Shown here: piece by piece, positions 1 through 64,000 of the stretch
Layout of the letters: each line of letters starts with the position of its first letter
How positions within the stretch are numbered: the first letter of the stretch is position 1
Notes under the pieces: generated by a model
Seen by the model: only the letters and a program-made list of their open reading frames with translations
What the model was told of the DNA's origin: nothing
The model's database searches: none
Position numbers and translations under genes: made by a program
Origin: Candidatus Poribacteria bacterium
GTDB lineage: Bacteria > Poribacteria > WGA-4E > WGA-3G
Direction of reading: 5' to 3'
Assembly (NCBI GenBank): GCA_965215265.1
Contig: OZ244048.1
Location: 3,296,001 to 3,360,000 of the forward strand
Length of the DNA stretch: 64,000 nt

Positions 1-2
1 TT

Positions 3-560
3 CTTGTTACAGCTGTAACGGGCGTACTTCTCATGTTCTACTACCGTCCAACAGCCGAGTACGCCTTTCATGATGTGCAGTATCTTGAATTTGATATACC
101 GTTCGGCATGCTTTTGCGGAACATGCACCGCTGGGCTGCACATGGGATGGTTATTTCTGTGATGTTACATATGTTCAGAGTTTTCTTGACCGGTTCGTAT
201 AAGAAGCCGCGGGAATTCAATTGGGCTGTTGGTGTGATTTTGCTGCTAGTCACTTTTTTCCTCAGTTTTACCGGCTATCTGTTACCATGGGACCAGCTGG
301 CTTTTTGGGCTGTGACCGTGGGTACGAATATGGCACGCGCAACCCCTGTACTTGGGCATGAAGGACCGTTTGCGCCGGACCCTATCACTCAAGCAAATGA
401 TGTGAGATTCGCTTTGCTCGCAGGAACGATTGTCGGTCCCTCAACTCTGTTAAGGTTCTATATTTTACACTGCGTTGCCGTCCCGCTGTTAGCAAGTGTC
501 TTAATGGCTTTGCACTTCTGGCGTGTGCGCAAAGATGGAGGTATCTCCGGGCCACTATAA
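3..560 (+). CDS. petB: Cytochrome b, b6-type N-terminal subunit of a Rieske/cytochrome b complex (5'-truncated by window edge)
   Basis: Frame is open from the window start. Heme His pairs [16 protein letters not shown] and [22 protein letters not shown] motif, C-terminal GISGPL as in cytochrome b6. Confidence 0.92.
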
Positions 561-637
561 CCCTATTAGGAAAGGATGGATGGCGGATTGGTGTTCAAAG
601 GGAGAACATAGAAAGATATATCCGCATACGGAAAAAT

Positions 638-1504
638 ATGGAACATTTCATAGCACTGTTGACGAAGCCCGATAATGTCCCGATTGTGGCTATCCTCTTT
701 TTGATACCTTATTTTATTTGGCTCTCCTACCGACAAGCCCGCCAGACTGACATGACAGGTGTCCCCTCAGATGCGGCACTAAATGATAAAGTCTACGTCT
801 GGCCCTATCTCTGCCGAAACGAGTTTATCTGTGCGATTATTGTGATGCTAGTCCTCGGTGTGTGGTCTGTTACAATTGACGCGCCGCTTGAGGAACCGAG
901 CGATCCGACTAAAACCCCGAACCCGTCCAAAGCCCCCTGGTATTTTCTCGCGCTACAAGAAATGCTGGTTTACTTTGATCCGTGGATTGCAGGGGTCGTA
1001 CTCCCGGGGCTCATCATTGCGGGCCTGATTGCTATTCCCTACATCGACACGAACCCGAAAGGAAAGGGCTATTATACGCTCAAAGAACGCCCGTTCGCGC
1101 TTTCGGTGTTCTGTTTCGGCTTTATTATTTTATGGATTGTTTTGATGATAGTCGGGACCTTCCTCAGGGGCCCCGGATGGAACCTCTTTGCGCCTTGGGA
1201 GAAATGGGATCCGCATCTAGTTGTCCCCTTAACAAATGTCAATTTATCCTATCTCTTTGGAATTAGAGATGAGCAGACAGCTAACTTCTTTGGATTTGTT
1301 GTCGTAGCGGGTTATTTTTCATTGGGACCGATTTTCTATTTTTGGAAGTCCAAAACTAGCCGTTTCCTACAAGAGCTCGGACTCGTTCGATATATCATCG
1401 TTTCATTTCTGTTCTTAACCATGCTTGCACTGCCCATAAAAATGGCACTGCGCTGGGGGTTGAATATTAAATACGTTTGGGTATCGCCGTGGTTCAATAT
1501 CTAA
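638..1504 (+). CDS. Cytochrome b C-terminal / subunit IV-like membrane protein
   Basis: APLEEPSDPTKTPNPSKAPWYF at the PEWY-equivalent position; several TM helices; follows the split cytochrome b. Confidence 0.85.
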   Translation: MEHFIALLTKPDNVPIVAILFLIPYFIWLSYRQARQTDMTGVPSDAALNDKVYVWPYLCRNEFICAIIVMLVLGVWSVTIDAPLEEPSDPTKTPNPSKAPWYFLALQEMLVYFDPWIAGVVLPGLIIAGLIAIPYIDTNPKGKGYYTLKERPFALSVFCFGFIILWIVLMIVGTFLRGPGWNLFAPWEKWDPHLVVPLTNVNLSYLFGIRDEQTANFFGFVVVAGYFSLGPIFYFWKSKTSRFLQELGLVRYIIVSFLFLTMLALPIKMALRWGLNIKYVWVSPWFNI

Positions 1505-1588
1505 GAGTCTGCTTTGAAAACGCAATGCAAATAGGTATGAGCTGCCTTGTGGATAAGCCAATCTGAAAATGTGGAGGTTAAAAATTTC

Positions 1589-4500
1589 GTGAGGAGTAAA
1601 AGAGAGATTCCAGCTGAAAATAAATCGTATTCTGCTCTGTTTTTTATTTTATCAGGGCTATTAGGACTGGTGACGTTATGGGGATTTTGGAGTGAAATGA
1701 TTACGCGCCGGCCCTGGAAGCAGATTCAGCAAGAGTTTTATCAATACGAATACGAAAAGACACGCGCAGCATTGGAAAAGATCGAGTTGGAACTCCCTGA
1801 GCGCACGAGTCCGAAAAAGGCTGAGCCCAAAGTCCTAAGTCAATTAATGAGGAATGTGGAGACTGCACAAGTTACGCTTGACGAAGCTATGCAAGAACGG
1901 AAATTCCGACAGAGTGAATCCGATGCGATTAATTATAAATATCAACATAGCCTCCATGGCGCTAAAGCACATGGCGCAGGGGAACGGGATGAAACCGTTA
2001 AAAAGTGGGCGATGAAATTAGCTGAGTTTGAGTCTGCCATTGAAGGTGAGTTAACAGCAGCCGTCTTGCAGGCTGAAACAGGATTTGCAGCTGCAAACAA
2101 AGCCTTGGCGCAGTTCTATCAAAGCAACAGCGATTGGGAAAATGCACTCAGCACTTACTTAATCGCACAGAAATATAACTCCGCTGATACCGAAATTTCT
2201 GACAGTATTGCAACGGTTCAGATGGAGCTGAGTGCGCTTAAAGCCGTGAAAGCAACACATGAAGAGGTCGCTCGGCTCCAAGAAAAACAGGATTCCGTGA
2301 GCGGCATTAAACGTTCATTTCTTGGAAGTCTGTTAGAGAACCCTTTCCACAAAACACGCACTATTGTTCAACATTATCTAGAAGAATTTGATTATACCGC
2401 TGATAGGTGCGAAACATGCCACTTCTCTGCAGATAGAAGCGGGTACGAAACATCTGCCCGTGAAACGTTTGAGGTAGAAGGCGACGGAGAAAACAAGGTA
2501 AGCTATCAACTAGAGCATTCGCGCATTAAACCGGGTAGTGAAAGTGTTGTCATTGATGGGTTTGAAGCTGAAGAGGATGAGTATACTTTAGAGGACAACG
2601 GCACCATTACGTTCAACGATGTGGATGTATTCGGAGAAGTGGAGATTGAATACGAAACCGCGTACCGCCCTGTCCTGCAGACACATCCTCATCGGGATGT
2701 TCTCCTCGCGAAACATCCTATCGATAGATTCGGATGCACGCCATGCCACGGTGGACAAGGCCAGGCGCTCACAGCAAAGTCAGCACACGCCTTGACGCAC
2801 GCCGAATATTGGCTCACCCCGGTCCTCGGATTAGATGAACACACTGGTAGAATTTCTGAAGAAACAAAGGGGTACATGGAATCTAACTGCCGCAGGTGTC
2901 ACGATGGTGTGATGATGTTAGACGCTAAAAATCCTGAAACAGGTGAGCAACAGGATTATGCGCCAAATTTAACCAAAGGCTTGGGTCTCTTTGAAGATCT
3001 GGGGTGTCACGGCTGCCATGCTGTTGAAGGATATAGTGCTATTGAAACGATTAACAAGGTTGGGCCCTCGCTTGCGAAAGTCGGAAGTAAGGTTCAGGAT
3101 ATCGCGTGGCTTGAAAACTGGCTTAAGAAACCTGAGGCCTATATGCCTGATACGAAAATGCCTAACTTCTTTCCAACCGCCGGAATGAGTCAGATAGTCT
3201 ACCTCAAGAATGGTGGAAAGCGGATAGGTGCTGTAACCAAAACTGCTGACGGCATCATTATTAAAACAGACGATGGAACCGAGTATCCTTACCCTAACAG
3301 TTACGTAACGCGTATCGTTGACGAAGTGAAATCGATCGCTGCGTACCTCGCGCAGATGCAGGATGATTCTCTTGATACCGTGCAAACCTACCCTACATCC
3401 GAAAAAGCGATTAAAGCCGGTGAAGAGACTGTCAAAACGGTTGGCTGTCTCACATGCCATGCTGTTGATGGACTCGGCAGCGACTTCGGGCCGGCATTAG
3501 ATAGTGTGGGTGCAAAGGTTACGGCCGGCTACCTCCGTCAATGGGTGACGGATCCGCAGGCTTATGATGCGGATACTGCCATGCCGAGTTTGAGGCTGAG
3601 TCAGACAGAGATTGACAACGTTGTTGCCTACCTGATGAGTCTAAAGCAGCCAACACCTGTTGCTGTCTCAGAATCGGTTGGGGACGTAGATGTAACCGAG
3701 GGCGAGGTTCTCGTCAGAACGTACGGATGCTTCGGGTGCCACGAAATCCCCGGCTTTGAAAATGAATCGAAAGTCGGTGCAGATCTTGGTGAATTTGGTG
3801 GGAAGACAGTAGAGGAATTTGACTTTGGTGACACAGTGGACGTTGAACACAGTTGGACAGGTTGGACCCTAGGGAAAATTACAAATCCGCGCCGTTACCA
3901 AACCCGCCGTATTGTTTCTCGCATGCCGGTTTTTCAACTTGATGAAGAAGAGGCGAAGGCACTCGCTGTCTTGCTAAAAAGTTTCCAAGCGGCAAAGTAC
4001 CCGCTAAGTTATATCCATCAGAGATCAGAGAAGCTAAATCATATTGATGCCGGTAGACGATTGGTGAAAAAATATAACTGCTCAGGGTGCCACGAGATTG
4101 AAGGGAAAGGTGGCAGTTATGTTGATGTTGTGATGGCTCACGAAGGGTTAGATGCGATTAATGCCAAGCAATTCTCACCGCCAACCCTGCAGTCTGAAGG
4201 CGCGAAGGTTTATCCGGATTGGTTGTTTGAATTCCTTAAAGTGCCGTCGGATATCCGATACGGGCTCAAAGTGCGCATGCCGACGTTCGGACTATCTGAT
4301 GATGAAGCTACAACCTTTGTCAAGTACTTCTCTGCGTTAGACGATGAACCGTTCCCATATGAGACGCTCGAACTGCCCGTGGCAACGCGTGCCGAATTGC
4401 GTGTCGGAAAACAGGTTTTTGACGTACTTCAATGTATTTCCTGCCATCCTGCTAAGGGCGAGGTAATTCCAGAGGGCAGTGACAAAGCGGGGCGCCCTGA

Positions 4501-4705
4501 CCTCTCCCTTGCAAAAGAACGGCTCAAAGCAGATTGGCTTATTGACTGGCTCAAAGATCCGCAGTCGTTCCAACCCGGCACAGCGATGCCGCAAGCATGG
4601 CCGCTTGTCGGAGGACAGTACATGCCGCTTGAAGGGTACGCTGATGATGATGCGGAGAAGCAGATCCGACTGGTACGAGATTATCTAATTTCGTTAGGCC
4701 GTTAA
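1589..4705 (+). CDS. Membrane-anchored octaheme cytochrome c (c-type partner of the Rieske/cytochrome b complex)
   Basis: Eight CxxCH motifs (CETCH, CTPCH, CRRCH, CHGCH, CLTCH, CFGCH, CSGCH, CISCH) and an N-terminal TM helix. Start set at GTG 1589 after GGAGG. Confidence 0.9.
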   Translation: MRSKREIPAENKSYSALFFILSGLLGLVTLWGFWSEMITRRPWKQIQQEFYQYEYEKTRAALEKIELELPERTSPKKAEPKVLSQLMRNVETAQVTLDEAMQERKFRQSESDAINYKYQHSLHGAKAHGAGERDETVKKWAMKLAEFESAIEGELTAAVLQAETGFAAANKALAQFYQSNSDWENALSTYLIAQKYNSADTEISDSIATVQMELSALKAVKATHEEVARLQEKQDSVSGIKRSFLGSLLENPFHKTRTIVQHYLEEFDYTADRCETCHFSADRSGYETSARETFEVEGDGENKVSYQLEHSRIKPGSESVVIDGFEAEEDEYTLEDNGTITFNDVDVFGEVEIEYETAYRPVLQTHPHRDVLLAKHPIDRFGCTPCHGGQGQALTAKSAHALTHAEYWLTPVLGLDEHTGRISEETKGYMESNCRRCHDGVMMLDAKNPETGEQQDYAPNLTKGLGLFEDLGCHGCHAVEGYSAIETINKVGPSLAKVGSKVQDIAWLENWLKKPEAYMPDTKMPNFFPTAGMSQIVYLKNGGKRIGAVTKTADGIIIKTDDGTEYPYPNSYVTRIVDEVKSIAAYLAQMQDDSLDTVQTYPTSEKAIKAGEETVKTVGCLTCHAVDGLGSDFGPALDSVGAKVTAGYLRQWVTDPQAYDADTAMPSLRLSQTEIDNVVAYLMSLKQPTPVAVSESVGDVDVTEGEVLVRTYGCFGCHEIPGFENESKVGADLGEFGGKTVEEFDFGDTVDVEHSWTGWTLGKITNPRRYQTRRIVSRMPVFQLDEEEAKALAVLLKSFQAAKYPLSYIHQRSEKLNHIDAGRRLVKKYNCSGCHEIEGKGGSYVDVVMAHEGLDAINAKQFSPPTLQSEGAKVYPDWLFEFLKVPSDIRYGLKVRMPTFGLSDDEATTFVKYFSALDDEPFPYETLELPVATRAELRVGKQVFDVLQCISCHPAKGEVIPEGSDKAGRPDLSLAKERLKADWLIDWLKDPQSFQPGTAMPQAWPLVGGQYMPLEGYADDDAEKQIRLVRDYLISLGR

Positions 4706-4731
4706 CGCATAAAGCACAGCCTCTGGGAACA

Positions 4732-5088
4732 ATGAAGCATCTTACCGTTGTTATCGTCATGGTTATTGTCTGGCTTAACGGCTTAATCTGGTTAGGTAAA
4801 CAGGTTGACCCGAGCACGAGGTATCAGTCGCAAGTAGAATACAGATATGCCCGGTACTGTGCAGGCTGTCACGGAAATAGTGGTGAAGGCAACGGACGAA
4901 TAGGCAGATTCAAAAGGCTAGAACCGGCTAATCTCACTGATGTCACTTTGTGGGAAATGCACAGTGATGAACAATTGCTGGACAGTATTAATGCCGGAAA
5001 GAACAATATGCCTGCATTTCATTACTACCTTAGTGATGAGGAGCAACGAGAGATTCTCGCCTATATTAAGGAAACGTTTCTCCGGTAA
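4732..5088 (+). CDS. Monoheme class I cytochrome c
   Basis: Signal/anchor, CAGCH, PANLTD, distal MPAF. Confidence 0.88.
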   Translation: MKHLTVVIVMVIVWLNGLIWLGKQVDPSTRYQSQVEYRYARYCAGCHGNSGEGNGRIGRFKRLEPANLTDVTLWEMHSDEQLLDSINAGKNNMPAFHYYLSDEEQREILAYIKETFLR

Positions 5089-5254
5089 ATTTCCAAGAGA
5101 CAGATATAAAACTGTCATGTTGAATTATTTGCTTTTTGGATTCTTGTGGTGTTAACATGTTATGGTGATTTTTTTTTGTAGGACCGAACGTTCAGCAGTG
5201 TCCTACATGACTCTTTTGTAATAGATTGAATTTTACTAAAATGGAGGAAAAGTC

Positions 5255-6007
5255 ATGAAAATTATAGTTGCGTTGCTTGTCTTGGGTTTAATCGCGAGTG
5301 CTGCTTATGCCGGTAATATCACCGGTACGGTTCTCTACGAAGGGGATGCTCCTGCACGCGCGATGTTAACAGCTACCAACGACCAGCATTGCATTGACGC
5401 TGTAAAAGGCACAAAATCCGAGACACTCGTTGTCTCAAAAGGGAAGGGTATTAAGAACGTTGTTATTTACGCCCGCGTACGCGGTGCGAAAGTTACCGTT
5501 CCCGATAAAAATCCAGTTATGGACCAAAAGGGATGTGCGTATTTCCCGCATGTGCTCGCAGTTGTAGCAGGTTCCACCGTGGATATTACGTCCAGTGATC
5601 CGATAGCACACAACGTCCATTCGCACGCACAAAAGAATGAAGCAATAAACTATCAAATTCCGCAACCCGGGAAAGTTATCCCGCACAAAATAGAAAAAGC
5701 AGAGCAGATTAAGTTTACTTGTGATATCCACGCGTGGATGACAGGCTATATTGTTGCTGTTGCCAGTAACTTTTTTGCTGTGACCGGTGATAAAGACGAT
5801 GAAGGGAATTGGCTGAGTTCAGATGCGTATGAAGCCTCGGAGGACAAAGGTACCTACACTCTGGCAGAGGTCCCTGCAGGTAAAGTCCGGGTCATTGCTT
5901 GGCATGAAGAGCTTGGTTCTGCGAACAAAACGGTTGAAGTGCCGGCGAGCGGTGATATTAATGTAAACTTTACGAGTGCTGATTTTAAAAAGCGCGCGAG
6001 GAAATAA
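5255..6007 (+). CDS. Exported protein: carboxypeptidase-regulatory-like beta domain with a cupredoxin-like type 1 Cu motif
   Basis: Signal peptide (AYA); DQKGC, HNVH and CDIHAWM; paralogous to 12368..13156. Confidence 0.75.
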   Translation: MKIIVALLVLGLIASAAYAGNITGTVLYEGDAPARAMLTATNDQHCIDAVKGTKSETLVVSKGKGIKNVVIYARVRGAKVTVPDKNPVMDQKGCAYFPHVLAVVAGSTVDITSSDPIAHNVHSHAQKNEAINYQIPQPGKVIPHKIEKAEQIKFTCDIHAWMTGYIVAVASNFFAVTGDKDDEGNWLSSDAYEASEDKGTYTLAEVPAGKVRVIAWHEELGSANKTVEVPASGDINVNFTSADFKKRARK

Positions 6008-6182
6008 ATTTTTCATATTTTGGTATATGGCCTACTGTACGTCTTCTTCGCGTGAATGGCTTGACTTTCATCTCGTCAGGGGTAGTTTTGCTGATAGATA
6101 ATCGTCAAAACGTCTTTCGTGAGTGGCCGTCGGCTGTTTGATACCGAGCAAGCCTAAAAAAAAGACTGAGAGAAATAAAAGA

Positions 6183-8072
6183 ATGCGTTGTTGCTCTTCC
6201 GTAATAACAAAGAAGTTCTATTTGCTACTTGGCTGTTTTCTACTCGTTTATGCCTTGCTGGCAGTTGTGCCAGCCTTTGCACAAGATATGAGCGATGCTG
6301 AATATCGCACTTTCCCGAAGATTGGTAGCCGTAATGCGGCGTGGATTGCAGCACAACTGCACCTACTATTTGGCTCTTTCATCCTCGGTGTTCCAATGTT
6401 CGCAGTTATCATTGAATTTATAGGTTGGAAGAGCAAAGATCCGCGCTACGATAGAATGGCGCAAGAGTTTATTAAACTCTGTATGGGTGCATTTTCGACA
6501 ACAGCGCTCCTCGGTGGTGTGCTTGTCTTTATCCTAATCTGGTGCTATCCGAAAGTGATGAGCAAGCTGAGTGGCATCTTCGGTCCCACGATGATTTTCT
6601 ATGTTGTCCTATTCTTCGGTGAAACGTTTACCCTCTATCTCTATTCGTACGGCTGGGATAAAATGCAAGGCAGACATAAAGGTTGGCACCTCTTCCTCGG
6701 TGTACTGCTTAATGTGTTCGGTACTGCGATAATGTTTGTTTCAAATTCGTGGCTCACCTATCAGACAAGCCCTGCGACGCAATACGGCAAACTGTCTGAA
6801 TCAACACGGCAAGCGTGGTTAGAAAATCAATTGTCCCAGAATCCTGAGTTGACACGAACTGAAGTCATGGAGGGGATCACCGACGCAACCGTGATTCCAC
6901 TCCATAACGAGACAACCGGAGAGTTTTTAGCTACCGTTTGGGAAGCAGTGAATAATTTTACGTGGATGCCGGTTAACATTCACCGGCTCATCGGGAATAT
7001 TGCGTTCGGGGGTTCAATTGTTGCGGCCTATGCAGCGTTCCGATTCCTCGTTGCGAAAACGAAAGAGGATAAGGCTCACTATGACTGGATGGGTTATACT
7101 GGTAATTTCATCGCCCTATGTGGGCTCATTCCACTGCCTTTCGCTGGTTACTGGCTGGGGCGAGAAATCTACATGTTTAACAATACGATGGGCATCAACA
7201 TGATGGGGAGTCTGTTTTCCTGGCTGTTTATCATCCAAGCCGTCATGATTGGTGTGCTCTTTATCGGCGCGAACTATTATCTCTGGTCGGGAATGGGAAG
7301 GATTGACGGTGCGCAGATATACGCTCGTTATCGTCCGTATATGATCACGATTATTGTTATCTGTGTGGCTATCTGGATGACACCCCGTACCTTATCAAAA
7401 ATTTCTACTTCAAGTGAACTGAGCGCGATGGGTGGAGCCAATCATCCGCATCTTGGCCTGTTCGGATTAATGACTGCAAAAAACACGGCGGTTAACATTA
7501 TTATTTTAACCACGTTTTTGAGTTTCCTTTTTTATAGACGTTCAGGTAAGTCGCCTACAGCAAGTTGGAAAAAAGTGGGGAACATCGCGATTTCTTCTAT
7601 TTTCTTCTTCTCTGTTGTCTCGATTGTGGTTATCGGCATCGTTGGGTTTACCGTTCCAACGGATTTGCGTGTCAACGTGTTGACTCCGTATCAAGTTCTG
7701 ATTGCGCTCGCCGTTATGGTAGCCGTGACAGTGATTGATATTTTTATGTATAGAAAAGCGACTATGGCTGGCACGATTAAATGGGGTGAGATGTCAGACC
7801 GGTCGCAGTACGTGTTAATCCTATTGGCAATCACCTTTACGTCTTTGATGGGCTTGATGGGGTATGCCCGTTCGGGTCTTCGCGAAGCATGGCACATCTT
7901 CGGTGTAATGCAGGATACATCGCCTGATGCGTTTACCCCGCTCTTGAGTGAAGCCGTGAACATCGTTGCAATTATCATGGTCCTTTTCTTTGCCCTCGTG
8001 GGGTTCATCTTCTGGCTGGGTTTATGGGGCGAAAAGAAGAAGGAAAAAGCTGTTCCAATGGAAACAGAATGA
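6183..8072 (+). CDS. Cytochrome bd-like oxidase subunit I (divergent CydA family)
   Basis: Polytopic protein with AQLHLLFGSF (His19-like), FGETFTLYLY, NSWLTYQTSP, NIHRLIGN (His186-like) and GYARSGLREAW in place of GRQPW. Confidence 0.8.
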   Translation: MRCCSSVITKKFYLLLGCFLLVYALLAVVPAFAQDMSDAEYRTFPKIGSRNAAWIAAQLHLLFGSFILGVPMFAVIIEFIGWKSKDPRYDRMAQEFIKLCMGAFSTTALLGGVLVFILIWCYPKVMSKLSGIFGPTMIFYVVLFFGETFTLYLYSYGWDKMQGRHKGWHLFLGVLLNVFGTAIMFVSNSWLTYQTSPATQYGKLSESTRQAWLENQLSQNPELTRTEVMEGITDATVIPLHNETTGEFLATVWEAVNNFTWMPVNIHRLIGNIAFGGSIVAAYAAFRFLVAKTKEDKAHYDWMGYTGNFIALCGLIPLPFAGYWLGREIYMFNNTMGINMMGSLFSWLFIIQAVMIGVLFIGANYYLWSGMGRIDGAQIYARYRPYMITIIVICVAIWMTPRTLSKISTSSELSAMGGANHPHLGLFGLMTAKNTAVNIIILTTFLSFLFYRRSGKSPTASWKKVGNIAISSIFFFSVVSIVVIGIVGFTVPTDLRVNVLTPYQVLIALAVMVAVTVIDIFMYRKATMAGTIKWGEMSDRSQYVLILLAITFTSLMGLMGYARSGLREAWHIFGVMQDTSPDAFTPLLSEAVNIVAIIMVLFFALVGFIFWLGLWGEKKKEKAVPMETE

Positions 8073-8094
8073 TAAATTATTTAGGTACATATTA

Positions 8095-9609
8095 ATGTTA
8101 AACACGTTCATAAAAATTGCCGGTTTAGTCTTAATGGTCGTGAGTTTCATCGCGTATATCGCAGGTGCAGCTGCCTTTCCAATTGCCTCAGAGAACCTGC
8201 TGCCGTGGTCGGTCTGGTTTCTCATTGCGGTAATTGTAAACATTATTGTGTGGTCTAACGTTGTAAAATTGCTAACATTCTCGCTAGCTGTGATATGGTT
8301 TTATGCATTTGTCGCGGGACTCGTTCCGGAATCCTCTACGGCGGTAAATTTAACCACTCTTGATTGGAGTGACCCGGATGCAGTAGCGGAGCAAGGTGCC
8401 TTAGTTTTCAACGGGAAGGGCCAGTGCGCTGCGTGCCATACTGTAGACACGAGTGCCCCGAAAGGTAGATGTCCCGATTTGACAGACATAGGTATTAACG
8501 CGGCGAGTCGGGTTGCCGGGATGGATGCAAAGACATATCTGATTGAGTCGCTATATAAACCTGAGAATTATCTCGTACCGGGTTATGGCAAGATTATGCC
8601 GGCGGTGTGGAAGGCCCCGATCGCGTTATCAAAGTTGGAGATTGAAGCTGTCATCGCTTATTTGCAGAGTCAAGGTGGGGAAATAGACTCCACTCCGTAT
8701 GATGAACCTATTAATAGAGCTGACCCCGGTACGGTAGCAGCGGCCCTTCCCCCATTGCTTACCGGGGATGCAGAGCAGGGCAAAAAAGTTTTTGTTTCAG
8801 CGGCATGTATCTCCTGCCATGCAGTAAAAGGGATAGAAAGTCCTGCAGCCGGCGAAGTCAGTGAAGACTTTGAAGTCGTCACTGCACCCGATCTCTCTGA
8901 AATTGCAGCCTTTAACGACATGCGGTACATTGAGGAGTCGATCCTGAACCCTGGTGTGCAAATTGTGAGTGGTTACGGTGCAGTAACCGTCCGGGCGAAC
9001 GGGGCGAGTTTACAAGGCACCCTGGTCTCACAAGATACTGAACAAATCGTTGTCCGTACCAAAACGGCCGATGGCGTAGAGGAGGAACACACCCTCCAAT
9101 TGATGGAACTGGATGATGAACCTATTGAGGATTTGGCAAATCTGAAAGCGAAGGGCTATTTTACATTAACACTAACACCAACAGATGCAGATGCGCCTGT
9201 GAGCGGTGAAATTGTTGAAGAGAGCGAAGACACCGTAACCCTCAAGGTAGGTGAAGAAAACCGAACGTTGTCTAAAGTTGATGTGAAAAGTCAATTGACG
9301 GTTCTCACCTATGATGGAGACGAAATTGTCGGAGCCGTAGTATCAGGAACGCCGGACGACGATGAAATCGTTTTAAGCGTTGACGGTAGCGAGGTGGTAA
9401 TTGATACGTTTGACATTGAGGAAGCCACTTTCACCCGTGCATTCGGTAAGAAGCTTCTTGTGACATCACCGATGCCTGAAAATTTTCCACTTCTTCTATC
9501 AGTAGCGGATCTGAGCCATCTGCTTGCTTTCTTAAGTTCACTTACAGGGGAAACAGCAACAGCAGAAGCTTCCGCTTCTACTGATGCCTCGGAAGTTTCA
9601 TCGGAATAA
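8095..9609 (+). CDS. Membrane-bound diheme cytochrome c with inserted acidic beta modules
   Basis: Three N-terminal TM helices; CAACH...IMP and CISCH...PDLSE...ESILNP...SPMP. Start set at ATG 8095 after the preceding stop. Confidence 0.85.
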   Translation: MLNTFIKIAGLVLMVVSFIAYIAGAAAFPIASENLLPWSVWFLIAVIVNIIVWSNVVKLLTFSLAVIWFYAFVAGLVPESSTAVNLTTLDWSDPDAVAEQGALVFNGKGQCAACHTVDTSAPKGRCPDLTDIGINAASRVAGMDAKTYLIESLYKPENYLVPGYGKIMPAVWKAPIALSKLEIEAVIAYLQSQGGEIDSTPYDEPINRADPGTVAAALPPLLTGDAEQGKKVFVSAACISCHAVKGIESPAAGEVSEDFEVVTAPDLSEIAAFNDMRYIEESILNPGVQIVSGYGAVTVRANGASLQGTLVSQDTEQIVVRTKTADGVEEEHTLQLMELDDEPIEDLANLKAKGYFTLTLTPTDADAPVSGEIVEESEDTVTLKVGEENRTLSKVDVKSQLTVLTYDGDEIVGAVVSGTPDDDEIVLSVDGSEVVIDTFDIEEATFTRAFGKKLLVTSPMPENFPLLLSVADLSHLLAFLSSLTGETATAEASASTDASEVSSE

Positions 9610-9620
9610 GGAGGTAAACC

Positions 9621-10397
9621 ATGAAGCGGCTATCGCTTTTCACAAAATGTCTCATAATTTTCGTTGGGTGCTGGGTATTCTTGCGCTTTATCGTTGGGGG
9701 CTTTATCTCAGTACCGATACCGGGTAGCGTAATTTCGATGTATATGGGGCTGGTTGTCTTGGCTATCTTGGTGCATGTCTCCGTTGAAGATTCTCGTTTT
9801 AGTGAGTTTCTCCGCCCTATTCTTGAAACGGTTGTTGATGAGAATAGACGTATCCGCCGGCGAGTTATAGCGGTGCTGATTCCGCTAGCTTTACTCGGTT
9901 ATACCTATTCGATTTTCGCACAACGCACAAACCCTCCGGGCAATCCACGTGATGCACACCCATCGCCGCCTCTTGAACTCACCTACAAAGATGAGGTTAT
10001 TGGTAAAATGCAGGAGGTGGAAAACCCCTTCCGACACTATGAAAAAGACGACCCGGATGCGTTTAAGGCACATGTAGAAAACGGCAGGCGTGTCTACTAC
10101 CAGAACTGCTTTTACTGCCACGGTGATGATTTAGATGGGCAAGGTCATTTCGCACCGCATCTGCAGCCACTGCCTGCGAATTTCCAGGATCCGGGTATCA
10201 TTCCAAACTTTCAGGAATCTTTCTTGTTTTGGCGAATTAGCAAAGGAGGTCCGGGTTTACCTGCAGCAGGTACGCCGTGGGATTCTGCTATGCCTATTTG
10301 GGAGGATTATTTGACAAAAGATGAAATTTGGGATGTCATTCTATTCCTATCGGATTATACTGGTTATCATCCGCGGACTTTTGGGGAAGGACACTAG
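9621..10397 (+). CDS. Membrane-bound monoheme cytochrome c
   Basis: Three TM helices, CFYCH, SAMPIW; AAGGAGG ribosome-binding site. Confidence 0.88.
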   Translation: MKRLSLFTKCLIIFVGCWVFLRFIVGGFISVPIPGSVISMYMGLVVLAILVHVSVEDSRFSEFLRPILETVVDENRRIRRRVIAVLIPLALLGYTYSIFAQRTNPPGNPRDAHPSPPLELTYKDEVIGKMQEVENPFRHYEKDDPDAFKAHVENGRRVYYQNCFYCHGDDLDGQGHFAPHLQPLPANFQDPGIIPNFQESFLFWRISKGGPGLPAAGTPWDSAMPIWEDYLTKDEIWDVILFLSDYTGYHPRTFGEGH

Positions 10398-10400
10398 ACA

Positions 10401-12131
10401 ATGTTACGTGTATATAGAAAAATAACCTGCTTGATGATGTTCTTGGGGTGTAGTGTTCTGTTTGCAGAAATATCAAATTTCTCGTTAATATATGCTCAAA
10501 ACGCGCCACAGGCCTCCGAAAAAGGAAAAGCGATTTATGAAAAAAGCTGCGCACACTGCCACGGTATTGAGGGCCGCGGCGATGGTTCTGCTGCTGAAAA
10601 TCTCCTTCCAAGACCGAGAGATTTCACACGTGGCTTGTACAAAATCCGTTCAACTCAGGCTGGAGAGCTTCCGACCGATCAGGATTTGTTTGACATTATC
10701 AACAAAGGAATGCCTGGTTCTTCAATGCCCGGTTGGGAAACCTCCCTGAGTGCTGCTGACCGCTGGGAGGTTGTCGCCTATATTAAAACATTTTACGATG
10801 ACTTTGAAGAGAACGAAATACCGCCGCGGCAAATAGATTTCTCTGGGAAAATCCCGTACTCAGAACAGAGCGTTGAAACGGGCAAAGTACTTTATGTAGA
10901 GCTTGGTTGCGTAGAATGCCACGGCAATATCGGCCGTGGCGACGGTACTTCTGCACCGACGCTCACCGATGAATGGGGATTTCAGACATGGCCGGCAAAT
11001 CTGACACAGGGTTGGAATTTCAGAGGTGGCAGTGGCACCGAGGACATCTTCAAACGGTTCATCGGCGGCATTGCCGGTTCGCCTATGCCTGCTTTTGAGG
11101 GTGACAGTTTCCTACACTTCGGACTCACTGCAGCGGAATCCAAACGTCTTACCGAATTAGAAGGCAAAGATGAGATGACAGAAGCCGAAGAAGAGGAATC
11201 CGGACAATTTTACGAGAAAATGGATGCTGCTGTTGACATTGCCCTCAATATAGCGGAAGGTACAGAATTGAGTGCTGATGAACAACGTACCTTTGATGAA
11301 GCTATGAAAGTTGTGTATGAAAAGAGTTGGCATTTGGCGAACTATGTCAAATCCCTTTCGCCGGAAAAACGCCCAGAGTCGGCGATTGGAAACCGTGTCC
11401 TCCGGGCACAATATTTAACCGGAGACCTGCCGCGAATGGGTGACGCTGCATGGGACACACTAAGATCTAGCCACTTCCCACTTGTTGGACAAATCATCAT
11501 TGAACCCCGGCAATTCAACCCGACAATTGACTCGGTTAACGTCAAAGCGTTCTATAATGACAAAGAGGTGGCATTCCTTTTCACGTGGGATGATAGGACG
11601 CACACCACTGAATTAGAGGATGAACAAACCGGCAATGTCTTTGAAGATGCGCTGGCAATTCAATTTCCGGTGAAGATTCCTCAGGGACCAACATCCCCGA
11701 AGCCGTATTTTCTCTGGGGTGGACGACTTCCCGTCTATTTATGGCATTGGAAAGCTTCCGCACCAACCGATGTGACAGAGTTTACCGCTAAGGGAATTAA
11801 CAACGCAGAAACACAAGCCGTGCAAAGCGACATCCAAGCAGAAGGGACGTACGCAGATGGACAATACAGACTATGGGTAAAACGTGCCTTAGAAACTGAC
11901 GATAAGAAGGATCTGCAGCTTGAGCCGGGAGTGTTTGTGCCGATAGCGTTCTCTGCCTGGGATGGCGCGAATGGTGATATTAACACAAAACGTGCGATTT
12001 CTAGTTGGTATACTTTCGTACTTGAACCTGTTCCCTCTGCAAAAAGGTTTGTCTATCCACCTTTAGTGGCGCTACTCTCAGTCTGTGCGCTATTCGGCTT
12101 GCGCATGTTCATACGGCGGAGAAATGTATAA
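10401..12131 (+). CDS. Diheme cytochrome c fused to an ethylbenzene dehydrogenase gamma-like (EB_dh/DOMON) domain, with C-terminal anchor
   Basis: CAHCH and CVECH, each with a later MP; C-terminal FTWDDRT, DALAIQFP, LWHWKAS, AFSAWDG, KRAISSW; TM tail. Confidence 0.85.
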   Translation: MLRVYRKITCLMMFLGCSVLFAEISNFSLIYAQNAPQASEKGKAIYEKSCAHCHGIEGRGDGSAAENLLPRPRDFTRGLYKIRSTQAGELPTDQDLFDIINKGMPGSSMPGWETSLSAADRWEVVAYIKTFYDDFEENEIPPRQIDFSGKIPYSEQSVETGKVLYVELGCVECHGNIGRGDGTSAPTLTDEWGFQTWPANLTQGWNFRGGSGTEDIFKRFIGGIAGSPMPAFEGDSFLHFGLTAAESKRLTELEGKDEMTEAEEEESGQFYEKMDAAVDIALNIAEGTELSADEQRTFDEAMKVVYEKSWHLANYVKSLSPEKRPESAIGNRVLRAQYLTGDLPRMGDAAWDTLRSSHFPLVGQIIIEPRQFNPTIDSVNVKAFYNDKEVAFLFTWDDRTHTTELEDEQTGNVFEDALAIQFPVKIPQGPTSPKPYFLWGGRLPVYLWHWKASAPTDVTEFTAKGINNAETQAVQSDIQAEGTYADGQYRLWVKRALETDDKKDLQLEPGVFVPIAFSAWDGANGDINTKRAISSWYTFVLEPVPSAKRFVYPPLVALLSVCALFGLRMFIRRRNV

Positions 12132-12367
12132 GTTATTGGCGTAGACAGTCTGTTCTCGCCATCTTAGTAAAATGATGCAGGTCGCTTTGGGCGAGATGAG
12201 TACACGAATCTTCAACCAAAAAAGTCTGACCGCTTTAACCGACGAAAATTGCATAAGCGTTTGGTTTATGCAACAATAGATGGCACTGCTGCTATCTATC
12301 ACAATAACCCGTGCGAATCAAAGTAGATTCGTGCACACAAAGAACCGATAATAAAGGAGAGAAAAAG

Positions 12368-13156
12368 ATGAAAATCCGGATGTTTGCAGGCTTCGCGCTT
12401 CTACTCGCGTGTTGTTATGTTATAACTGTCTTTGCCGACCACCACGAGGAAGGCGAGATGAAAATGCTCGCGTTTCCTGAATCATATAAAGCCATGGCGG
12501 TAAGCAATGGTGGAACTATCACCGGTACCGTAACGTTTGAGGGCGACGTACCGGAGATGAAAATGCTGGAAATTACCAAAGACCAGGCGGTTTGTGCTGC
12601 TACAGAAAAGTACGATGAATCCCTTGTCGTCGGCGAAGGCGACGCTTTAAAAAATACAATTGTCTACTTAATAGACGTTAAACAGGGCAAAGATTTTGAC
12701 AAAGCGGTTAAACCAGAAATCGACCAGCAGGGGTGTCAGTTCACCCCACACGTTCAGATTGTTCCGGTCGGTACGCGCCTGATAATGCTGAATAGCGACA
12801 AAGTTAATCACAATGTCCATATCTTCAGCAGCATTAACAAACCGGTTAACAAACAGCAGACGAAAAATCGAAAAAAGATGCCGCTCGCTGGTGTCAAAAA
12901 AGCAGAGGGCCCGGTAGCGGTTAAGTGCGATATCCACGGCTGGATGTCCGCGTGGGTCGCTTACGTTCCACATCCCTATTTTGCCGTAAGCGATGAGAAG
13001 GGAAAGTTTACACTTGAAAATGTGCCCCCCGGTACCTATAAACTCGGATATTGGCATGAAACGTGCGGTACGAATAACGAATCGCCGGCTTCTGTTACAG
13101 TTGAGGCAGGCGGCACAGTCACGCAGGACTTCACGCTGAAAGTCGAGAAAATGTAG
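12368..13156 (+). CDS. Exported carboxypeptidase-regulatory-like / cupredoxin-motif protein (second paralogue)
   Basis: Signal peptide, DQQGC, HNVH, CDIHGWM; AAGGAG before ATG 12368. Confidence 0.78.
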   Translation: MKIRMFAGFALLLACCYVITVFADHHEEGEMKMLAFPESYKAMAVSNGGTITGTVTFEGDVPEMKMLEITKDQAVCAATEKYDESLVVGEGDALKNTIVYLIDVKQGKDFDKAVKPEIDQQGCQFTPHVQIVPVGTRLIMLNSDKVNHNVHIFSSINKPVNKQQTKNRKKMPLAGVKKAEGPVAVKCDIHGWMSAWVAYVPHPYFAVSDEKGKFTLENVPPGTYKLGYWHETCGTNNESPASVTVEAGGTVTQDFTLKVEKM

Positions 13157-13162
13157 TAGACG

Positions 13163-14101
13163 GTGAAAAACACGCTTGAGGTAGAAAATCTTTCGCATAC
13201 ATATCAGACTAAGTCTGCACTGTGTGACGTGAGTTTTAGCGTGACATGCGGTGAAATTTTTGGACTCCTCGGACCCAACGGAAGCGGAAAAACAACCCTT
13301 TTCCGAATTCTCTCTACGCTGATGCGCCCAACTTCTGGACATGTCAAATTACTTGGTTACCAGTTAGCTACCGAATCAAAAGCGATTAGGAAGTTATTGG
13401 GGGTTGTTTTTCAACATCCAGGGCTGGATGGTAAACTGACGGTACGCGAAAATTTGCTGCATCATGGGCATCTTTACGGGCTCCTCGGTGCACCACTCCG
13501 GCACCGAATCGTCGAAATTCTTGAGCGCTTCGGTGTCGGGGACAGAGCGGATGAACGCGTTGAAATCCTCTCAGGCGGTTTGCAGCGGCGGGTTGAAATT
13601 GCTAAGGCACTGCTGCATGCTCCTCGTGTTTTGCTCCTTGATGAACCGAGCAGTGGATTGGATGTAGGTGCGCGTCAACAACTACGTGCCTACCTGAAAA
13701 TACTCGCTGGAACCGAAAACATCCTTGTGCTGCTAACGACGCACCTTTTGGATGAGGCAGAAGCATGCCACCGGGTCGGAATTCTGGATGCCGGCTGCTT
13801 AGTAGGGCTTGGCACACCGGATGAACTCAAAACGCAAGTCGGCGGTGATGTTGTACTGATTGAGAGTAGTAACGAACAAGGCGGCTTGCCCAACCTTGAG
13901 CCCTTCTGTACTCAGATTGCGGAGCAGTTTGGCGTTACAGCCTACGTCACCGAAAATCGTTTGCGTATTGAGTGTGAAAACGGACATGAGTTTGCGAGAG
14001 ACGTAGTCGCCGCTTTTCCTGATAAAATTCAGGCAGTGCGTTTCGGAAAACCGACGCTGGAGGATGTCTTTACAAAACTGACAGGGAATTCGCTGTTGTA
14101 G
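13163..14101 (+). CDS. ABC transporter ATP-binding protein
   Basis: GPNGSGKT, LSGG, LLLDEP, TTH. Confidence 0.93.
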   Translation: MKNTLEVENLSHTYQTKSALCDVSFSVTCGEIFGLLGPNGSGKTTLFRILSTLMRPTSGHVKLLGYQLATESKAIRKLLGVVFQHPGLDGKLTVRENLLHHGHLYGLLGAPLRHRIVEILERFGVGDRADERVEILSGGLQRRVEIAKALLHAPRVLLLDEPSSGLDVGARQQLRAYLKILAGTENILVLLTTHLLDEAEACHRVGILDAGCLVGLGTPDELKTQVGGDVVLIESSNEQGGLPNLEPFCTQIAEQFGVTAYVTENRLRIECENGHEFARDVVAAFPDKIQAVRFGKPTLEDVFTKLTGNSLL

Positions 14102-14127
14102 CGGAAGAATAACATGCTGAGATTCAG

Positions 14128-14979
14128 ATGATGGCTAAGGTTTCTCTGGTGAGATGGCGACACAAAAGTTCAGGTCAAACACGCCTGACCACTTTAATCG
14201 CCGAAAATCTGCTACCGATTACAACAATATGGTGGCGTGAAATCATCAGGTTTTATCGCCAACGGAGCCGGCTTTTCAGTGCAATTGCACAACCGTTGGT
14301 TTTTTGGCTTCTCATCGGTAGCGGGTTAAGTGCATCTTTTAAACCTGCAGGTGTCTCGGACCAGGCGGACTACATCGAGTATTTTTATCCTGGCATCGTT
14401 GTTTTAGTCTTGCTTTTTACAGCTATTTTCGCTACAATATCCGTTGTACATGATAGGCACGAAGGTTTCTTGCAAGGGGTACTCGTCACGCCGGTAGCAC
14501 GGTGGCGAATTATCATCGGCCAAGCACTCGGAGGCACCACATTAGCTTTCATACAAGGGCTGCTTCTACTGGTGCTCGCACCGCTAATAGGCATCAAACT
14601 TAGTATCATATCAGGATTTCTAACTATAGGCGTGATGGCCCTCTTAGCCTTTGGTTTGACAAACCTCGGCCTGCTCCTCGCGTGGCGGATGGATTCAACG
14701 CAAGGGTTTCATGCAATTATGAATCTTTTGTTGATTCCGATCTGGTTACTGTCTGGTGCATTTTTCCCGAGTACGGGGGCACCAGTGTGGTTAAAATGGA
14801 CGATGAAACTGAATCCGTTAACGTATGGACTCGCAGCACTAAGGCACAGTCTCTATTTTACCACTGGAACGACGGTTAGCGACGTGCCCCCTTTTTTGAT
14901 GTCTGTGCTGATAACAGGGCTATTTTGTCTTTTGACATACGCATGGGCGACTTTCAGTGCTTCTTTCCAAACTGACTAA
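14128..14979 (+). CDS. ABC-2 type permease
   Basis: About six TM helices, LSGAFFP, NPLTY; adjacent to the ATPase. Confidence 0.9.
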   Translation: MMAKVSLVRWRHKSSGQTRLTTLIAENLLPITTIWWREIIRFYRQRSRLFSAIAQPLVFWLLIGSGLSASFKPAGVSDQADYIEYFYPGIVVLVLLFTAIFATISVVHDRHEGFLQGVLVTPVARWRIIIGQALGGTTLAFIQGLLLLVLAPLIGIKLSIISGFLTIGVMALLAFGLTNLGLLLAWRMDSTQGFHAIMNLLLIPIWLLSGAFFPSTGAPVWLKWTMKLNPLTYGLAALRHSLYFTTGTTVSDVPPFLMSVLITGLFCLLTYAWATFSASFQTD

Positions 14980-14989
14980 GTGGTCTGGA

Positions 14990-15017
14990 GCTCGCGTACG
15001 TACGAGAGATTTTTTTT
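14990..15017 (+). terminator. Possible intrinsic terminator
   Basis: Imperfect stem CTCGCGT/ACGAGAG followed by a T-run just after the permease stop. Confidence 0.4.
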
Positions 15018-15149
15018 CATCGAGAAATCAGGCTAAAATTTAGAAGTGCTTTGTCAAGCACGCAACAAGGTTTTTCTGGCGGAATGGCCACACAAGCTTT
15101 CACGCTAAATAAATCTTAACACTTTAATCGAAGAAAAAAGGAGGACTAA

Positions 15150-15815
15150 ATGCTTCAATGGCTTCCACCAAACGTATCAACGTTCGGGCAAGGTGTTGAT
15201 AATATCTTCCATATCATCTATTATATTACGGTAGTTGTCTTTGTTCTTGTGACGGCGACTCTGATTGCTTTCCTTATTAAATACCGGCATCAAGAAGGGC
15301 GCAAAGCTACCTACATTGAAGGCAGCACGACACTTGAAATCGTCTGGACAGTAGTGACTGCAGCGATTGTTTTTATCCTCGCCATGCTCAGTCTGCCTCA
15401 ATGGAATAAAATTAAATCGCCAACGGATTTCCCGGTGAACCCGGATGTGCTGGTGCAGGTTAGCGGTAAGCAGTTTAACTGGGATATGACGTACCCTGGT
15501 CCGGACAATGAGTTAGGAACAGACGATGACCTGCAATTGGAAAATGAACTGCATGTCCCTGTTAACGCGATTGTGCATATCCGATTAACGGCGGAAGATG
15601 TCATCCACAGTTTCTTTGTCCCTCAATTACGGCTAAAACAGGACACGTTGCCCAACCGGTTCATCGACGTCTGGTTTGAAGCCACCAAAGCCGGACGTTA
15701 TGAAATTCCGTGTGCAGAACTTTGTGGTTTTGGACACTCAGGCATGCTCGGTTACCTCAATGTACATTCGCAGGAAGACTATGATGCCTGGGTGAGGGAA
15801 CGTTGGCCCCAATAG
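15150..15815 (+). CDS. coxB: Cytochrome c oxidase subunit II
   Basis: LEIVWT, DVIHSF, CuA motif CAELCGFGHSGM; no fused cytochrome c. Confidence 0.96.
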   Translation: MLQWLPPNVSTFGQGVDNIFHIIYYITVVVFVLVTATLIAFLIKYRHQEGRKATYIEGSTTLEIVWTVVTAAIVFILAMLSLPQWNKIKSPTDFPVNPDVLVQVSGKQFNWDMTYPGPDNELGTDDDLQLENELHVPVNAIVHIRLTAEDVIHSFFVPQLRLKQDTLPNRFIDVWFEATKAGRYEIPCAELCGFGHSGMLGYLNVHSQEDYDAWVRERWPQ

Positions 15816-15835
15816 GCAATAAGGAGTAAATAACC

Positions 15836-17659
15836 ATGAACGATAATGAACATACGTCACATCATCACGAACAAAGTTTTATTAGCAAATACATCTTCTC
15901 GCTTGATCACAAGACTATAGGGAAGCAGTTCCTCATTTACGGGCTGATAATGTTTTTTGTTGGAGGTGGGCTCGCGCTCCTCTTTAGATGGCAACTCGCT
16001 TATCCTGAAAAACCTTTGCCTATCATAGGGGCATCGCCAGGGTACCTTGAGGATGGCGAAGTTACCACTGGTGCAGATAGGATGTGGGAGCGGATTTATG
16101 AGTCAGAAAAGGAAGAGTGGCTTGAGGTAAATATGCCCAACGGGGTCGTTGAACCTGCTTTTTACAACATGCTGTTTACGATGCATGCAACCGTGATGAT
16201 TTTCTTTGTCGTTGTCCCTATTTTGGTCGGCGCGTTCGGAAACTTCCTCATACCTCTGATGATTGGTACACGAGACATGGCTTTCCCTATTCTCAATATG
16301 CTCTCCTTTTGGCTTGCAGTGCTTGCTGCGATTGTGATGGCGATTGGGTTTTTCGTCCCCGGTGGCCATGCAGCATCAGGATGGACGGGCTATGCGCCGC
16401 TCTCAGCTGACGCACAATGGACCGGTGTAGAATGGGGGCAAAATCTCTGGGCGATAAGCCTCTTAATTCAAGGGTTCTCCTCGTTAGTCGGCTCTATTAA
16501 TTACATCACGACGATTATTAATATGCGTGCCCCTGGAATGACGTTATTCCGGATGCCGTTAGTCATCTGGTCTCTGTTCATCGTCGCGATCCTCCTGCTA
16601 CTCGCCTTTCCTGTCTTTTCTTCTGCATTGGCACTACTCATATTTGATAGGCTTGCGGGTACGACCTTCTTCACTGCTACGGCTGAAGGGGGCGGAGATC
16701 CGCTCTTATGGCAACATTTATTCTGGTTTTTCGGACATCCTGAAGTTTACATCCTTATTTTGCCAGGAATGGGTATCGCATCCGAATTAATCGCTGTCTT
16801 TTCACGTAAACCGATTTTCGGTTATCGTTCTATGGTATACGCTATGATCGCCATCGCCTTTTTGGGATGGATTGTTTGGGGACACCATATGTTCCAAAGC
16901 GGGATGCGCCCTGGATTGGGTTCAGCCTTCATGACAACAACGATGCTCATCGCTGTACCGTCCGCAATTAAAACGTTTAACTGGCTCGGAACGATGTACA
17001 AGGGTTCCATCCGATTTACGACGCCGATGCTACACGCTATCGCCTTCGTGTCAATGTTTGTAATTGGGGGGCTCAGTGGTATCTATATGGCAAATACACC
17101 CGTTGACATCTTTATCCACGATACCTACTACATTGTCGCACACATTCACTACGTTGTCTTCGGTGGGAGTCTGTTCGCTATCTTCGGGGGCATCATCTTT
17201 TGGTTTCCGAAAATGTTTGGACGCTACATGAACGACACACTTAGCAAAATTCACTTTTGGTTGACGTTCATCTCGTTCAATTGCACCTTCTTCCCGATGC
17301 ATATTCTGGGTGTAGGTGGACACATGCGGCGTATCTCTAATCCGATGCAATATGAATTCCTCCAAGGGTTTGAAGGAATGAACATCTTTATTACAATGAG
17401 TGCGTTCACACTCGGCATAGTCCAACTGATACTTGTCTTTAACTTTTTCTGGAGTATGTACCGCGGCAAAGTTGCAGAGCAAAATCCGTGGCATGTAAAC
17501 ACATTGGAATGGGAGGCTCCGACGCCAGTACCGCATGGTAATTTTGGGCAAATCCCCACCGTTTATCGCGGTCCGTATGAATACAGCGTGCCGGGGGCAG
17601 AATCTGATTGGATTCGGCAAGCGGATCCAGAGCATGTGCCGGCAAGTGCTGGAGACTAA
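15836..17659 (+). CDS. coxA: Heme-copper oxidase subunit I, A1 type
   Basis: DHKTIG, MHAT, DMAFP, WFFGHPEVY, WGHHM, AHIHY. Confidence 0.97.
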   Translation: MNDNEHTSHHHEQSFISKYIFSLDHKTIGKQFLIYGLIMFFVGGGLALLFRWQLAYPEKPLPIIGASPGYLEDGEVTTGADRMWERIYESEKEEWLEVNMPNGVVEPAFYNMLFTMHATVMIFFVVVPILVGAFGNFLIPLMIGTRDMAFPILNMLSFWLAVLAAIVMAIGFFVPGGHAASGWTGYAPLSADAQWTGVEWGQNLWAISLLIQGFSSLVGSINYITTIINMRAPGMTLFRMPLVIWSLFIVAILLLLAFPVFSSALALLIFDRLAGTTFFTATAEGGGDPLLWQHLFWFFGHPEVYILILPGMGIASELIAVFSRKPIFGYRSMVYAMIAIAFLGWIVWGHHMFQSGMRPGLGSAFMTTTMLIAVPSAIKTFNWLGTMYKGSIRFTTPMLHAIAFVSMFVIGGLSGIYMANTPVDIFIHDTYYIVAHIHYVVFGGSLFAIFGGIIFWFPKMFGRYMNDTLSKIHFWLTFISFNCTFFPMHILGVGGHMRRISNPMQYEFLQGFEGMNIFITMSAFTLGIVQLILVFNFFWSMYRGKVAEQNPWHVNTLEWEAPTPVPHGNFGQIPTVYRGPYEYSVPGAESDWIRQADPEHVPASAGD

Positions 17660-17665
17660 GTATTT

Positions 17666-17698
17666 GTGAATTGTAGGCGCGGTTTCTAACCGTACCTA
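17666..17698 (+). repeat. REP-like GTAG-headed palindrome
   Basis: GTGAATTGTAGGCG is shared exactly with 62645 and followed by an imperfect hairpin (AGGCGCGGTT/AACCGTACCT). Confidence 0.45.
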
Positions 17699-17712
17699 GA
17701 ACCTGTTTCGTT

Positions 17713-18654
17713 ATGCAGAATTCTACGACTTATAGCCCTTGGCTCCACCGATTTGCACGCCTCACCGTAGGTGCAACTTTCCTACTCATTGTGATAGGCG
17801 GAATTGTCACTAGTACCGAATCCGGTCTGGCTGTTCCCGATTGGCCGACGACCTTTGGCTATAATATGTTCTTATATCCGTTATCGGAGATGGTTGGTGG
17901 CGTGCTTTATGAGCATAGCCATCGGCTGATGGGTTCCCTTGTCGGGCTCCTAACAGTGGTTCTCTTCATTATGCTATGGGCAAAAAAGTCTAGTATGTGG
18001 CTACGGTGGCTCGGCTGCATTGCTCTCGTAGGTGTGATTGTGCAAGGTGTACTGGGTGGCCTTCGAGTGACGCAGCTTTCGCTCGTCCTGGCAATAATCC
18101 ATGCGTGTCTTGCACAAGCGTTCTTTGCACTTCTATGTGGAATTGCCTGGTTTACCTCCCGTGATTGGTTGAATACCACACTGAGGGATAACCCATCAGG
18201 TAATTTACCGGCCAAGAAGTTACGCCGGTTAAGTCTAATTACAACCTGCTTAATTTACGTTCAACTCATTTTCGGTGCGATTTTGCGGCATACAGGGAGC
18301 CGATTGGAGTTACACCTCCTTTTCGCCTTCTTGGTAACACTTCATATTTTCCTTATTGCAAGAAGAATATGGCAAGAAGAGGTACTGTTTCGTTCGGTTT
18401 CGGCATTAATCGGCTTACTTGCTGTCCAATTGCTGCTCGGCACCGGGGCATTCTTTGTGAAATTTACAACCCTCGGTGAAACGATGGCAGTGGCACTGAC
18501 AGTCGCAATAACGACAGGGCACGTCGCGTTCGGCGCGCTCATGTTGGTTATGAGTTTTGTGTTAACTCTGAAAATCTATAGGCTTACTGCCGCCTCAACT
18601 ATCTCATCTGAGTCCCAGGAAGTCATTGCTACTGCAGATGGAGAATTAGTGTAA
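17713..18654 (+). CDS. ctaA: Heme A synthase (COX15/CtaA)
   Basis: GGIVTSTESGLAVPDWP, EHSHR, QGVLGG, conserved His residues, about eight TM helices. Confidence 0.9.
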   Translation: MQNSTTYSPWLHRFARLTVGATFLLIVIGGIVTSTESGLAVPDWPTTFGYNMFLYPLSEMVGGVLYEHSHRLMGSLVGLLTVVLFIMLWAKKSSMWLRWLGCIALVGVIVQGVLGGLRVTQLSLVLAIIHACLAQAFFALLCGIAWFTSRDWLNTTLRDNPSGNLPAKKLRRLSLITTCLIYVQLIFGAILRHTGSRLELHLLFAFLVTLHIFLIARRIWQEEVLFRSVSALIGLLAVQLLLGTGAFFVKFTTLGETMAVALTVAITTGHVAFGALMLVMSFVLTLKIYRLTAASTISSESQEVIATADGELV

Positions 18655-18665
18655 AAAAAATTATT

Positions 18666-19592
18666 ATGCGTTCTACACCGGCAAGCTTAGAAAACAGTGT
18701 TAATGAGCCTAAACCCCCGCCGATGGGCAGTTTTGCGCTGAGCCGTGCGACTGATTATCTGGAACTTGTCAAACCGCGGCTGGTTTTGATGGTGCTCATG
18801 ACAACAGCTGCTGGCTTCTATATTGGGGCATCTGCTCCGGTCAATTGGGTACGCTGCCTGCATACCCTCATAGGCGCGGGACTAACAGCCGCGGGTGTTT
18901 TAGGTTTAAATCAGTATATGGAACGTGATATAGATGCACGGATGGAACGGACACAAGCCAGACCATTGCCCGGTGGAAGGATGCTCCCCCTGGAAGCGCT
19001 CCTTTTCAGTGCGGCCCTCACAAGCAGCGGAATGCTTTACCTGACATTGGTTGTTAATCCGCTGAGTGGGTTCGTACTCTCGTTGATAGTGGCAACTTAC
19101 CTGTTTCTCTATACACCGCTCAAGCAGAAGACATCTCTTTGTACACTCGTTGGGGCGTTCCCAGGGGCATTACCGCCGGTAGTGGGCTGGGCAGCAGCCC
19201 GCGGAACGGTTGCCGGAGAAACGTGGGTGCTATTTGCGATCCTATTTTTGTGGCAATTGCCGCATTCCCTCGCTATAGCATACATCTACCGTGCGGACTA
19301 TGCCAAGGCAGGGCTCCGTTTGTTGCCTGTCATCCATCCGGACGGTGCCAGCACACGTCGTCAGATTATTATCAACTGTGCTGCACTCCTCGGAATTGGA
19401 TTGCTGCCGGCTCTCCTCAATATCGCCGGGAGTATCTATTTTTGCACTGCGCTCCTGGCAGGACTCGTGTTTCTAGCGTTTGGGTTCTATTTGGAACGCG
19501 AGCGTTCGGTAACAGCAGCACGATATATCATGTACGCGTCTCTCCTTTATCTACCACTGATATTTATAACGATGGCAATTGATAAAATTTAG
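18666..19592 (+). CDS. ctaB: Protoheme IX farnesyltransferase (heme O synthase)
   Basis: LVKPR, ERDIDARMERTQARPLP, YTPLK, WQLPH, DYAKAG. Confidence 0.96.
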   Translation: MRSTPASLENSVNEPKPPPMGSFALSRATDYLELVKPRLVLMVLMTTAAGFYIGASAPVNWVRCLHTLIGAGLTAAGVLGLNQYMERDIDARMERTQARPLPGGRMLPLEALLFSAALTSSGMLYLTLVVNPLSGFVLSLIVATYLFLYTPLKQKTSLCTLVGAFPGALPPVVGWAAARGTVAGETWVLFAILFLWQLPHSLAIAYIYRADYAKAGLRLLPVIHPDGASTRRQIIINCAALLGIGLLPALLNIAGSIYFCTALLAGLVFLAFGFYLERERSVTAARYIMYASLLYLPLIFITMAIDKI

Positions 19593-19705
19593 GTTAGTTG
19601 AGAGTGAAGAATCTTTTATCTTAATTTTGAACTTTTAGCACCAATGTTAACTGGAATGACTACGAATAGTTTGAATAGTTTGGGATTGCATCCATTGGAT
19701 AACTC

Positions 19706-19813
19706 ATGAACAGACCAAATGAACGTACACGAAATCGCCGACTCGGATTCACGCTGTTTTTACTGTTTGTAATTCTGGTTATCATTGCCACCATTGCAAT
19801 TGTGAACGGCTGA
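19706..19813 (+). CDS. 35-aa single-TM protein, CoxF-like (absent from the ORF track)
   Basis: Hand translation MNRPNERTRNRRLGFTLFLLFVILVIIATIAIVNG*; its stop abuts the RBS of the next gene. Confidence 0.6.
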   Translation: MNRPNERTRNRRLGFTLFLLFVILVIIATIAIVNG

Positions 19814-19824
19814 GGAGAAGTTTG

Positions 19825-20406
19825 ATGGTGCCTAATACCTCAGAAGTCCGTCCGATCAGTAACGCCCGGTTAGGCATATTAATTCTACTGGGTGCAGAGA
19901 TGATGCTGTTTTCCGGGCTTGTCGGTGCGTTTCTCGTGTTTCGGATGGGAAATGTCACATGGCCGCCCCCATCGCATATAGACATCCAGCTGCCTCGTGC
20001 CGTGACTGGGTTCAACACGGTTCTTTTGCTCATAAGCGGTTACACGATGTTTCGGGCACTGCGTGCAATTCAACAAGAACTGATATCGCAGCTCCGGAAT
20101 TGGCTGCTACTTACCGGTGCGTTAGGTTTACTTTTCCTTGTTATACAAGGAAGCGAATGGGCACAACTCATTAGCAATGGACTCACCCTCCAGTCGGGTG
20201 TCTATGGCGGTATCTTTTATGTGCTAATCGGGTGCCATGCGGTTCATGTGCTTGGTGCAGTTGTTTGGCTGCTTATCGTCTTGGGGCTGGCAATAGCTGG
20301 GTGCTTCTCGGCGGAGCGTCACACCGGGGTTGAGACGTGTGCCATCTACTGGATTTTTGTGGTTGCGCTTTGGCCGATGTTGTATGTTTTGGTGTATTTA
20401 CTATAG
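19825..20406 (+). CDS. coxC: Cytochrome c oxidase subunit III (short form, paralogue 1)
   Basis: AEMMLFSGL, NTVLLLISG, GCHAVHV, YWIFV. Confidence 0.88.
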   Translation: MVPNTSEVRPISNARLGILILLGAEMMLFSGLVGAFLVFRMGNVTWPPPSHIDIQLPRAVTGFNTVLLLISGYTMFRALRAIQQELISQLRNWLLLTGALGLLFLVIQGSEWAQLISNGLTLQSGVYGGIFYVLIGCHAVHVLGAVVWLLIVLGLAIAGCFSAERHTGVETCAIYWIFVVALWPMLYVLVYLL

Positions 20407-20420
20407 TGGAGGCTTCCATT

Positions 20421-20663
20421 ATGAAGTTAATATTTTGGGGTTCTGTCCTGATGCTCGTTATTCTGATTGCCCCGGCATGTCTTGAGGCATGCCCAGCTTG
20501 TAAAAATCTTGACGAGCCGATAGGAAGAGGTTTTAATTCAAGTATCTTTTTCCTGATGGCGATGCCGTTTACGGTTGTAGGGGTGATTGGTGGGAGCGTT
20601 TTCTATCATTATCGTCGAGCGAATCGAATATCGCCTAAAAAGGAGGCCGGTTTAGAGAAATAA
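20421..20663 (+). CDS. Small two-TM protein with ACPAC motif
   Basis: GGAGG RBS before ATG 20421; signal-like segment, CxxC, GFNSSIFFLMAMPF TM, basic tail. Confidence 0.7.
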   Translation: MKLIFWGSVLMLVILIAPACLEACPACKNLDEPIGRGFNSSIFFLMAMPFTVVGVIGGSVFYHYRRANRISPKKEAGLEK

Positions 20664-20789
20664 ATGACATGTTAGATTGCAAATTTCATCCTTCAAATAA
20701 TCTGGCAAAATACCGCAAATAAACGGAAAAAGAGTGGATTTGAGTCCTGATATTATGCTAACATGTAAACACGAAAGGAGTTAAGTATA

Positions 20790-21440
20790 GTGGAACACGC
20801 TAACAGTTTAGAGCAGACTGAAGACGTATATGAACCCTCGCTGACACCCGATAGCCTCGGCAAGCTCGGCATGTGGATTTTTCTCGTTGGGGATACGATG
20901 TCGTTTGGGGCGTTGCTCGCAGCCTATGCCGCTATCCGTGCTGGCGCGGGTGCTGTAGGCTGGTTACCGCCAAGCGAGGTGCTCGGGATTAACCTTACCG
21001 CTGCGATGACGTTTCTGCTGATTTGCAGCAGTGTCACAATGGTTAAGGCGCTCGAGTCAATTCAGAACGGTAACGTTTCAAGAATGTGTACCTTTCTCGG
21101 GTTAACCATCGCTGGAGGTATCATCTTCCTCGGCTTGCAAGCGTATGAATGGACGGAGTTAATTAAACACGGGTTGACGCTAACCAGCATTCCTGACCAC
21201 GGGTTATCAGGCGCGGCGATTAGCGGTTCAACGCTTTTCGGCCCCACCTTTTATACTATCACCGGATTTCACGGATTGCACGTCACGGGTGGTGTCATCT
21301 ATCTCATCGTTATACTGATACACGGTTTACGGGGCAGGTATACTGCCGAGTTTAACCATGAAGTTGAAATCGTCGGCTTGTATTGGCACTTCGTCGATCT
21401 CATTTGGATTATGGTTTTCACCTTTATCTATCTACTCTAG
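20790..21440 (+). CDS. coxC: Cytochrome c oxidase subunit III (short form, paralogue 2)
   Basis: KLGMWIFL, TGFHGLHV, YWHFVDLIW. Confidence 0.92.
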   Translation: MEHANSLEQTEDVYEPSLTPDSLGKLGMWIFLVGDTMSFGALLAAYAAIRAGAGAVGWLPPSEVLGINLTAAMTFLLICSSVTMVKALESIQNGNVSRMCTFLGLTIAGGIIFLGLQAYEWTELIKHGLTLTSIPDHGLSGAAISGSTLFGPTFYTITGFHGLHVTGGVIYLIVILIHGLRGRYTAEFNHEVEIVGLYWHFVDLIWIMVFTFIYLL

Positions 21441-21452
21441 GAGGACATAACA

Positions 21453-21791
21453 GTGGCAGATACGCCTCACAAAGAGCATCCGAAATACATAAAAATATTC
21501 GTGTGGCTTGCAGTACTGACTGCGGTTGAAATTTTTGTTGCAATGCCAGAATATTCTACTGTTCTCAAAGCAATCTTACTAATCGGCTTGGCCTGTTCGA
21601 AGGCAATCTTAGTGGCTAACTATTTCATGCACCTGAAATTTGAGAGGCGGACGTTGGCCTGGATAGTGATAACTCCGTTTCTTATCTGTGTTTTGCTGGT
21701 TCTGATGCTGATGCCGGACCTGACCTCAAAAGGGCGGCATGATGCGCTGGTTGCACCAACAACCGAAGTTGTCGATACGTCGTCTCATTAA
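21453..21791 (+). CDS. ctaF: Cytochrome c oxidase subunit IV (CtaF/CyoD family)
   Basis: LAVLTAVE, KAILVANYFMHLKFE; three TM helices. Confidence 0.88.
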   Translation: MADTPHKEHPKYIKIFVWLAVLTAVEIFVAMPEYSTVLKAILLIGLACSKAILVANYFMHLKFERRTLAWIVITPFLICVLLVLMLMPDLTSKGRHDALVAPTTEVVDTSSH

Positions 21792-21958
21792 CTTAATTAT
21801 CGGAAAGATGATGTGGCGTTGAGGCATAATAGAATTTCTTGGAAGTAAAACCGCGTGTTGCTGCGAGTGTGTGATATAGGGCATCCCGCTTCCGAGATGG
21901 GATTCTAATTCTCTTGAGAATTGAATAGCACTGCTAACTATTAGCTAGGTTCGGAAAT

Positions 21959-22618
21959 ATGGAAACACAAACAGGTAGCGCCAGCGAGTCTGAACGGCGA
22001 ATTGACAAAAGTACCTTGATCTGGGTGGCGCTAGGCATCATCATCGTAGGTGTCGCCGGCTTCAATCTGTGGGCTGTGCTCGGTAAAAAACCGGTGCCAA
22101 CATCTCAGCTTGCCCCGGCTCCTGTACCGGACTTTACCTTAATCAACCAGCTGGGGCAGCCATTAGGGCTGGAAGAGCTGATAGGCAAAATTTGGGTTGC
22201 TGATTTCATTTTTACACATTGTCCAACAATTTGCCCAATGATGACACAAGAAATGGCACGTCTGCAATCTGAATTTGTAGACAAACCTATCTACTTCGTC
22301 TCTTTCTCTGTAGATGCTGAGCGGGATAGCCCGGAGGTCCTTTCTCGGTACGCAGCGCAATACGGTGCAGACGCGAGACGGTGGTATTTCCTTACGGGCG
22401 AAAGGGAGAGAATTTACGAGTTAGCAAAGAAAGGCTTTAAATTAGCCGCCGGACATCGAGGGAGTGAAATTCTACATAGTACGCGGTTTGTTCTGGTTGG
22501 CCGAGATGGGAACATCTATGGCCGATATGATAGTCGCAGTAAACCGGCGCTTTCGCGTCTCCGGCGTGACATCAACCTCCTTCTTGGGGGCTCGTTCTCG
22601 CCCACTGTGAATCAATGA
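21959..22618 (+). CDS. SCO family copper chaperone
   Basis: FIFTHCPTICP, distal HS, N-terminal anchor. Confidence 0.92.
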   Translation: METQTGSASESERRIDKSTLIWVALGIIIVGVAGFNLWAVLGKKPVPTSQLAPAPVPDFTLINQLGQPLGLEELIGKIWVADFIFTHCPTICPMMTQEMARLQSEFVDKPIYFVSFSVDAERDSPEVLSRYAAQYGADARRWYFLTGERERIYELAKKGFKLAAGHRGSEILHSTRFVLVGRDGNIYGRYDSRSKPALSRLRRDINLLLGGSFSPTVNQ

Positions 22619-22881
22619 TAAATAACTTGCCTCCTGGGTTGATTTCCTGCGTAATCTTTTTGATTCACGTCCCTTTTGGTTTTTTGCGCGTCAGATATAA
22701 AAAATTCAGTCGTCCTTGGGGCCGATGCCTCTACATTCCGATTATGCTGAATATCATTGCCCGGCGGTTTATCCTTAACTGGGATTGGAAAACTGCCATA
22801 GTTTACTTATGGACGGCAACTCTATTAGCCCATATCATCGCGGGGTATTGGGGTTCGCAACGTAAATCCGATGGCACGTAG
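22615..22881 (+). CDS. Small membrane protein
   Basis: ATGA overlap with the SCO stop; hydrophobic; PFG...KFSRPW pattern. Confidence 0.6.
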   Translation: MINNLPPGLISCVIFLIHVPFGFLRVRYKKFSRPWGRCLYIPIMLNIIARRFILNWDWKTAIVYLWTATLLAHIIAGYWGSQRKSDGT

Positions 22882-22936
22882 AAGATCCGATGAGATTTTT
22901 CGACAACATCCCTTTGATGCGAAGCAAGGACTAAAA

Positions 22937-24835
22937 ATGCTTAAGAAAATTTATGTTCCTGTTGATAATTCTGACTACTCAGACGCAAGTATCGCCTTAG
23001 GCGTTGAATTCGCAAGGAAATTTGGTTCTCACCTTGTGGGTTCGCACGTCTATGCAGCGAAAATGCATGACGTGCGCTTTAAACAGATGGAATATACCCT
23101 ACCTGAAGAGTACCAAGACGAGGTTGAACTAGAAAAGCAACGGCGTATCCACGATACTCTCATCACTATGGGGCTGCAACTCATTTCTGATTCATACCTT
23201 GAGGTGATGAAGCAGAAATGCGAACAGTTTAACATCCCCTTTGAAGCGAAGATGCCGGAAGGGAAGCATTTCATCAAATTGGTGGAAGATATTCACCAGA
23301 GTGACTACGATCTGGTTATTATGGGTGCACTGGGAATGGGAGCGGTGAAGGATAGTCTGATAGGGGGTGTTTGTGAACGTGTTGTCCGACGGACCAGAAC
23401 GGATACATTGATTGTCCGGAATCTTGAACCTGTCGAAGAGCAAACCGGCAACATCCTCGTCGGCATTGACGGGAGTCCCGAATCTTTCGCTGGATTAAAA
23501 ACCGCTATCAAACTCGGACAAGCGTTTAATAAACAGGTCGAAGCTGTTGGTGTTTATGATCCTTACTTACACTACATTGTTTTCAATTCGGTTGTTAATG
23601 TCCTAACCGAACGTGCGGCTAGAACCTTCAGATTTAAAGAACAAGAGCAATTACATGAAGAAGTCATTGATACGGGCTTAGCAAAAATTTATCAGTCTCA
23701 CCTTGAAGTTGCACGCGCAATCGCTAAAGAAGAGCACGATTACACGCTAAAAATCACCTTGCTTGATGGAAAGGCCTACGAAAAGATTCTGCAATACATC
23801 CGTAAAACAGATACCTGGCTCCTTGTCCTCGGTAGGATCGGTGTCCACAGCGAGCAAGATATGGACATTGGCAGTAACACCGAGAATTTATTACGTCTCG
23901 TGCCCTGTAACGTTCTACTCTCAAGCGAACGTTACTTTCCACAGATTGATATCAAGGCGGAAGAGACGCTTGTCTGGACGCAAGAGGCGTTAGATAGAAT
24001 GGAAAAAGCGCCGCCCCTCGTACGGGGTATTGCCAAAACAGCGGTGCATCGGTTTGCAATTGAGCGCGGGCATTCTGTGATTACGGAGAGTGTCATAGAC
24101 AAAGCGATGGAGGCGATTATGCCGCAACGTGCCTCTGAAAAGTTGACGCGTGTCGCCAAAGAAATTGCAGAACAGCAGGTTTTAGAGTCGGATGCCGTGC
24201 GTACCTATATCTGTGGTGAGTGCGGTTATGCAGCACACAATCAACAACCGATCAAGTGCCCTGTCTGCAGTGCTTCTCCTGAGCGTTTTCAAATGGTTGA
24301 CAAAAGTTCGCTTGAGCATATCGCCGTTGACGAAGGGGGGGCTGCTGAAGAGGAGACGTTTGATGGTGTGCGCCTGAAATGGTCTGAAGAGTCTAAAAAA
24401 GCGCTGCGGCGTGTGCCGCGCGGCTATATGCGGCGGAACGTTAAGGCACGCATTGAGAAATCTGCACGTTCACAAAAAATCGGTACCATCACGAACGCCT
24501 TCGCAACACAGATTATTGATGAAAATATGGGCGAAGCAGCCGCTGTTAGAGAAGACGCACCTGAGCTTCGGGCAGTCGGTGCAACAGCACGCACACAATC
24601 CGAATCCAGCGTTGAGAATTTTGAAAGTCCTCTCGAATGGACAGAGGCAGCAGTTGAACGATTGAATTTAGTACCCGCCGGTTTTATGCGAAATATTACC
24701 AAAACTCGTATTGAACAGCGAGCACAAGAAACAGAGATTGAACAAGTAACGCTTGACTTCGCCGCACGTGTCATTGAAGATGGACGCAGCCTCGCTAATG
24801 AAATCCTCGGACAGTATTATCAACAACCCAGTTAA
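22937..24835 (+). CDS. Tandem universal stress protein fused to PCP_red, rubredoxin-like, PCP_red and PCP_red modules
   Basis: Two USP domains (IYVPVDNS...MGALGMG; ILVGIDGS...LGRIG...GSNTE); CGECGY...CPVC; three W-x2-[ED]/A...P...R...IT modules. Confidence 0.85.
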   Translation: MLKKIYVPVDNSDYSDASIALGVEFARKFGSHLVGSHVYAAKMHDVRFKQMEYTLPEEYQDEVELEKQRRIHDTLITMGLQLISDSYLEVMKQKCEQFNIPFEAKMPEGKHFIKLVEDIHQSDYDLVIMGALGMGAVKDSLIGGVCERVVRRTRTDTLIVRNLEPVEEQTGNILVGIDGSPESFAGLKTAIKLGQAFNKQVEAVGVYDPYLHYIVFNSVVNVLTERAARTFRFKEQEQLHEEVIDTGLAKIYQSHLEVARAIAKEEHDYTLKITLLDGKAYEKILQYIRKTDTWLLVLGRIGVHSEQDMDIGSNTENLLRLVPCNVLLSSERYFPQIDIKAEETLVWTQEALDRMEKAPPLVRGIAKTAVHRFAIERGHSVITESVIDKAMEAIMPQRASEKLTRVAKEIAEQQVLESDAVRTYICGECGYAAHNQQPIKCPVCSASPERFQMVDKSSLEHIAVDEGGAAEEETFDGVRLKWSEESKKALRRVPRGYMRRNVKARIEKSARSQKIGTITNAFATQIIDENMGEAAAVREDAPELRAVGATARTQSESSVENFESPLEWTEAAVERLNLVPAGFMRNITKTRIEQRAQETEIEQVTLDFAARVIEDGRSLANEILGQYYQQPS

Positions 24836-24909
24836 GAATAAACTCTAACAGAGACGTTCAGAGCCGCAATGGGGATTGCTACAGCACATCTCAAAACAGA
24901 AGGTAAATT

Positions 24910-25338
24910 ATGAACGGGTATCCGACGGTCACTATCCACATTCTAGGGCCGAACGAAGGGATAGCAGAAGGCAAAAATAAGGGCTTATGGTTTAAGCTAA
25001 GATCAGAGCCGCCACCGACAAAAGACCTTGTCGTAGGCTTGAAGGTCCAGTCGTCTAACGGAGAGGTTAAACAGTTCAACACAATCGTAATCCCTAAACA
25101 TGAAACCTATTCCGCTGATCTTTTTTACAAAACAGTGGAAGGGCACACCGACGTATGGCTGGAAATAGAACCGGTTGCTTCGCTTTCCGCAATAGAGTTG
25201 CCTACTGTTACAAATGAAGGCTACGTTATAGAGGCGAGGCATGAGTTTTCAGAGTACAGCATAGGAGACTTATCGAAAATAGTTCCTTACCAGTGGAATG
25301 GACCCGAGAGAGGGCTATGGACAGATGAAAAACTTTAA
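24910..25338 (+). CDS. Hypothetical protein (beta-rich)
   Basis: 142-aa ORF with an AAGGT RBS filling the intergenic gap; no recognised motif. Confidence 0.55.
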   Translation: MNGYPTVTIHILGPNEGIAEGKNKGLWFKLRSEPPPTKDLVVGLKVQSSNGEVKQFNTIVIPKHETYSADLFYKTVEGHTDVWLEIEPVASLSAIELPTVTNEGYVIEARHEFSEYSIGDLSKIVPYQWNGPERGLWTDEKL

Positions 25339-25405
25339 ACTTGGGTAGCAACGTATACGGCTAAATCCTCCGCTCAATGTGATTCACTAAAAAAACGGAG
25401 TTTTC

Positions 25406-26689
25406 ATGATGCAAAAACAGATTTTAAGAAACACCTTAATTCTCTTATTCTTGGTGCTGCCGCTAATCAGCAGCAGTTTCGCGGAAAACTGGCCCCGTTG
25501 GCGTGGACCGAGAAACGATGGTACAAGCGCCGAAACCGGTGTTCCCACCCACTGGTCCGGTACCGAGAATGTGCGCTGGCGTTTGGCTCTTCCGGGCGAA
25601 GCGGCTTCAACCCCGATCGTGTGGGGAGACCGGATTTTCCTCACGACTGCCGACGGCAGAGATGAGCTCGCACTCCTCTGTATCACGACTGAGGGCAGCA
25701 TTTTGTGGAAACAGACCTTAGGGAGCGGCAATCGCAGTATCCGGCGGGGTGAAGCCAACCTTGCAGCCCCCTCCCCGTCAACCGATGGCGAACACGTCTG
25801 GACCTTCATTGGAAACGGTAACCTCGCGTGCCATGACGTGGAAGGAAACCGGGTCTGGGAAATAAACCTACAGGAACGTTACGGCACTTTTAACCTCTAC
25901 TTTGTTATGTCGACCTCCCCGCTGCTGGACAGAGACAGGCTATACATCCAACTTATTCACAGCAACGCGTGGCTGGTGCTGGCCTTGGACAAAGCAAACG
26001 GTTCAGAGATCTGGAGGCATGAACGTCAAAGCGATGCGACCTCTGAATGCGAACAAGCTTATACCTCGCCGGTTCTCTACCGTGACGCTGAGCGTGAATT
26101 TCTGGTTGTTCATGGTGCGGACTACGTTACCGCCCATAGTCTTGAAGATGGTAGTGAAATATGGCGCTGCGGCGGGCTAAATCCGGTTTCGAGTTATAAC
26201 TATTCACTCCGTTTTGTGGCTTCCCCGGTCGTAAGGGATGGGCTTATTGTGGTTCCTTCTGCAAAAAACGGTCCTGTTTTAGGCATTGATCCGGCGGCAC
26301 AGGATAAGGACATAACCGATAGCAGATGGCAACTCTGGAAGCTTTCAAAAGGTACGCCGGACGTTCCTTCTCCACTCATCCACGACGGCTTAGTCTATCT
26401 GTGCCGGGAAAACGGTGACCTGCTATGCATTGATGCCAAAACAGGTGAGCAGCTTTACCGTGAACGTACTCATCGGCATAGACATCGTGCGTCGCCGGTT
26501 TACGCAAACGGTTTTATCTATCTAACCGCCCGCGATGGCGTGGTCAGCGTCGTCAAAGCAGGGCGTGAATTTGAATTAGTTGCAACCAATTCGATAGGCG
26601 AAGAGGTTGCCGCTTCGCCTGTTGTCGCGAATGGTACACTCTACCTCCGCAGCTACGACGCGCTCTATGCTATCGGGGTGAAAAAGTGA
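25406..26689 (+). CDS. PQQ-binding-like / BamB-like beta-propeller protein
   Basis: Signal peptide, ENWPRWRGP, repeated SP...G...W blades. Confidence 0.9.
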   Translation: MMQKQILRNTLILLFLVLPLISSSFAENWPRWRGPRNDGTSAETGVPTHWSGTENVRWRLALPGEAASTPIVWGDRIFLTTADGRDELALLCITTEGSILWKQTLGSGNRSIRRGEANLAAPSPSTDGEHVWTFIGNGNLACHDVEGNRVWEINLQERYGTFNLYFVMSTSPLLDRDRLYIQLIHSNAWLVLALDKANGSEIWRHERQSDATSECEQAYTSPVLYRDAEREFLVVHGADYVTAHSLEDGSEIWRCGGLNPVSSYNYSLRFVASPVVRDGLIVVPSAKNGPVLGIDPAAQDKDITDSRWQLWKLSKGTPDVPSPLIHDGLVYLCRENGDLLCIDAKTGEQLYRERTHRHRHRASPVYANGFIYLTARDGVVSVVKAGREFELVATNSIGEEVAASPVVANGTLYLRSYDALYAIGVKK

Positions 26690-27561
26690 AAAGTTACAAG
26701 GAACTACCGGGTGATGCGGGGTCCAACATTGTGGGGCAAGTTAGCGCCCAACACGCCCGTCTTCGAAAGCGGCTCGGCACGGTAAAACATACCGTCGCTG
26801 TTATGAGTGGAAAAGGTGGTGTTGGTAAAAGTGCTGTCACGGCAAATCTGGCGAATGCACTCGCATTACTAGGGCTTTCTATTGGTGTCGTGGATGCGGA
26901 TATCAACGGTCCCACACTAGCGAAAATGATGGGTGTGCGACATGCGGCAGTCAATGCGACAACTAACGGGGTTAAACCTGCGATTAACACGCTCGGTGTC
27001 AAAGTCATCTCAATGGATTTACTGCTCGCTGAAGACGATGCGCCTGTGTTGTGGCATGCTCCTACTCAGAAAGATGCATTCACATGGCGCAGCACAATGG
27101 AAGTAGGCGCGCTGCGAGAATTCATCGCTGACACCGAGTGGGGAACGCTTGATTACCTTCTCCTCGATCTTCCCCCAGGAACCGATAGGCTCCCCAATGT
27201 CGTAGAGCTTATACCGGACCTCGGTGGTGTCATCGTTGTAACGATACCCTCTGATATTTCGCAATTCATCGTAAAAAAATCGGTGACAATGGCACATAAC
27301 ATCCTCAACGTTCCTATTATCGATATTGTGCAAAATATGACAGTTTATGTGTGTCAGCACTGTGGTAAACAAGAGCCGCTCTTTGCAACAGATCACCCGA
27401 TCAGCAAGGAGGGCCCGCTGAGTCAGATACCGTTTGACCCGGATCTCTCACGTTGTAGTGATAAAGGTACACCTTATGTGCATCAATACCCAGAACGTCC
27501 CGCGAGCAAAGCATTCACCGGGGTTGCCGAAAAACTTCAACGTTTCTTTAAAAAGGAGTAA
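26686..27561 (+). CDS. mrp: Mrp/NBP35 (ApbC) family P-loop ATPase
   Basis: SGKGGVGKS, DADINGP, WGTLDYLLLDLPPGT, QNM...CQHC. Confidence 0.92.
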   Translation: MKSYKELPGDAGSNIVGQVSAQHARLRKRLGTVKHTVAVMSGKGGVGKSAVTANLANALALLGLSIGVVDADINGPTLAKMMGVRHAAVNATTNGVKPAINTLGVKVISMDLLLAEDDAPVLWHAPTQKDAFTWRSTMEVGALREFIADTEWGTLDYLLLDLPPGTDRLPNVVELIPDLGGVIVVTIPSDISQFIVKKSVTMAHNILNVPIIDIVQNMTVYVCQHCGKQEPLFATDHPISKEGPLSQIPFDPDLSRCSDKGTPYVHQYPERPASKAFTGVAEKLQRFFKKE

Positions 27562-27564
27562 AAA

Positions 27565-28092
27565 TTGAAATTCTTATGCCGCGAATGCGATACCGCCATG
27601 AAATTTAAAGAGGTCATGCGCCCGGAGCAAGGATCTGTGACTGCAGTTTTTGAGTGCCCCGACTGTTTCACTGAGATTGCTATGTTTCTCAATCCTTGGG
27701 AGACGCAGATGCTCAAATCCTTGGATGTACAATTAGGTGGGAGCAACGAATCGGCGCAGCCGATGCAGATGATCCGGTCTCAACTTGAAACTGCGAAGCG
27801 TGAACCGATGCCTAATCCGGTTCCTATGGAAATAAGTTCAGGAGAAACCGCTGAGGGCGGCAGATGTCCCTTCACCTCCGTGATTTCGGAGGCTTTTGAG
27901 GAAGCACCTAAACCCGAACCGACAGCTCCCACTTGGTCAACTGAAGCCTTAGAACGGCTAGAAAGGATTCCGAGTTTCGTGCGCCCCATGGCAAAGATGG
28001 GTATTGAAAGTTTCGCAAAAGAGAATGGGCACACTGAAATTACGGCAGAAGTTATGGATGCTGCACGTGGAAATTTTCCCACACAGGTCTAA
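27565..28092 (+). CDS. Zn-ribbon protein with C-terminal PCP_red module
   Basis: CREC...CPDC, a CPF motif, WSTEALERLERIPSFVRPMAKMGIESFAKENGHTEITAEVMDAA; AAGGAG RBS before a TTG start. Confidence 0.82.
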   Translation: MKFLCRECDTAMKFKEVMRPEQGSVTAVFECPDCFTEIAMFLNPWETQMLKSLDVQLGGSNESAQPMQMIRSQLETAKREPMPNPVPMEISSGETAEGGRCPFTSVISEAFEEAPKPEPTAPTWSTEALERLERIPSFVRPMAKMGIESFAKENGHTEITAEVMDAARGNFPTQV

Positions 28093-28215
28093 ATTTTATA
28101 ATAGTGCAATTGTTGACGCATCCCTATGCCCTCTTTATAAGGATTTTTACCAAACGCTGGAGCATTTCGAGCGCTGGATCCGGTTGTTGATAATCTATAA
28201 AAAAAGGAAATATCC

Positions 28216-31119
28216 GTGAACCGTAATAGTGAAGATACTATCACTACCCTTTTCGTTGAAATCTTGATACCCATGAGCTCTACATGGCAAATTGATGAAC
28301 AGATAACGAAACCTTTCATCGAAAATAGGCGCAAACCGGATGCGATTGTCCGCACAATTGAAAAATATCCACTCGCAATTGAGCTCAAAATTGACTTTGC
28401 ACGCGGTGCTAATGAAACCGGGGAGCCGGAGGTGCGCAAATATTACTTGGGCAAAACGCTTGAGGCCACAACGGAACGGGTTATAAATAGCATGGCTGTC
28501 CGTATCCCTTACCGGTTTCGCACGATGCCGAGGCATGAAATTCCTCAAGAATTACAGGCCGCGACAGACATCGCGTATGTACTGCTGAATCTTGAGGAAC
28601 CACACCGATTTCCACAGGAAGGCTGGCTCCAGGGCAGCATCGCCGACATTGCAACTGCTATCCGTATCGGCGCGACACCTATTGCCAAAATTGAGAGAGC
28701 CGCAGAGGTTCTGCAGCAGGGTATCAATAGAGCAGCTGCTATCGTTCACCGTGCGATTCAACAGCGGCCACATATTGCTGAAAAGATAGGTGAACATCTC
28801 GTGCAAGAGCCCGGACAACAAGCTAACCAGATGGCGATGCTCATTATCAGTAACGCCCTCGTTTTTCAGAGCAGCCTCGCACGCAAGCCTGATATGGAAG
28901 CTGTTCCATCCCTCAGTGAACTCACTGCAAGCTACGGAAAACTCGATTCAGACGTGATCTTGCAGGCCTGGCGAGAAATCCAAAGGGTGAACTACGCACC
29001 AATTTTCGACGTTGCCTACAAGCTTGTTGAGACGCTTGCCGCAGACGATCAATTGGTGGGTGAGGTGCTGAGCGTGCTACGAGACACTTCACGCGAATTG
29101 GAGATGATGGGACTTGCCCAGGAACATGAACTTGCTGGCATCGTTTTCCAGCGACTTATCGCCGACCGGAAGATTCTCAAAGCCAACTACACCCGCCCAG
29201 AGTCCTCTGCCTTGCTTTGTGCCCTTGTGCTACCTGAATTGAACAGAGATGCTAAGAAATTGAAAATTGCAGATTTTGCATGTGGTACGGGCACTCTCCT
29301 CAACGGTGTTTATCAACGGCTCCTCATGCTCCACGAGCAGGCGGGGGGTAGCGGTGAAGATATCCATCAATACATGATGGAGCGGAATCTCGTGGGCTGT
29401 GATGTTCTGCCTAACGCCGCGCACCTCACAGCGGCGATTATCGCCAGTACTTATCCTGATGCGAAAATCGGCACCACACGCATCCACACTATGCCGTACG
29501 GTACGCGCCGCGCAGATGGGCTCTACGGTATCGGCGTGCTGAATCTCCTCAGCGATCCGGAAGGGACGCTTCCGTTGCATCTGGGCACAGCCGAAACTAC
29601 CACAGGACACGGCACCAGAACCACAAGTATGCAGCAAGCCTTCCGACATGGCGAATTCGACATCGTTATCCAGAATCCACCGTATACCCGAAGCGGTGCC
29701 GATGGCAACTCCAATATGCCCAAAAGTGTTTTTGGTGATAAACAGGTAGCGGCCGCCATGCGCGAAACCTTACGTGCGCAGCAGCCTCGGCTCACTGGCA
29801 ATAATACCGGGCTCGGTGCCTATTTTGTTGATCTTGCCGACAAGATGCTGAAACGCAACGGTAAGATGGCGTTTGTCCTTCCGCTAACCGTCATAACCGG
29901 AAATAGTTGGTACAAGGTACGAAATTTGTGGGCAGAGGAGTACCGCGATCTTGTTGTCATCACGATTGCCCATGAAAACATTGAGGAGTGCACGTTTTCA
30001 GCGGATACTGCCCTGGCAGAGTGCCTCGTTGTTGCAACAAAAGGGAAAGGAGAAACCACGGGCCGAGGAACGTTCGTTTGTCTCAAGCGCTGCCCTCACG
30101 GTGAGTTGGAAGCACTCGAAATAGCCAAGCAAATTCATGAACTGAAGTGTATCCGAAGCCTTGAAGATAATCTACTCACCGGGGGCTCCCCTCTCAAGGT
30201 AGGCGATGAGATTGTAGGACAGGTCATGATGGCATCCCTTTGCGGAAGTAACGCAGGCTGGTCCATCTCACGTGTTAAAGAGATGGCTGTTGTGCAATCG
30301 GCTTACCATCTTGCGAATCAAATAGTACGGCTCCCCCAACAAACCGAAGATATTCGACTTCCTCTACTTCCTGTATCAGAAATCGCAACGTTAGGCATTG
30401 GCACTAAGGATATCATCGGGGGTGGGGGTAGAGGGGCTTTTGACGCTGAAGATGGTTGTTCGGATACCGCAATTTATCCATGTCTGTGGCATTTAGACTC
30501 AAGTCGAGACGGACAGCGGGCAATGGTTGTGCCCCCAAATGCGCATGCACGGCCCCGCCCGAATTCGGTTGAAAAGGTGGAGAAAATAATGCAGTTAAAC
30601 AGTAGGGTTCATTACAACATGGAATTACAGTTTAATGCCAATGCGTTAGGAATAATGTTTACGGAACAGCCCTCTATTGGCGTAAATAAACTCCCGAATG
30701 TTGTCTTTAAGGATAGATGCCACGAATATGCGTGGACGCTGTGGGGCAATTCAACGTTTGGTTTGCTCTGTCACTGGTATCAAAGCAGCAAGCAACAACA
30801 AGGCAGAGGGATCCTGAGTCGTGCCACTTTCAATTCTATGCCCACCCTGGATGTTCGTAAACTCTCTGCTGAGGCCTTAGCGAATGCGGAACAGATTTTC
30901 AATGAACTGAAGCATCAGAGAATGTTACCGTTTAATGAGATGGATGCGGATCCGGTGCGTCACGAGCTCGATCGGTTGTTATTATCCAGGGTCCTCGGCA
31001 TTACCGAGGCGGAACGTCCGGATGTGCATGAGGGGCTCGCGCTGCTACGGAAGATGCTCGTCGAAGAACCGAGCATCCATGGCGGGAAGAAGTCAAAGGT
31101 TAAGCTGGATGAATCTTAG
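28216..31119 (+). CDS. Fused endonuclease / N6-adenine DNA methyltransferase (type IIG-like restriction-modification enzyme)
   Basis: N-terminal KPDA...IELK (PD-(D/E)xK), motif I DFACGTGTLL, motif IV QNPPY, C-terminal TRD-sized region. Confidence 0.82.
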   Translation: MNRNSEDTITTLFVEILIPMSSTWQIDEQITKPFIENRRKPDAIVRTIEKYPLAIELKIDFARGANETGEPEVRKYYLGKTLEATTERVINSMAVRIPYRFRTMPRHEIPQELQAATDIAYVLLNLEEPHRFPQEGWLQGSIADIATAIRIGATPIAKIERAAEVLQQGINRAAAIVHRAIQQRPHIAEKIGEHLVQEPGQQANQMAMLIISNALVFQSSLARKPDMEAVPSLSELTASYGKLDSDVILQAWREIQRVNYAPIFDVAYKLVETLAADDQLVGEVLSVLRDTSRELEMMGLAQEHELAGIVFQRLIADRKILKANYTRPESSALLCALVLPELNRDAKKLKIADFACGTGTLLNGVYQRLLMLHEQAGGSGEDIHQYMMERNLVGCDVLPNAAHLTAAIIASTYPDAKIGTTRIHTMPYGTRRADGLYGIGVLNLLSDPEGTLPLHLGTAETTTGHGTRTTSMQQAFRHGEFDIVIQNPPYTRSGADGNSNMPKSVFGDKQVAAAMRETLRAQQPRLTGNNTGLGAYFVDLADKMLKRNGKMAFVLPLTVITGNSWYKVRNLWAEEYRDLVVITIAHENIEECTFSADTALAECLVVATKGKGETTGRGTFVCLKRCPHGELEALEIAKQIHELKCIRSLEDNLLTGGSPLKVGDEIVGQVMMASLCGSNAGWSISRVKEMAVVQSAYHLANQIVRLPQQTEDIRLPLLPVSEIATLGIGTKDIIGGGGRGAFDAEDGCSDTAIYPCLWHLDSSRDGQRAMVVPPNAHARPRPNSVEKVEKIMQLNSRVHYNMELQFNANALGIMFTEQPSIGVNKLPNVVFKDRCHEYAWTLWGNSTFGLLCHWYQSSKQQQGRGILSRATFNSMPTLDVRKLSAEALANAEQIFNELKHQRMLPFNEMDADPVRHELDRLLLSRVLGITEAERPDVHEGLALLRKMLVEEPSIHGGKKSKVKLDES

Positions 31120-31156
31120 TGCTGCGACGTGTTATATTTGAGGTAATGATATGCGG

Positions 31157-31186
31157 TTGACATCTTTTTATTTGATGTGTTATCAT
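31157..31186 (+). promoter_or_regulatory. Putative sigma70 promoter
   Basis: TTGACA-18 nt-TATCAT upstream of 31228. Confidence 0.5.
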
Positions 31187-31227
31187 TTTTTTATAGGAAT
31201 TGCATCCACAAAAAGAGGTACGGACAG

Positions 31228-31686
31228 ATGCGCGCAATTGTTGAACTATTTATCCGCACCATCCACCTTATAGCCGCAATAATTTGGTTCGGGGGTGTTG
31301 TCTTTTCTACTTTGATTGCGACACCGATCGTGCAGAAAAATTTATCGACACAAAATGTGTTAGCAATTCACAACCGGTTCCGTGGTCTAATTCGGTTTAC
31401 GATTCATATCCTGTTGATTACTGGGGCGATGGTCTTCTTTATTGTAGCGTGGAACAATAACATGCGTTTTGATGCGACTTATATGGTGTTCTTTGTCGCC
31501 AAGCTTGCTGCGTTCGGATTGATGACGCTGTTTTGGGGGTTACACGCTTCACTCTATCGGCGGCAGCTTGAGGGAGTGCTGCCCGGTGGAAAAACAGATT
31601 ATCCGAGACCTATCAACTTATTGAGGGGTTTGACCTTAATTTCTGGCGGAATTGTCTTCGCGCTTTCGTTATATTTGAGAAACTAA
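31228..31686 (+). CDS. Four-TM CopD/HemJ-like membrane protein
   Basis: IHLIAAIIWFGG and VAKL; TAATG coupling to the radical SAM gene. Confidence 0.65.
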   Translation: MRAIVELFIRTIHLIAAIIWFGGVVFSTLIATPIVQKNLSTQNVLAIHNRFRGLIRFTIHILLITGAMVFFIVAWNNNMRFDATYMVFFVAKLAAFGLMTLFWGLHASLYRRQLEGVLPGGKTDYPRPINLLRGLTLISGGIVFALSLYLRN

Positions 31687-32990
31687 TGGAACATCCAAAA
31701 ATTCAGGCGGTTTCATGGAATATTACCCGTCTGTGCAATCTGAAATGTACCCACTGCTATCTGCCTGCGGGGTTTGTGGACACAAATGAGTTCCCGCGGG
31801 GCTATTCCCGGGATGGTGAATTAAGTCAATCAGACTGTTTTCGGGTTATTGATGAGATAGCGGATATTAATCCGAACATTCTTCTGATTCTGACTGGTGG
31901 CGAGCCGTTGCTTCGGCCAGATATTTTGAAAATATCGAAGTATGCCTCTGACACCGGATTTCTCGTTGTGATGGGTACAAACGGTGTTTTACTCAACGAT
32001 AAAATTGTGGAGGAGATGCAGCGGCACGGTGTAACAGGTGCCGGGCTGAGTTTAGACTCTATCCAGCCAACGAACCATGACCGGTTTAGAGGGATGAAGG
32101 GTGCGTGGGATGCGACGATGGAAGGCGTTGAAGCACTCAAGCGTGCCAATCTTGATTTTCTTGTACAAACCTCTGTGACACAGTGGAATTACGACGAAAT
32201 CCCAGAGATTGTTGAATTCGCCTATCAGCTCGGGGCAAAGGTGCTGAACCTCTATTTTCTGGTACGAACCGGACGAGGTAAGACAGTGATGGATATTACC
32301 GCCTCGCAATATGAGAAGATGCTTGAGACGCTTTTTAGGTTGCAGGCGGCGTATAGCGGCAAAATGCTCATTGCAGCGAAATGCGCGCCGCACTATAAAC
32401 GCGTCATCTATGAACAACAATCCGATTCTGCTTTCCTGCAAGGTTACCCGAGCGGCACCTGTCCGTGCGGTATCTACTATTGCCGCATCACACCAGAGGG
32501 TGAATTGACGCCGTGTCCGTATCTACCGGTCAGCGTTGGGAATCTCAAGACAGAGAGTTTTGTCGAGCTATGGAACGAATCGGAGACTTTCCAGAATTTA
32601 CGCAATCGGGAGTTGCTTGAAGGGAAGTGCGGTGTTTGTGAATTCAGAGAGGTATGTGGTGGTTGCCGTGCGCGTGCTTACGCTACCACAGGCAATTATC
32701 TCGCAGCGGATGAATCGTGTGAATATCAACCGGGGCAGCGAGCGGCGCAGCCCGTTCAATTTGAGAAGCGGGCTGCTTTCGGAACAGAGCCCGGCTACGA
32801 TTTGCAGTGGAACGACGCAGCACAGAAACGTTTGAAGCGTGTGCCTTCATTCGCCCGCGGCATGGTGATCAAAAGCGTTGAAAGATATGCACGTGAACAT
32901 GGTTATCAGGAAATAACGCCTGAACTCATGCAAGCTGTGAAAAAACGTTTTGATAAGACCGGCATCCCGTCGTTTAGACCGCGGCGCTAA
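31686..32990 (+). CDS. Radical SAM/SPASM enzyme, AhbD/NirJ-like, with C-terminal PCP_red module
   Basis: WNITRLCNLKCTHCY, LTGGEPLLRPD, SPASM cysteines (CPCG, CPY, CGVC, CGGCRARAY), tail WNDAAQKRLKRVPSFARGMV...ITPELM. Confidence 0.88.
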   Translation: MEHPKIQAVSWNITRLCNLKCTHCYLPAGFVDTNEFPRGYSRDGELSQSDCFRVIDEIADINPNILLILTGGEPLLRPDILKISKYASDTGFLVVMGTNGVLLNDKIVEEMQRHGVTGAGLSLDSIQPTNHDRFRGMKGAWDATMEGVEALKRANLDFLVQTSVTQWNYDEIPEIVEFAYQLGAKVLNLYFLVRTGRGKTVMDITASQYEKMLETLFRLQAAYSGKMLIAAKCAPHYKRVIYEQQSDSAFLQGYPSGTCPCGIYYCRITPEGELTPCPYLPVSVGNLKTESFVELWNESETFQNLRNRELLEGKCGVCEFREVCGGCRARAYATTGNYLAADESCEYQPGQRAAQPVQFEKRAAFGTEPGYDLQWNDAAQKRLKRVPSFARGMVIKSVERYAREHGYQEITPELMQAVKKRFDKTGIPSFRPRR

Positions 32991-33021
32991 TATGTCAGCA
33001 GCTCTTCAAGAGGAGATTCAC

Positions 33022-33741
33022 ATGCTAAGCACAGAACAGGTGAAATTTTTTCAGGAAAATGGATACCTCATTCTTGAAAATTTCATCGATTCAGATATAA
33101 TTGAGGGTTGGAGGGCACAAATCTGGGAGCATTTAAATTCGAATTTGGAGTCCCCGGGTACATGGCCCAAGGATTATGTGGTTCAAAACTTTAGTTTCTC
33201 ACCGGTGTTTGGGCAGGTGCCTGTGATGCAAAAGATTACCGCGCAGCTCGGTGGCGGCGAGTTTAGCGGTGGCGGTGGCTCGCCTTTAGTGAAATGGCCT
33301 AGCGCGGATGAGAGCTGGACAATGCCCCCTGCTGGGCATATCGATGCTTATGGCTCGGCCGGCTGGAGTCCGTTTATGCTAGGGGCGACGACTTACCTCT
33401 ACGATGTGAAACCCGGCGGTGGTGCTTTTATCTATTGGCCCGGGAGCCACAACACCACGCACAAGTATTTCCTTGAATACCCAGAACAGATCGATGGCAG
33501 TTTCACAGAGATTGAGGGATGGGACTGGAATGTCCTTTCGGATTTATCACCGGGGGGGCCGCGCGAGTTTACCGGTGCTGCGGGCGATGTTGTGCTATGG
33601 CATGCTTTTCTCTGCCATACTGGCTCAGTCAACGTCAGGGAAATCCCCCGTTTTGGGGTTTTTGCCCGCTACTCTCATAAACGCCGGGAACAGATTAAAT
33701 ATGAAATACCGGAGGATCTCTGGAAATATTGGAGCGTTTAG
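33022..33741 (+). CDS. Phytanoyl-CoA dioxygenase (PhyH) family protein
   Basis: LSTEQVKFFQENGYL, HID, WPGSH, AGDVVLWH...H. Confidence 0.88.
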   Translation: MLSTEQVKFFQENGYLILENFIDSDIIEGWRAQIWEHLNSNLESPGTWPKDYVVQNFSFSPVFGQVPVMQKITAQLGGGEFSGGGGSPLVKWPSADESWTMPPAGHIDAYGSAGWSPFMLGATTYLYDVKPGGGAFIYWPGSHNTTHKYFLEYPEQIDGSFTEIEGWDWNVLSDLSPGGPREFTGAAGDVVLWHAFLCHTGSVNVREIPRFGVFARYSHKRREQIKYEIPEDLWKYWSV

Positions 33742-33774
33742 CTACTTCCATAAGACGGCTAAAAGGAGGAAAAG

Positions 33775-34194
33775 ATGAGCGAACAGCGTCACGTTCAGGA
33801 ACAGATCTATGAGATAGAGGCACGTTTGAGCCGTGTTGAAAGTCTACTTGTCAGCATCAATGAGAAACTAGAACAAAACCCGTCGGCTTTTTCCACGGAA
33901 GTGGATATCGAACAGGCGGAAGCATTCAGGCAGTGGGTAACTGATTACGTTTCTATGCGTTTACAACAATTGGTGCCTGAGACATGCGATCATCCTATGG
34001 AGAATCCTACACAGGAAGGTCCTTTCCTTGATAATACTACAATTCCTTGTACAGAGGAAGTCGTGCATCGCGTCAAACGCATTCCGATTCCGTTTGTGCG
34101 CGAGATGGTTGTGCAGCGCGTCGCAGAAAATGCACGCCAAGCACAAATTGAAAGGGTTGATATCGATTTCTTTGAGCAAGCTGCCACGTTCTGA
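33775..34194 (+). CDS. Coiled-coil protein with C-terminal degenerate PCP_red-like module
   Basis: AAGGAGG RBS; N-terminal heptad repeat; CTEEVVHRVKRIPIPFVREMVVQRVAENARQAQIERVDIDFFEQA. Confidence 0.7.
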   Translation: MSEQRHVQEQIYEIEARLSRVESLLVSINEKLEQNPSAFSTEVDIEQAEAFRQWVTDYVSMRLQQLVPETCDHPMENPTQEGPFLDNTTIPCTEEVVHRVKRIPIPFVREMVVQRVAENARQAQIERVDIDFFEQAATF

Positions 34195-34350
34195 CAGTGC
34201 AAAGCCACAGAGGAGTTCCCTCTGCCGAATTTTGATTGGAAGGACTTCTTGAAGGCACCGCTATAATGGTTCTAATCATCAACGGGGTTTCCGACTCTAC
34301 GAACGGAAAACAGAATCAACGCCAATTGTTAAAAATGTTAAAAAAGGAAT

Positions 34351-34728
34351 TTGAGTATGGAGTGGGTGTTTACTACCTTCTCAGAGTACCTTGAGAATGA
34401 CTTCAAAAAGCGTGTTGGAACCCCGAATCCGACAGTGGCTGATTTGTGGCAGGCCTTTGAGGTGCTTTTCCCCGCAACCACCGCACGCTTGTTAGTGCAA
34501 GAACCCGTTGGCAACACCGTCCGGTTTAAACCGCTCGCTTTTTACCATGCTGACGAGATGGGCCCCTTAATTGAAACGCCATTAGAGTACCTTAAGCAGA
34601 ATTTCGGCGGCGGCAAATTCAAAATTAACTTCTATCACGGCATGCAGTTTATCGCCACGATTAATTTTAAACCCGAAGGTCCCGAAATTTGGCGAGATTT
34701 ACCCGAATTGGAGGAAAACGAAAACTGA
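34351..34728 (+). CDS. Hypothetical protein
   Basis: 125-aa ORF with AAGGA RBS, coupled (TGATG) to the next gene. Confidence 0.7.
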   Translation: MSMEWVFTTFSEYLENDFKKRVGTPNPTVADLWQAFEVLFPATTARLLVQEPVGNTVRFKPLAFYHADEMGPLIETPLEYLKQNFGGGKFKINFYHGMQFIATINFKPEGPEIWRDLPELEENEN

Positions 34729-35201
34729 TGAGTGAGCAACAGACTTCACGTGCTCCGTCTGCAAGCAGTCTGGTATATCAAAAATGCCCTGGGTGTGGAA
34801 GCACAAGCATACACCGTCTTGCAGAAAATTCATGGTTCTGCCTTGATTGTGACTGGGATACCCTCTCGGCTATACCCACCTCTACTAATGATAGCTTGCT
34901 TGCTTCGCTGCGTTACGGCGATGTCCACGCGCGCCGAATTGCAGCGCAAGCCTTGATTAATATCGGCGATACTGAAAGGCATCTCGCTGCCGATACAGAT
35001 GCTGAGGTGCTTCTTGAGGTTCTTGATGATGATGATGCAGATGTTCGTTACTTCGTTGCTGTGGCACTCGGAAAACTTAAAGCCAGCAGTGGTCTTAAGA
35101 AACTGAGGCAGCTCGTGAAAAATGATACCTCTGCGCTCGTACGAGAGGGTGCACGCGCCGCTATTGAACAAATCGAATCGTGCGGCAAGGAGGCATCTTA
35201 A
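34728..35201 (+). CDS. Zn-ribbon plus HEAT/PBS-lyase repeat protein
   Basis: CPGC...CLDC; RRIAAQALINIG, DVRYFVAVALGKL, VREGARAAI repeats. Confidence 0.8.
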   Translation: MSEQQTSRAPSASSLVYQKCPGCGSTSIHRLAENSWFCLDCDWDTLSAIPTSTNDSLLASLRYGDVHARRIAAQALINIGDTERHLAADTDAEVLLEVLDDDDADVRYFVAVALGKLKASSGLKKLRQLVKNDTSALVREGARAAIEQIESCGKEAS

Positions 35202-35202
35202 G

Positions 35203-36273
35203 ATGGCAAAAGTCAAAATCGGTTACATTGGGTGTGGCTTTATGGCACAAAAGGTCCACATTCCTAATTTTAACAGCATCGCTGACTGCGAACTCGTCGC
35301 CCTCGCAGAGGTCCGTTCTGAGCTGGGTGAGAAAGTCCAAAGGCGTTTCCATATCCCTCATCTTTACGAAAGTCATCTCGAACTTGCCCAAGACAACGAT
35401 ATTGAAGCTGTCGCCGTCTCTGCTGACTTTGCACTCCAAGGCGAAATCGCCAAAGAACTGCTTTTAGCTGGAAAGCACGTTTTCATGGAGAAACCGATGG
35501 CAGTTTCAGTAGAGCAAGCACAAACCATCGTAGATGCATCACGTGAATCGGGCAAAAAACTGATGGTCGGGTACATGAAACGCTACGATGCCGGCAATGA
35601 AATCGTGAAAGAAAAGGTTAAGCACTTCCGGGAATCGGGGGAGCTCGGTCGGTTGACGTATGCCCGAAATCACGGATTCGGAGGGGATTGGGTGTGTAAC
35701 CTTGATACCCCGATGGACACGATTGAGGTGCCTAAACCGAGTGCCCCTGTCAAAACGCCGGATTGGCTGCCTGAGGAGTGGCGTGGGAGTTACATCGGCT
35801 ACCTCCAACAGTATACACATAACATTAATCTCATGCGATGGTTCCTTGAAGCGGCGGACGATGTCCGCGTCAAAGCCGTAGATCTGGATGCCAACGGCTA
35901 CACAGGGATTGTTATCTTTGATATGGCGGGCATCCGGGTTACATTGGAAACCGGACATGTCTCGCACTACCGCTGGGACGAGCACAGCCAACTCTACTTT
36001 GAAAACGGCTGGATTCATACCTGGGCCCCGCCGCTCTTATTGAAAAATACCCCTGCCGAGGTGGAGATTTATCGCGCCGGACAAGAACAAGAAATCTCTC
36101 GCCCTATTCCAAAGCCGGCGTGGACCTGGGCATATCGTCGGGAGGCGGAGTACTTCATAGCGAACCTCCACAATCCTGAACCGTTCCGTTCTTCTGCAGA
36201 GGATACTCTCACGGATGTGAGGCTGTTTGAGGACATCTATCGCATTTTTGTGGCGCAGCAAAATGGGAACTAA
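35203..36273 (+). CDS. Gfo/Idh/MocA family oxidoreductase
   Basis: KIGYIGCG, GKHVFMEKP, VGYMKRYD. Confidence 0.92.
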   Translation: MAKVKIGYIGCGFMAQKVHIPNFNSIADCELVALAEVRSELGEKVQRRFHIPHLYESHLELAQDNDIEAVAVSADFALQGEIAKELLLAGKHVFMEKPMAVSVEQAQTIVDASRESGKKLMVGYMKRYDAGNEIVKEKVKHFRESGELGRLTYARNHGFGGDWVCNLDTPMDTIEVPKPSAPVKTPDWLPEEWRGSYIGYLQQYTHNINLMRWFLEAADDVRVKAVDLDANGYTGIVIFDMAGIRVTLETGHVSHYRWDEHSQLYFENGWIHTWAPPLLLKNTPAEVEIYRAGQEQEISRPIPKPAWTWAYRREAEYFIANLHNPEPFRSSAEDTLTDVRLFEDIYRIFVAQQNGN

Positions 36274-36408
36274 GGGTAAGTGTGAAATAGACGGTACCGA
36301 AGGATATGCCTGCTCTTAATGGGCTTGAGGAACGTATAGATAGGCGTGAATAGAGCACCGGAACGCAGGGCTTACAAATTCACAAGATGTTCGCTGAATC
36401 CTGTATTG

Positions 36409-38763
36409 CTAGGGTTTCTCACGGTTTTCCCGCCACAAAATTTGTGTGCCGTTAATATCGATTGCGAGGGTATAATTATCCTGCAGGTATTGTGCAATGA
36501 GAGGGTGCCGCTCCTCCACAGGAATTCCGTCAACAGCATCAAACCACCCACCTGTTTTGAAGAGAACCAACCGTGTCCTATCTCGTGTGAGTGCCGAGAT
36601 AACCTCTCGCTGCATTTTCGGTGTTGATGCATACGAGGCTTGATGAAATCGGGTAACGCTTGGCCGGTTGGCGAAGAAGTAATACGAACCTTGACTCGTA
36701 AAGTCAAAAATCTTTTCGTTTGGGGCAGTGTGTTCCTGAATGTACGCTACCACCTTTTGAATCTGCTCAACCTGATTGTCCGGAATGTCAACGCCGCCTG
36801 CACGCACCAATTCCTCTGGTACGACCCGTTGTGTAAACGGATTCTGACGTAATCGCTGCCATTTCTCACTAAATGAAACGAGAGGCCGGTGTACTGCACC
36901 TACATATTGGAAGAATAGCCATAAAGGAATCAAAACCCAAGCGGTTTTTAATACAGCGCGCCATCGCGTGCGCTCCGTTAGAAAACCCCACACCGTTCTT
37001 AGTGAGAGAGAAATACCTGCAAACGACCGGCATACCATGCTAAAGACACCTCGGTCAAGTGGCAAAAGACAGAGGAGCCATAAAAACGTGGAACCGTAGA
37101 TGAGATGTCCGCCATCTGACCTACCGAGTGCAGTACGGAAAAACGCTATTCCACCTAATAACAGCAGCAGCAGTTTCATGACGCTTTCTGAAGTCCATAA
37201 CGCCTGACGAAGCCCCCGGTATGTCAGGTAGGCTGCTATTACAAGGAAAACACCAATGGGCAGGTACCATCGAAAACCTTCGCTAAGAAGGAAAGTTCGC
37301 CATCCGTCCGTTGTTAGTGTAGCAAGGGTCGTCGAGAGTGAAGGAAAAGCTAAGCCCCAGGTTGCGAGTTGGTAGTGGCACTGGATGTAAGTATTCCACA
37401 ACACATCATCTAAAGCGCCGTGCGATAGAAAATAGATGCCTAACGGGAGAAAGCCTAACAGAACCCCGCAAACGTAACTGATTAGCGGTAAAGGAGACAG
37501 CCGCAGTGAAATCCGGCTTTGTAAACTGTACATCAGCAAAAAGAGTGCGATGCTTCCGAGCGAGTAGAGCCCTATTTCAGTGCTATACCAGAATGCCAAA
37601 CTCGTAAAGATGCCGGCGAGGATGAGTTTCCAACCGAAAATGAAGGAATGAGTAACCCACTGCTGTCCTTCAGACGGGGCCTCAAGGGTTCTAAATCGTT
37701 TAGCTTGAGGTGATGTGAGAAAGTTCGCGACCATTGCAAAGCTAAGTAAGCCGAGGGCGTGTCTCGTAGAGACAGAAAACTCGCTGCTTGAGGCAATCAT
37801 CACAGAAATAAAGGCGGTGAGCCATCGCCCGCGGAATACTTGCAAACCGAGTAGGTAGAGCGCGACGTAACCTAGTGGTGCTAACACTGCGCCCATAGCA
37901 CGTACCCCCTCCAACGTCGGTTCAAAAATTTGACTGCCAAACCATGCCAAATAGGCATTCTGAAAGAGCCCATGCTGCACGTAGATATCACGGAACGGGA
38001 TTCCCCCGCGTAGCATTTCGTTGAGAGGCGCGAGACGTTCCCCTTCATGGAACAGGTCAATGTTGCCATCAATGTTCCCTGAATACATCAGTAAGTACAT
38101 AAAAATTGGGAAAATAACGTACTCAAATCCGAGTCTGCCGACCTGTCTAAAAACCGGAGTTTTCGCATGGGAGGTAGAACCGACCGTCTGGCTATTCGGT
38201 GTAGTTTCTATAGGCCGTTCGGTAAGGGTATTAGTATTTTGTAAGGTCGGTAGAAATCGATTGTATAGCAGTCCTAATTTGACAAAAGTCGATAATCCGA
38301 GTGGGAAAAAGAGAAAGACGAGGCCTCTTGGCCCTACAGCGTCAAGATGGAAGAGCTGTAACCAACAGAGCCACAACGGGAGTGAGCCCAAGGCGTTCGC
38401 TTTAAGTACGTGCTGCACCGGTTGTGCGGTCAGTTTTGCAGCCCAGTGTGAATAGAATTGCCAGCCGAACCAGTACAAACATATTACCGTAGGGATACCG
38501 AGCAGAGCCAACAAGTAGTAAAAGAATTCTTGTTGCTTAGGATACTGGTTGACGCTAATCCAACCTACTACGTCTGAGGTGTGGTGGTATGTAAAGGTAA
38601 GATATTTTTGAAGTGCTAATCCTACGCCGATTGCGAGAGAAAATGCGGATACCGTGATGAGCCCTGCGTAAAGACGAAGTTCCGCGGCTTGAACAACACC
38701 CGGGTCAGGGAGGAAACGCTTTTTTCGAATGAGACTCTGTATCGTTGTGTCTTGTTGTTGCAT
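36409..38763 (-). CDS. Large polytopic membrane protein, possibly GT-C fold
   Basis: Many TM segments, DLFHEG...PFRD...HG loop, C-terminal YIQEHT...YYFFANR domain. Confidence 0.65.
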   Translation of the reverse strand: MQQQDTTIQSLIRKKRFLPDPGVVQAAELRLYAGLITVSAFSLAIGVGLALQKYLTFTYHHTSDVVGWISVNQYPKQQEFFYYLLALLGIPTVICLYWFGWQFYSHWAAKLTAQPVQHVLKANALGSLPLWLCWLQLFHLDAVGPRGLVFLFFPLGLSTFVKLGLLYNRFLPTLQNTNTLTERPIETTPNSQTVGSTSHAKTPVFRQVGRLGFEYVIFPIFMYLLMYSGNIDGNIDLFHEGERLAPLNEMLRGGIPFRDIYVQHGLFQNAYLAWFGSQIFEPTLEGVRAMGAVLAPLGYVALYLLGLQVFRGRWLTAFISVMIASSSEFSVSTRHALGLLSFAMVANFLTSPQAKRFRTLEAPSEGQQWVTHSFIFGWKLILAGIFTSLAFWYSTEIGLYSLGSIALFLLMYSLQSRISLRLSPLPLISYVCGVLLGFLPLGIYFLSHGALDDVLWNTYIQCHYQLATWGLAFPSLSTTLATLTTDGWRTFLLSEGFRWYLPIGVFLVIAAYLTYRGLRQALWTSESVMKLLLLLLGGIAFFRTALGRSDGGHLIYGSTFLWLLCLLPLDRGVFSMVCRSFAGISLSLRTVWGFLTERTRWRAVLKTAWVLIPLWLFFQYVGAVHRPLVSFSEKWQRLRQNPFTQRVVPEELVRAGGVDIPDNQVEQIQKVVAYIQEHTAPNEKIFDFTSQGSYYFFANRPSVTRFHQASYASTPKMQREVISALTRDRTRLVLFKTGGWFDAVDGIPVEERHPLIAQYLQDNYTLAIDINGTQILWRENREKP

Positions 38764-38770
38764 ACTGTTT

Positions 38771-39010
38771 TCACTGCACAACGTCCCCTTCTACGAGTTC
38801 AACCTGGACGTTAATGTTCTTGAGATAATCAATAGCCCGTTCAATTTCGTCCGGTGGCCCCAGTATCTCCAACATCACCCAACCAGCTACCTCTGTGACA
38901 TTAGCCCGGCGGATATTGGTGACCACCTTATACTGATGTCCGAGGGTGTAGATGATGGGCTCTGTAATTTTTTCAGGTGGGAACGTCAAGCGGACCTTTA
39001 GAGAAGTCAT
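38771..39010 (-). CDS. Stand-alone NIL domain protein
   Basis: LTFP...EPIIY...TNIRRANV...GWVMLE; AGGAG RBS. Confidence 0.85.
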   Translation of the reverse strand: MTSLKVRLTFPPEKITEPIIYTLGHQYKVVTNIRRANVTEVAGWVMLEILGPPDEIERAIDYLKNINVQVELVEGDVVQ

Positions 39011-39047
39011 CTGTGTTACTCCTGCGTGAGGGGCAGCTGCTTTCGCG

Positions 39048-39509
39048 CTAGAGTGTACTTTCAATGGGGACTTCCACGAAATCTGAAGTCGGTTTATCCC
39101 AGATGTAGGCTTTCGCGGTGCGAATTTCCGTACCGTAGATTGAGATTACCACGTACACGGTCTCCGGATAGATAGGCTCGCCCCATACTGTGGCATCGGC
39201 TTTGTCCTTGTCAGAGAAGTAAGCGTCGTGGTTTGGATGTGAATGGTAAAGTGCCTTGATCTGCCGATGCTGGGTTTCTACTTCTTTTATCACAGCGATT
39301 GCGTCGTCGGGGTGTATGTAATAGGCGGTCCGTGCATCCCGCGGATGTGTATCCGGATCCTGCCGATGCAGTTCATTCTGAAAGTTGCGGCACGGTCTAA
39401 AAAATTCGTGTTCATCTGCGTACAAAATAAAGCCACAGCATTCCTCTGGAAAAGCTGACTTGGCATGGGTGTACATCTGATGTAGCGTTTCGGGTTGAAA
39501 AATTACCAT
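39048..39509 (-). CDS. JAMM/MPN+ (Mec-like, M67) metallopeptidase
   Basis: PEECCG and YHSHPNHDAYFSDKD (E...HxH-x7-S-x2-D). Confidence 0.9.
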   Translation of the reverse strand: MVIFQPETLHQMYTHAKSAFPEECCGFILYADEHEFFRPCRNFQNELHRQDPDTHPRDARTAYYIHPDDAIAVIKEVETQHRQIKALYHSHPNHDAYFSDKDKADATVWGEPIYPETVYVVISIYGTEIRTAKAYIWDKPTSDFVEVPIESTL

Positions 39510-39820
39510 TGCCTCTTGGTGAGATGTGATATAAAGCGAGAACCTATCCAAAAGCGCTTGGACGTAACGGATAAGTCCTCGCTTCTGTTATTGTGCCGAT
39601 TGATTGCGCCAGTGCCGGCGACTAAGGCATTCTTATGAGCCACATGCGCATCTTCTTTCACGCTGTTTCGTCAGTTGTGGTATGTAAGTTTGCATTCGAT
39701 GTCACTACCTCTCTATTTCTGTATAATCGGTAATGTTTTACTCTCTGATGTGCCAACATCGGACAGGTGGGTTACAAAACCGCTTTTTAAGAGAGGGTTT
39801 TTCGTTAAATAGTGCGCAGC

Positions 39821-40099
39821 CTAATTGCCGCCGGCAATAGCAGGAATGATTGAAATTTCGGCACCGTCTGCGACGGGTGTTGCTTTTCCATCAAGGAAAC
39901 GGATGTCTTCATCGTTGAGATAGATGTTGACAAATCGGCGAATGTTTCCGCCATCATCACAGAGACGTTCCTTCATTCCCGGATAACTTACCTCAAGGTT
40001 GTCAATGATGCCTTCAATATCAGCACCTTCTGTTTGGACTTCTGCCAAGTTTTGTGTCAACCGTCTCAACGGCGTTGGAATTCGAACTGTTACGGCCAT
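39821..40099 (-). CDS. MoaD/ThiS/CysO-like ubiquitin-fold sulfur carrier
   Basis: VRIPTPLR, RRFVNIYLNDEDIRF, C-terminal AIAGGN. Confidence 0.92.
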   Translation of the reverse strand: MAVTVRIPTPLRRLTQNLAEVQTEGADIEGIIDNLEVSYPGMKERLCDDGGNIRRFVNIYLNDEDIRFLDGKATPVADGAEISIIPAIAGGN

Positions 40100-40218
40100 T
40101 GTAATAGATTTCTCCTTTCTGTTTTTTTCGGTACGTGCTTCGTCAAAGTGGATTCAAATCAAGATAAAACAGCGTTTTTTCCGAAATCCACCGGATGCTT
40201 GCACGACTAACTTAAGAG

Positions 40219-41001
40219 TTAGATAGAATAGTGTAGTCCGCACTCTTTTGCATTTTCTTCTGCGGTGGCTGCGTTCTGCCAACGCCAACGGCCTGAACGT
40301 TTCGGTTCGCTTGGACGTATAGGTGTGGTGCAGATCATGCAACCGAGTGATTCATAATAATGTCCATGTGCATCTGCTTTCAGCAAAGGATTGACAGGAA
40401 CGTCGTTTTCATGGATAAAATCCCAGACCTTATTATGTGGCCACGCCATCAGTGGACTGACCTTTAGTACGGGATGGGCTGTCGATGAAATGATTTCAGC
40501 CTTCGGGAGATACTTGCGAGTGTGGGACTGATCCCGCCGGATGCCCGTAATCCAGACATCTAACGTTTCCAGCAGCCGTTGCATCGGCTGGACTTTTCGC
40601 ACATTGCAGCAATGCTCTTGCTTTGCCTTGCTGTCGAAAAAGAGATATTCGCCATGCTGCGATACCATCTGTTCTACTTGTTCCGGGTCTGGTTGAATCT
40701 GTTCAATCTGAATACCGTAGCGCGTTTCAACGTGTTCCAGGAAGGCGTAAGTTTCAGGAAAGAGCCGCAGTGTATCCAGGGTACAAACACGGAAGGGCAG
40801 CCCATTTTCCGCGGCGAGATGAATAAGGATGATTCCGGAAAGTTGCCCACTTGTCACAATTGCTGCTCGCTCTTTAAAACGCTTAAAGAGTGTAAATAGA
40901 ATTTCTTGTGGGCTCTCTGTCAACAGCATCTCTTGTTTTAATCTGTCAAGCGAGAGATTTTGGATTTGTATGCGTGGGACATCATCTATGGATGAGTACA
41001 T
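40219..41001 (-). CDS. cysH: APS/PAPS reductase (Fe-S type)
   Basis: LDT, CCNVRK, WITGIRRDQS, SLGCMIC, RSGRW, ECGLH. Confidence 0.9.
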   Translation of the reverse strand: MYSSIDDVPRIQIQNLSLDRLKQEMLLTESPQEILFTLFKRFKERAAIVTSGQLSGIILIHLAAENGLPFRVCTLDTLRLFPETYAFLEHVETRYGIQIEQIQPDPEQVEQMVSQHGEYLFFDSKAKQEHCCNVRKVQPMQRLLETLDVWITGIRRDQSHTRKYLPKAEIISSTAHPVLKVSPLMAWPHNKVWDFIHENDVPVNPLLKADAHGHYYESLGCMICTTPIRPSEPKRSGRWRWQNAATAEENAKECGLHYSI

Positions 41002-41043
41002 AATTTTTTATAAAAACCGTTATTGCAGAGATACCTACCTTAC

Positions 41044-42000
41044 CTACGGTAGCGTTTCCATAATAGATGCATCAACTTCAAAGTAACGACTTAGGCTAAA
41101 ATAACGTTCGCCGGTGTCTGGCAGAATGGTGACGACCTTTTTATCGGGGCCCTGTTCTTTTGCTATTTGCAATGCGGCATACACGTTCGCCCCGGACGAC
41201 ATACCGACTAACAGCCCTTCTCGCTTCGAAATTGTCTTCATTGTCTCGTAAGCTACCTCTTCAGGTACTGTGATGATTTCGTCGATAATATTGACGTTTA
41301 AGACCTCTGGAATCATCCCTGCGCCAAGTCCATCAATTCGCGTGGGCCCAGGGTGTCCTCCGGATAACACGGCTGAAACCGATGGCTCGACGGCCACGAC
41401 TTTGACCTTGCGGCAATGTGCCTTCAAAACCTCACCAACGCCTGCCAAAGTGCCGCCTGTCCCGACACCGGCAACGAAAAAGTCAATATCATTGCCTATA
41501 TCTTTGAGAATTTCCAGTGCTGTGGTTTGGCGGTGAATCTCTGGGTTTGCAGGATTCGTGAACTGATTTGGCATATAGTGCCGGGAATGTTTCCTGATAA
41601 TTGATTCTGCTTCCCAAATTGCGCTCGCCATACCGCCGTGTTCAGGCGTTAACACGATTTTCGCACCGAACGCTGACAGGAGTGCATATTTTTCTTGGCT
41701 GACGTTTTCGGGCATCGTCAAGATCACAGAATATCCGCGAGCGATGCCGACGATTGAGAGCCCTAATCCTGTATTCCCAGCTGTCGGTTCAACAATAGTG
41801 TCGCCTTGCCTGAGGAGTCCACGTTCTTCAGCATCAATTATCATCGCGTAGCTAATGCGATCTTTAATACTCCCGCCGGGGTTGTAAGCTTCCAGTTTTG
41901 CAAAGATAGTGGCATCATCCTTACCCGGTAAGGCATTGAGACGAACCGTGGGTGTATTCCCGATGAGGTCTGTCAGTTTTGTGGCGACTCTCATTTTCAT
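41044..42000 (-). CDS. cysK: Cysteine synthase
   Basis: NPGGSIKDR (PLP Lys), EPTAGNTG, GVGTGGT, PDTGERY. Confidence 0.93.
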   Translation of the reverse strand: MKMRVATKLTDLIGNTPTVRLNALPGKDDATIFAKLEAYNPGGSIKDRISYAMIIDAEERGLLRQGDTIVEPTAGNTGLGLSIVGIARGYSVILTMPENVSQEKYALLSAFGAKIVLTPEHGGMASAIWEAESIIRKHSRHYMPNQFTNPANPEIHRQTTALEILKDIGNDIDFFVAGVGTGGTLAGVGEVLKAHCRKVKVVAVEPSVSAVLSGGHPGPTRIDGLGAGMIPEVLNVNIIDEIITVPEEVAYETMKTISKREGLLVGMSSGANVYAALQIAKEQGPDKKVVTILPDTGERYFSLSRYFEVDASIMETLP

Positions 42001-42046
42001 CTGCTCGTCATAACTGCTTGAGTATTTTTAGGCAATTGCTCCTTTA

Positions 42047-42075
42047 AGTATACCATATACACCGAGGAAAGTCAA
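42047..42075 (-). promoter_or_regulatory. Putative sigma70 promoter of the cysK cluster
   Basis: TTGACT-17 nt-TATACT with extended -10 TG. Confidence 0.65.
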
Positions 42076-42277
42076 ATTTTTCACATAGCGGGTAGTACAC
42101 GAAATTATGTTCGTCCATTTCGTCCACATAGAAATACACTGTAAGTGCTTTGATAACGGAATTCAGCAGTCCCTTTCTATGTAGCTGATGCCCGCTACGC
42201 TCTGCTATTCCGCAGATGGCATATAATGTTCTACTGCACTGGACAAAAGCGATGGGCCATTTTGCCTCTCTCAAGCA

Positions 42278-42733
42278 CTAACATCCTTGCAACAAAGCTC
42301 CTATTAAGAACGGTAGCCCGATACCAATGTAGATGACAATTTTCCAGAGACAGCCGGTATCTGCACTTTTTTGCAGCTGCTTGTATGAGCTATTGATTTT
42401 CTCTAAGTCAACGTCTCCACTAAGGCGCGGCTTATAGACGCTTATGGCTTTTGTGATAATCTCATAAACACTTTTTTTCTCCTGCTCGATTTTCTCTAAT
42501 GTGTTTAGGTCTTGATGAAGTCGATGAGTGATGTCACTCAACCCTTGAAATACGCTAATGAGGGCTGCTGTGATCTGAATAGAGAAATCGAGTTTTCCGT
42601 GTTCATTCCAAAGATGAAGGGCTATGTTTCTAACAATAGCTGCCACTGTTTGATTTGCCTCGTCAGATTGTGTAGAAGTATCCCACGTTTTGACGGTTCG
42701 TATGAGTTGCTCGACCAAATGAACACTCTCCAA
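42278..42733 (-). CDS. Hypothetical helical protein with C-terminal TM, start uncertain
   Basis: 151-aa ORF with a GCLWKIVIYIGIG TM tail; an 11-bp tandem duplication lies just upstream. Confidence 0.5.
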   Translation of the reverse strand: MESVHLVEQLIRTVKTWDTSTQSDEANQTVAAIVRNIALHLWNEHGKLDFSIQITAALISVFQGLSDITHRLHQDLNTLEKIEQEKKSVYEIITKAISVYKPRLSGDVDLEKINSSYKQLQKSADTGCLWKIVIYIGIGLPFLIGALLQGC

Positions 42734-42823
42734 ACTTGTCGTCTCTGTGCGAAATCTGTGCGAAAATGGTTATTCACATTCGCAATACCGTCGTAATACC
42801 GTAAATTAGACAATTAATTGTTC

Positions 42824-43636
42824 TCATTCTTGATCCTCGCGCCATTGTGAGAAATCGGTCTCTATCTCCTCAGACCACTTCCGGTCGATTTCGCCAGGGG
42901 TATATTTTCCTTCCCGCAATCGTTGATGCCCGAACCGGTCACGGAGTTGGACTTCCTCTCCGCGTTCAACCACTTGCTGCGCAAAATGGGGTGGGATAAA
43001 AATAACCCCGCCCCGTCGTCCTAACACGACATCACCGGGTAAGACGGTCGCCTCACCGATGCGGATAGGAATGTTAATACCTGTCAGTGTGACATTTGCT
43101 ATGCCTGTAGGGTCTACCCCGCGTACGAACGTAGCGAAATCGGGCAATTCGTAAATCCCATCCAGATCACGTATACCGCCATCAATCACCATGCCTGTGC
43201 CGGTTTTCGCATAAATGGCGTTGCCGAGGTTATCGCCGGCGAATGTCCCTTCCTTGACTTTGCCAAACAGATCTACGACAATGACATCATCGTGAACGAG
43301 TGTGTCTATAACCCACGAATTTTGCCCGCCGACACGTCCTTCTTGTGTGCCTTGTGTTGAAACGGCATCGTTAAAGTCTGGGCGGATGGGTACAAATGCA
43401 CACGTCACTGCCCTGCCGACGAGGATGCGAGCCGGATGTAAATTCAGCCATTCCCCTGCGAACTGGAACCGATAGTCGTTTCCGTGAAGAACGCCCCACG
43501 CCTGCTCAATGCTGATGGCCTTCATCCGTTGCAGGATGTCATCAGGGACCCTTGGGCGGCCATCTGGAAATCGGTCGCCCTCCCAATTCTGTGTGATAGC
43601 GAGGATGCTTTCATTATTGATAAGTTGCACACTCAT
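42824..43636 (-). CDS. RraA/HMG aldolase family protein
   Basis: GRAVT, FAGDNL, VIDGGIRD, VLPGDVVLG. Confidence 0.85.
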   Translation of the reverse strand: MSVQLINNESILAITQNWEGDRFPDGRPRVPDDILQRMKAISIEQAWGVLHGNDYRFQFAGEWLNLHPARILVGRAVTCAFVPIRPDFNDAVSTQGTQEGRVGGQNSWVIDTLVHDDVIVVDLFGKVKEGTFAGDNLGNAIYAKTGTGMVIDGGIRDLDGIYELPDFATFVRGVDPTGIANVTLTGINIPIRIGEATVLPGDVVLGRRGGVIFIPPHFAQQVVERGEEVQLRDRFGHQRLREGKYTPGEIDRKWSEEIETDFSQWREDQE

Positions 43637-43701
43637 TCCCTCTTCAGGCAGGAATGTCTACTCCTGCCGGCTTGCCTTTTGTAGCAGACGTGCTGCACAG
43701 G

Positions 43702-44556
43702 CTACAATCCCGCGTTTTTCCATACCTGATCGAGCGATGCAGCGGTTGCTTTCGCTGCGTCTGCAGGTGCCATTGCATTTACCTTTTGGCTGAATGGCTC
43801 CGGCGTTACAGGGCCGTCATAGCCCAGATTACTCAAGACGTTCATCAATTCGGTGAGCGGAATCACGTCGGTTTCAGCGGGTAAACATCGGATATTGTCA
43901 ATCTGTTCGTCTGGGTCAATGCCTGCGGGTGCGTCGTTGATATGGACGTAGACTACATCGGAGGTTGATAATTTCTTAACGTCGTCAACGGTAGAGCGAC
44001 AAGTGTACCAATGCCACGTATCAAATAGCAAGCCGACGTTGCCGGTGCCGACGGCGGCGGCGAGTCCCAACATTGCATCCATTGAATATGCAAAGAGATA
44101 TGTGGCGGCTTTCCGGCTGGTTGCCGGTCCGATAAACTCAAGCCCCAGCGAATGTCCGTGTGCTTTGAGGATTTCTGCGACGGGCCGGAGGCGTTTCACA
44201 GAGAAGTCCCAGTTCTCTTGATACGTCATCTCGTTTGATGCTGGGCCGACAACGGTAGTTGTGCGGAAACAGCCAAGTTCGGCGGCAAGTTTTGCCTTGT
44301 CGGGTAATTGCGCTAAGCCGGTGTAATAGTCTGCGTCGGGTCCCCGCCAATTTACGCCAAAACCCCAGCCCCCCATCGCAATACCGGCGGCTGCCCACAA
44401 GTCTTTGACGTATTGTACAGAGTGCTCTTGTGCAAGTTGACTCGCTGCACCAATGTCCAAGTCAAGTCCTTCAAACCCAGCGGCTTGTGCTAATTCTAAG
44501 CCTTCTTTCATATTTGCCCTGATGCCGATGGCACCGGTGCTCAAATTCTTAAACAT
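43702..44556 (-). CDS. Sugar phosphate isomerase/epimerase (xylose isomerase-like TIM barrel)
   Basis: LGLEF, DTWH, VHINDA, GYDGPVTPEPF. Confidence 0.88.
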   Translation of the reverse strand: MFKNLSTGAIGIRANMKEGLELAQAAGFEGLDLDIGAASQLAQEHSVQYVKDLWAAAGIAMGGWGFGVNWRGPDADYYTGLAQLPDKAKLAAELGCFRTTTVVGPASNEMTYQENWDFSVKRLRPVAEILKAHGHSLGLEFIGPATSRKAATYLFAYSMDAMLGLAAAVGTGNVGLLFDTWHWYTCRSTVDDVKKLSTSDVVYVHINDAPAGIDPDEQIDNIRCLPAETDVIPLTELMNVLSNLGYDGPVTPEPFSQKVNAMAPADAAKATAASLDQVWKNAGL

Positions 44557-44565
44557 AGATTCTCC

Positions 44566-45273
44566 TTATTTTTTTATTCGCTTTTCCCCTCGCAAAATTT
44601 CCGCAGCAACTGCCCATGGATAATCGTTGTCCTCAGCATTTGCATCCCGATAAGTAGGGATCCAAACCCAACGCTCAGCGCCGGAGCGGTTCGGGTGGCT
44701 GGCATGAAGCGTTAGATCGTGGAAGAAGACGGCACTGCCTGCTTCAAGTTCAGCTGTAACGGCTCGATTTTCATCCACTGCATCTGGACGGAGTCGATTC
44801 CCGAATCCGTGTCCATCGCTGGCATCGCCATCGTGGACAATAGGAGAGGTGTGTGAGCCGGGAAACAGTTTAAGGCATCCATTTTCTACAGTGGCATCAT
44901 CTAGTGCAACCCAAATAGAGACTTTATGTGCGCCGTGCCAATAGTGCCAATCTTGGTGCCATGGGCTCGCGAAATCCATTGCGGCACTCTTGAAGACCAC
45001 TTTATCACTTAGAAATTCAATATCTGGACTTAGAATTGCTTCCAAGATATTGAGTAACCGCTCATCCCCGACTGCTTTTTGAAAAATAGGACTTCGTGCG
45101 GCTAAGCCGACATAAACCCCGTGTCCTGCGGCCGGCTCTCCGCCTCTCTCGGTTTTGACTGTCTCCAAAATATTGATGGATTCTAATTTGAGCTGCTGCG
45201 CCTCGTTTCGCGTGAACAAGTTGCGTGCGATTGCAAAACCTATTCTGTCGAAATCGTTGCGAAACGTTGTCAT
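44566..45273 (-). CDS. PhyH family dioxygenase
   Basis: PWHQD, WVALDDATVENGCL, PGSH, LHASHPN. Confidence 0.9.
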   Translation of the reverse strand: MTTFRNDFDRIGFAIARNLFTRNEAQQLKLESINILETVKTERGGEPAAGHGVYVGLAARSPIFQKAVGDERLLNILEAILSPDIEFLSDKVVFKSAAMDFASPWHQDWHYWHGAHKVSIWVALDDATVENGCLKLFPGSHTSPIVHDGDASDGHGFGNRLRPDAVDENRAVTAELEAGSAVFFHDLTLHASHPNRSGAERWVWIPTYRDANAEDNDYPWAVAAEILRGEKRIKK

Positions 45274-45274
45274 G

Positions 45275-46348
45275 TCAAGCATCCTTTTTTGCCTCGATGT
45301 GAACTTCGTGCCCGGTTTCTGCACTTTTGAGCAAGCCTTCCATCATCTGTTGGACTATCAGTCCGTGGCGAAGCGGTGCTTTGCACCTTATACCATCAAG
45401 GATACACTGAATAAAATGATCTGCGATAGCATCCCATGCCTCCTTATATTTTCCTTGTGGAAGGTTGACGTTGATGTCTTCGTTGACACCCATTTCATCT
45501 GTGCGGTAAAGACGGAGGGGGTTCATCGTAGCGCCTGCGTCTGTTCCGAACAACTCGATCTGAAATTCGTCTGGTTGGTGTGATGCCCAGAAGCTTTCGA
45601 CTTGCAATCCAATTCCGTTTTCGAATGTAATAAACCCGCCGGCGTAATCGTCGGAGTCATATTTTTGATAGGTCTCTTTCGGTGGGCGTGTGCGATTCCA
45701 ATAGCCGCGTCCGTGCGGTCCAAACTTTGCGCCGGCGGCGCCGAGGACGGCGATAGGCTTGGGCAGTCCCAAGATCCACCAAGCCGCGTCAAGGACATGC
45801 ACCCCCATATCACGGAATGCGCCGCCGCCTTTCTGAATGAATCCCAGGTTCCATGCGGGGATGCCGCTTCTACGCACACTCCGTGCGCGTGCATAATAGA
45901 GTTCACCAAAGTAATCATCGCGTGCGAGATTCCCGAGGTGCTGGCAGCTGCCGCCGAAGCGTGTAGAGAGAGACATCATGTTGACGACTCCTGCTGCTTC
46001 TGCTTCTGTTACCAGTTTTTGTGCTGCTGCCTCGGAATCCGCCAGCGGTTTTGTTACCATGACGTGTTTGCCGTTGCGGACCGCTTCTAAAGCAATAGGC
46101 ACATGCCACTGATTCGGTGTCCCGACGAAGACCGCGTCAATATCCGGGGCTTTGCACATCGTTTTGTAATCAGTGTAAAATTTGATTTCACCCGGTAAAT
46201 CTGCAGCGAAGGTTTTCATCCGGTCTTCAACCAAATCGCATAGTGCGACGACTTGTCCGCGCGGATTTCTTGAAAGCGCTGCACCATTCGGGCGGCCGAT
46301 GCCCATACCGACAACGGCAATGCGTACTGGCCCGTTTTTTGAATTCAT
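45275..46348 (-). CDS. Gfo/Idh/MocA family oxidoreductase
   Basis: RIAVVGMG, GKHVMVTKP, GGGAFRDMGVHVLD. Confidence 0.92.
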   Translation of the reverse strand: MNSKNGPVRIAVVGMGIGRPNGAALSRNPRGQVVALCDLVEDRMKTFAADLPGEIKFYTDYKTMCKAPDIDAVFVGTPNQWHVPIALEAVRNGKHVMVTKPLADSEAAAQKLVTEAEAAGVVNMMSLSTRFGGSCQHLGNLARDDYFGELYYARARSVRRSGIPAWNLGFIQKGGGAFRDMGVHVLDAAWWILGLPKPIAVLGAAGAKFGPHGRGYWNRTRPPKETYQKYDSDDYAGGFITFENGIGLQVESFWASHQPDEFQIELFGTDAGATMNPLRLYRTDEMGVNEDINVNLPQGKYKEAWDAIADHFIQCILDGIRCKAPLRHGLIVQQMMEGLLKSAETGHEVHIEAKKDA

Positions 46349-46401
46349 ATTGATATGCTCCACATGTTTTGTATGATTTAGTTCTAGCAAGTTTTGATGC
46401 T

Positions 46402-46965
46402 TTAATAAGGCCGTCCTCTTGAGTTCAGAGCAGGCGGGACATCGTTTTTCACCGGTTTAATGGTCCGGAGATATGCCCAGATTGCCTTCAGATCAGCATC
46501 GGACATTTCGGCATAGTGTTTTGTCGGCATCGGTGGAAAGATTTTCCGATTTCCTTCTACGCCTTGATGGAGTCCCGTGCGCAAAGTTTTGATGAACATC
46601 TCCTCTGTCCATTCGCCGAGTCCGGTTTCATTATCGGGTGTCAGATTTGAGGCGAAGCTTGTTCCGAATGGACCGGAAAAAGCACTCATCGTCGGTGCTG
46701 TGAGTAAAAAGATGCCTTGTTGCATCATGCTGAAATTGTAGCGCGGATAGGGCGCGTTAGCCGGATGCCCGGCGAGGTACATTTCCATATTAAATTCCGC
46801 ACCTGCCCTTGGGGTATGGCACTGCCCACAAGCACCGACGGTATCCACGAGGTACTTCCCCCGCTGGACCCTATCGCTTTGACTCTGAGCACGGTTCATA
46901 CTGAGCACAATAAGCGTCCCAATAAAAAATAACGTTAGGCCAAAGATTACTAATTTTCGACTCAT
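46402..46965 (-). CDS. Exported monoheme cytochrome c
   Basis: Signal peptide, RGKYL...CGQCHTP, NLTPD, PPMP. Confidence 0.9.
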   Translation of the reverse strand: MSRKLVIFGLTLFFIGTLIVLSMNRAQSQSDRVQRGKYLVDTVGACGQCHTPRAGAEFNMEMYLAGHPANAPYPRYNFSMMQQGIFLLTAPTMSAFSGPFGTSFASNLTPDNETGLGEWTEEMFIKTLRTGLHQGVEGNRKIFPPMPTKHYAEMSDADLKAIWAYLRTIKPVKNDVPPALNSRGRPY

Positions 46966-47191
46966 CTTTTTTCCTATAAGACTTAAATTTTTCTCATGTT
47001 AGCAGATAGAGGAAATAGATGCAATAATTTTTTTCAATATCCAGTTTGTCTGAATTACGGATGGGCAGGATTTATTGAAGTTACATCACTCGGCTCCCGT
47101 GTGAGTCGTCTCAGGCTCCCCGTCTCAAACGTATAGCGATATAGGTTATCAAAACATCAGATGGTAACGTGCTGAAATATACGAAAAAAAA

Positions 47192-47887
47192 TTAGACCGC
47201 CACCATTGCCCATACTACACGAAAGCCGAACTCTGCCAGCCAGACAAACACCACTAAAAACTCCGCTCTTCTCCTGTTTAGATTAGCAACAACTGCGACA
47301 CCCAGTGAAAGCACAACAAGATACCAAATGAAAAAGGGTTGGATCTGGCTGAGAAACGTAAAAAGAGGAATTCCGAGTGTTTCGTCTCCAAACAGAAGGT
47401 GGAGGCCCGGAATCACTTGAAGGTCTGTATAATCTTGGACATCGTCAATTTGCTTGAAACCTAATAATAGTGCTGCGTTGATGAGCTCTGAAAAGACTAA
47501 AATTAATTCCGAATACGCCACAACTGCGAACATCGGCTTAAATTTTAACGCCTCTGGGCTCCCCAAGAATCGGGCACCGAAATAGAAAACGCTAGCAAAA
47601 ATCAGCCACTTGAGGAGTAATGGAACCGGTGTAAAGAGAAGTCCTACAAAACTCAAGCCCTCTACCATTCCTCGACTTTGTTCGATTTGCACGTCATCCA
47701 TCCCGGATTCGAGGAGTTTGTTATGTGAAATCTGTTGGGAGAACGGCAAAATTGCCCATCCAACTCCGATTAAGACAACACCAATGATCAACCAGACTGT
47801 AAACCAGTTAGGCTGCAAGATTAATTCTGTAAACGCTGCGCGCGGTTCGCTAATAATATCTGTGATAATCCGTAATGTCCGCTTCAT
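47192..47887 (-). CDS. Yip1-domain membrane protein
   Basis: IISEPRAAF start, five to six TM helices, PFFIW; AAGGAGG RBS. Confidence 0.75.
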   Translation of the reverse strand: MKRTLRIITDIISEPRAAFTELILQPNWFTVWLIIGVVLIGVGWAILPFSQQISHNKLLESGMDDVQIEQSRGMVEGLSFVGLLFTPVPLLLKWLIFASVFYFGARFLGSPEALKFKPMFAVVAYSELILVFSELINAALLLGFKQIDDVQDYTDLQVIPGLHLLFGDETLGIPLFTFLSQIQPFFIWYLVVLSLGVAVVANLNRRRAEFLVVFVWLAEFGFRVVWAMVAV

Positions 47888-48308
47888 AAAATCCTCCTTG
47901 GCCCTTTAGAGTCGGCACCGGTGGGGTGCTTAGGGCGCATTAATGAAATGAGTGGTTCTTCGTATATCTCCGTACCATCAACGCTGGCACTGCCGACTCT
48001 TCCCTGCTTGCAGGGCTAAAGTCGGCTAAAGCCACTATGCTTTTGATGGCTCGTGTGTAAACCTCGTCTTTTGGAAAGAGTGATGCCAAATCCGATTGTG
48101 ACTGTGTATACAGAAAGATACAAATAGATGTGGAATTGATACACAATATATTGAAGGCCTAAAACGCCAGTAAAAATAATCAGACTGAGGGCAAACGTCG
48201 CAATATCGTCTATATATATACGGCAGACTGGAAAAAGTTTAGTTTTTTTTTCAATTTTTCGTCTACAGGAGCCCAGTAAAGGCTGCTGCTATGCTAAAAC
48301 CTTTACAA

Positions 48309-48365
48309 ATCTCGTCTGAGCCCTTCGATGTAATGAATCATAGCATCGAAGGGCTCAGACGAGAT
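48309..48365. repeat. Perfect 22-bp inverted repeat
   Basis: ATCTCGTCTGAGCCCTTCGATG (48309-48330) and CATCGAAGGGCTCAGACGAGAT (48344-48365), 13-nt loop. Confidence 0.9.
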
Positions 48366-48471
48366 GTAGACAGTGATTCACAATGCGTCAGGCGTTGTAG
48401 GGCTCCAATATACAAAAAATACGAAAAACGGAAATATACGAAAACACAACGCAGACCCATAGGAGGTTACC

Positions 48472-49199
48472 ATGCACTTCGGATACGCACGCGTCAGTAC
48501 CCCTGACCAGAGTTTAGCACTTCAGATGGATGCCTTAAAACAGGCAGCATGTGATAAAGTCTTCTCTGAAGTCGCCAGTGGCGCGAAAACCGAACGACCC
48601 GTTTTCGAAGCACTTCTAAAACACCTGCGGCAAGGCGATGTGTTAGTCGGCTGGAAACTCGATCGGTTAGGAAGAAGTCTGAAACACATTGTCACGCTCA
48701 CCAATGAACTGATGGAACAGCAAATCGGGCTTGTTAGCCTCAGGGACCCGATTGATATCACGACACCCCAGGGAAGACTCATCTGTCACATCTTCGCGGC
48801 TTTGGCGGAGTTTGAACGCGACCTGATTCGTGAACGCACACAAGCTGGGCTTTTAGCGGCTCGTGCCCGTGGACGGAAAGGCGGGTGCCCCAAAGGGCTG
48901 TCACAAGCAGCGGCTGCCACGGCGATGGCGGCAGAAACGCTTTACCGAGAGGGACAGTGGCAGGATACCTGCCACCCATTGGAGTAAGAATACCTTATCC
49001 TGCCAATCTATAGACGTGAACTACCTTTTACCTGCCATCCATTGGGCTGAGTGTCAAGGACATCTGTGAGCAGCTTCATATCAGCAAACTGACGCTCTAT
49101 GCTTACCTGAAACATCGTGGGGTTCAGACAGGTTCGCATCCGCGTCAGAAGGCGAAACAAAAGCGGTGTGGTGACTCCCACCCACCCAATTCCTTTTGA
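48472..49199 (+). pseudogene. Serine resolvase/invertase interrupted by an 89-bp insertion
   Basis: GYARVST, KLDRLGRS, AEFERDLIRERT; the HTH LSVKDICEQLHISKLTLYAYL resumes out of frame at 49047. Confidence 0.85.
48958..49046. mobile_element. 89-bp insertion (IS-end/MITE-like scar)
   Basis: Removing it restores LYREGQ-LSVKDICEQL; it contains two TACCTGCCAYCCATTGG copies. Confidence 0.65.
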
Positions 49200-49344
49200 C
49201 TCCCACCCGCCCAAATCCTCGGTCCTAAAGTAAAAAGGTAAACAATCGGAGATCAGCAGGGAAAAGGCAGTCTATAGATCTGAATCATAGGCGGACGACT
49301 CGGTGCGTATGACACCATTGGCGAGGCGGAGAAACCCGCCTGAA

Positions 49345-50031
49345 CTAAATACTATTTAAAATCGTATAGATTCCAGCAACCTCAGTAGGCGAAGTCATAA
49401 ACCACTCTTTACCATTGCCAGATGTATCAACCCTTCTGCCCTTCATCTCCAGTATACCGTGGATCATTTTCTCCAATTCACGAGGCGTGTTCGTTTGGAT
49501 AATCAAACCAATCTCTGGAGACTCGTAAATACCTGTTGTTGATTGTGATTTTACACGACTATTCACATTCACACGGCTTTCAGTCATTCCGACCTTGCAT
49601 TCAAAAATTTGTTTAGATCTTGCACGTTTTTTATCACGCGGATAGTAATAGAGATATACTGCTCCATTACCAGCTCCAATCGTTATTGCTTCTATAGTAG
49701 ACTGACTTTGATCAGGTTTGGCGTGCGGAATTTGCGTTATCTGTGTTGATTCATTGACTTCCGTTTTAGAATACTCAGGGGTATGAGCAATTCGCCAATG
49801 TGCATAATAGGCGTTCTCCGCGAGACCGAGTTTTTTCATTTTTCTGAGTGCCGCCTTTATACATTGCGATGCTTCGCTTTTAGGATTTAAACCTCCACGA
49901 GAAAGATGCTTTTGTACAATGCTATCAGCAATCTGTTTACGCTGAACAACCTGACCTGAAAATAATTCTAAAATCAACTCTTTCGATATACCTGGAGTAA
50001 GTGTCGCTCCAGCATATTTGTAGTTATTCAT
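49345..50031 (-). CDS. GIY-YIG-like (T5orf172/MUG113) nuclease-domain protein
   Basis: VYLYY...KVGMT...RV...LEKMIH...EWF; AAAGGAG RBS before ATG 50031. Confidence 0.78.
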   Translation of the reverse strand: MNNYKYAGATLTPGISKELILELFSGQVVQRKQIADSIVQKHLSRGGLNPKSEASQCIKAALRKMKKLGLAENAYYAHWRIAHTPEYSKTEVNESTQITQIPHAKPDQSQSTIEAITIGAGNGAVYLYYYPRDKKRARSKQIFECKVGMTESRVNVNSRVKSQSTTGIYESPEIGLIIQTNTPRELEKMIHGILEMKGRRVDTSGNGKEWFMTSPTEVAGIYTILNSI

Positions 50032-50104
50032 CAGTATATTTCTCCTTTTATCAAAAAATTTGGGGGGGGTAAATGGAAACACAGGAACAATACCTTTCTA
50101 TCTA

Positions 50105-50133
50105 ATTATACCATCCATACCTAATTTTGCCAA
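50105..50133 (-). promoter_or_regulatory. Putative sigma70 promoter
   Basis: TTGGCA-17 nt-TATAAT with extended -10 TG. Confidence 0.6.
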
Positions 50134-50162
50134 GACAATTTGAAAGAAATTCCACATCTGTC

Positions 50163-50714
50163 TTATAATATTACTAAATCCAATCCTGGATTGGATAAAA
50201 ATTCAACTGTAAAACCAAAATATGGCAGCAACGGAAGTTGGCTACCCTCCGCGATTTCTTGTGCTTCAAAGTAGACTTCAGCGAGATTGAAGAGATCCTT
50301 CTTGACGCTACTTGAGGCATAGTAAAAGGCGTGATCAAAGTAGTTCATGGCGTTCGTACTGTCAAAGGTTGCGAGGCTCATTTTCATCATTTCAAAGAAC
50401 ACATCTTTTATAGGATAGTTCTGAGAGCCAGCCATGACACAGTGTTCAAGGATATGCTGGACCCCTCTATCGTCAGGTGTGGGGGTTATTGGACTGATCG
50501 AAAACCAGTTTTGGGCATCGTCTGTATAGAGGTGCAGCAGGCGTGCTCCACTGTGTTGATGTGTGAGTTCTATTGCCACGGCTCGCAATTCGTCAATGGG
50601 TGTTACGGCTTTCACTTCAAAACCGTAAAGGTGTTGTCCTAGGTGAAGGTGAATAGGTGGGTGCTGTGTGTCTTGTGGGAATGCATTATGTTTGTGTTCC
50701 TGTTTTGAGTGCAT
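50163..50714 (-). pseudogene. Truncated M16C (PreP/insulinase-like) peptidase, N-terminal fragment
   Basis: HSGARLLH, GVQHILEHCVMAGS (HxxEH), DLFNLAEVY; similarity ends near 50265, whereas family members are roughly 1000 aa. Confidence 0.78.
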
Positions 50715-50869
50715 TTATATCTCCGTTTGAGGGTTTTTCCTAAAATAATGATACGACTCTGGGCTCTTTAACCCTTCGTGTATCACACCTACTTATTTCA
50801 TAGTTCATTAAAGTATAACAGATGTTGAAAAACCTGTAAATAAAATACATCTGACCAGTGGGTGGCAGG

Positions 50870-51342
50870 TATCAAGGCGAAGTCTACCGAGGCAAGATTG
50901 CGAGCAAACGGCGGTATTTCTATGGGCTCAAAGTCCATCTGATGGTGTCTGAATCAGGTGCCATCGTTGAAGCCTTCTTCACCCCGGGGAGCAGGAACGC
51001 TGTGCTTGGCATGCGGTGTTATCGGTTTTATCTGCCTGCGGGTTCCGTGATGGACACCGATAAAGCGTATTGCAACTATGCCATTGAAGATGCCTTGCGG
51101 GATATAGAGATTATGTTCAAACCCGGACGGAAGAAGAATGCTAAACGGCAGTATCCGCCGCCTGAAGTCTATCTACACCAGTCTTACAGAAAACGCGTTG
51201 AAGTGACAAAGAGGCTTGTTGAAAAACTCTTACCGAAGTCTATCCACGCGGTGACGGCTCACGGATTTGAGTTGAAACTTCGTTTATTTCTCATCGCCAC
51301 AAATATAAAAATGCGATTTGAAGATTTGTGGCAACTTAGGTT
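50870..51342 (+). mobile_element. IS982-family transposase remnant (5'-truncated) with right end
   Basis: YRGKIASKRRYFYGLKVHL, DKAY, RKRVE, SIHAVTAHGFELK; terminal TGGCAACTTAGGTT resembles an IS982 inverted repeat. Confidence 0.8.
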
Positions 51343-51449
51343 AAAAAAATGTAAACACTACCTAGGAAAAAGCGAAAAAGGTTGGCAATGTAACTCGGAA
51401 ATTAGATATAATTGAGAGGGCATCAAAACACCTAATTGAGGAAGCGAAG

Positions 51450-52955
51450 ATGTTAACAATATTAATCCGTCGTGAACTGCTAGACTATCTAATGACGTTC
51501 CGCTTCGCTGCAGCGGTTTTCATTATGCTGTTGCTTGTGGTGACAAATACCGCTGTGCTGATTACGGACTATGAGGAACGTTTAGCAGGATACAACGATG
51601 CTGTTAAAATGCATCAACGCCAACTCCAAGAGACAAAAACCTATTCGGCAGGTGAGGTGTACGTTGACCGGCCGCCGAACCCGTTAAGCATTTTCAATGT
51701 CGGATTCGACAAGCGCCTCGGAAACGAGATAAGGGTATCGTACAGATATGTGCCATCTTTGTGGGATTCCAATATACATGAGTCGGATAATCCGTTTATG
51801 GATATGTTCGCCTCAATGGATATTGTCTTTATCTTTAAGGTAATCCTTAGTTTATTGGCCCTCATTTTCGCCTACGATGCCCTTGTAGGGGAGTCCGAGC
51901 GCGGGACGTTACGTTTAGTCTTAACGCATCCGGTGAGTCGCGGGCATCTCTTGCTTGCCAAATACATTAGCGCCATGGTCTGTTTACTCGTGCCGTTGTT
52001 AATGAGTTTGCTTCTTGCAGTCATCTTACTGATGACTTCTACCTCTATCTCTCTGAGTACCGGTGATTTTCTACGCATCTGTGGTATTATCTTTACATCC
52101 GTTGCCTATCTATCCGTATTCTACCTCATCGGTTTGTTGATTTCGGCATCGACACGCAGAATGAGGACTGCGCTAATGTTGTCCATGTTCGTTTGGGGGT
52201 TTTTGGTGCTTATCTATCCAAATATGATTCTTGCTGTGCTCCCACATTCGGATTCTCCGCAGGAACGTAGGACATCCACCTTCAACCAAATTGAACAGAT
52301 TTGGGAAGGATTCGATAGAGAGCGGAAACATTTCCTTGCTACTGATGCTTTCCCAGGTGAGGATTGGGGTTTTGAGTTAAGAGGTTCGGGAACCCGCGGT
52401 GCTTACTTTTGGGATAACCCTTCGACGCTACGGTACACCTATAGAAGTGTTCTGGAGTTTGAAGAACTTGGTCAGGAAGATGAACATAAGATACCTCACG
52501 CGCAGCATCATTTCCGTTTCTTGGGATCCCAGATTATTGGTACAGCAAACCAAACGTGGCTCCTCCGAAAGCCTGCCTTGGAAGACATCTACATTCAACC
52601 TGCAAATATGGAGAGAACCTGGTTGAAACTCTCGCCGGTCGAGCTCTATGATGCTACAACACAAATGTGGGCAGGTACGGACTTGCTTGGTATTAGAGAT
52701 TTTTTCGATGCTGTAAGACTTTACAGACAGCAGGTGATTGGCTATCTCTATAATAAAGATGCATTCGGATCTCGAGCGTGGTTTTCTGCAGATAAGGGGG
52801 CGGCGGATTGGAGTATGCTCCCACAACTTTCTTTCTCGAGAAGTGACGTGGCGGTAAACATGAAGCGAGCTCTCCCGAATCTCTGTCTACTCCTGTTAAC
52901 TAACCTAATTCTGTTCATGCTGATATTTCTGATTTTCATCAAAAGTGATGTGTAG
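51450..52955 (+). CDS. ABC-2-like permease with large extracytoplasmic loops
   Basis: RRELL, LSLLALIFAYD...ESERGTLRL, SRGHLLLAK. Confidence 0.85.
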   Translation: MLTILIRRELLDYLMTFRFAAAVFIMLLLVVTNTAVLITDYEERLAGYNDAVKMHQRQLQETKTYSAGEVYVDRPPNPLSIFNVGFDKRLGNEIRVSYRYVPSLWDSNIHESDNPFMDMFASMDIVFIFKVILSLLALIFAYDALVGESERGTLRLVLTHPVSRGHLLLAKYISAMVCLLVPLLMSLLLAVILLMTSTSISLSTGDFLRICGIIFTSVAYLSVFYLIGLLISASTRRMRTALMLSMFVWGFLVLIYPNMILAVLPHSDSPQERRTSTFNQIEQIWEGFDRERKHFLATDAFPGEDWGFELRGSGTRGAYFWDNPSTLRYTYRSVLEFEELGQEDEHKIPHAQHHFRFLGSQIIGTANQTWLLRKPALEDIYIQPANMERTWLKLSPVELYDATTQMWAGTDLLGIRDFFDAVRLYRQQVIGYLYNKDAFGSRAWFSADKGAADWSMLPQLSFSRSDVAVNMKRALPNLCLLLLTNLILFMLIFLIFIKSDV

Positions 52956-53119
52956 AAGAGTCGTCTGCCATTAATTGTCGGTTGTCAGTTGAAGAGTCGG
53001 AACCTGCTAGTTGATAAATGTGTTCCATGAATGCAAGCGCAACCGACGTGGACTGAATCTACGTCAGAAATTGTTCTTTCCACAGATGTGGAAAAAGAAC
53101 CTCAAGGAACTATAAAATA

Positions 53120-54532
53120 ATGACATGGCATCTTGCAAAACGTGAACTCTACGATAATCTGAATAGTCTGCGATTTGCACTTGCAACGGTCTTGCTACTT
53201 GCGTTGATGGTCACCAATGCGCTCGTGCATCTCCGAGAACACCCGGAACGGATCCAGAATTATCGCAATTCGGTTACCGAGCAGCTGAATCGCCTGAAGT
53301 CTCACGCCGGGGACAGTCTATATGAACTCGCTCAAAAAGGCCCTGGAGAGCTGCCCAAAAAGCCTGCGCCTCTTCGTTTCTGTGCAGAAGGCGGCGAGGC
53401 GTTTTTGTCAGATTACGTAGACGGGGGCTACCACCGGTGGGGTACCGATACGCTAGAAAGCTTCTGGATATTGATATATCCATCGGTCAAACCAAATTTA
53501 AACAATGTCCGTCCAGCCGTTACTAAACTGGATTGGGGGTTCATCATCGGTTATGTTTTGAGTTTCATTGCGCTTATCTTTACCTTCGATTCTATTTCTG
53601 GTGAACGCGAGCAAGGCACCCTGCGTTTGATGTTGGCGAATTCGATTCCGCGCCACACTGTTCTGATTGGCAAGTTTTTGGGAGCATTTATAAGCCTTAG
53701 CATCCCGTTCACGTTAGCCGTATTGATGAACCTTTTGGTGATTTCCACCTCAAGCGATGTACATCTGGATACCGATGCCTATAGTCGTCTAGGGATTATC
53801 TGCGGAATAGCGTTTCTCTACATCTGTCTCTTTCTGGCGTTGGGGTTGTTTGTCTCTGTGCTTGTGCAACGAAGTGCTGTGAGCCTGGTAATTCTGTTGT
53901 TGGCGTGGGTTGTCTTTGTGGTGTTTATGCCGAATACTCTCGCCTCCATTGCGGGCGAAACCTCATCGCCCGGGGGCACTCACGGATTTTTTGAACGTTC
54001 TTGGGAACTCCATGCGGAACTTACGCGTGAATACGACACGCATCTTTACAATTCAAACAAGAATCGGATCCAAAAGTTGCAGGCAGCAGCTGAGTATGTC
54101 ACCAAAGATGCTGAACAGCAGGAAAGCTTGCATGAAGAACGCTTAAAACGGCGGCTTTCCCAAGTGAATCGAGCACGGACTATAACCCGTCTTTCGCCTG
54201 TCACGATTTTTCAGCATCTGCTTGAGTCGTTTGCGGGAACGGGCTTCGAGCGGCATCTGCAGTTCTTAGAAAATGTTAGATCTTACGCTAGGCAATTCCG
54301 GGAATTCATGATTGACGCGGACAGAGCCGATCCAGAGAGTCTCCATATCTTTGGTGTCCGTGAGGGTATGTCGCACAAGCCGATTAGCTTAGGGGCAGTC
54401 CCAAAATTTGAAGATACACTGAGTCTTAGCAAGGATTTCAATGCGGCGGCAGTGGATCTGTTTCTGTTATCGCTGTTCGTCATAGTCCTTCTATCTGGGG
54501 CGTATCTTGCATTTGTGCGAGTTGAGATTTGA
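53120..54532 (+). CDS. ABC-2-like permease paralogue
   Basis: KRELYD, FDSISGEREQGTLRLML, RLSP. Confidence 0.85.
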   Translation: MTWHLAKRELYDNLNSLRFALATVLLLALMVTNALVHLREHPERIQNYRNSVTEQLNRLKSHAGDSLYELAQKGPGELPKKPAPLRFCAEGGEAFLSDYVDGGYHRWGTDTLESFWILIYPSVKPNLNNVRPAVTKLDWGFIIGYVLSFIALIFTFDSISGEREQGTLRLMLANSIPRHTVLIGKFLGAFISLSIPFTLAVLMNLLVISTSSDVHLDTDAYSRLGIICGIAFLYICLFLALGLFVSVLVQRSAVSLVILLLAWVVFVVFMPNTLASIAGETSSPGGTHGFFERSWELHAELTREYDTHLYNSNKNRIQKLQAAAEYVTKDAEQQESLHEERLKRRLSQVNRARTITRLSPVTIFQHLLESFAGTGFERHLQFLENVRSYARQFREFMIDADRADPESLHIFGVREGMSHKPISLGAVPKFEDTLSLSKDFNAAAVDLFLLSLFVIVLLSGAYLAFVRVEI

Positions 54533-54568
54533 AGTCGCTAGGGCTGGAGCCAATTCCCAAATCTTAAA

Positions 54569-54619
54569 AAGGCGGTATTGGTGGTGCTTCTAAGTAGAAG
54601 CTGCAACCAATACCGCCTT
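54569..54619. terminator. Long hairpin between convergent genes (bidirectional terminator candidate)
   Basis: AAGGCGGTATTGGT/ACCAATACCGCCTT outer stem plus GCTTCTA/TAGAAGC inner stem. Confidence 0.75.
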
Positions 54620-54652
54620 AGCAAAGTCAACTTTGGGTTTATAGACTAATTT

Positions 54653-57442
54653 TTAGAACCTATAAGAGAGTTTAGCGTAGTAAAGTCCGCCGTTAAAACC
54701 GAAAGGCGCGGAGCGTCTCGAATAGGTGAAGACACCGGGTGAGTCAACGATGACGTTCCCACTACTATCTGTTAAGGTTCCACCGCGTGACTGCCCAATT
54801 TCATTAGCGTCTGGGAGCTGGTCAAGCAGGTTATTGACACCAATAGTCAATGAGAGTCCTTCATTAAGTTGGTAATTGCTTTGGATATCAGTGAGCCATT
54901 TCCCGTCGTATGTTTGCCGTGCAGGATCGTCGCCGCTTCCCTCTTGGACAGTATAACTGCCGAAGTAACGGAGTGCGCCACCAACTGTAAGATTACCGAT
55001 AATATAATCCGCACTGAGGTTAATTCGAGTATTGGGCTGCCATTCCTCAATCATGGATCGTTCTTGTGAAGGGAAGAGCGTGTTTTCAAAACCGATGAGT
55101 ATTTCGGGTGCATCTACTTCGCCGGTAACTTCGGTGTCTGCCCAGGTTGCTGCAATTTTGAGATTGAGCAAGCTTTCGTTATCAAAGGCGAAGAGGTAGC
55201 CTGCGGCAATATCCACGCCCTGCGTCCGTGTTTGGGCCACGTTCGTAAAAACTTGTGCTTCCTTGGCACCTGCGTCTGCTAAGCCCGGTACGTTGTCTGC
55301 ACTGAAACGACCGCTTAGGACAATGCGGTCATCAATTTGAATCAGGAATCCGTCCACGGTTACCCAAAGGTTCTGTAGCGGTTTCAAGACGAGTCCACTG
55401 GAAACGTTGAAAGCGGTTTCCTCTTTGAGTTCTGGGATGCCGAGGGCCCGTGCTGCATCGCTATCGTTGCGGAACGTTCCGACTTCGAAAGCGAGCAGTT
55501 CTGTCGTATCTCCGTCCCCATCGACATCAGCAGCGTCTACGTTGAATTGCGTGCTAATATTATTGAAATAGAGTTGTTGAAGTGAGGGTGCTCGAAACCC
55601 AGTACTTCCAGCGGCGCGGACAGCCAACTGCTTCGTTATGTCATATCGGGCAGTTGCTTTGCCAGTGACGGTACTTCCGAAGTCACTATACTGTTCTCCA
55701 CGGACCGCGGCTCCCACTGCAATACCACTTCCAGGTATGCCGCTGAGATATGATTCAAAATCGGCGTATCCGGCGAGATTGGTACGGCTTTCATCTACTT
55801 CATTGTCTGGCCGGAAACCGGGGAAAACTTGGATGCCTCCTGAGGCACCGTCCACCCCTAACCCAGCGTTAATCCATGAAAGCGGTTCACCGGCATCAAT
55901 ACCGTAGCCTTCACGCCGAAATTCGACCCCACCTGCTAAATTAATGAGGGAAGACTGGTAGCTGAGTGGATAGGCAATATCCAGGTTGAACGCGGTCTGA
56001 GAGAGGGCGAATCCTCCAGCATCAGCTGAAGTTGGACTGCTGCTACCATAAGAGGCGTTTAATGAGTTAGAGATAAAAAAGTCAAATGTATTCAATCCGT
56101 GGTTCAGACTGACATCAATGTTCAAATCCGTTGCTTCGTGTGTCCATGCCATCCCTAAAGCGAGGGCGACATCTTCAATATCGGTGTTAATTTCTGGTAA
56201 GAATCCGTCTGGATATATTTCTGTGACAGTGCGCTCGGTTTGATTTGCTCTGCGATAGAATCCGGCACTATTATTTTGGCGCGTCGAGTACCCACCAAAT
56301 GAGTAAATTTCAAGTCCTTCTACCAAAGGCAGCCCGAAATTGTAAAATCCAACCTTTTGGGCTGAATCCGAATCACCGATGCGGAAATTTTGCCGTTCAA
56401 AGGTATATTCGCGGGAGTCGAACCACATGGGTTTGGCTGTGACAGTGCCATCATCATTTTCTATTTCAAGGATGTGATCTGCGGGCCTGCCGGGATCTGT
56501 TTCTACCCAGTTGTACTGACGTGTGCCGGTAAGGCCTGCGCGGTTAGTGCGATAGCGGTCACGCCATTCTGCGGTAAGGTTCAGGAAGCCATTGTCCGCT
56601 ACCTTCATGCCATAATTGGCATTTCCGATCCAGGTATCCCCATCGCCTTCGTAGGTTTGCCCCCAATACACGCTTGCATCCCCTGTTTCTACGCTGTTTT
56701 TTAGAACAATGTTAATCACACCGGCGATAGCATCTGAGCCGTATTGCGCTGCCGCCCCATCGCGGAGTACCTCAATTCGTTCTATTGCGGATGCTGGAAT
56801 GGCGTTGAAGTCTGTTCCTGCCGTGCCACGGCCTACAGACGTATTTACGTGGAGCAACGCGCTTTTATGGCGACGCTTGCCGTTGACAAGGACTAACGTC
56901 TGATCAGGACCTAAGCCTCGCAACGTACCCGGACGCAAAGCATCCGTTCCATCGCTGATTGTTGAACTAGAAAAATTAAAGGAGGGGACTAACATCTGTA
57001 AGGTTCTGCCTGTTTCCGATTGCCCGGTAAGGCTCAGCTGCTTACGATTCACCACATCAATCGGGACAGGTGCCTGCAAAGCACGCCGTCCTATACTACG
57101 TGTACCTACTACTACTACAGATTCGACCGTTTGAATTGGCGTAAGCGTGACTGTTAGCTCAGTTTGCCCGAAGCCAACGTTAAACCTTTCGCTGGAAAAC
57201 CCATCTGCCGTGACGAGCGCGGTCTGCGCACCTATTACATCGCCGAATGTGACAGTTCCGGCCTCGTCTGTCGTTTGTTCCTCAGAACCTACTGTGACCT
57301 TTGCTGCTGGGATGGCGTTACCATCCTGATTTTGAACAACTACCTTGAGCGCTGCTGAATTCGCAGTTAAGGGGAACGCTATTACAAGTCCTGCTAATAA
57401 AGCGACAATGCACCAAGGCAATTTGTTATCTGATTCTAACAT
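54653..57442 (-). CDS. TonB-dependent receptor
   Basis: Signal peptide, ESVVVVGTRS, plug LRGLGPDQTLVLVNGKR...IERIEVLRDGAAAQYGSDAIAGVINI, C-terminal YRF. Confidence 0.95.
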   Translation of the reverse strand: MLESDNKLPWCIVALLAGLVIAFPLTANSAALKVVVQNQDGNAIPAAKVTVGSEEQTTDEAGTVTFGDVIGAQTALVTADGFSSERFNVGFGQTELTVTLTPIQTVESVVVVGTRSIGRRALQAPVPIDVVNRKQLSLTGQSETGRTLQMLVPSFNFSSSTISDGTDALRPGTLRGLGPDQTLVLVNGKRRHKSALLHVNTSVGRGTAGTDFNAIPASAIERIEVLRDGAAAQYGSDAIAGVINIVLKNSVETGDASVYWGQTYEGDGDTWIGNANYGMKVADNGFLNLTAEWRDRYRTNRAGLTGTRQYNWVETDPGRPADHILEIENDDGTVTAKPMWFDSREYTFERQNFRIGDSDSAQKVGFYNFGLPLVEGLEIYSFGGYSTRQNNSAGFYRRANQTERTVTEIYPDGFLPEINTDIEDVALALGMAWTHEATDLNIDVSLNHGLNTFDFFISNSLNASYGSSSPTSADAGGFALSQTAFNLDIAYPLSYQSSLINLAGGVEFRREGYGIDAGEPLSWINAGLGVDGASGGIQVFPGFRPDNEVDESRTNLAGYADFESYLSGIPGSGIAVGAAVRGEQYSDFGSTVTGKATARYDITKQLAVRAAGSTGFRAPSLQQLYFNNISTQFNVDAADVDGDGDTTELLAFEVGTFRNDSDAARALGIPELKEETAFNVSSGLVLKPLQNLWVTVDGFLIQIDDRIVLSGRFSADNVPGLADAGAKEAQVFTNVAQTRTQGVDIAAGYLFAFDNESLLNLKIAATWADTEVTGEVDAPEILIGFENTLFPSQERSMIEEWQPNTRINLSADYIIGNLTVGGALRYFGSYTVQEGSGDDPARQTYDGKWLTDIQSNYQLNEGLSLTIGVNNLLDQLPDANEIGQSRGGTLTDSSGNVIVDSPGVFTYSRRSAPFGFNGGLYYAKLSYRF

Positions 57443-57604
57443 GACTTTACCTCCATGTTACTTAGAATTAGAGATTTTTCTGGGATTAATCCTTGATTTC
57501 GAATTGATCTTCCACAAGGACTCTTTTTTTACACATAAAACCTAATTTAACCTGAGTTACTCGACCTGTATGAAATTTCGCGAAACCTCAAGGCTATTCT
57601 ATGA

Positions 57605-57633
57605 AGTATACCACAAAATTTTACATTTGTCAA
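57605..57633 (-). promoter_or_regulatory. Near-consensus sigma70 promoter of the TonB receptor
   Basis: TTGACA-17 nt-TATACT with extended -10 TG. Confidence 0.7.
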
Positions 57634-57973
57634 GAGAAACTGAACGAGATATGTGTCATCGTCAACCGCACCGTCATCGCAAGGCATGCGAACCCAACGT
57701 AAGAAAGCAGTCTGCAGATCGTTGGCAATAAATATGGATTAAAAACACTCAACAGTGATATAATTTCGAACATGGACAAATATCGTTTCTGAGTTGAGTT
57801 CTTTCACCGATAACTTTAGGATATTTTGCTATTTATCCAACTTTTTTTGCCGAAGGTATTAGCGCTATGAGATAGGTTTTTAAAAGAGTTATGAAAAACT
57901 CGTAGGTGGGTTTGATATACAAAAAAGTGATTTTGCTGATTTCGTTGACCTCTTTTTGATGATTTTGATTAAT

Positions 57974-59611
57974 ATGCACGGACTCATGATGGACTATCCA
58001 TTGACACTCGCGTTGATTTTAGAACATGCACACCGCATCCATGGAGATAAGCGGGTTAGCACACTGTGTCCGGATGGCAAGATGCATAGTTATAGTTACT
58101 CGGAATTTCATCGGCGTGTCAAGCGGTTGGCAAATGTCATCACTGAATTTGGCGTACAGTCCGGCGACAGGATTGCCACGTTTGCCTCCAACACGTATCA
58201 ACACTTAGAGCTCTATTACGCTATTCCGTGCATCGGCGGGATTCTCCATCCGCTCAATGTAAGACTTTCTGCTACGCAACTTACTGAGATTTTGAACGAG
58301 GCAGAAGATAGGCTTATCTTCGCGGATGGGACATTCGCACCGCAGTTTTCAGAGCTGTGGCAGTTGCGCCAAATGGATTGTGCAGTTTTTAATTCGCCTA
58401 AAGAGGGAATGGTTTCGAATCGACCTCAAATGTATCCGTTTCACGATTATGAACAGTTGCTTTCTGAAGCAGACGAGAGATATGCATGGGATATTCCGGA
58501 CGAAAATTGGGCGATGGGGCTTTGCTATACGAGCGGAACATGCGGTGAACCTAGGGGAGTCCTCTATACACATCGCTCCATGTTTCTTCACACGATGGCT
58601 GTTAATCAAGCAGATGTGTTCGGAATAACGGAGGCAGATGTAGTCATGCCGTTCGTCCCGATGTTTCATGCGATGGCATGGGGCTTGCCTTATGCCGCGA
58701 TGTTTACAGGTGCAGATATGGTGCTACCGGCAGCCGCTAAACCGACACAAATTCCTGACCTCATTGCCGAAACAGGCATCACTATTGCTGCCGGTGTCCC
58801 CACAGTTTGGGCGCAAGCGTATCCGGAATTACGAAAGCGTAGAGCAAATGGTTGTTCACTACGGCAAATTATCGTTGGCGGAGAAGCAATGCCACCGACA
58901 CTCATTGAAGCTTATGAAAAGGAGCTCGATGTTGAAGTGCGCCATGCTTGGGGGATGACAGAGATGTCCCCAACGGGCACGGTCTCAAAGCTGCGATGCG
59001 CGCACAGTAACCTCTCTGATACGGGAAAATGGAAGTTAAAAGCGATGCAGGGAAGACCTATCCCAGGTGTTGAAATACGACTTTCTGGTATGGGTGCAGA
59101 CCTGACAACTTCTGATGCGGAATTGCCTTGGGACGGGAAGACGGTGGGTGAATTACAGGTGAGAAGTCCGTGGACAGCCAGCCGATACTACAAAATTGAA
59201 CCGACTTTGGAACATTTCACCACAGAAGGTTGGCTCCGCACGGGAGATATCGCTACTATCACTGTTGAAGGCTATGTACAGATTGTTGATAGGGCAAAAG
59301 CGATTATCCGGAGCGGTGGAGAATCAATCTCTAGTATCGCACTTGAAACTGTCCTGATAGCACACCCGCAAGTGCTTGATGCTGCGGTTATCGGGGTACC
59401 TGACAAAAAGTGGGGAGAACGTCCTGTTGCGCTTGTCGTCTCAAAAGCGGAGGGTATCTCCGAGTCCATGTTGAAAAGGCACCTTGCTCTGCAGTTTCCG
59501 AAATTTTGGATTCCTGATAAGTTTATACTTGTTGATGAAATTCCTAAGACCGGTGTTGGAAAATCTGACAAAAAGGCGATTCGGCAACAGATGCTAACAT
59601 CCGATTCTTAA
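57974..59611 (+). CDS. Medium/long-chain acyl-CoA synthetase (AlkK/DmdB-like)
   Basis: YTSGTCGEPRGV, VPMFH, WGMTE, LRTGD, KWGERP. Confidence 0.9.
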   Translation: MHGLMMDYPLTLALILEHAHRIHGDKRVSTLCPDGKMHSYSYSEFHRRVKRLANVITEFGVQSGDRIATFASNTYQHLELYYAIPCIGGILHPLNVRLSATQLTEILNEAEDRLIFADGTFAPQFSELWQLRQMDCAVFNSPKEGMVSNRPQMYPFHDYEQLLSEADERYAWDIPDENWAMGLCYTSGTCGEPRGVLYTHRSMFLHTMAVNQADVFGITEADVVMPFVPMFHAMAWGLPYAAMFTGADMVLPAAAKPTQIPDLIAETGITIAAGVPTVWAQAYPELRKRRANGCSLRQIIVGGEAMPPTLIEAYEKELDVEVRHAWGMTEMSPTGTVSKLRCAHSNLSDTGKWKLKAMQGRPIPGVEIRLSGMGADLTTSDAELPWDGKTVGELQVRSPWTASRYYKIEPTLEHFTTEGWLRTGDIATITVEGYVQIVDRAKAIIRSGGESISSIALETVLIAHPQVLDAAVIGVPDKKWGERPVALVVSKAEGISESMLKRHLALQFPKFWIPDKFILVDEIPKTGVGKSDKKAIRQQMLTSDS

Positions 59612-59766
59612 GGTGGCTCTGTTCCCGGACGATACAAAAAGTATCTGTCGGCCCTCCTATATCTGATAGGAATGGCGAACTAATACCGTTGATTGGAAGA
59701 TAGCCCAAGTACTTTCAGTTGAATGCACCTCATGGCTTCCTCAGAAAAAAAGAAGGAGATACGGAC

Positions 59767-60801
59767 ATGAAGATGAAAGCGGCCATCTACACAGGCATTG
59801 AACAAATTGCAATACAAGCGGTTGAGCGGAACGAACCGCCTCCTGGCTACGTCCTGATTGATACGAAGCGGACCGGCATCTGTGGCAGTGATTTGCACAG
59901 TTACTTCGGGAATTGGGGACAATCGCATGAAAACGCAGCTGGGCATGAAACGTGCGGACTCGTGACTCAGTTAGGCGATGGTGTTACCGGTTTTGAAATC
60001 GGTGATAAAGTCGCAATCGAGTGTTTTTCGCACTGCGGTACTTGCAAGTACTGCGAAACTGGACAATATAACCTCTGCCTGAGTCGAGCTTGGATATCAC
60101 CGAATATGCATGGTGGTTTTGCTGAGTACACGGCAGTGCATCAGTCTGGACTGTTTAAATTGCCAGAGAGCATGACGTTTGAGGAAGGCGCACTTGTTGA
60201 GCCGCTTGCTGTTTCTCACCGTGCCGTGGCTCGTTCCGGTGCCAACGCCCGGGACAGCATCGCGATTATCGGTGGTGGCACGATAGGGCAATTTTGCTTA
60301 GCAGATGCTGTCGCTGCAGGTATTAAGGAGACGTTAATTACCGTCAAATATAAACAGCAGGCGGAAGTTGCCGAATCCCTCGGTGCAGACCATGTCGTTA
60401 ACGTCGAGGACACGGACGTGACGGAATACGCCAAGGACATTACAAACGGTGGAGGTTTTGATGCAGTTATTGAAACAGTAGGGGGTGCAGAAAATTTCAA
60501 CACTGCAGCAACTATTGTTCGCAAGCAAGGCACCGTCGTCCTCGTTGCCGGATATTACAAACCGCTTGAGGTGAACCTTTCCACCATTGTCTGGTCTGAG
60601 GCGCGTATCACCGGCTCTAACTGCTACGGCTATAGTGGGATGGAAACCGATTTTGAAGCTGCAATTGAACTCATCGGGTCTGGGCTCGTCGATGCGACAA
60701 AATTAGTGACGCACCGTTATCCTTTTGATGAAATTGAGGGTGCCTTTCGTGCTGCGGCAGACAAAACCTCAGGTGCAGTTAAGGTTCAAGTCTGTCAGTA
60801 G
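59767..60801 (+). CDS. Zinc-dependent MDR dehydrogenase
   Basis: GICGSDLH, GHE, CGTCKYC...C, GGGTIG. Confidence 0.92.
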   Translation: MKMKAAIYTGIEQIAIQAVERNEPPPGYVLIDTKRTGICGSDLHSYFGNWGQSHENAAGHETCGLVTQLGDGVTGFEIGDKVAIECFSHCGTCKYCETGQYNLCLSRAWISPNMHGGFAEYTAVHQSGLFKLPESMTFEEGALVEPLAVSHRAVARSGANARDSIAIIGGGTIGQFCLADAVAAGIKETLITVKYKQQAEVAESLGADHVVNVEDTDVTEYAKDITNGGGFDAVIETVGGAENFNTAATIVRKQGTVVLVAGYYKPLEVNLSTIVWSEARITGSNCYGYSGMETDFEAAIELIGSGLVDATKLVTHRYPFDEIEGAFRAAADKTSGAVKVQVCQ

Positions 60802-60834
60802 TGTTTTATTTTGTGGATGAAGGAGGAAACTAAC

Positions 60835-61557
60835 ATGTCGTTGTGCGAAGCAGAAATGACGCAATTCTGGAGGCAGGGTTACCTCGGTCCCTACGCGGTC
60901 TGTAGTCCAGAAGAGATGTGGCGCATGCAGCCAGAAATTGAGAAAGTGCTTGAAACCGATCCGCCGGATCACAAAGATAGGGTGCATAACCGTCATCTCG
61001 ATTTTCCGATAATCTATGATCTCGCCACACATCCTACTATTGTGAATAAAATGGCATCCATCTATGGACCGGACCTCTTACTGTGGCGTACGAACTTCTT
61101 TGTAAAGGAACCAGGAGCGAAGGAAATTCCGTGGCATCAAGATTTTAACTACTGGCCGCTGGAACCTCCGATTATCATTTCGGCTTGGCTCGCGATTGAC
61201 GAAACAACATTGGAGAACAGTTGCCTCCAATTCATCCCGGGTTCTCATCGAAAAGTAGTGCCACATGTAAAAGCCACATCGGACATGGCATTCAATCAGA
61301 TGGGCGACATGCATTTTATTAACACGGACAATATTGTCAATTTAGAGATGCGGCCCGGCGAATTTGTGCTTTTTAACGAGCGGACCCTACACCATTCAGA
61401 TGCGAATCGTTCTGACAAACGTCGTATCGGCTTGGCTATCCGCGTGATTGTTCCGATTGTCAAAGTCTTTGATTGGGACTCGCCGCTTCACGAGTTGATT
61501 GTCATCCATGGCGAAGATCCGCTTCAATTCAACAAAAGGCAGTCTACAGCATCCTGA
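60835..61557 (+). CDS. PhyH family dioxygenase
   Basis: PWHQD, AWLAID, IPGSH, LHHSDAN...RR. Confidence 0.9.
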   Translation: MSLCEAEMTQFWRQGYLGPYAVCSPEEMWRMQPEIEKVLETDPPDHKDRVHNRHLDFPIIYDLATHPTIVNKMASIYGPDLLLWRTNFFVKEPGAKEIPWHQDFNYWPLEPPIIISAWLAIDETTLENSCLQFIPGSHRKVVPHVKATSDMAFNQMGDMHFINTDNIVNLEMRPGEFVLFNERTLHHSDANRSDKRRIGLAIRVIVPIVKVFDWDSPLHELIVIHGEDPLQFNKRQSTAS

Positions 61558-61638
61558 TTTGAACGACAACTCAAGTTGTAAAAGGTAGCATTGCGTGAAA
61601 ATTCACGTCTGCAAACGATAAGGAGATAGAAATTAGCA

Positions 61639-62655
61639 ATGAATCGTCAAATAACTTTGTCTGCACGGCCCGTCGGATACCCGAAGGAATCTGACTTCGC
61701 CTTAGTCAAAACGCCAATCCTGACTCCGGAAGACGGACAGGTATTAGTAAAAACCATTTATCTCTCAGTCGACCCGTATATGCGGGGACGCATCAATCCA
61801 GCGCGTTCTTATGCGGCCAATGTTGAAATTGGTGAGGTCATGGTAGGTGGTGTAATTGGGCAAGTGCTTGAATCCAAACATCCGGATTTTGCGCACGGCG
61901 ATTTTGTGAACGCGAACATCGGGTGGCAGGAATACGGAATAGTTAACGGTGATGGGTTGCGGAAAATTGACCCGACAATTGCGCCGATTTCAACAGGGGC
62001 AGGCATTCTCGGGATGCCCGGTTTGACAGCCTATTTCGGTTTACTTGAGATTGGCAAACTTCAGGAGGGCGAGACAGTGTTCGTCTCTGGTGCGGCTGGT
62101 GCTGTCGGGTCAGTTGTCGGGCAGATTGCAAAAATTAAGGGATGCCGCGTTGTCGGCTCTGCAGGAACCGATGAGAAGATTGCGTATATCGTTGACGAGC
62201 TCGGCTTTGATGCTGCTTTTAATTACAAAAAAGTTACCGACTATCAGAGAAAATTAGGCGAACTCTTCAGCGATGGTATTGATGTCTATTTTGACAATGT
62301 TGGTGGTGCGATTACGGATGCAGTTTTCTTGAATTTAAGGGTTAAAGGTCGTGTTGTTATCTGCGGTCAGATTTCACAGTATAATTTAGAGAATCCGGAG
62401 GTGGGTCCACGGTTTCTATGGCATCTCATTACGCAGCGCGCTCGGATTGAGGGGTTCCTCGTTTCTGAATTCGCTGAGCGGCATGCAGAGGCTCTTGTGG
62501 AAATGTCAGCCTGGGTTCGACAAGGGAAATTGAAATATCGTGAGACAATAGAGGAGGGTGGCATTGAACGGGCACCTGCGGCGTTCATTAGCATGCTGAA
62601 AGGGGGTAATATCGGAAAACAACTCGTCAAAATCGCGGATGTAAGTGAATTGTAG
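61639..62655 (+). CDS. NADP-dependent oxidoreductase (CurA/PTGR-like MDR)
   Basis: LSVDPYMR, GMPGLTAY, GAAGAVG, YFDNVGG, CGQISQY. Confidence 0.93.
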   Translation: MNRQITLSARPVGYPKESDFALVKTPILTPEDGQVLVKTIYLSVDPYMRGRINPARSYAANVEIGEVMVGGVIGQVLESKHPDFAHGDFVNANIGWQEYGIVNGDGLRKIDPTIAPISTGAGILGMPGLTAYFGLLEIGKLQEGETVFVSGAAGAVGSVVGQIAKIKGCRVVGSAGTDEKIAYIVDELGFDAAFNYKKVTDYQRKLGELFSDGIDVYFDNVGGAITDAVFLNLRVKGRVVICGQISQYNLENPEVGPRFLWHLITQRARIEGFLVSEFAERHAEALVEMSAWVRQGKLKYRETIEEGGIERAPAAFISMLKGGNIGKQLVKIADVSEL

Positions 62656-62675
62656 GCGGGTTTTCGGAACCCGCC
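62645..62675 (+). repeat. REP-like hairpin / terminator between convergent genes
   Basis: GGCGGGTT-TTCGG-AACCCGCC preceded by the same GTGAATTGTAGGCG seen at 17666. Confidence 0.55.
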
Positions 62676-62717
62676 AAATAGAATTGTCTGAAGGCGGCAG
62701 CTATCGTGTATGCAGGC

Positions 62718-63668
62718 TTAGTACCCTTTTTGCTTGTCAATAACACTCAGGAGTGGTTTACCAACCAAAAGTCGTTCAAGGTTATTGCAGAAGAGGCCAA
62801 CGGTCCGGTCGAGACGGATCGGTGAACCGCCAGCGACGTGCGGTGTAACAATGACATTTGGCATACCCCAGAGAGGGCTGTCATCAGACAGTGGTTCTTC
62901 TGGTGTAACATCCAGCCCTGCGCCGCCGATAAGTTCTTTCTTCAGAGCGTTAAGCAGTGCCGGTCCGTCTACAATCTTGCCGCGCGTAACGTTGATAAGC
63001 AAGGCGTGCTGTTTCATCTGTTGGAAGGCCGCATTGTCAAACATTCCGTGTGTCTCCTGCGTCAAAGGTGCGCAAATGGAAACGATGTCTGACTCCGCCA
63101 GCAAGTCATGGAAGTGCTTCATGTTCCAGACTTCGTGTACAAACGAGGGTGCCTCCACCGGCTCAGGATCAACGGCGATGACGCGCATATCAAATCCTTG
63201 TGCTCGTCTGGCGACTTCAATTCCGGTGCCGCCGAGTCCGATAATACCGAGGGTGCGTTCACTCAGTTCCCATGTTGCTAACCTGATGGACATGCGGTTC
63301 TGCCAGGTCCGTTCACGGACGGAACGGCCAATGCCGCGGAGTAATCCGAGAATTAGAGCCCACGTCTGGTCTGCCAAATGAGGACCAACGAATCCTTTGG
63401 CACTGGTTAAGATAACATCGCTCTTGACGAATTCAGGGAAGAGGAGTCCATCAACGCCTGCAGAAAGCACTTGCACCAATTTGAGTTGCTTGGCGTTCTC
63501 AAAAAGCGAGCGATTAAACCCACCGAAAACAACGTCGGTATCCACAATTTCACGGTGTGCTTCCGCCGCATTCTTGGGTTGAACAAGGCGGAGTTCTTCA
63601 GACACGGATGCAATTTGTGTCTGCTGTTCCGATGTGATGTCAGTGTTAATCAAAATTTTCATGTGCAT
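62718..63668 (-). CDS. D-2-hydroxyacid dehydrogenase
   Basis: SAGVD, GIIGLGGTG, INVTRG, GLDVTPEEP, TPHVAG; GGAGGAG RBS. Confidence 0.92.
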   Translation of the reverse strand: MHMKILINTDITSEQQTQIASVSEELRLVQPKNAAEAHREIVDTDVVFGGFNRSLFENAKQLKLVQVLSAGVDGLLFPEFVKSDVILTSAKGFVGPHLADQTWALILGLLRGIGRSVRERTWQNRMSIRLATWELSERTLGIIGLGGTGIEVARRAQGFDMRVIAVDPEPVEAPSFVHEVWNMKHFHDLLAESDIVSICAPLTQETHGMFDNAAFQQMKQHALLINVTRGKIVDGPALLNALKKELIGGAGLDVTPEEPLSDDSPLWGMPNVIVTPHVAGGSPIRLDRTVGLFCNNLERLLVGKPLLSVIDKQKGY

Positions 63669-63865
63669 CTCTCCTCCATTTTGTGGTATTCTATATAGAA
63701 ATAAAAAACAGAATTTATTGTAAGGCGAGTCCAAAAGCACGTTTCTTCGGACAAGTTCCGGGTGATGCCATTTCAGTATTGAAAATTCCGAATCGGAATT
63801 CCTCATACACCGGTGCTCGTTTTCAATAAAATAGACACAACTTCTCAGAAAAGGAGAATTACATT

Positions 63866-64000
63866 GTGATTTATTCACGTTTCAACTTAAGGATTGGGAA
63901 ACAATCTCGTTCATTGCCGGCCATCCTTTTTACCATTAGTGTTCTACTTCTGTCAATCTTCATCCTCAGCTGCGGTGATGAAGGGGAATCTGTTGAAGAG
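63866..64000 (+). CDS. Putative lipoprotein (3'-truncated by window edge)
   Basis: GTG after AAGGAG; translates MIYSRFNLRIGKQSRSLPAILFTISVLLLSIFILSCGDEGESVEE with an ILSC lipobox. Confidence 0.6.
   Translation, partial: MIYSRFNLRIGKQSRSLPAILFTISVLLLSIFILSCGDEGESVEE

Follow-up and report, generated by a model that had tools for sequence, protein, structure and literature searches.

A conserved gene set with PCP_red modules, an AhbD-like radical SAM enzyme, and a second Mrp paralog in the respiratory island of Poribacteria

Gene content of the two sub-operons

The window analyzed here is a 64,000-nucleotide stretch from the genome (4,833,177 bases, ~4.83 Mb) of a poribacterial sponge symbiont. 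Its respiratory island, which includes a bd-like oxidase, an aa3 oxidase, CtaA/CtaB (heme A/heme O synthases), and SCO, is followed by a conserved gene set that lies directly behind the genes for CoxII/I, CtaA, CtaB, CoxIII, CoxIV, and SCO. A preliminary description of this DNA had placed the hosts of several PCP_red-like modules in a single orientation straight behind the respiratory genes, and indeed every gene is on the plus strand. The set consists of two conserved sub-operons. Sub-operon A encodes a universal stress protein (USP) fusion with three PCP_red modules, a secreted propeller, a second Mrp paralog, and a Zn-ribbon-PCP_red protein; sub-operon B encodes a CopD/HemJ-like membrane protein, an AhbD-like radical SAM/SPASM-PCP_red protein, a coiled-coil-PCP_red protein, a 125-aa protein (h125), and a Zn-ribbon-HEAT protein. 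The conserved set reaches to about position 35201, an extension that is absent from the preliminary description. Gene order was compared in 16 relatives and 80 Poribacteria loci, the assessable number varying by feature; of the 75 Poribacteria loci that could be assessed for sub-operon B, 30 have it within 10 kb, and the others carry it elsewhere in the genome. No published description of this conserved gene set was found in the literature.

Between the genes for SCO and the USP fusion lies TM88 (22615..22881, +), coding for an 88-aa small membrane protein without a match in Pfam and NCBIfam searches. It is syntenic in 13 of the 16 relatives and in 67 of the 80 Poribacteria loci, and SCO-TM88 always precedes the USP fusion in both samples. 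The fusion itself (22871..24835, +; 654 aa) has the Pfam architecture USP-USP-PCP_red-rubredoxin-like knuckle-PCP_red-PCP_red, with two stretches matching Usp (PF00582; E = 1.3e-32, 113.7 bits), a RUBY_RBDX match (2.2e-5), and modules that a six-frame search locates at 23975-24106, 24380-24502, and 24638-24760. Of the two USP domains, only the second carries the ATP motif G-x2-G-x9-G-[ST], which lies at residue 321; in the first, a G occupies the final position of the motif. Judged by PF00582 and this motif, the protein is a predicted universal stress protein of the ATP-binding type. Tandem arrays of 3 to 6 PCP_red modules on USP scaffolds are seen in 9 of 10 long relatives examined. Next come a 142-aa protein with no Pfam or NCBIfam match (24910..25338, +; found in 55 of 80 Poribacteria loci) and a PQQ_2/BamB-like beta-propeller with an N-terminal hydrophobic leader (25406..26689, +; PF13360, 2e-24; 76 of 80 loci), whose gene overlaps the Mrp gene by 4 bases.

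The Mrp encoded at 26686, as proposed from the sequence at the outset, is a genuine match to PF10609 (E = 1.3e-67; 228.3 bits against a cutoff of 27.1). This cluster-specific Mrp/NBP35-type P-loop ATPase (26686..27561, +; 291 aa) is the second Mrp paralog of the genome, 38% identical to the housekeeping Mrp encoded elsewhere. All 14 aligned sequences keep the Walker A motif SGKGGVGKS and a CxxC motif for a putative bridging cluster; with the deviant Walker A pattern GKGGxGKS, the CxxC, and the model match, the protein can be assigned to the Mrp/ApbC/NBP35 family, albeit below the equivalog cutoffs of MrpORP (218.4 versus 450 bits) and ApbC (159.6 versus 348 bits). The following gene (27565..28092, +) encodes a 175-aa Zn-ribbon protein with a PCP_red module at 27934-28068. 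Residues C5, C8, C31, C34, W124, A128, and P136 are invariant and P102 is nearly so in 40 aligned members of this family, which also conserve a Cys-Pro-Phe ahead of the module.

A DNA methyltransferase gene (28216-31119, +; 967 aa), not mentioned in the preliminary description, is inserted between the two sub-operons. A sigma-70-like site at 31157-31186 matches at 11 of 12 positions; site counts in the region are not above those of shuffled sequences.

Sub-operon B opens with a polytopic membrane protein (31177..31686, +; 169 aa as listed) that we call only CopD/HemJ-like because its scores fall under the family cutoffs: 27.8 versus 32.1 bits for CopD (PF05425), 23.4 versus 34.2 for HemJ/UPF0093 (PF03653), and 33.8 versus 195 for the NCBIfam CopD model. 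Its gene abuts that of the radical SAM protein and is found directly 5' of it in all 16 relatives. The radical SAM gene (31686..32990, +) codes for 434 aa with Radical_SAM (5.2e-25) and SPASM (1.2e-8) domains and a C-terminal PCP_red module at 32808-32942; the putative cluster ligands are a CxxxCxxC motif (Cys17, 21, and 24) and the SPASM auxiliary-cluster cysteines (Cys259, 261, 266, 277, 315, 318, 324, 327, and 345). A PhyH-type Fe(II)/2-oxoglutarate dioxygenase-like gene (32950..33741, +; PF05721, 3.6e-8) comes next; it is present in loci of the window's own family (f1) and not in those of families f2 and f3. The 139-aa coiled-coil protein (33775..34194, +) carries a degenerate PCP_red tail (34054-34182), and its Cys71, His73, Cys92, and His98 are invariant in 12 orthologs. 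The next gene, h125 (34351..34728, +; 125 aa), represents a conserved family without a Pfam model, 78 to 92% identical across the order and with homologs at 43 to 55% identity that carry the names NC10, Rokubacteria, and Methylomirabilota; its AF2 model has a pLDDT of 93.9, and its fold has no PDB match at E ≤ 0.001. The last member, a 170-aa Zn-ribbon and HEAT-repeat protein (34689..35201, +; HEAT_2, 3.2e-10), has its gene behind that of h125 in 14 of the 16 relatives.

The PCP_red modules and their relatives

The preliminary description had recognized six PCP_red-like modules on four proteins, and these are true PCP_red (PF08369) domains. Five score above the Pfam gathering cutoff of 32.5 bits (66.8, 64.2, 48.1, 35.4, and 34.3 bits in a six-frame genome search) and the sixth, at 26.2 bits, is supported by profile comparison; the first residues agree exactly with those given originally (Trp at 23975, 24380, 24638, 27934, and 32808; Cys at 34048). 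Searching the four proteins with the PCP_red HMM returned E values of 1.4e-27 (three stretches), 1.1e-17, 2.2e-16, and 2.3e-5 for the USP fusion, Zn-ribbon, radical SAM, and 139-aa proteins, respectively. In the last of these the module scores 24.8 bits, under the cutoff, yet hhalign relates it to the Zn-ribbon-PCP_red family profile with a probability of 92.6% (E = 4.6e-7), and it is the best-conserved part of the protein in the alignment of 12 orthologs. Pairwise identity among the six modules is 18 to 40%. They are the only six PF08369 matches in the 4,833,177 bases of the genome, all within the cluster, and the same six-frame search found no BchB anywhere in the genome.

In the AF2 model of the Zn-ribbon protein, the PCP_red tail (block pLDDT of 94 to 97) adopts the predicted small helical fold of this family. 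Foldseek matches it with a probability of 1.00 to 2KRU, 2L09, and 2YNM_D, with TM scores of 0.77 (by target) for 2KRU and 0.70 for 2L09 and an rmsd of 1.1 Å over 49 columns for 2YNM chain D. 2KRU and 2L09 (Asr4154) are stand-alone PCP_red proteins solved by NMR and, like the C-terminal domain of BchB/ChlB, belong to the same Pfam family as five modules here. BchB/ChlB itself, a subunit of the dark-operative protochlorophyllide reductase (DPOR), was considered and rejected: TIGR01278 and NF002789 match only the last ~55 to 64 residues, with 40 to 52 bits against 490 to 509. The nitrogenase-like body of BchB is missing, and the hosts are instead USP, Zn-ribbon, radical SAM, and coiled-coil proteins.

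AhbD (heme b synthase) and NirJ2 are radical SAM/SPASM coproheme decarboxylases. These families, AhbD (TIGR04545) and NirJ2 (TIGR04055), provide the best matches for the radical SAM enzyme, covering model positions 2 to 339 of 339 and sharing the cysteine motifs. It differs from them in its PCP_red tail, in the CopD/HemJ-like gene always located 5', and in scores (318.3 bits on the protein and 318.9 in six frames for AhbD; 305 for NirJ2) below the cutoffs of 500 bits; the AhbD equivalog level is thus not reached, and the substrate may therefore differ. It is the only AhbD/NirJ-family member of the genome (318.9 bits versus 49.9 for the next match), with no AhbC- or NirJ-like second member detected there. 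The genome encodes hemE, hemH, and hemY. A search for other enzymes of the last heme b steps found no HemF and no candidate at cutoff (HemQ-like, 48.8 versus 235; HemN-like, 196 versus 325), and since these weak candidates do exist, the enzyme may be dispensable for bulk heme b. According to the available text of PMC13564367, AhbD occurs in coproporphyrin-pathway organisms that have no other AHB enzymes.

The cluster Mrp shares its Walker A and CxxC motifs with the Mrp/ApbC/Nbp35 carriers (PF10609, including MrpORP), from which it is set apart by its fixed place beside the Zn-ribbon-PCP_red gene and by the scores given above. Membership in the NifH/BchL family was rejected, as the BchL and NifH models score only about 16 to 17 bits. 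With BchL-BchB of DPOR and NifH-NifDK it has in common the SIMIBI class of ATPase, with a PCP_red-bearing partner, a likeness in working principle only.

Distribution across genomes

As anticipated in the preliminary description, the genes co-occur. Among 41 genomes of the order, PCP_red, the Mrp paralog (counted as present at at least 59% identity), h125, and the bd-like oxidase are found together in the same 36 and are missing from the same 5. These 5 make up a single family (f4), and the joint absence therefore counts as one evolutionary event. The f4 genomes keep a haem-copper oxidase subunit I (48 to 50% identity), so the set is not required by every such oxidase.

Beyond these genomes, one lineage with just 45 to 58% identity (L127) combines an EB_dh cytochrome, radical SAM-SPASM-PCP_red, USP-3xPCP_red, Mrp, and Zn-ribbon-PCP_red proteins. 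The Mrp/Zn-ribbon-PCP_red adjacency recurs there and in L152 and L158, and partially in L157 and L172; in L157, the cytochromes of the bd-like cluster come after Mrp and the Zn-ribbon protein. The radical SAM-SPASM-PCP_red architecture is also represented by Atlas clusters, in which Nitrospinota, Methylomirabilota, Pseudomonadota, and Acidobacteriota are the most frequent phyla.

Possible functions of the set

Gene context makes a role in oxidase maturation or redox sensing, suggested in the preliminary description, plausible. Our tentative reading, held at somewhat less than even confidence, is that the set is a heme/Fe-S accessory module of the poribacterial respiratory island, with an AhbD-type core and PCP_red as the common handle. 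The radical SAM/SPASM enzyme would be the catalytic core, most likely performing an O2-independent side-chain reaction on an iron tetrapyrrole (coproheme to heme b or a related step) beside the CopD/HemJ-like membrane protein. The dedicated Mrp-type ATPase and its fixed Zn-ribbon-PCP_red partner would service the iron-sulfur clusters of the set, the three-helix PCP_red module would tie its four hosts into one assembly, and the USP domains might contribute nucleotide-dependent control.

The original proposal was stricter: by analogy with BchB/BchL, PCP_red would be a docking tag with which its four hosts (the USP fusion and the Zn-ribbon, radical SAM, and coiled-coil proteins) recruit the Mrp dimer one after another for Fe-S handover or ATP-coupled electron transfer. 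Part of this proposal is supported, but we consider it unlikely in its strict form. The Mrp gene immediately precedes that of the Zn-ribbon-PCP_red protein in 78 of the 79 Poribacteria loci that could be assessed, the pairing recurs in the lineages named above, the Mrp paralog and PCP_red share one pattern of presence and absence, and in one contig a radical SAM-PCP_red gene is followed directly by an Mrp gene, the two read there as one ORF. However, the pairing is not universal: within the Zn-ribbon-PCP_red family, a large soil clade of high GC content has Mrp upstream in just 3 of the 48 loci assessed, and the long contigs of this clade contain no other set members within 10 kb; cyanobacteria, moreover, have stand-alone PCP_red proteins (2L09). 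Complex prediction for two Mrp chains and the Zn-ribbon protein, one of the four clients, lends weak support, with a median score of 0.49 (best of three controls, 0.00), a band in which, according to the tool, wrong predictions outnumber right ones unless the pairing was already a likely one. The runs share at least 75% of contacts, with a partner pLDDT of at least 62. Of 80 solved complexes, 58 pass the mark of this method, as do 2 of 110 mismatched pairs; passes at scores of 0.60 or less comprise 7 of the 80 solved complexes and both mismatches. The contact could come from the Zn ribbon instead, and the prediction gave no interface. For DPOR, the available text of PMC12022308 has BchL touching only BchB in the cryo-EM states, but its account of the BchL interface names no residue of the BchB tail.

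PCP_red might instead bind or cap tetrapyrroles, with the multimodule proteins acting as heme or coproheme chaperones that pass the radical SAM product to CtaB, CtaA, and the oxidases. The one protein with this domain that has been characterized is a tetrapyrrole enzyme, and here the domain is fused to an AhbD-like one and arrayed in tandem on USP scaffolds, with ctaA and ctaB as neighbors; the Cys-Pro-Phe that the Zn-ribbon family conserves before the module presumably resembles heme-regulatory Cys-Pro motifs. This role nevertheless seems improbable, as no His, Met, or Cys is conserved within the module and the listings of 2KRU and 2L09, the stand-alone domains with solved structures, name protein alone. 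The DPOR helix that caps Pchlide and contacts it in trans comprises BchB residues 398-420 (available text of PMC12022308), upstream of the PCP_red stretch at about 484-534 (chain 8vqi_B); the idea that PCP_red binds tetrapyrroles thus finds no direct support in DPOR. A purely regulatory set, in which the USP-PCP_red protein, together with its partners, would monitor energy or oxygen status and adjust oxidase expression or activity with no part in cofactor synthesis, is very unlikely. It would suit the presence of two USP domains, of which one retains the ATP motif, and the two genomes (G002 and G007) in which the USP gene has remained at the oxidase island while the Mrp and Zn-ribbon genes have moved away; in Nitrospira marina, USP proteins beside electron-transport operons rise under low oxygen (PMC8115632, as far as its available text goes). 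Yet it leaves unexplained a radical SAM/SPASM enzyme that appears catalytically intact by its motifs and a dedicated Fe-S carrier, and Pfam and NCBIfam searches found no DNA-binding or signaling output domain.

A bolder reading, and quite a long shot, is that PCP_red is an ancient docking module for SIMIBI-class Fe-S ATPases, common to DPOR (BchB tail and BchL) and this set, with Mrp acting like the Fe protein of nitrogenase or DPOR: its docking on clients that bear PCP_red would depend on ATP, and it would donate low-potential electrons (or clusters) to the radical SAM heme enzyme. We know of no established case of electron transfer by Mrp proteins. If true, an aerobe would own an ATP-driven activator of radical SAM chemistry for oxidase cofactor maturation.

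The only characterized relative of the small PCP_red proteins is the tail of a chlorophyll enzyme, and knowing the ligand of PCP_red would also explain a part of DPOR on which we found no account in the literature. Heme supply and insertion in aerobically respiring bacteria are poorly known for unusual terminal oxidases, including the uncharacterized bd-like oxidases of nitrite oxidizers and sponge symbionts. For these processes the set yields named candidates, among them an AhbD-like enzyme that carries its own partner domain, an Fe-S carrier ATPase dedicated to the set, and the small PCP_red proteins.

PCP_red modules and their genomic setting

The 4.83-Mb, single-contig genome of “Candidatus Poribacteria” from which the window is taken encodes four proteins with the PCP_red domain (PF08369), known from the C-terminus of the DPOR subunit BchB/ChlB. 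These are a 654-aa USP fusion (22871-24835) with the domain in three stretches (Pfam E value, 1.4e-27), a 175-aa Zn-ribbon protein (27565-28092; 1.1e-17), a 434-aa radical SAM/SPASM enzyme (31686-32990; 2.2e-16), and a 139-aa coiled-coil protein (33775-34194; 2.3e-5, 24.8 bits against a cutoff of 32.5 bits). The preliminary description had placed six modules on these four proteins from the sequence alone, and the HMM search bore it out: all four match PF08369, the 139-aa protein only below the cutoff, and the computed module starts (23975, 24380, 24638, 27934, 32808, and 34048) coincide exactly with those proposed. When the complete genome was searched in all six frames, six PF08369 matches were returned, every one inside this 11-kb stretch, and no BchB was found.

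Pairwise identity among the six modules is 18 to 40%, and they form two subtypes, one consisting of USP module 1 and the modules of the Zn-ribbon and radical SAM proteins, the other of USP modules 2 and 3 and that of the 139-aa protein. The weak sixth module is the best-conserved part of the 139-aa protein among 12 orthologues and aligns with the profile of the Zn-ribbon-PCP_red family (probability, 92.6%; E value, 4.6e-7). In this protein (+ strand), Cys71, His73, Cys92, and His98 are invariant in the 12 orthologues, and Cys92 stands where every other PCP_red module opens with Trp; residues 71 to 98 may form a putative metal site.

The gene set starts directly after an oxidase island (638-22618, + strand), which encodes cytochrome b, multihaem and mono-haem cytochromes c, a cytochrome bd-like subunit I (6123-8072; PF01654, 6.6e1 bits, N-terminal half only), an EB_dh-type cytochrome, an ABC exporter, and a run of CoxII, CoxI, CtaA, CtaB, two CoxIII, and CoxIV, followed by SCO, all on the + strand. 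The stretch from 6123 to 12131, in which the bd-like subunit I is followed by c-type cytochromes and the EB_dh-domain cytochrome, is reminiscent of the “bd-like oxidase” clusters under discussion in Nitrospira. Just downstream of the gene set, on the opposite strand (36409-38781, - strand), lies a gene whose 790-aa product is a polytopic membrane protein that matches no Pfam family.

Conservation of the gene set within and outside Poribacteria

Gene order was examined by matching the window proteins against two sets: 20 stretches taken from 16 relatives, and 80 loci of Poribacteria, each centered on the Zn-ribbon gene. A scan of the genome collection returned, as the best 80 of 554 relatives, Poribacteria only and is uninformative on other phyla. 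The comparisons yield two conserved units. Unit A comprises the Cox genes, SCO, an 88-aa membrane protein, USP-3xPCP_red, (a 142-aa protein), a PQQ-type propeller, an Mrp paralogue, and Zn-ribbon-PCP_red. Unit B comprises a CopD/HemJ-like membrane protein, radical SAM-PCP_red, (a PhyH dioxygenase, found in the window's own family only), the 139-aa PCP_red protein, a 125-aa protein (h125; 34351-34728, + strand), a Zn-ribbon-HEAT protein, and (a GFO oxidoreductase). The propeller and Mrp genes overlap by 4 bases, the Mrp and Zn-ribbon genes are 3 bases apart, and the CopD-like and radical SAM genes abut. Unit B follows unit A within 10 kb in 30 of the 75 assessable loci; elsewhere, the two are hundreds of kilobases apart (e.g., in genomes G006, G012, G016, G020, and G022). 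In two other genomes, G002 and G007, the USP gene remains with the oxidase island, and the Mrp and Zn-ribbon genes are placed with unit B. In three loci from one genus of family f2 (L006, L007, and L008 in genomes G028, G037, and G040), the otherwise abutting genes for Mrp and the Zn-ribbon protein are about 0.9 to 1.0 kb apart.

In the window, units A and B are separated by a gene for a 967-aa Eco57I/N6-adenine-type DNA methyltransferase (28216-31119, + strand) with weak matches to the MADS and BREX methylase models. Since none of the 16 relatives has a counterpart between the two units, this gene represents an insertion. It also occurs in contigs of other samples; in one run, X7, a different 712-letter stretch replaces positions 30123 to 30843, perhaps a swapped target-recognition part of the enzyme.

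A phyletic survey of 41 genomes of the order, including that of the window, detected PF08369 in 36, with six matches each time. The co-occurrence expected from the preliminary description held: a close orthologue of the cluster Mrp (59 to 80% identity), h125, and the bd-like oxidase subunit are each found in the same 36 genomes. All four are absent from the remaining five genomes, which are 80 to 96% complete. Because these five form a single family (f4), their joint absence counts as one evolutionary event and not as a statistic. A housekeeping Mrp (36 to 41% identity) is present in all 41 genomes, and the f4 members keep a haem-copper oxidase subunit I, at an identity of only 48 to 50%. The joint absence ties the gene set to this oxidase island and not to aerobic respiration generally.

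Outside the phylum, a metagenome scan seeded with distant Zn-ribbon-PCP_red members returned 80 loci. One of them, L127 (GC content, 0.445), carries nearly the whole set at 45 to 58% identity: an EB_dh cytochrome, radical SAM-SPASM-PCP_red, USP-USP-PCP_red-rubredoxin-like-PCP_red x2 (one protein ending in two PCP_red modules), Mrp, and Zn-ribbon-PCP_red. Its radical SAM gene (972-2151) is represented by two overlapping open reading frames, 972-1325 and 1294-2151, owing to either a frameshift or an assembly error. Mrp lies 5' of the Zn-ribbon gene in L152 and L158, and a partial Mrp is found at the contig edge in L157 and L172; in L157, homologues of the two cytochromes found on either side of the window's bd-like oxidase come after this pair. 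USP with 3 to 6 PCP_red modules was found in 9 of 10 long relatives scanned. Clusters of radical SAM-SPASM-PCP_red proteins in the ESM Atlas come most commonly from Nitrospinota, Methylomirabilota, Pseudomonadota, and Acidobacteriota; Limnocylindrales and Binatia are among their source names, and one entry is named “AdoMet-dependent heme synthase” by JGI. Relatives of h125 at 43 to 55% identity are named NC10, Rokubacteria, and Methylomirabilota. The family has no Pfam model. In h125 itself, two motifs stand out strongly, VQEP..T.RFK and GGGKFK.N..G..F..T.NFK; the protein is modeled with confidence (pLDDT, 93.9), and a fold search gave no PDB match at an E value of ≤0.001 (best E value, 0.041; TM score, 0.38). 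USP-PCP_red fusions in methanogens have been remarked on (PMC12159084). No published description of the gene set itself was found in the article texts searched; supplementary tables (e.g., those of PMC8115632) might list the genes.

The Zn-ribbon protein, Mrp, and the comparison with DPOR

The Zn-ribbon-PCP_red architecture defines a large family, with 789 representatives among 50%-identity clusters at an E value of ≤0.001 and 332 at ≤1e-10. Among 40 full-length members, no substitution occurs at the four ribbon cysteines or at Glu46, Trp124, Ala128, and Pro136. The module is preceded by a Cys-Pro-Phe motif, whose Pro is nearly invariant in these 40 sequences and which is invariant as a whole in a 10-row subset of the alignment. 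The AlphaFold2 model of the window's protein (pLDDT, 82.7; tail blocks, 94 to 97) superposes on 2KRU (TM score by target, 0.77) and 2L09 (0.70), PCP_red domains solved in isolation by NMR, and on ChlB in 2YNM (root mean square deviation of 1.1 Å over 49 columns). A likeness of its N-terminal half to the NrdR zinc ribbon was weak (E values of 0.013 to 0.07) and was set aside.

In DPOR, PCP_red was first considered as a possible lid over protochlorophyllide (Pchlide). The C-terminal helix of BchB covers the cavity (Nomata et al., PMC4071322). According to a 2025 cryo-EM study (PMC12022308), the helix contacting Pchlide in trans consists of BchB residues 398 to 420, and the PCP_red stretch aligns to approximately residues 484 to 534 (chain 8vqi_B). 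The Pchlide lid is therefore not the Pfam domain PCP_red, and this reading was dropped. In the same study, the ATPase partner BchL contacts BchB alone, and the text names no residues for this contact.

By analogy with BchB and BchL, the preliminary description envisaged PCP_red as a docking tag that recruits an Mrp dimer to several clients. The cluster Mrp retains the deviant Walker A motif and the CxxC motif in all 14 aligned sequences. Complex predictions for an Mrp dimer (alignment of 11) together with the whole Zn-ribbon protein (alignment of 40) scored 0.44, 0.49, and 0.50, against 0.00 for the best of three controls, with at least 75% of contacts shared between runs and a partner pLDDT of at least 62. 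Of 80 solved complexes, 58 reached the mark used, as did 2 of 110 mismatched pairs; only 7 of the 80 reached it with a score of 0.60 or under, as did both passing mismatches. The predictions thus give weak support to binding of the whole Zn-ribbon protein by the Mrp dimer, in a score that is not specific to the PCP_red module. The genomic pairing of the two proteins stands within the phylum: in 78 of the 79 Poribacteria loci that could be assessed, the Mrp gene ends within 400 nt on the 5' side of the Zn-ribbon gene. In the metagenomes, Mrp is upstream in only 3 of the 48 loci having at least 900 nt of sequence on that side. The 75 metagenome loci without Mrp belong mostly to one high-GC clade (median GC content, 0.69; branch support, 100/96) and so are not independent observations. 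In this clade, the Zn-ribbon-PCP_red gene is solitary, often beside a D-Ala-D-Ala carboxypeptidase-like gene, with other set members not found within 10 kb on long contigs. These loci show that the pairing of Mrp with Zn-ribbon-PCP_red can be lost.

The radical SAM enzyme and the predicted role of the gene set

The AhbD model aligns over its full length with the radical SAM protein, at 318 bits, and NirJ2 scores 305 bits, both below the 500-bit equivalog cutoffs; the NirJ, NirJ1, and AhbC models match less well. It is the sole member of its family in the genome (next match, 49.9 bits), so AhbC is absent, leaving the sirohaem route incomplete. An apparent fusion of a radical SAM tail with Mrp, the retrieved protein P0522, begins within the SPASM region, contains a low-complexity linker, and in places seems to be out of frame; we take it as two neighboring genes run together and not as a genuine fusion.

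The genes for HemE, ferrochelatase, and a HemY-type oxidase form one cluster in the genome, which also encodes HemW, a HemN-like protein below its cutoff (196 versus 325), and a chlorite-dismutase-family protein with a weak HemQ match (48.8 versus 235 bits); HemF was not found in this 95% complete genome. For the last haem step, no candidate reaches the cutoff of its family, and the AhbD-like enzyme comes nearest in relative terms. According to a 2026 review (PMC13564367), AhbD occurs in coproporphyrin-pathway organisms without other AHB enzymes, where it replaces ChdC in a manner independent of oxygen, and a predicted role of this kind fits the AhbD-like enzyme here.

The gene set is genuine, and its conservation is strong. 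The preliminary description had proposed cofactor maturation or redox sensing for the oxidases as its role; we tentatively regard it as quite possible that it constitutes a haem/Fe-S accessory module of the oxidase island, in which PCP_red would serve as a handle common to the proteins of the set.
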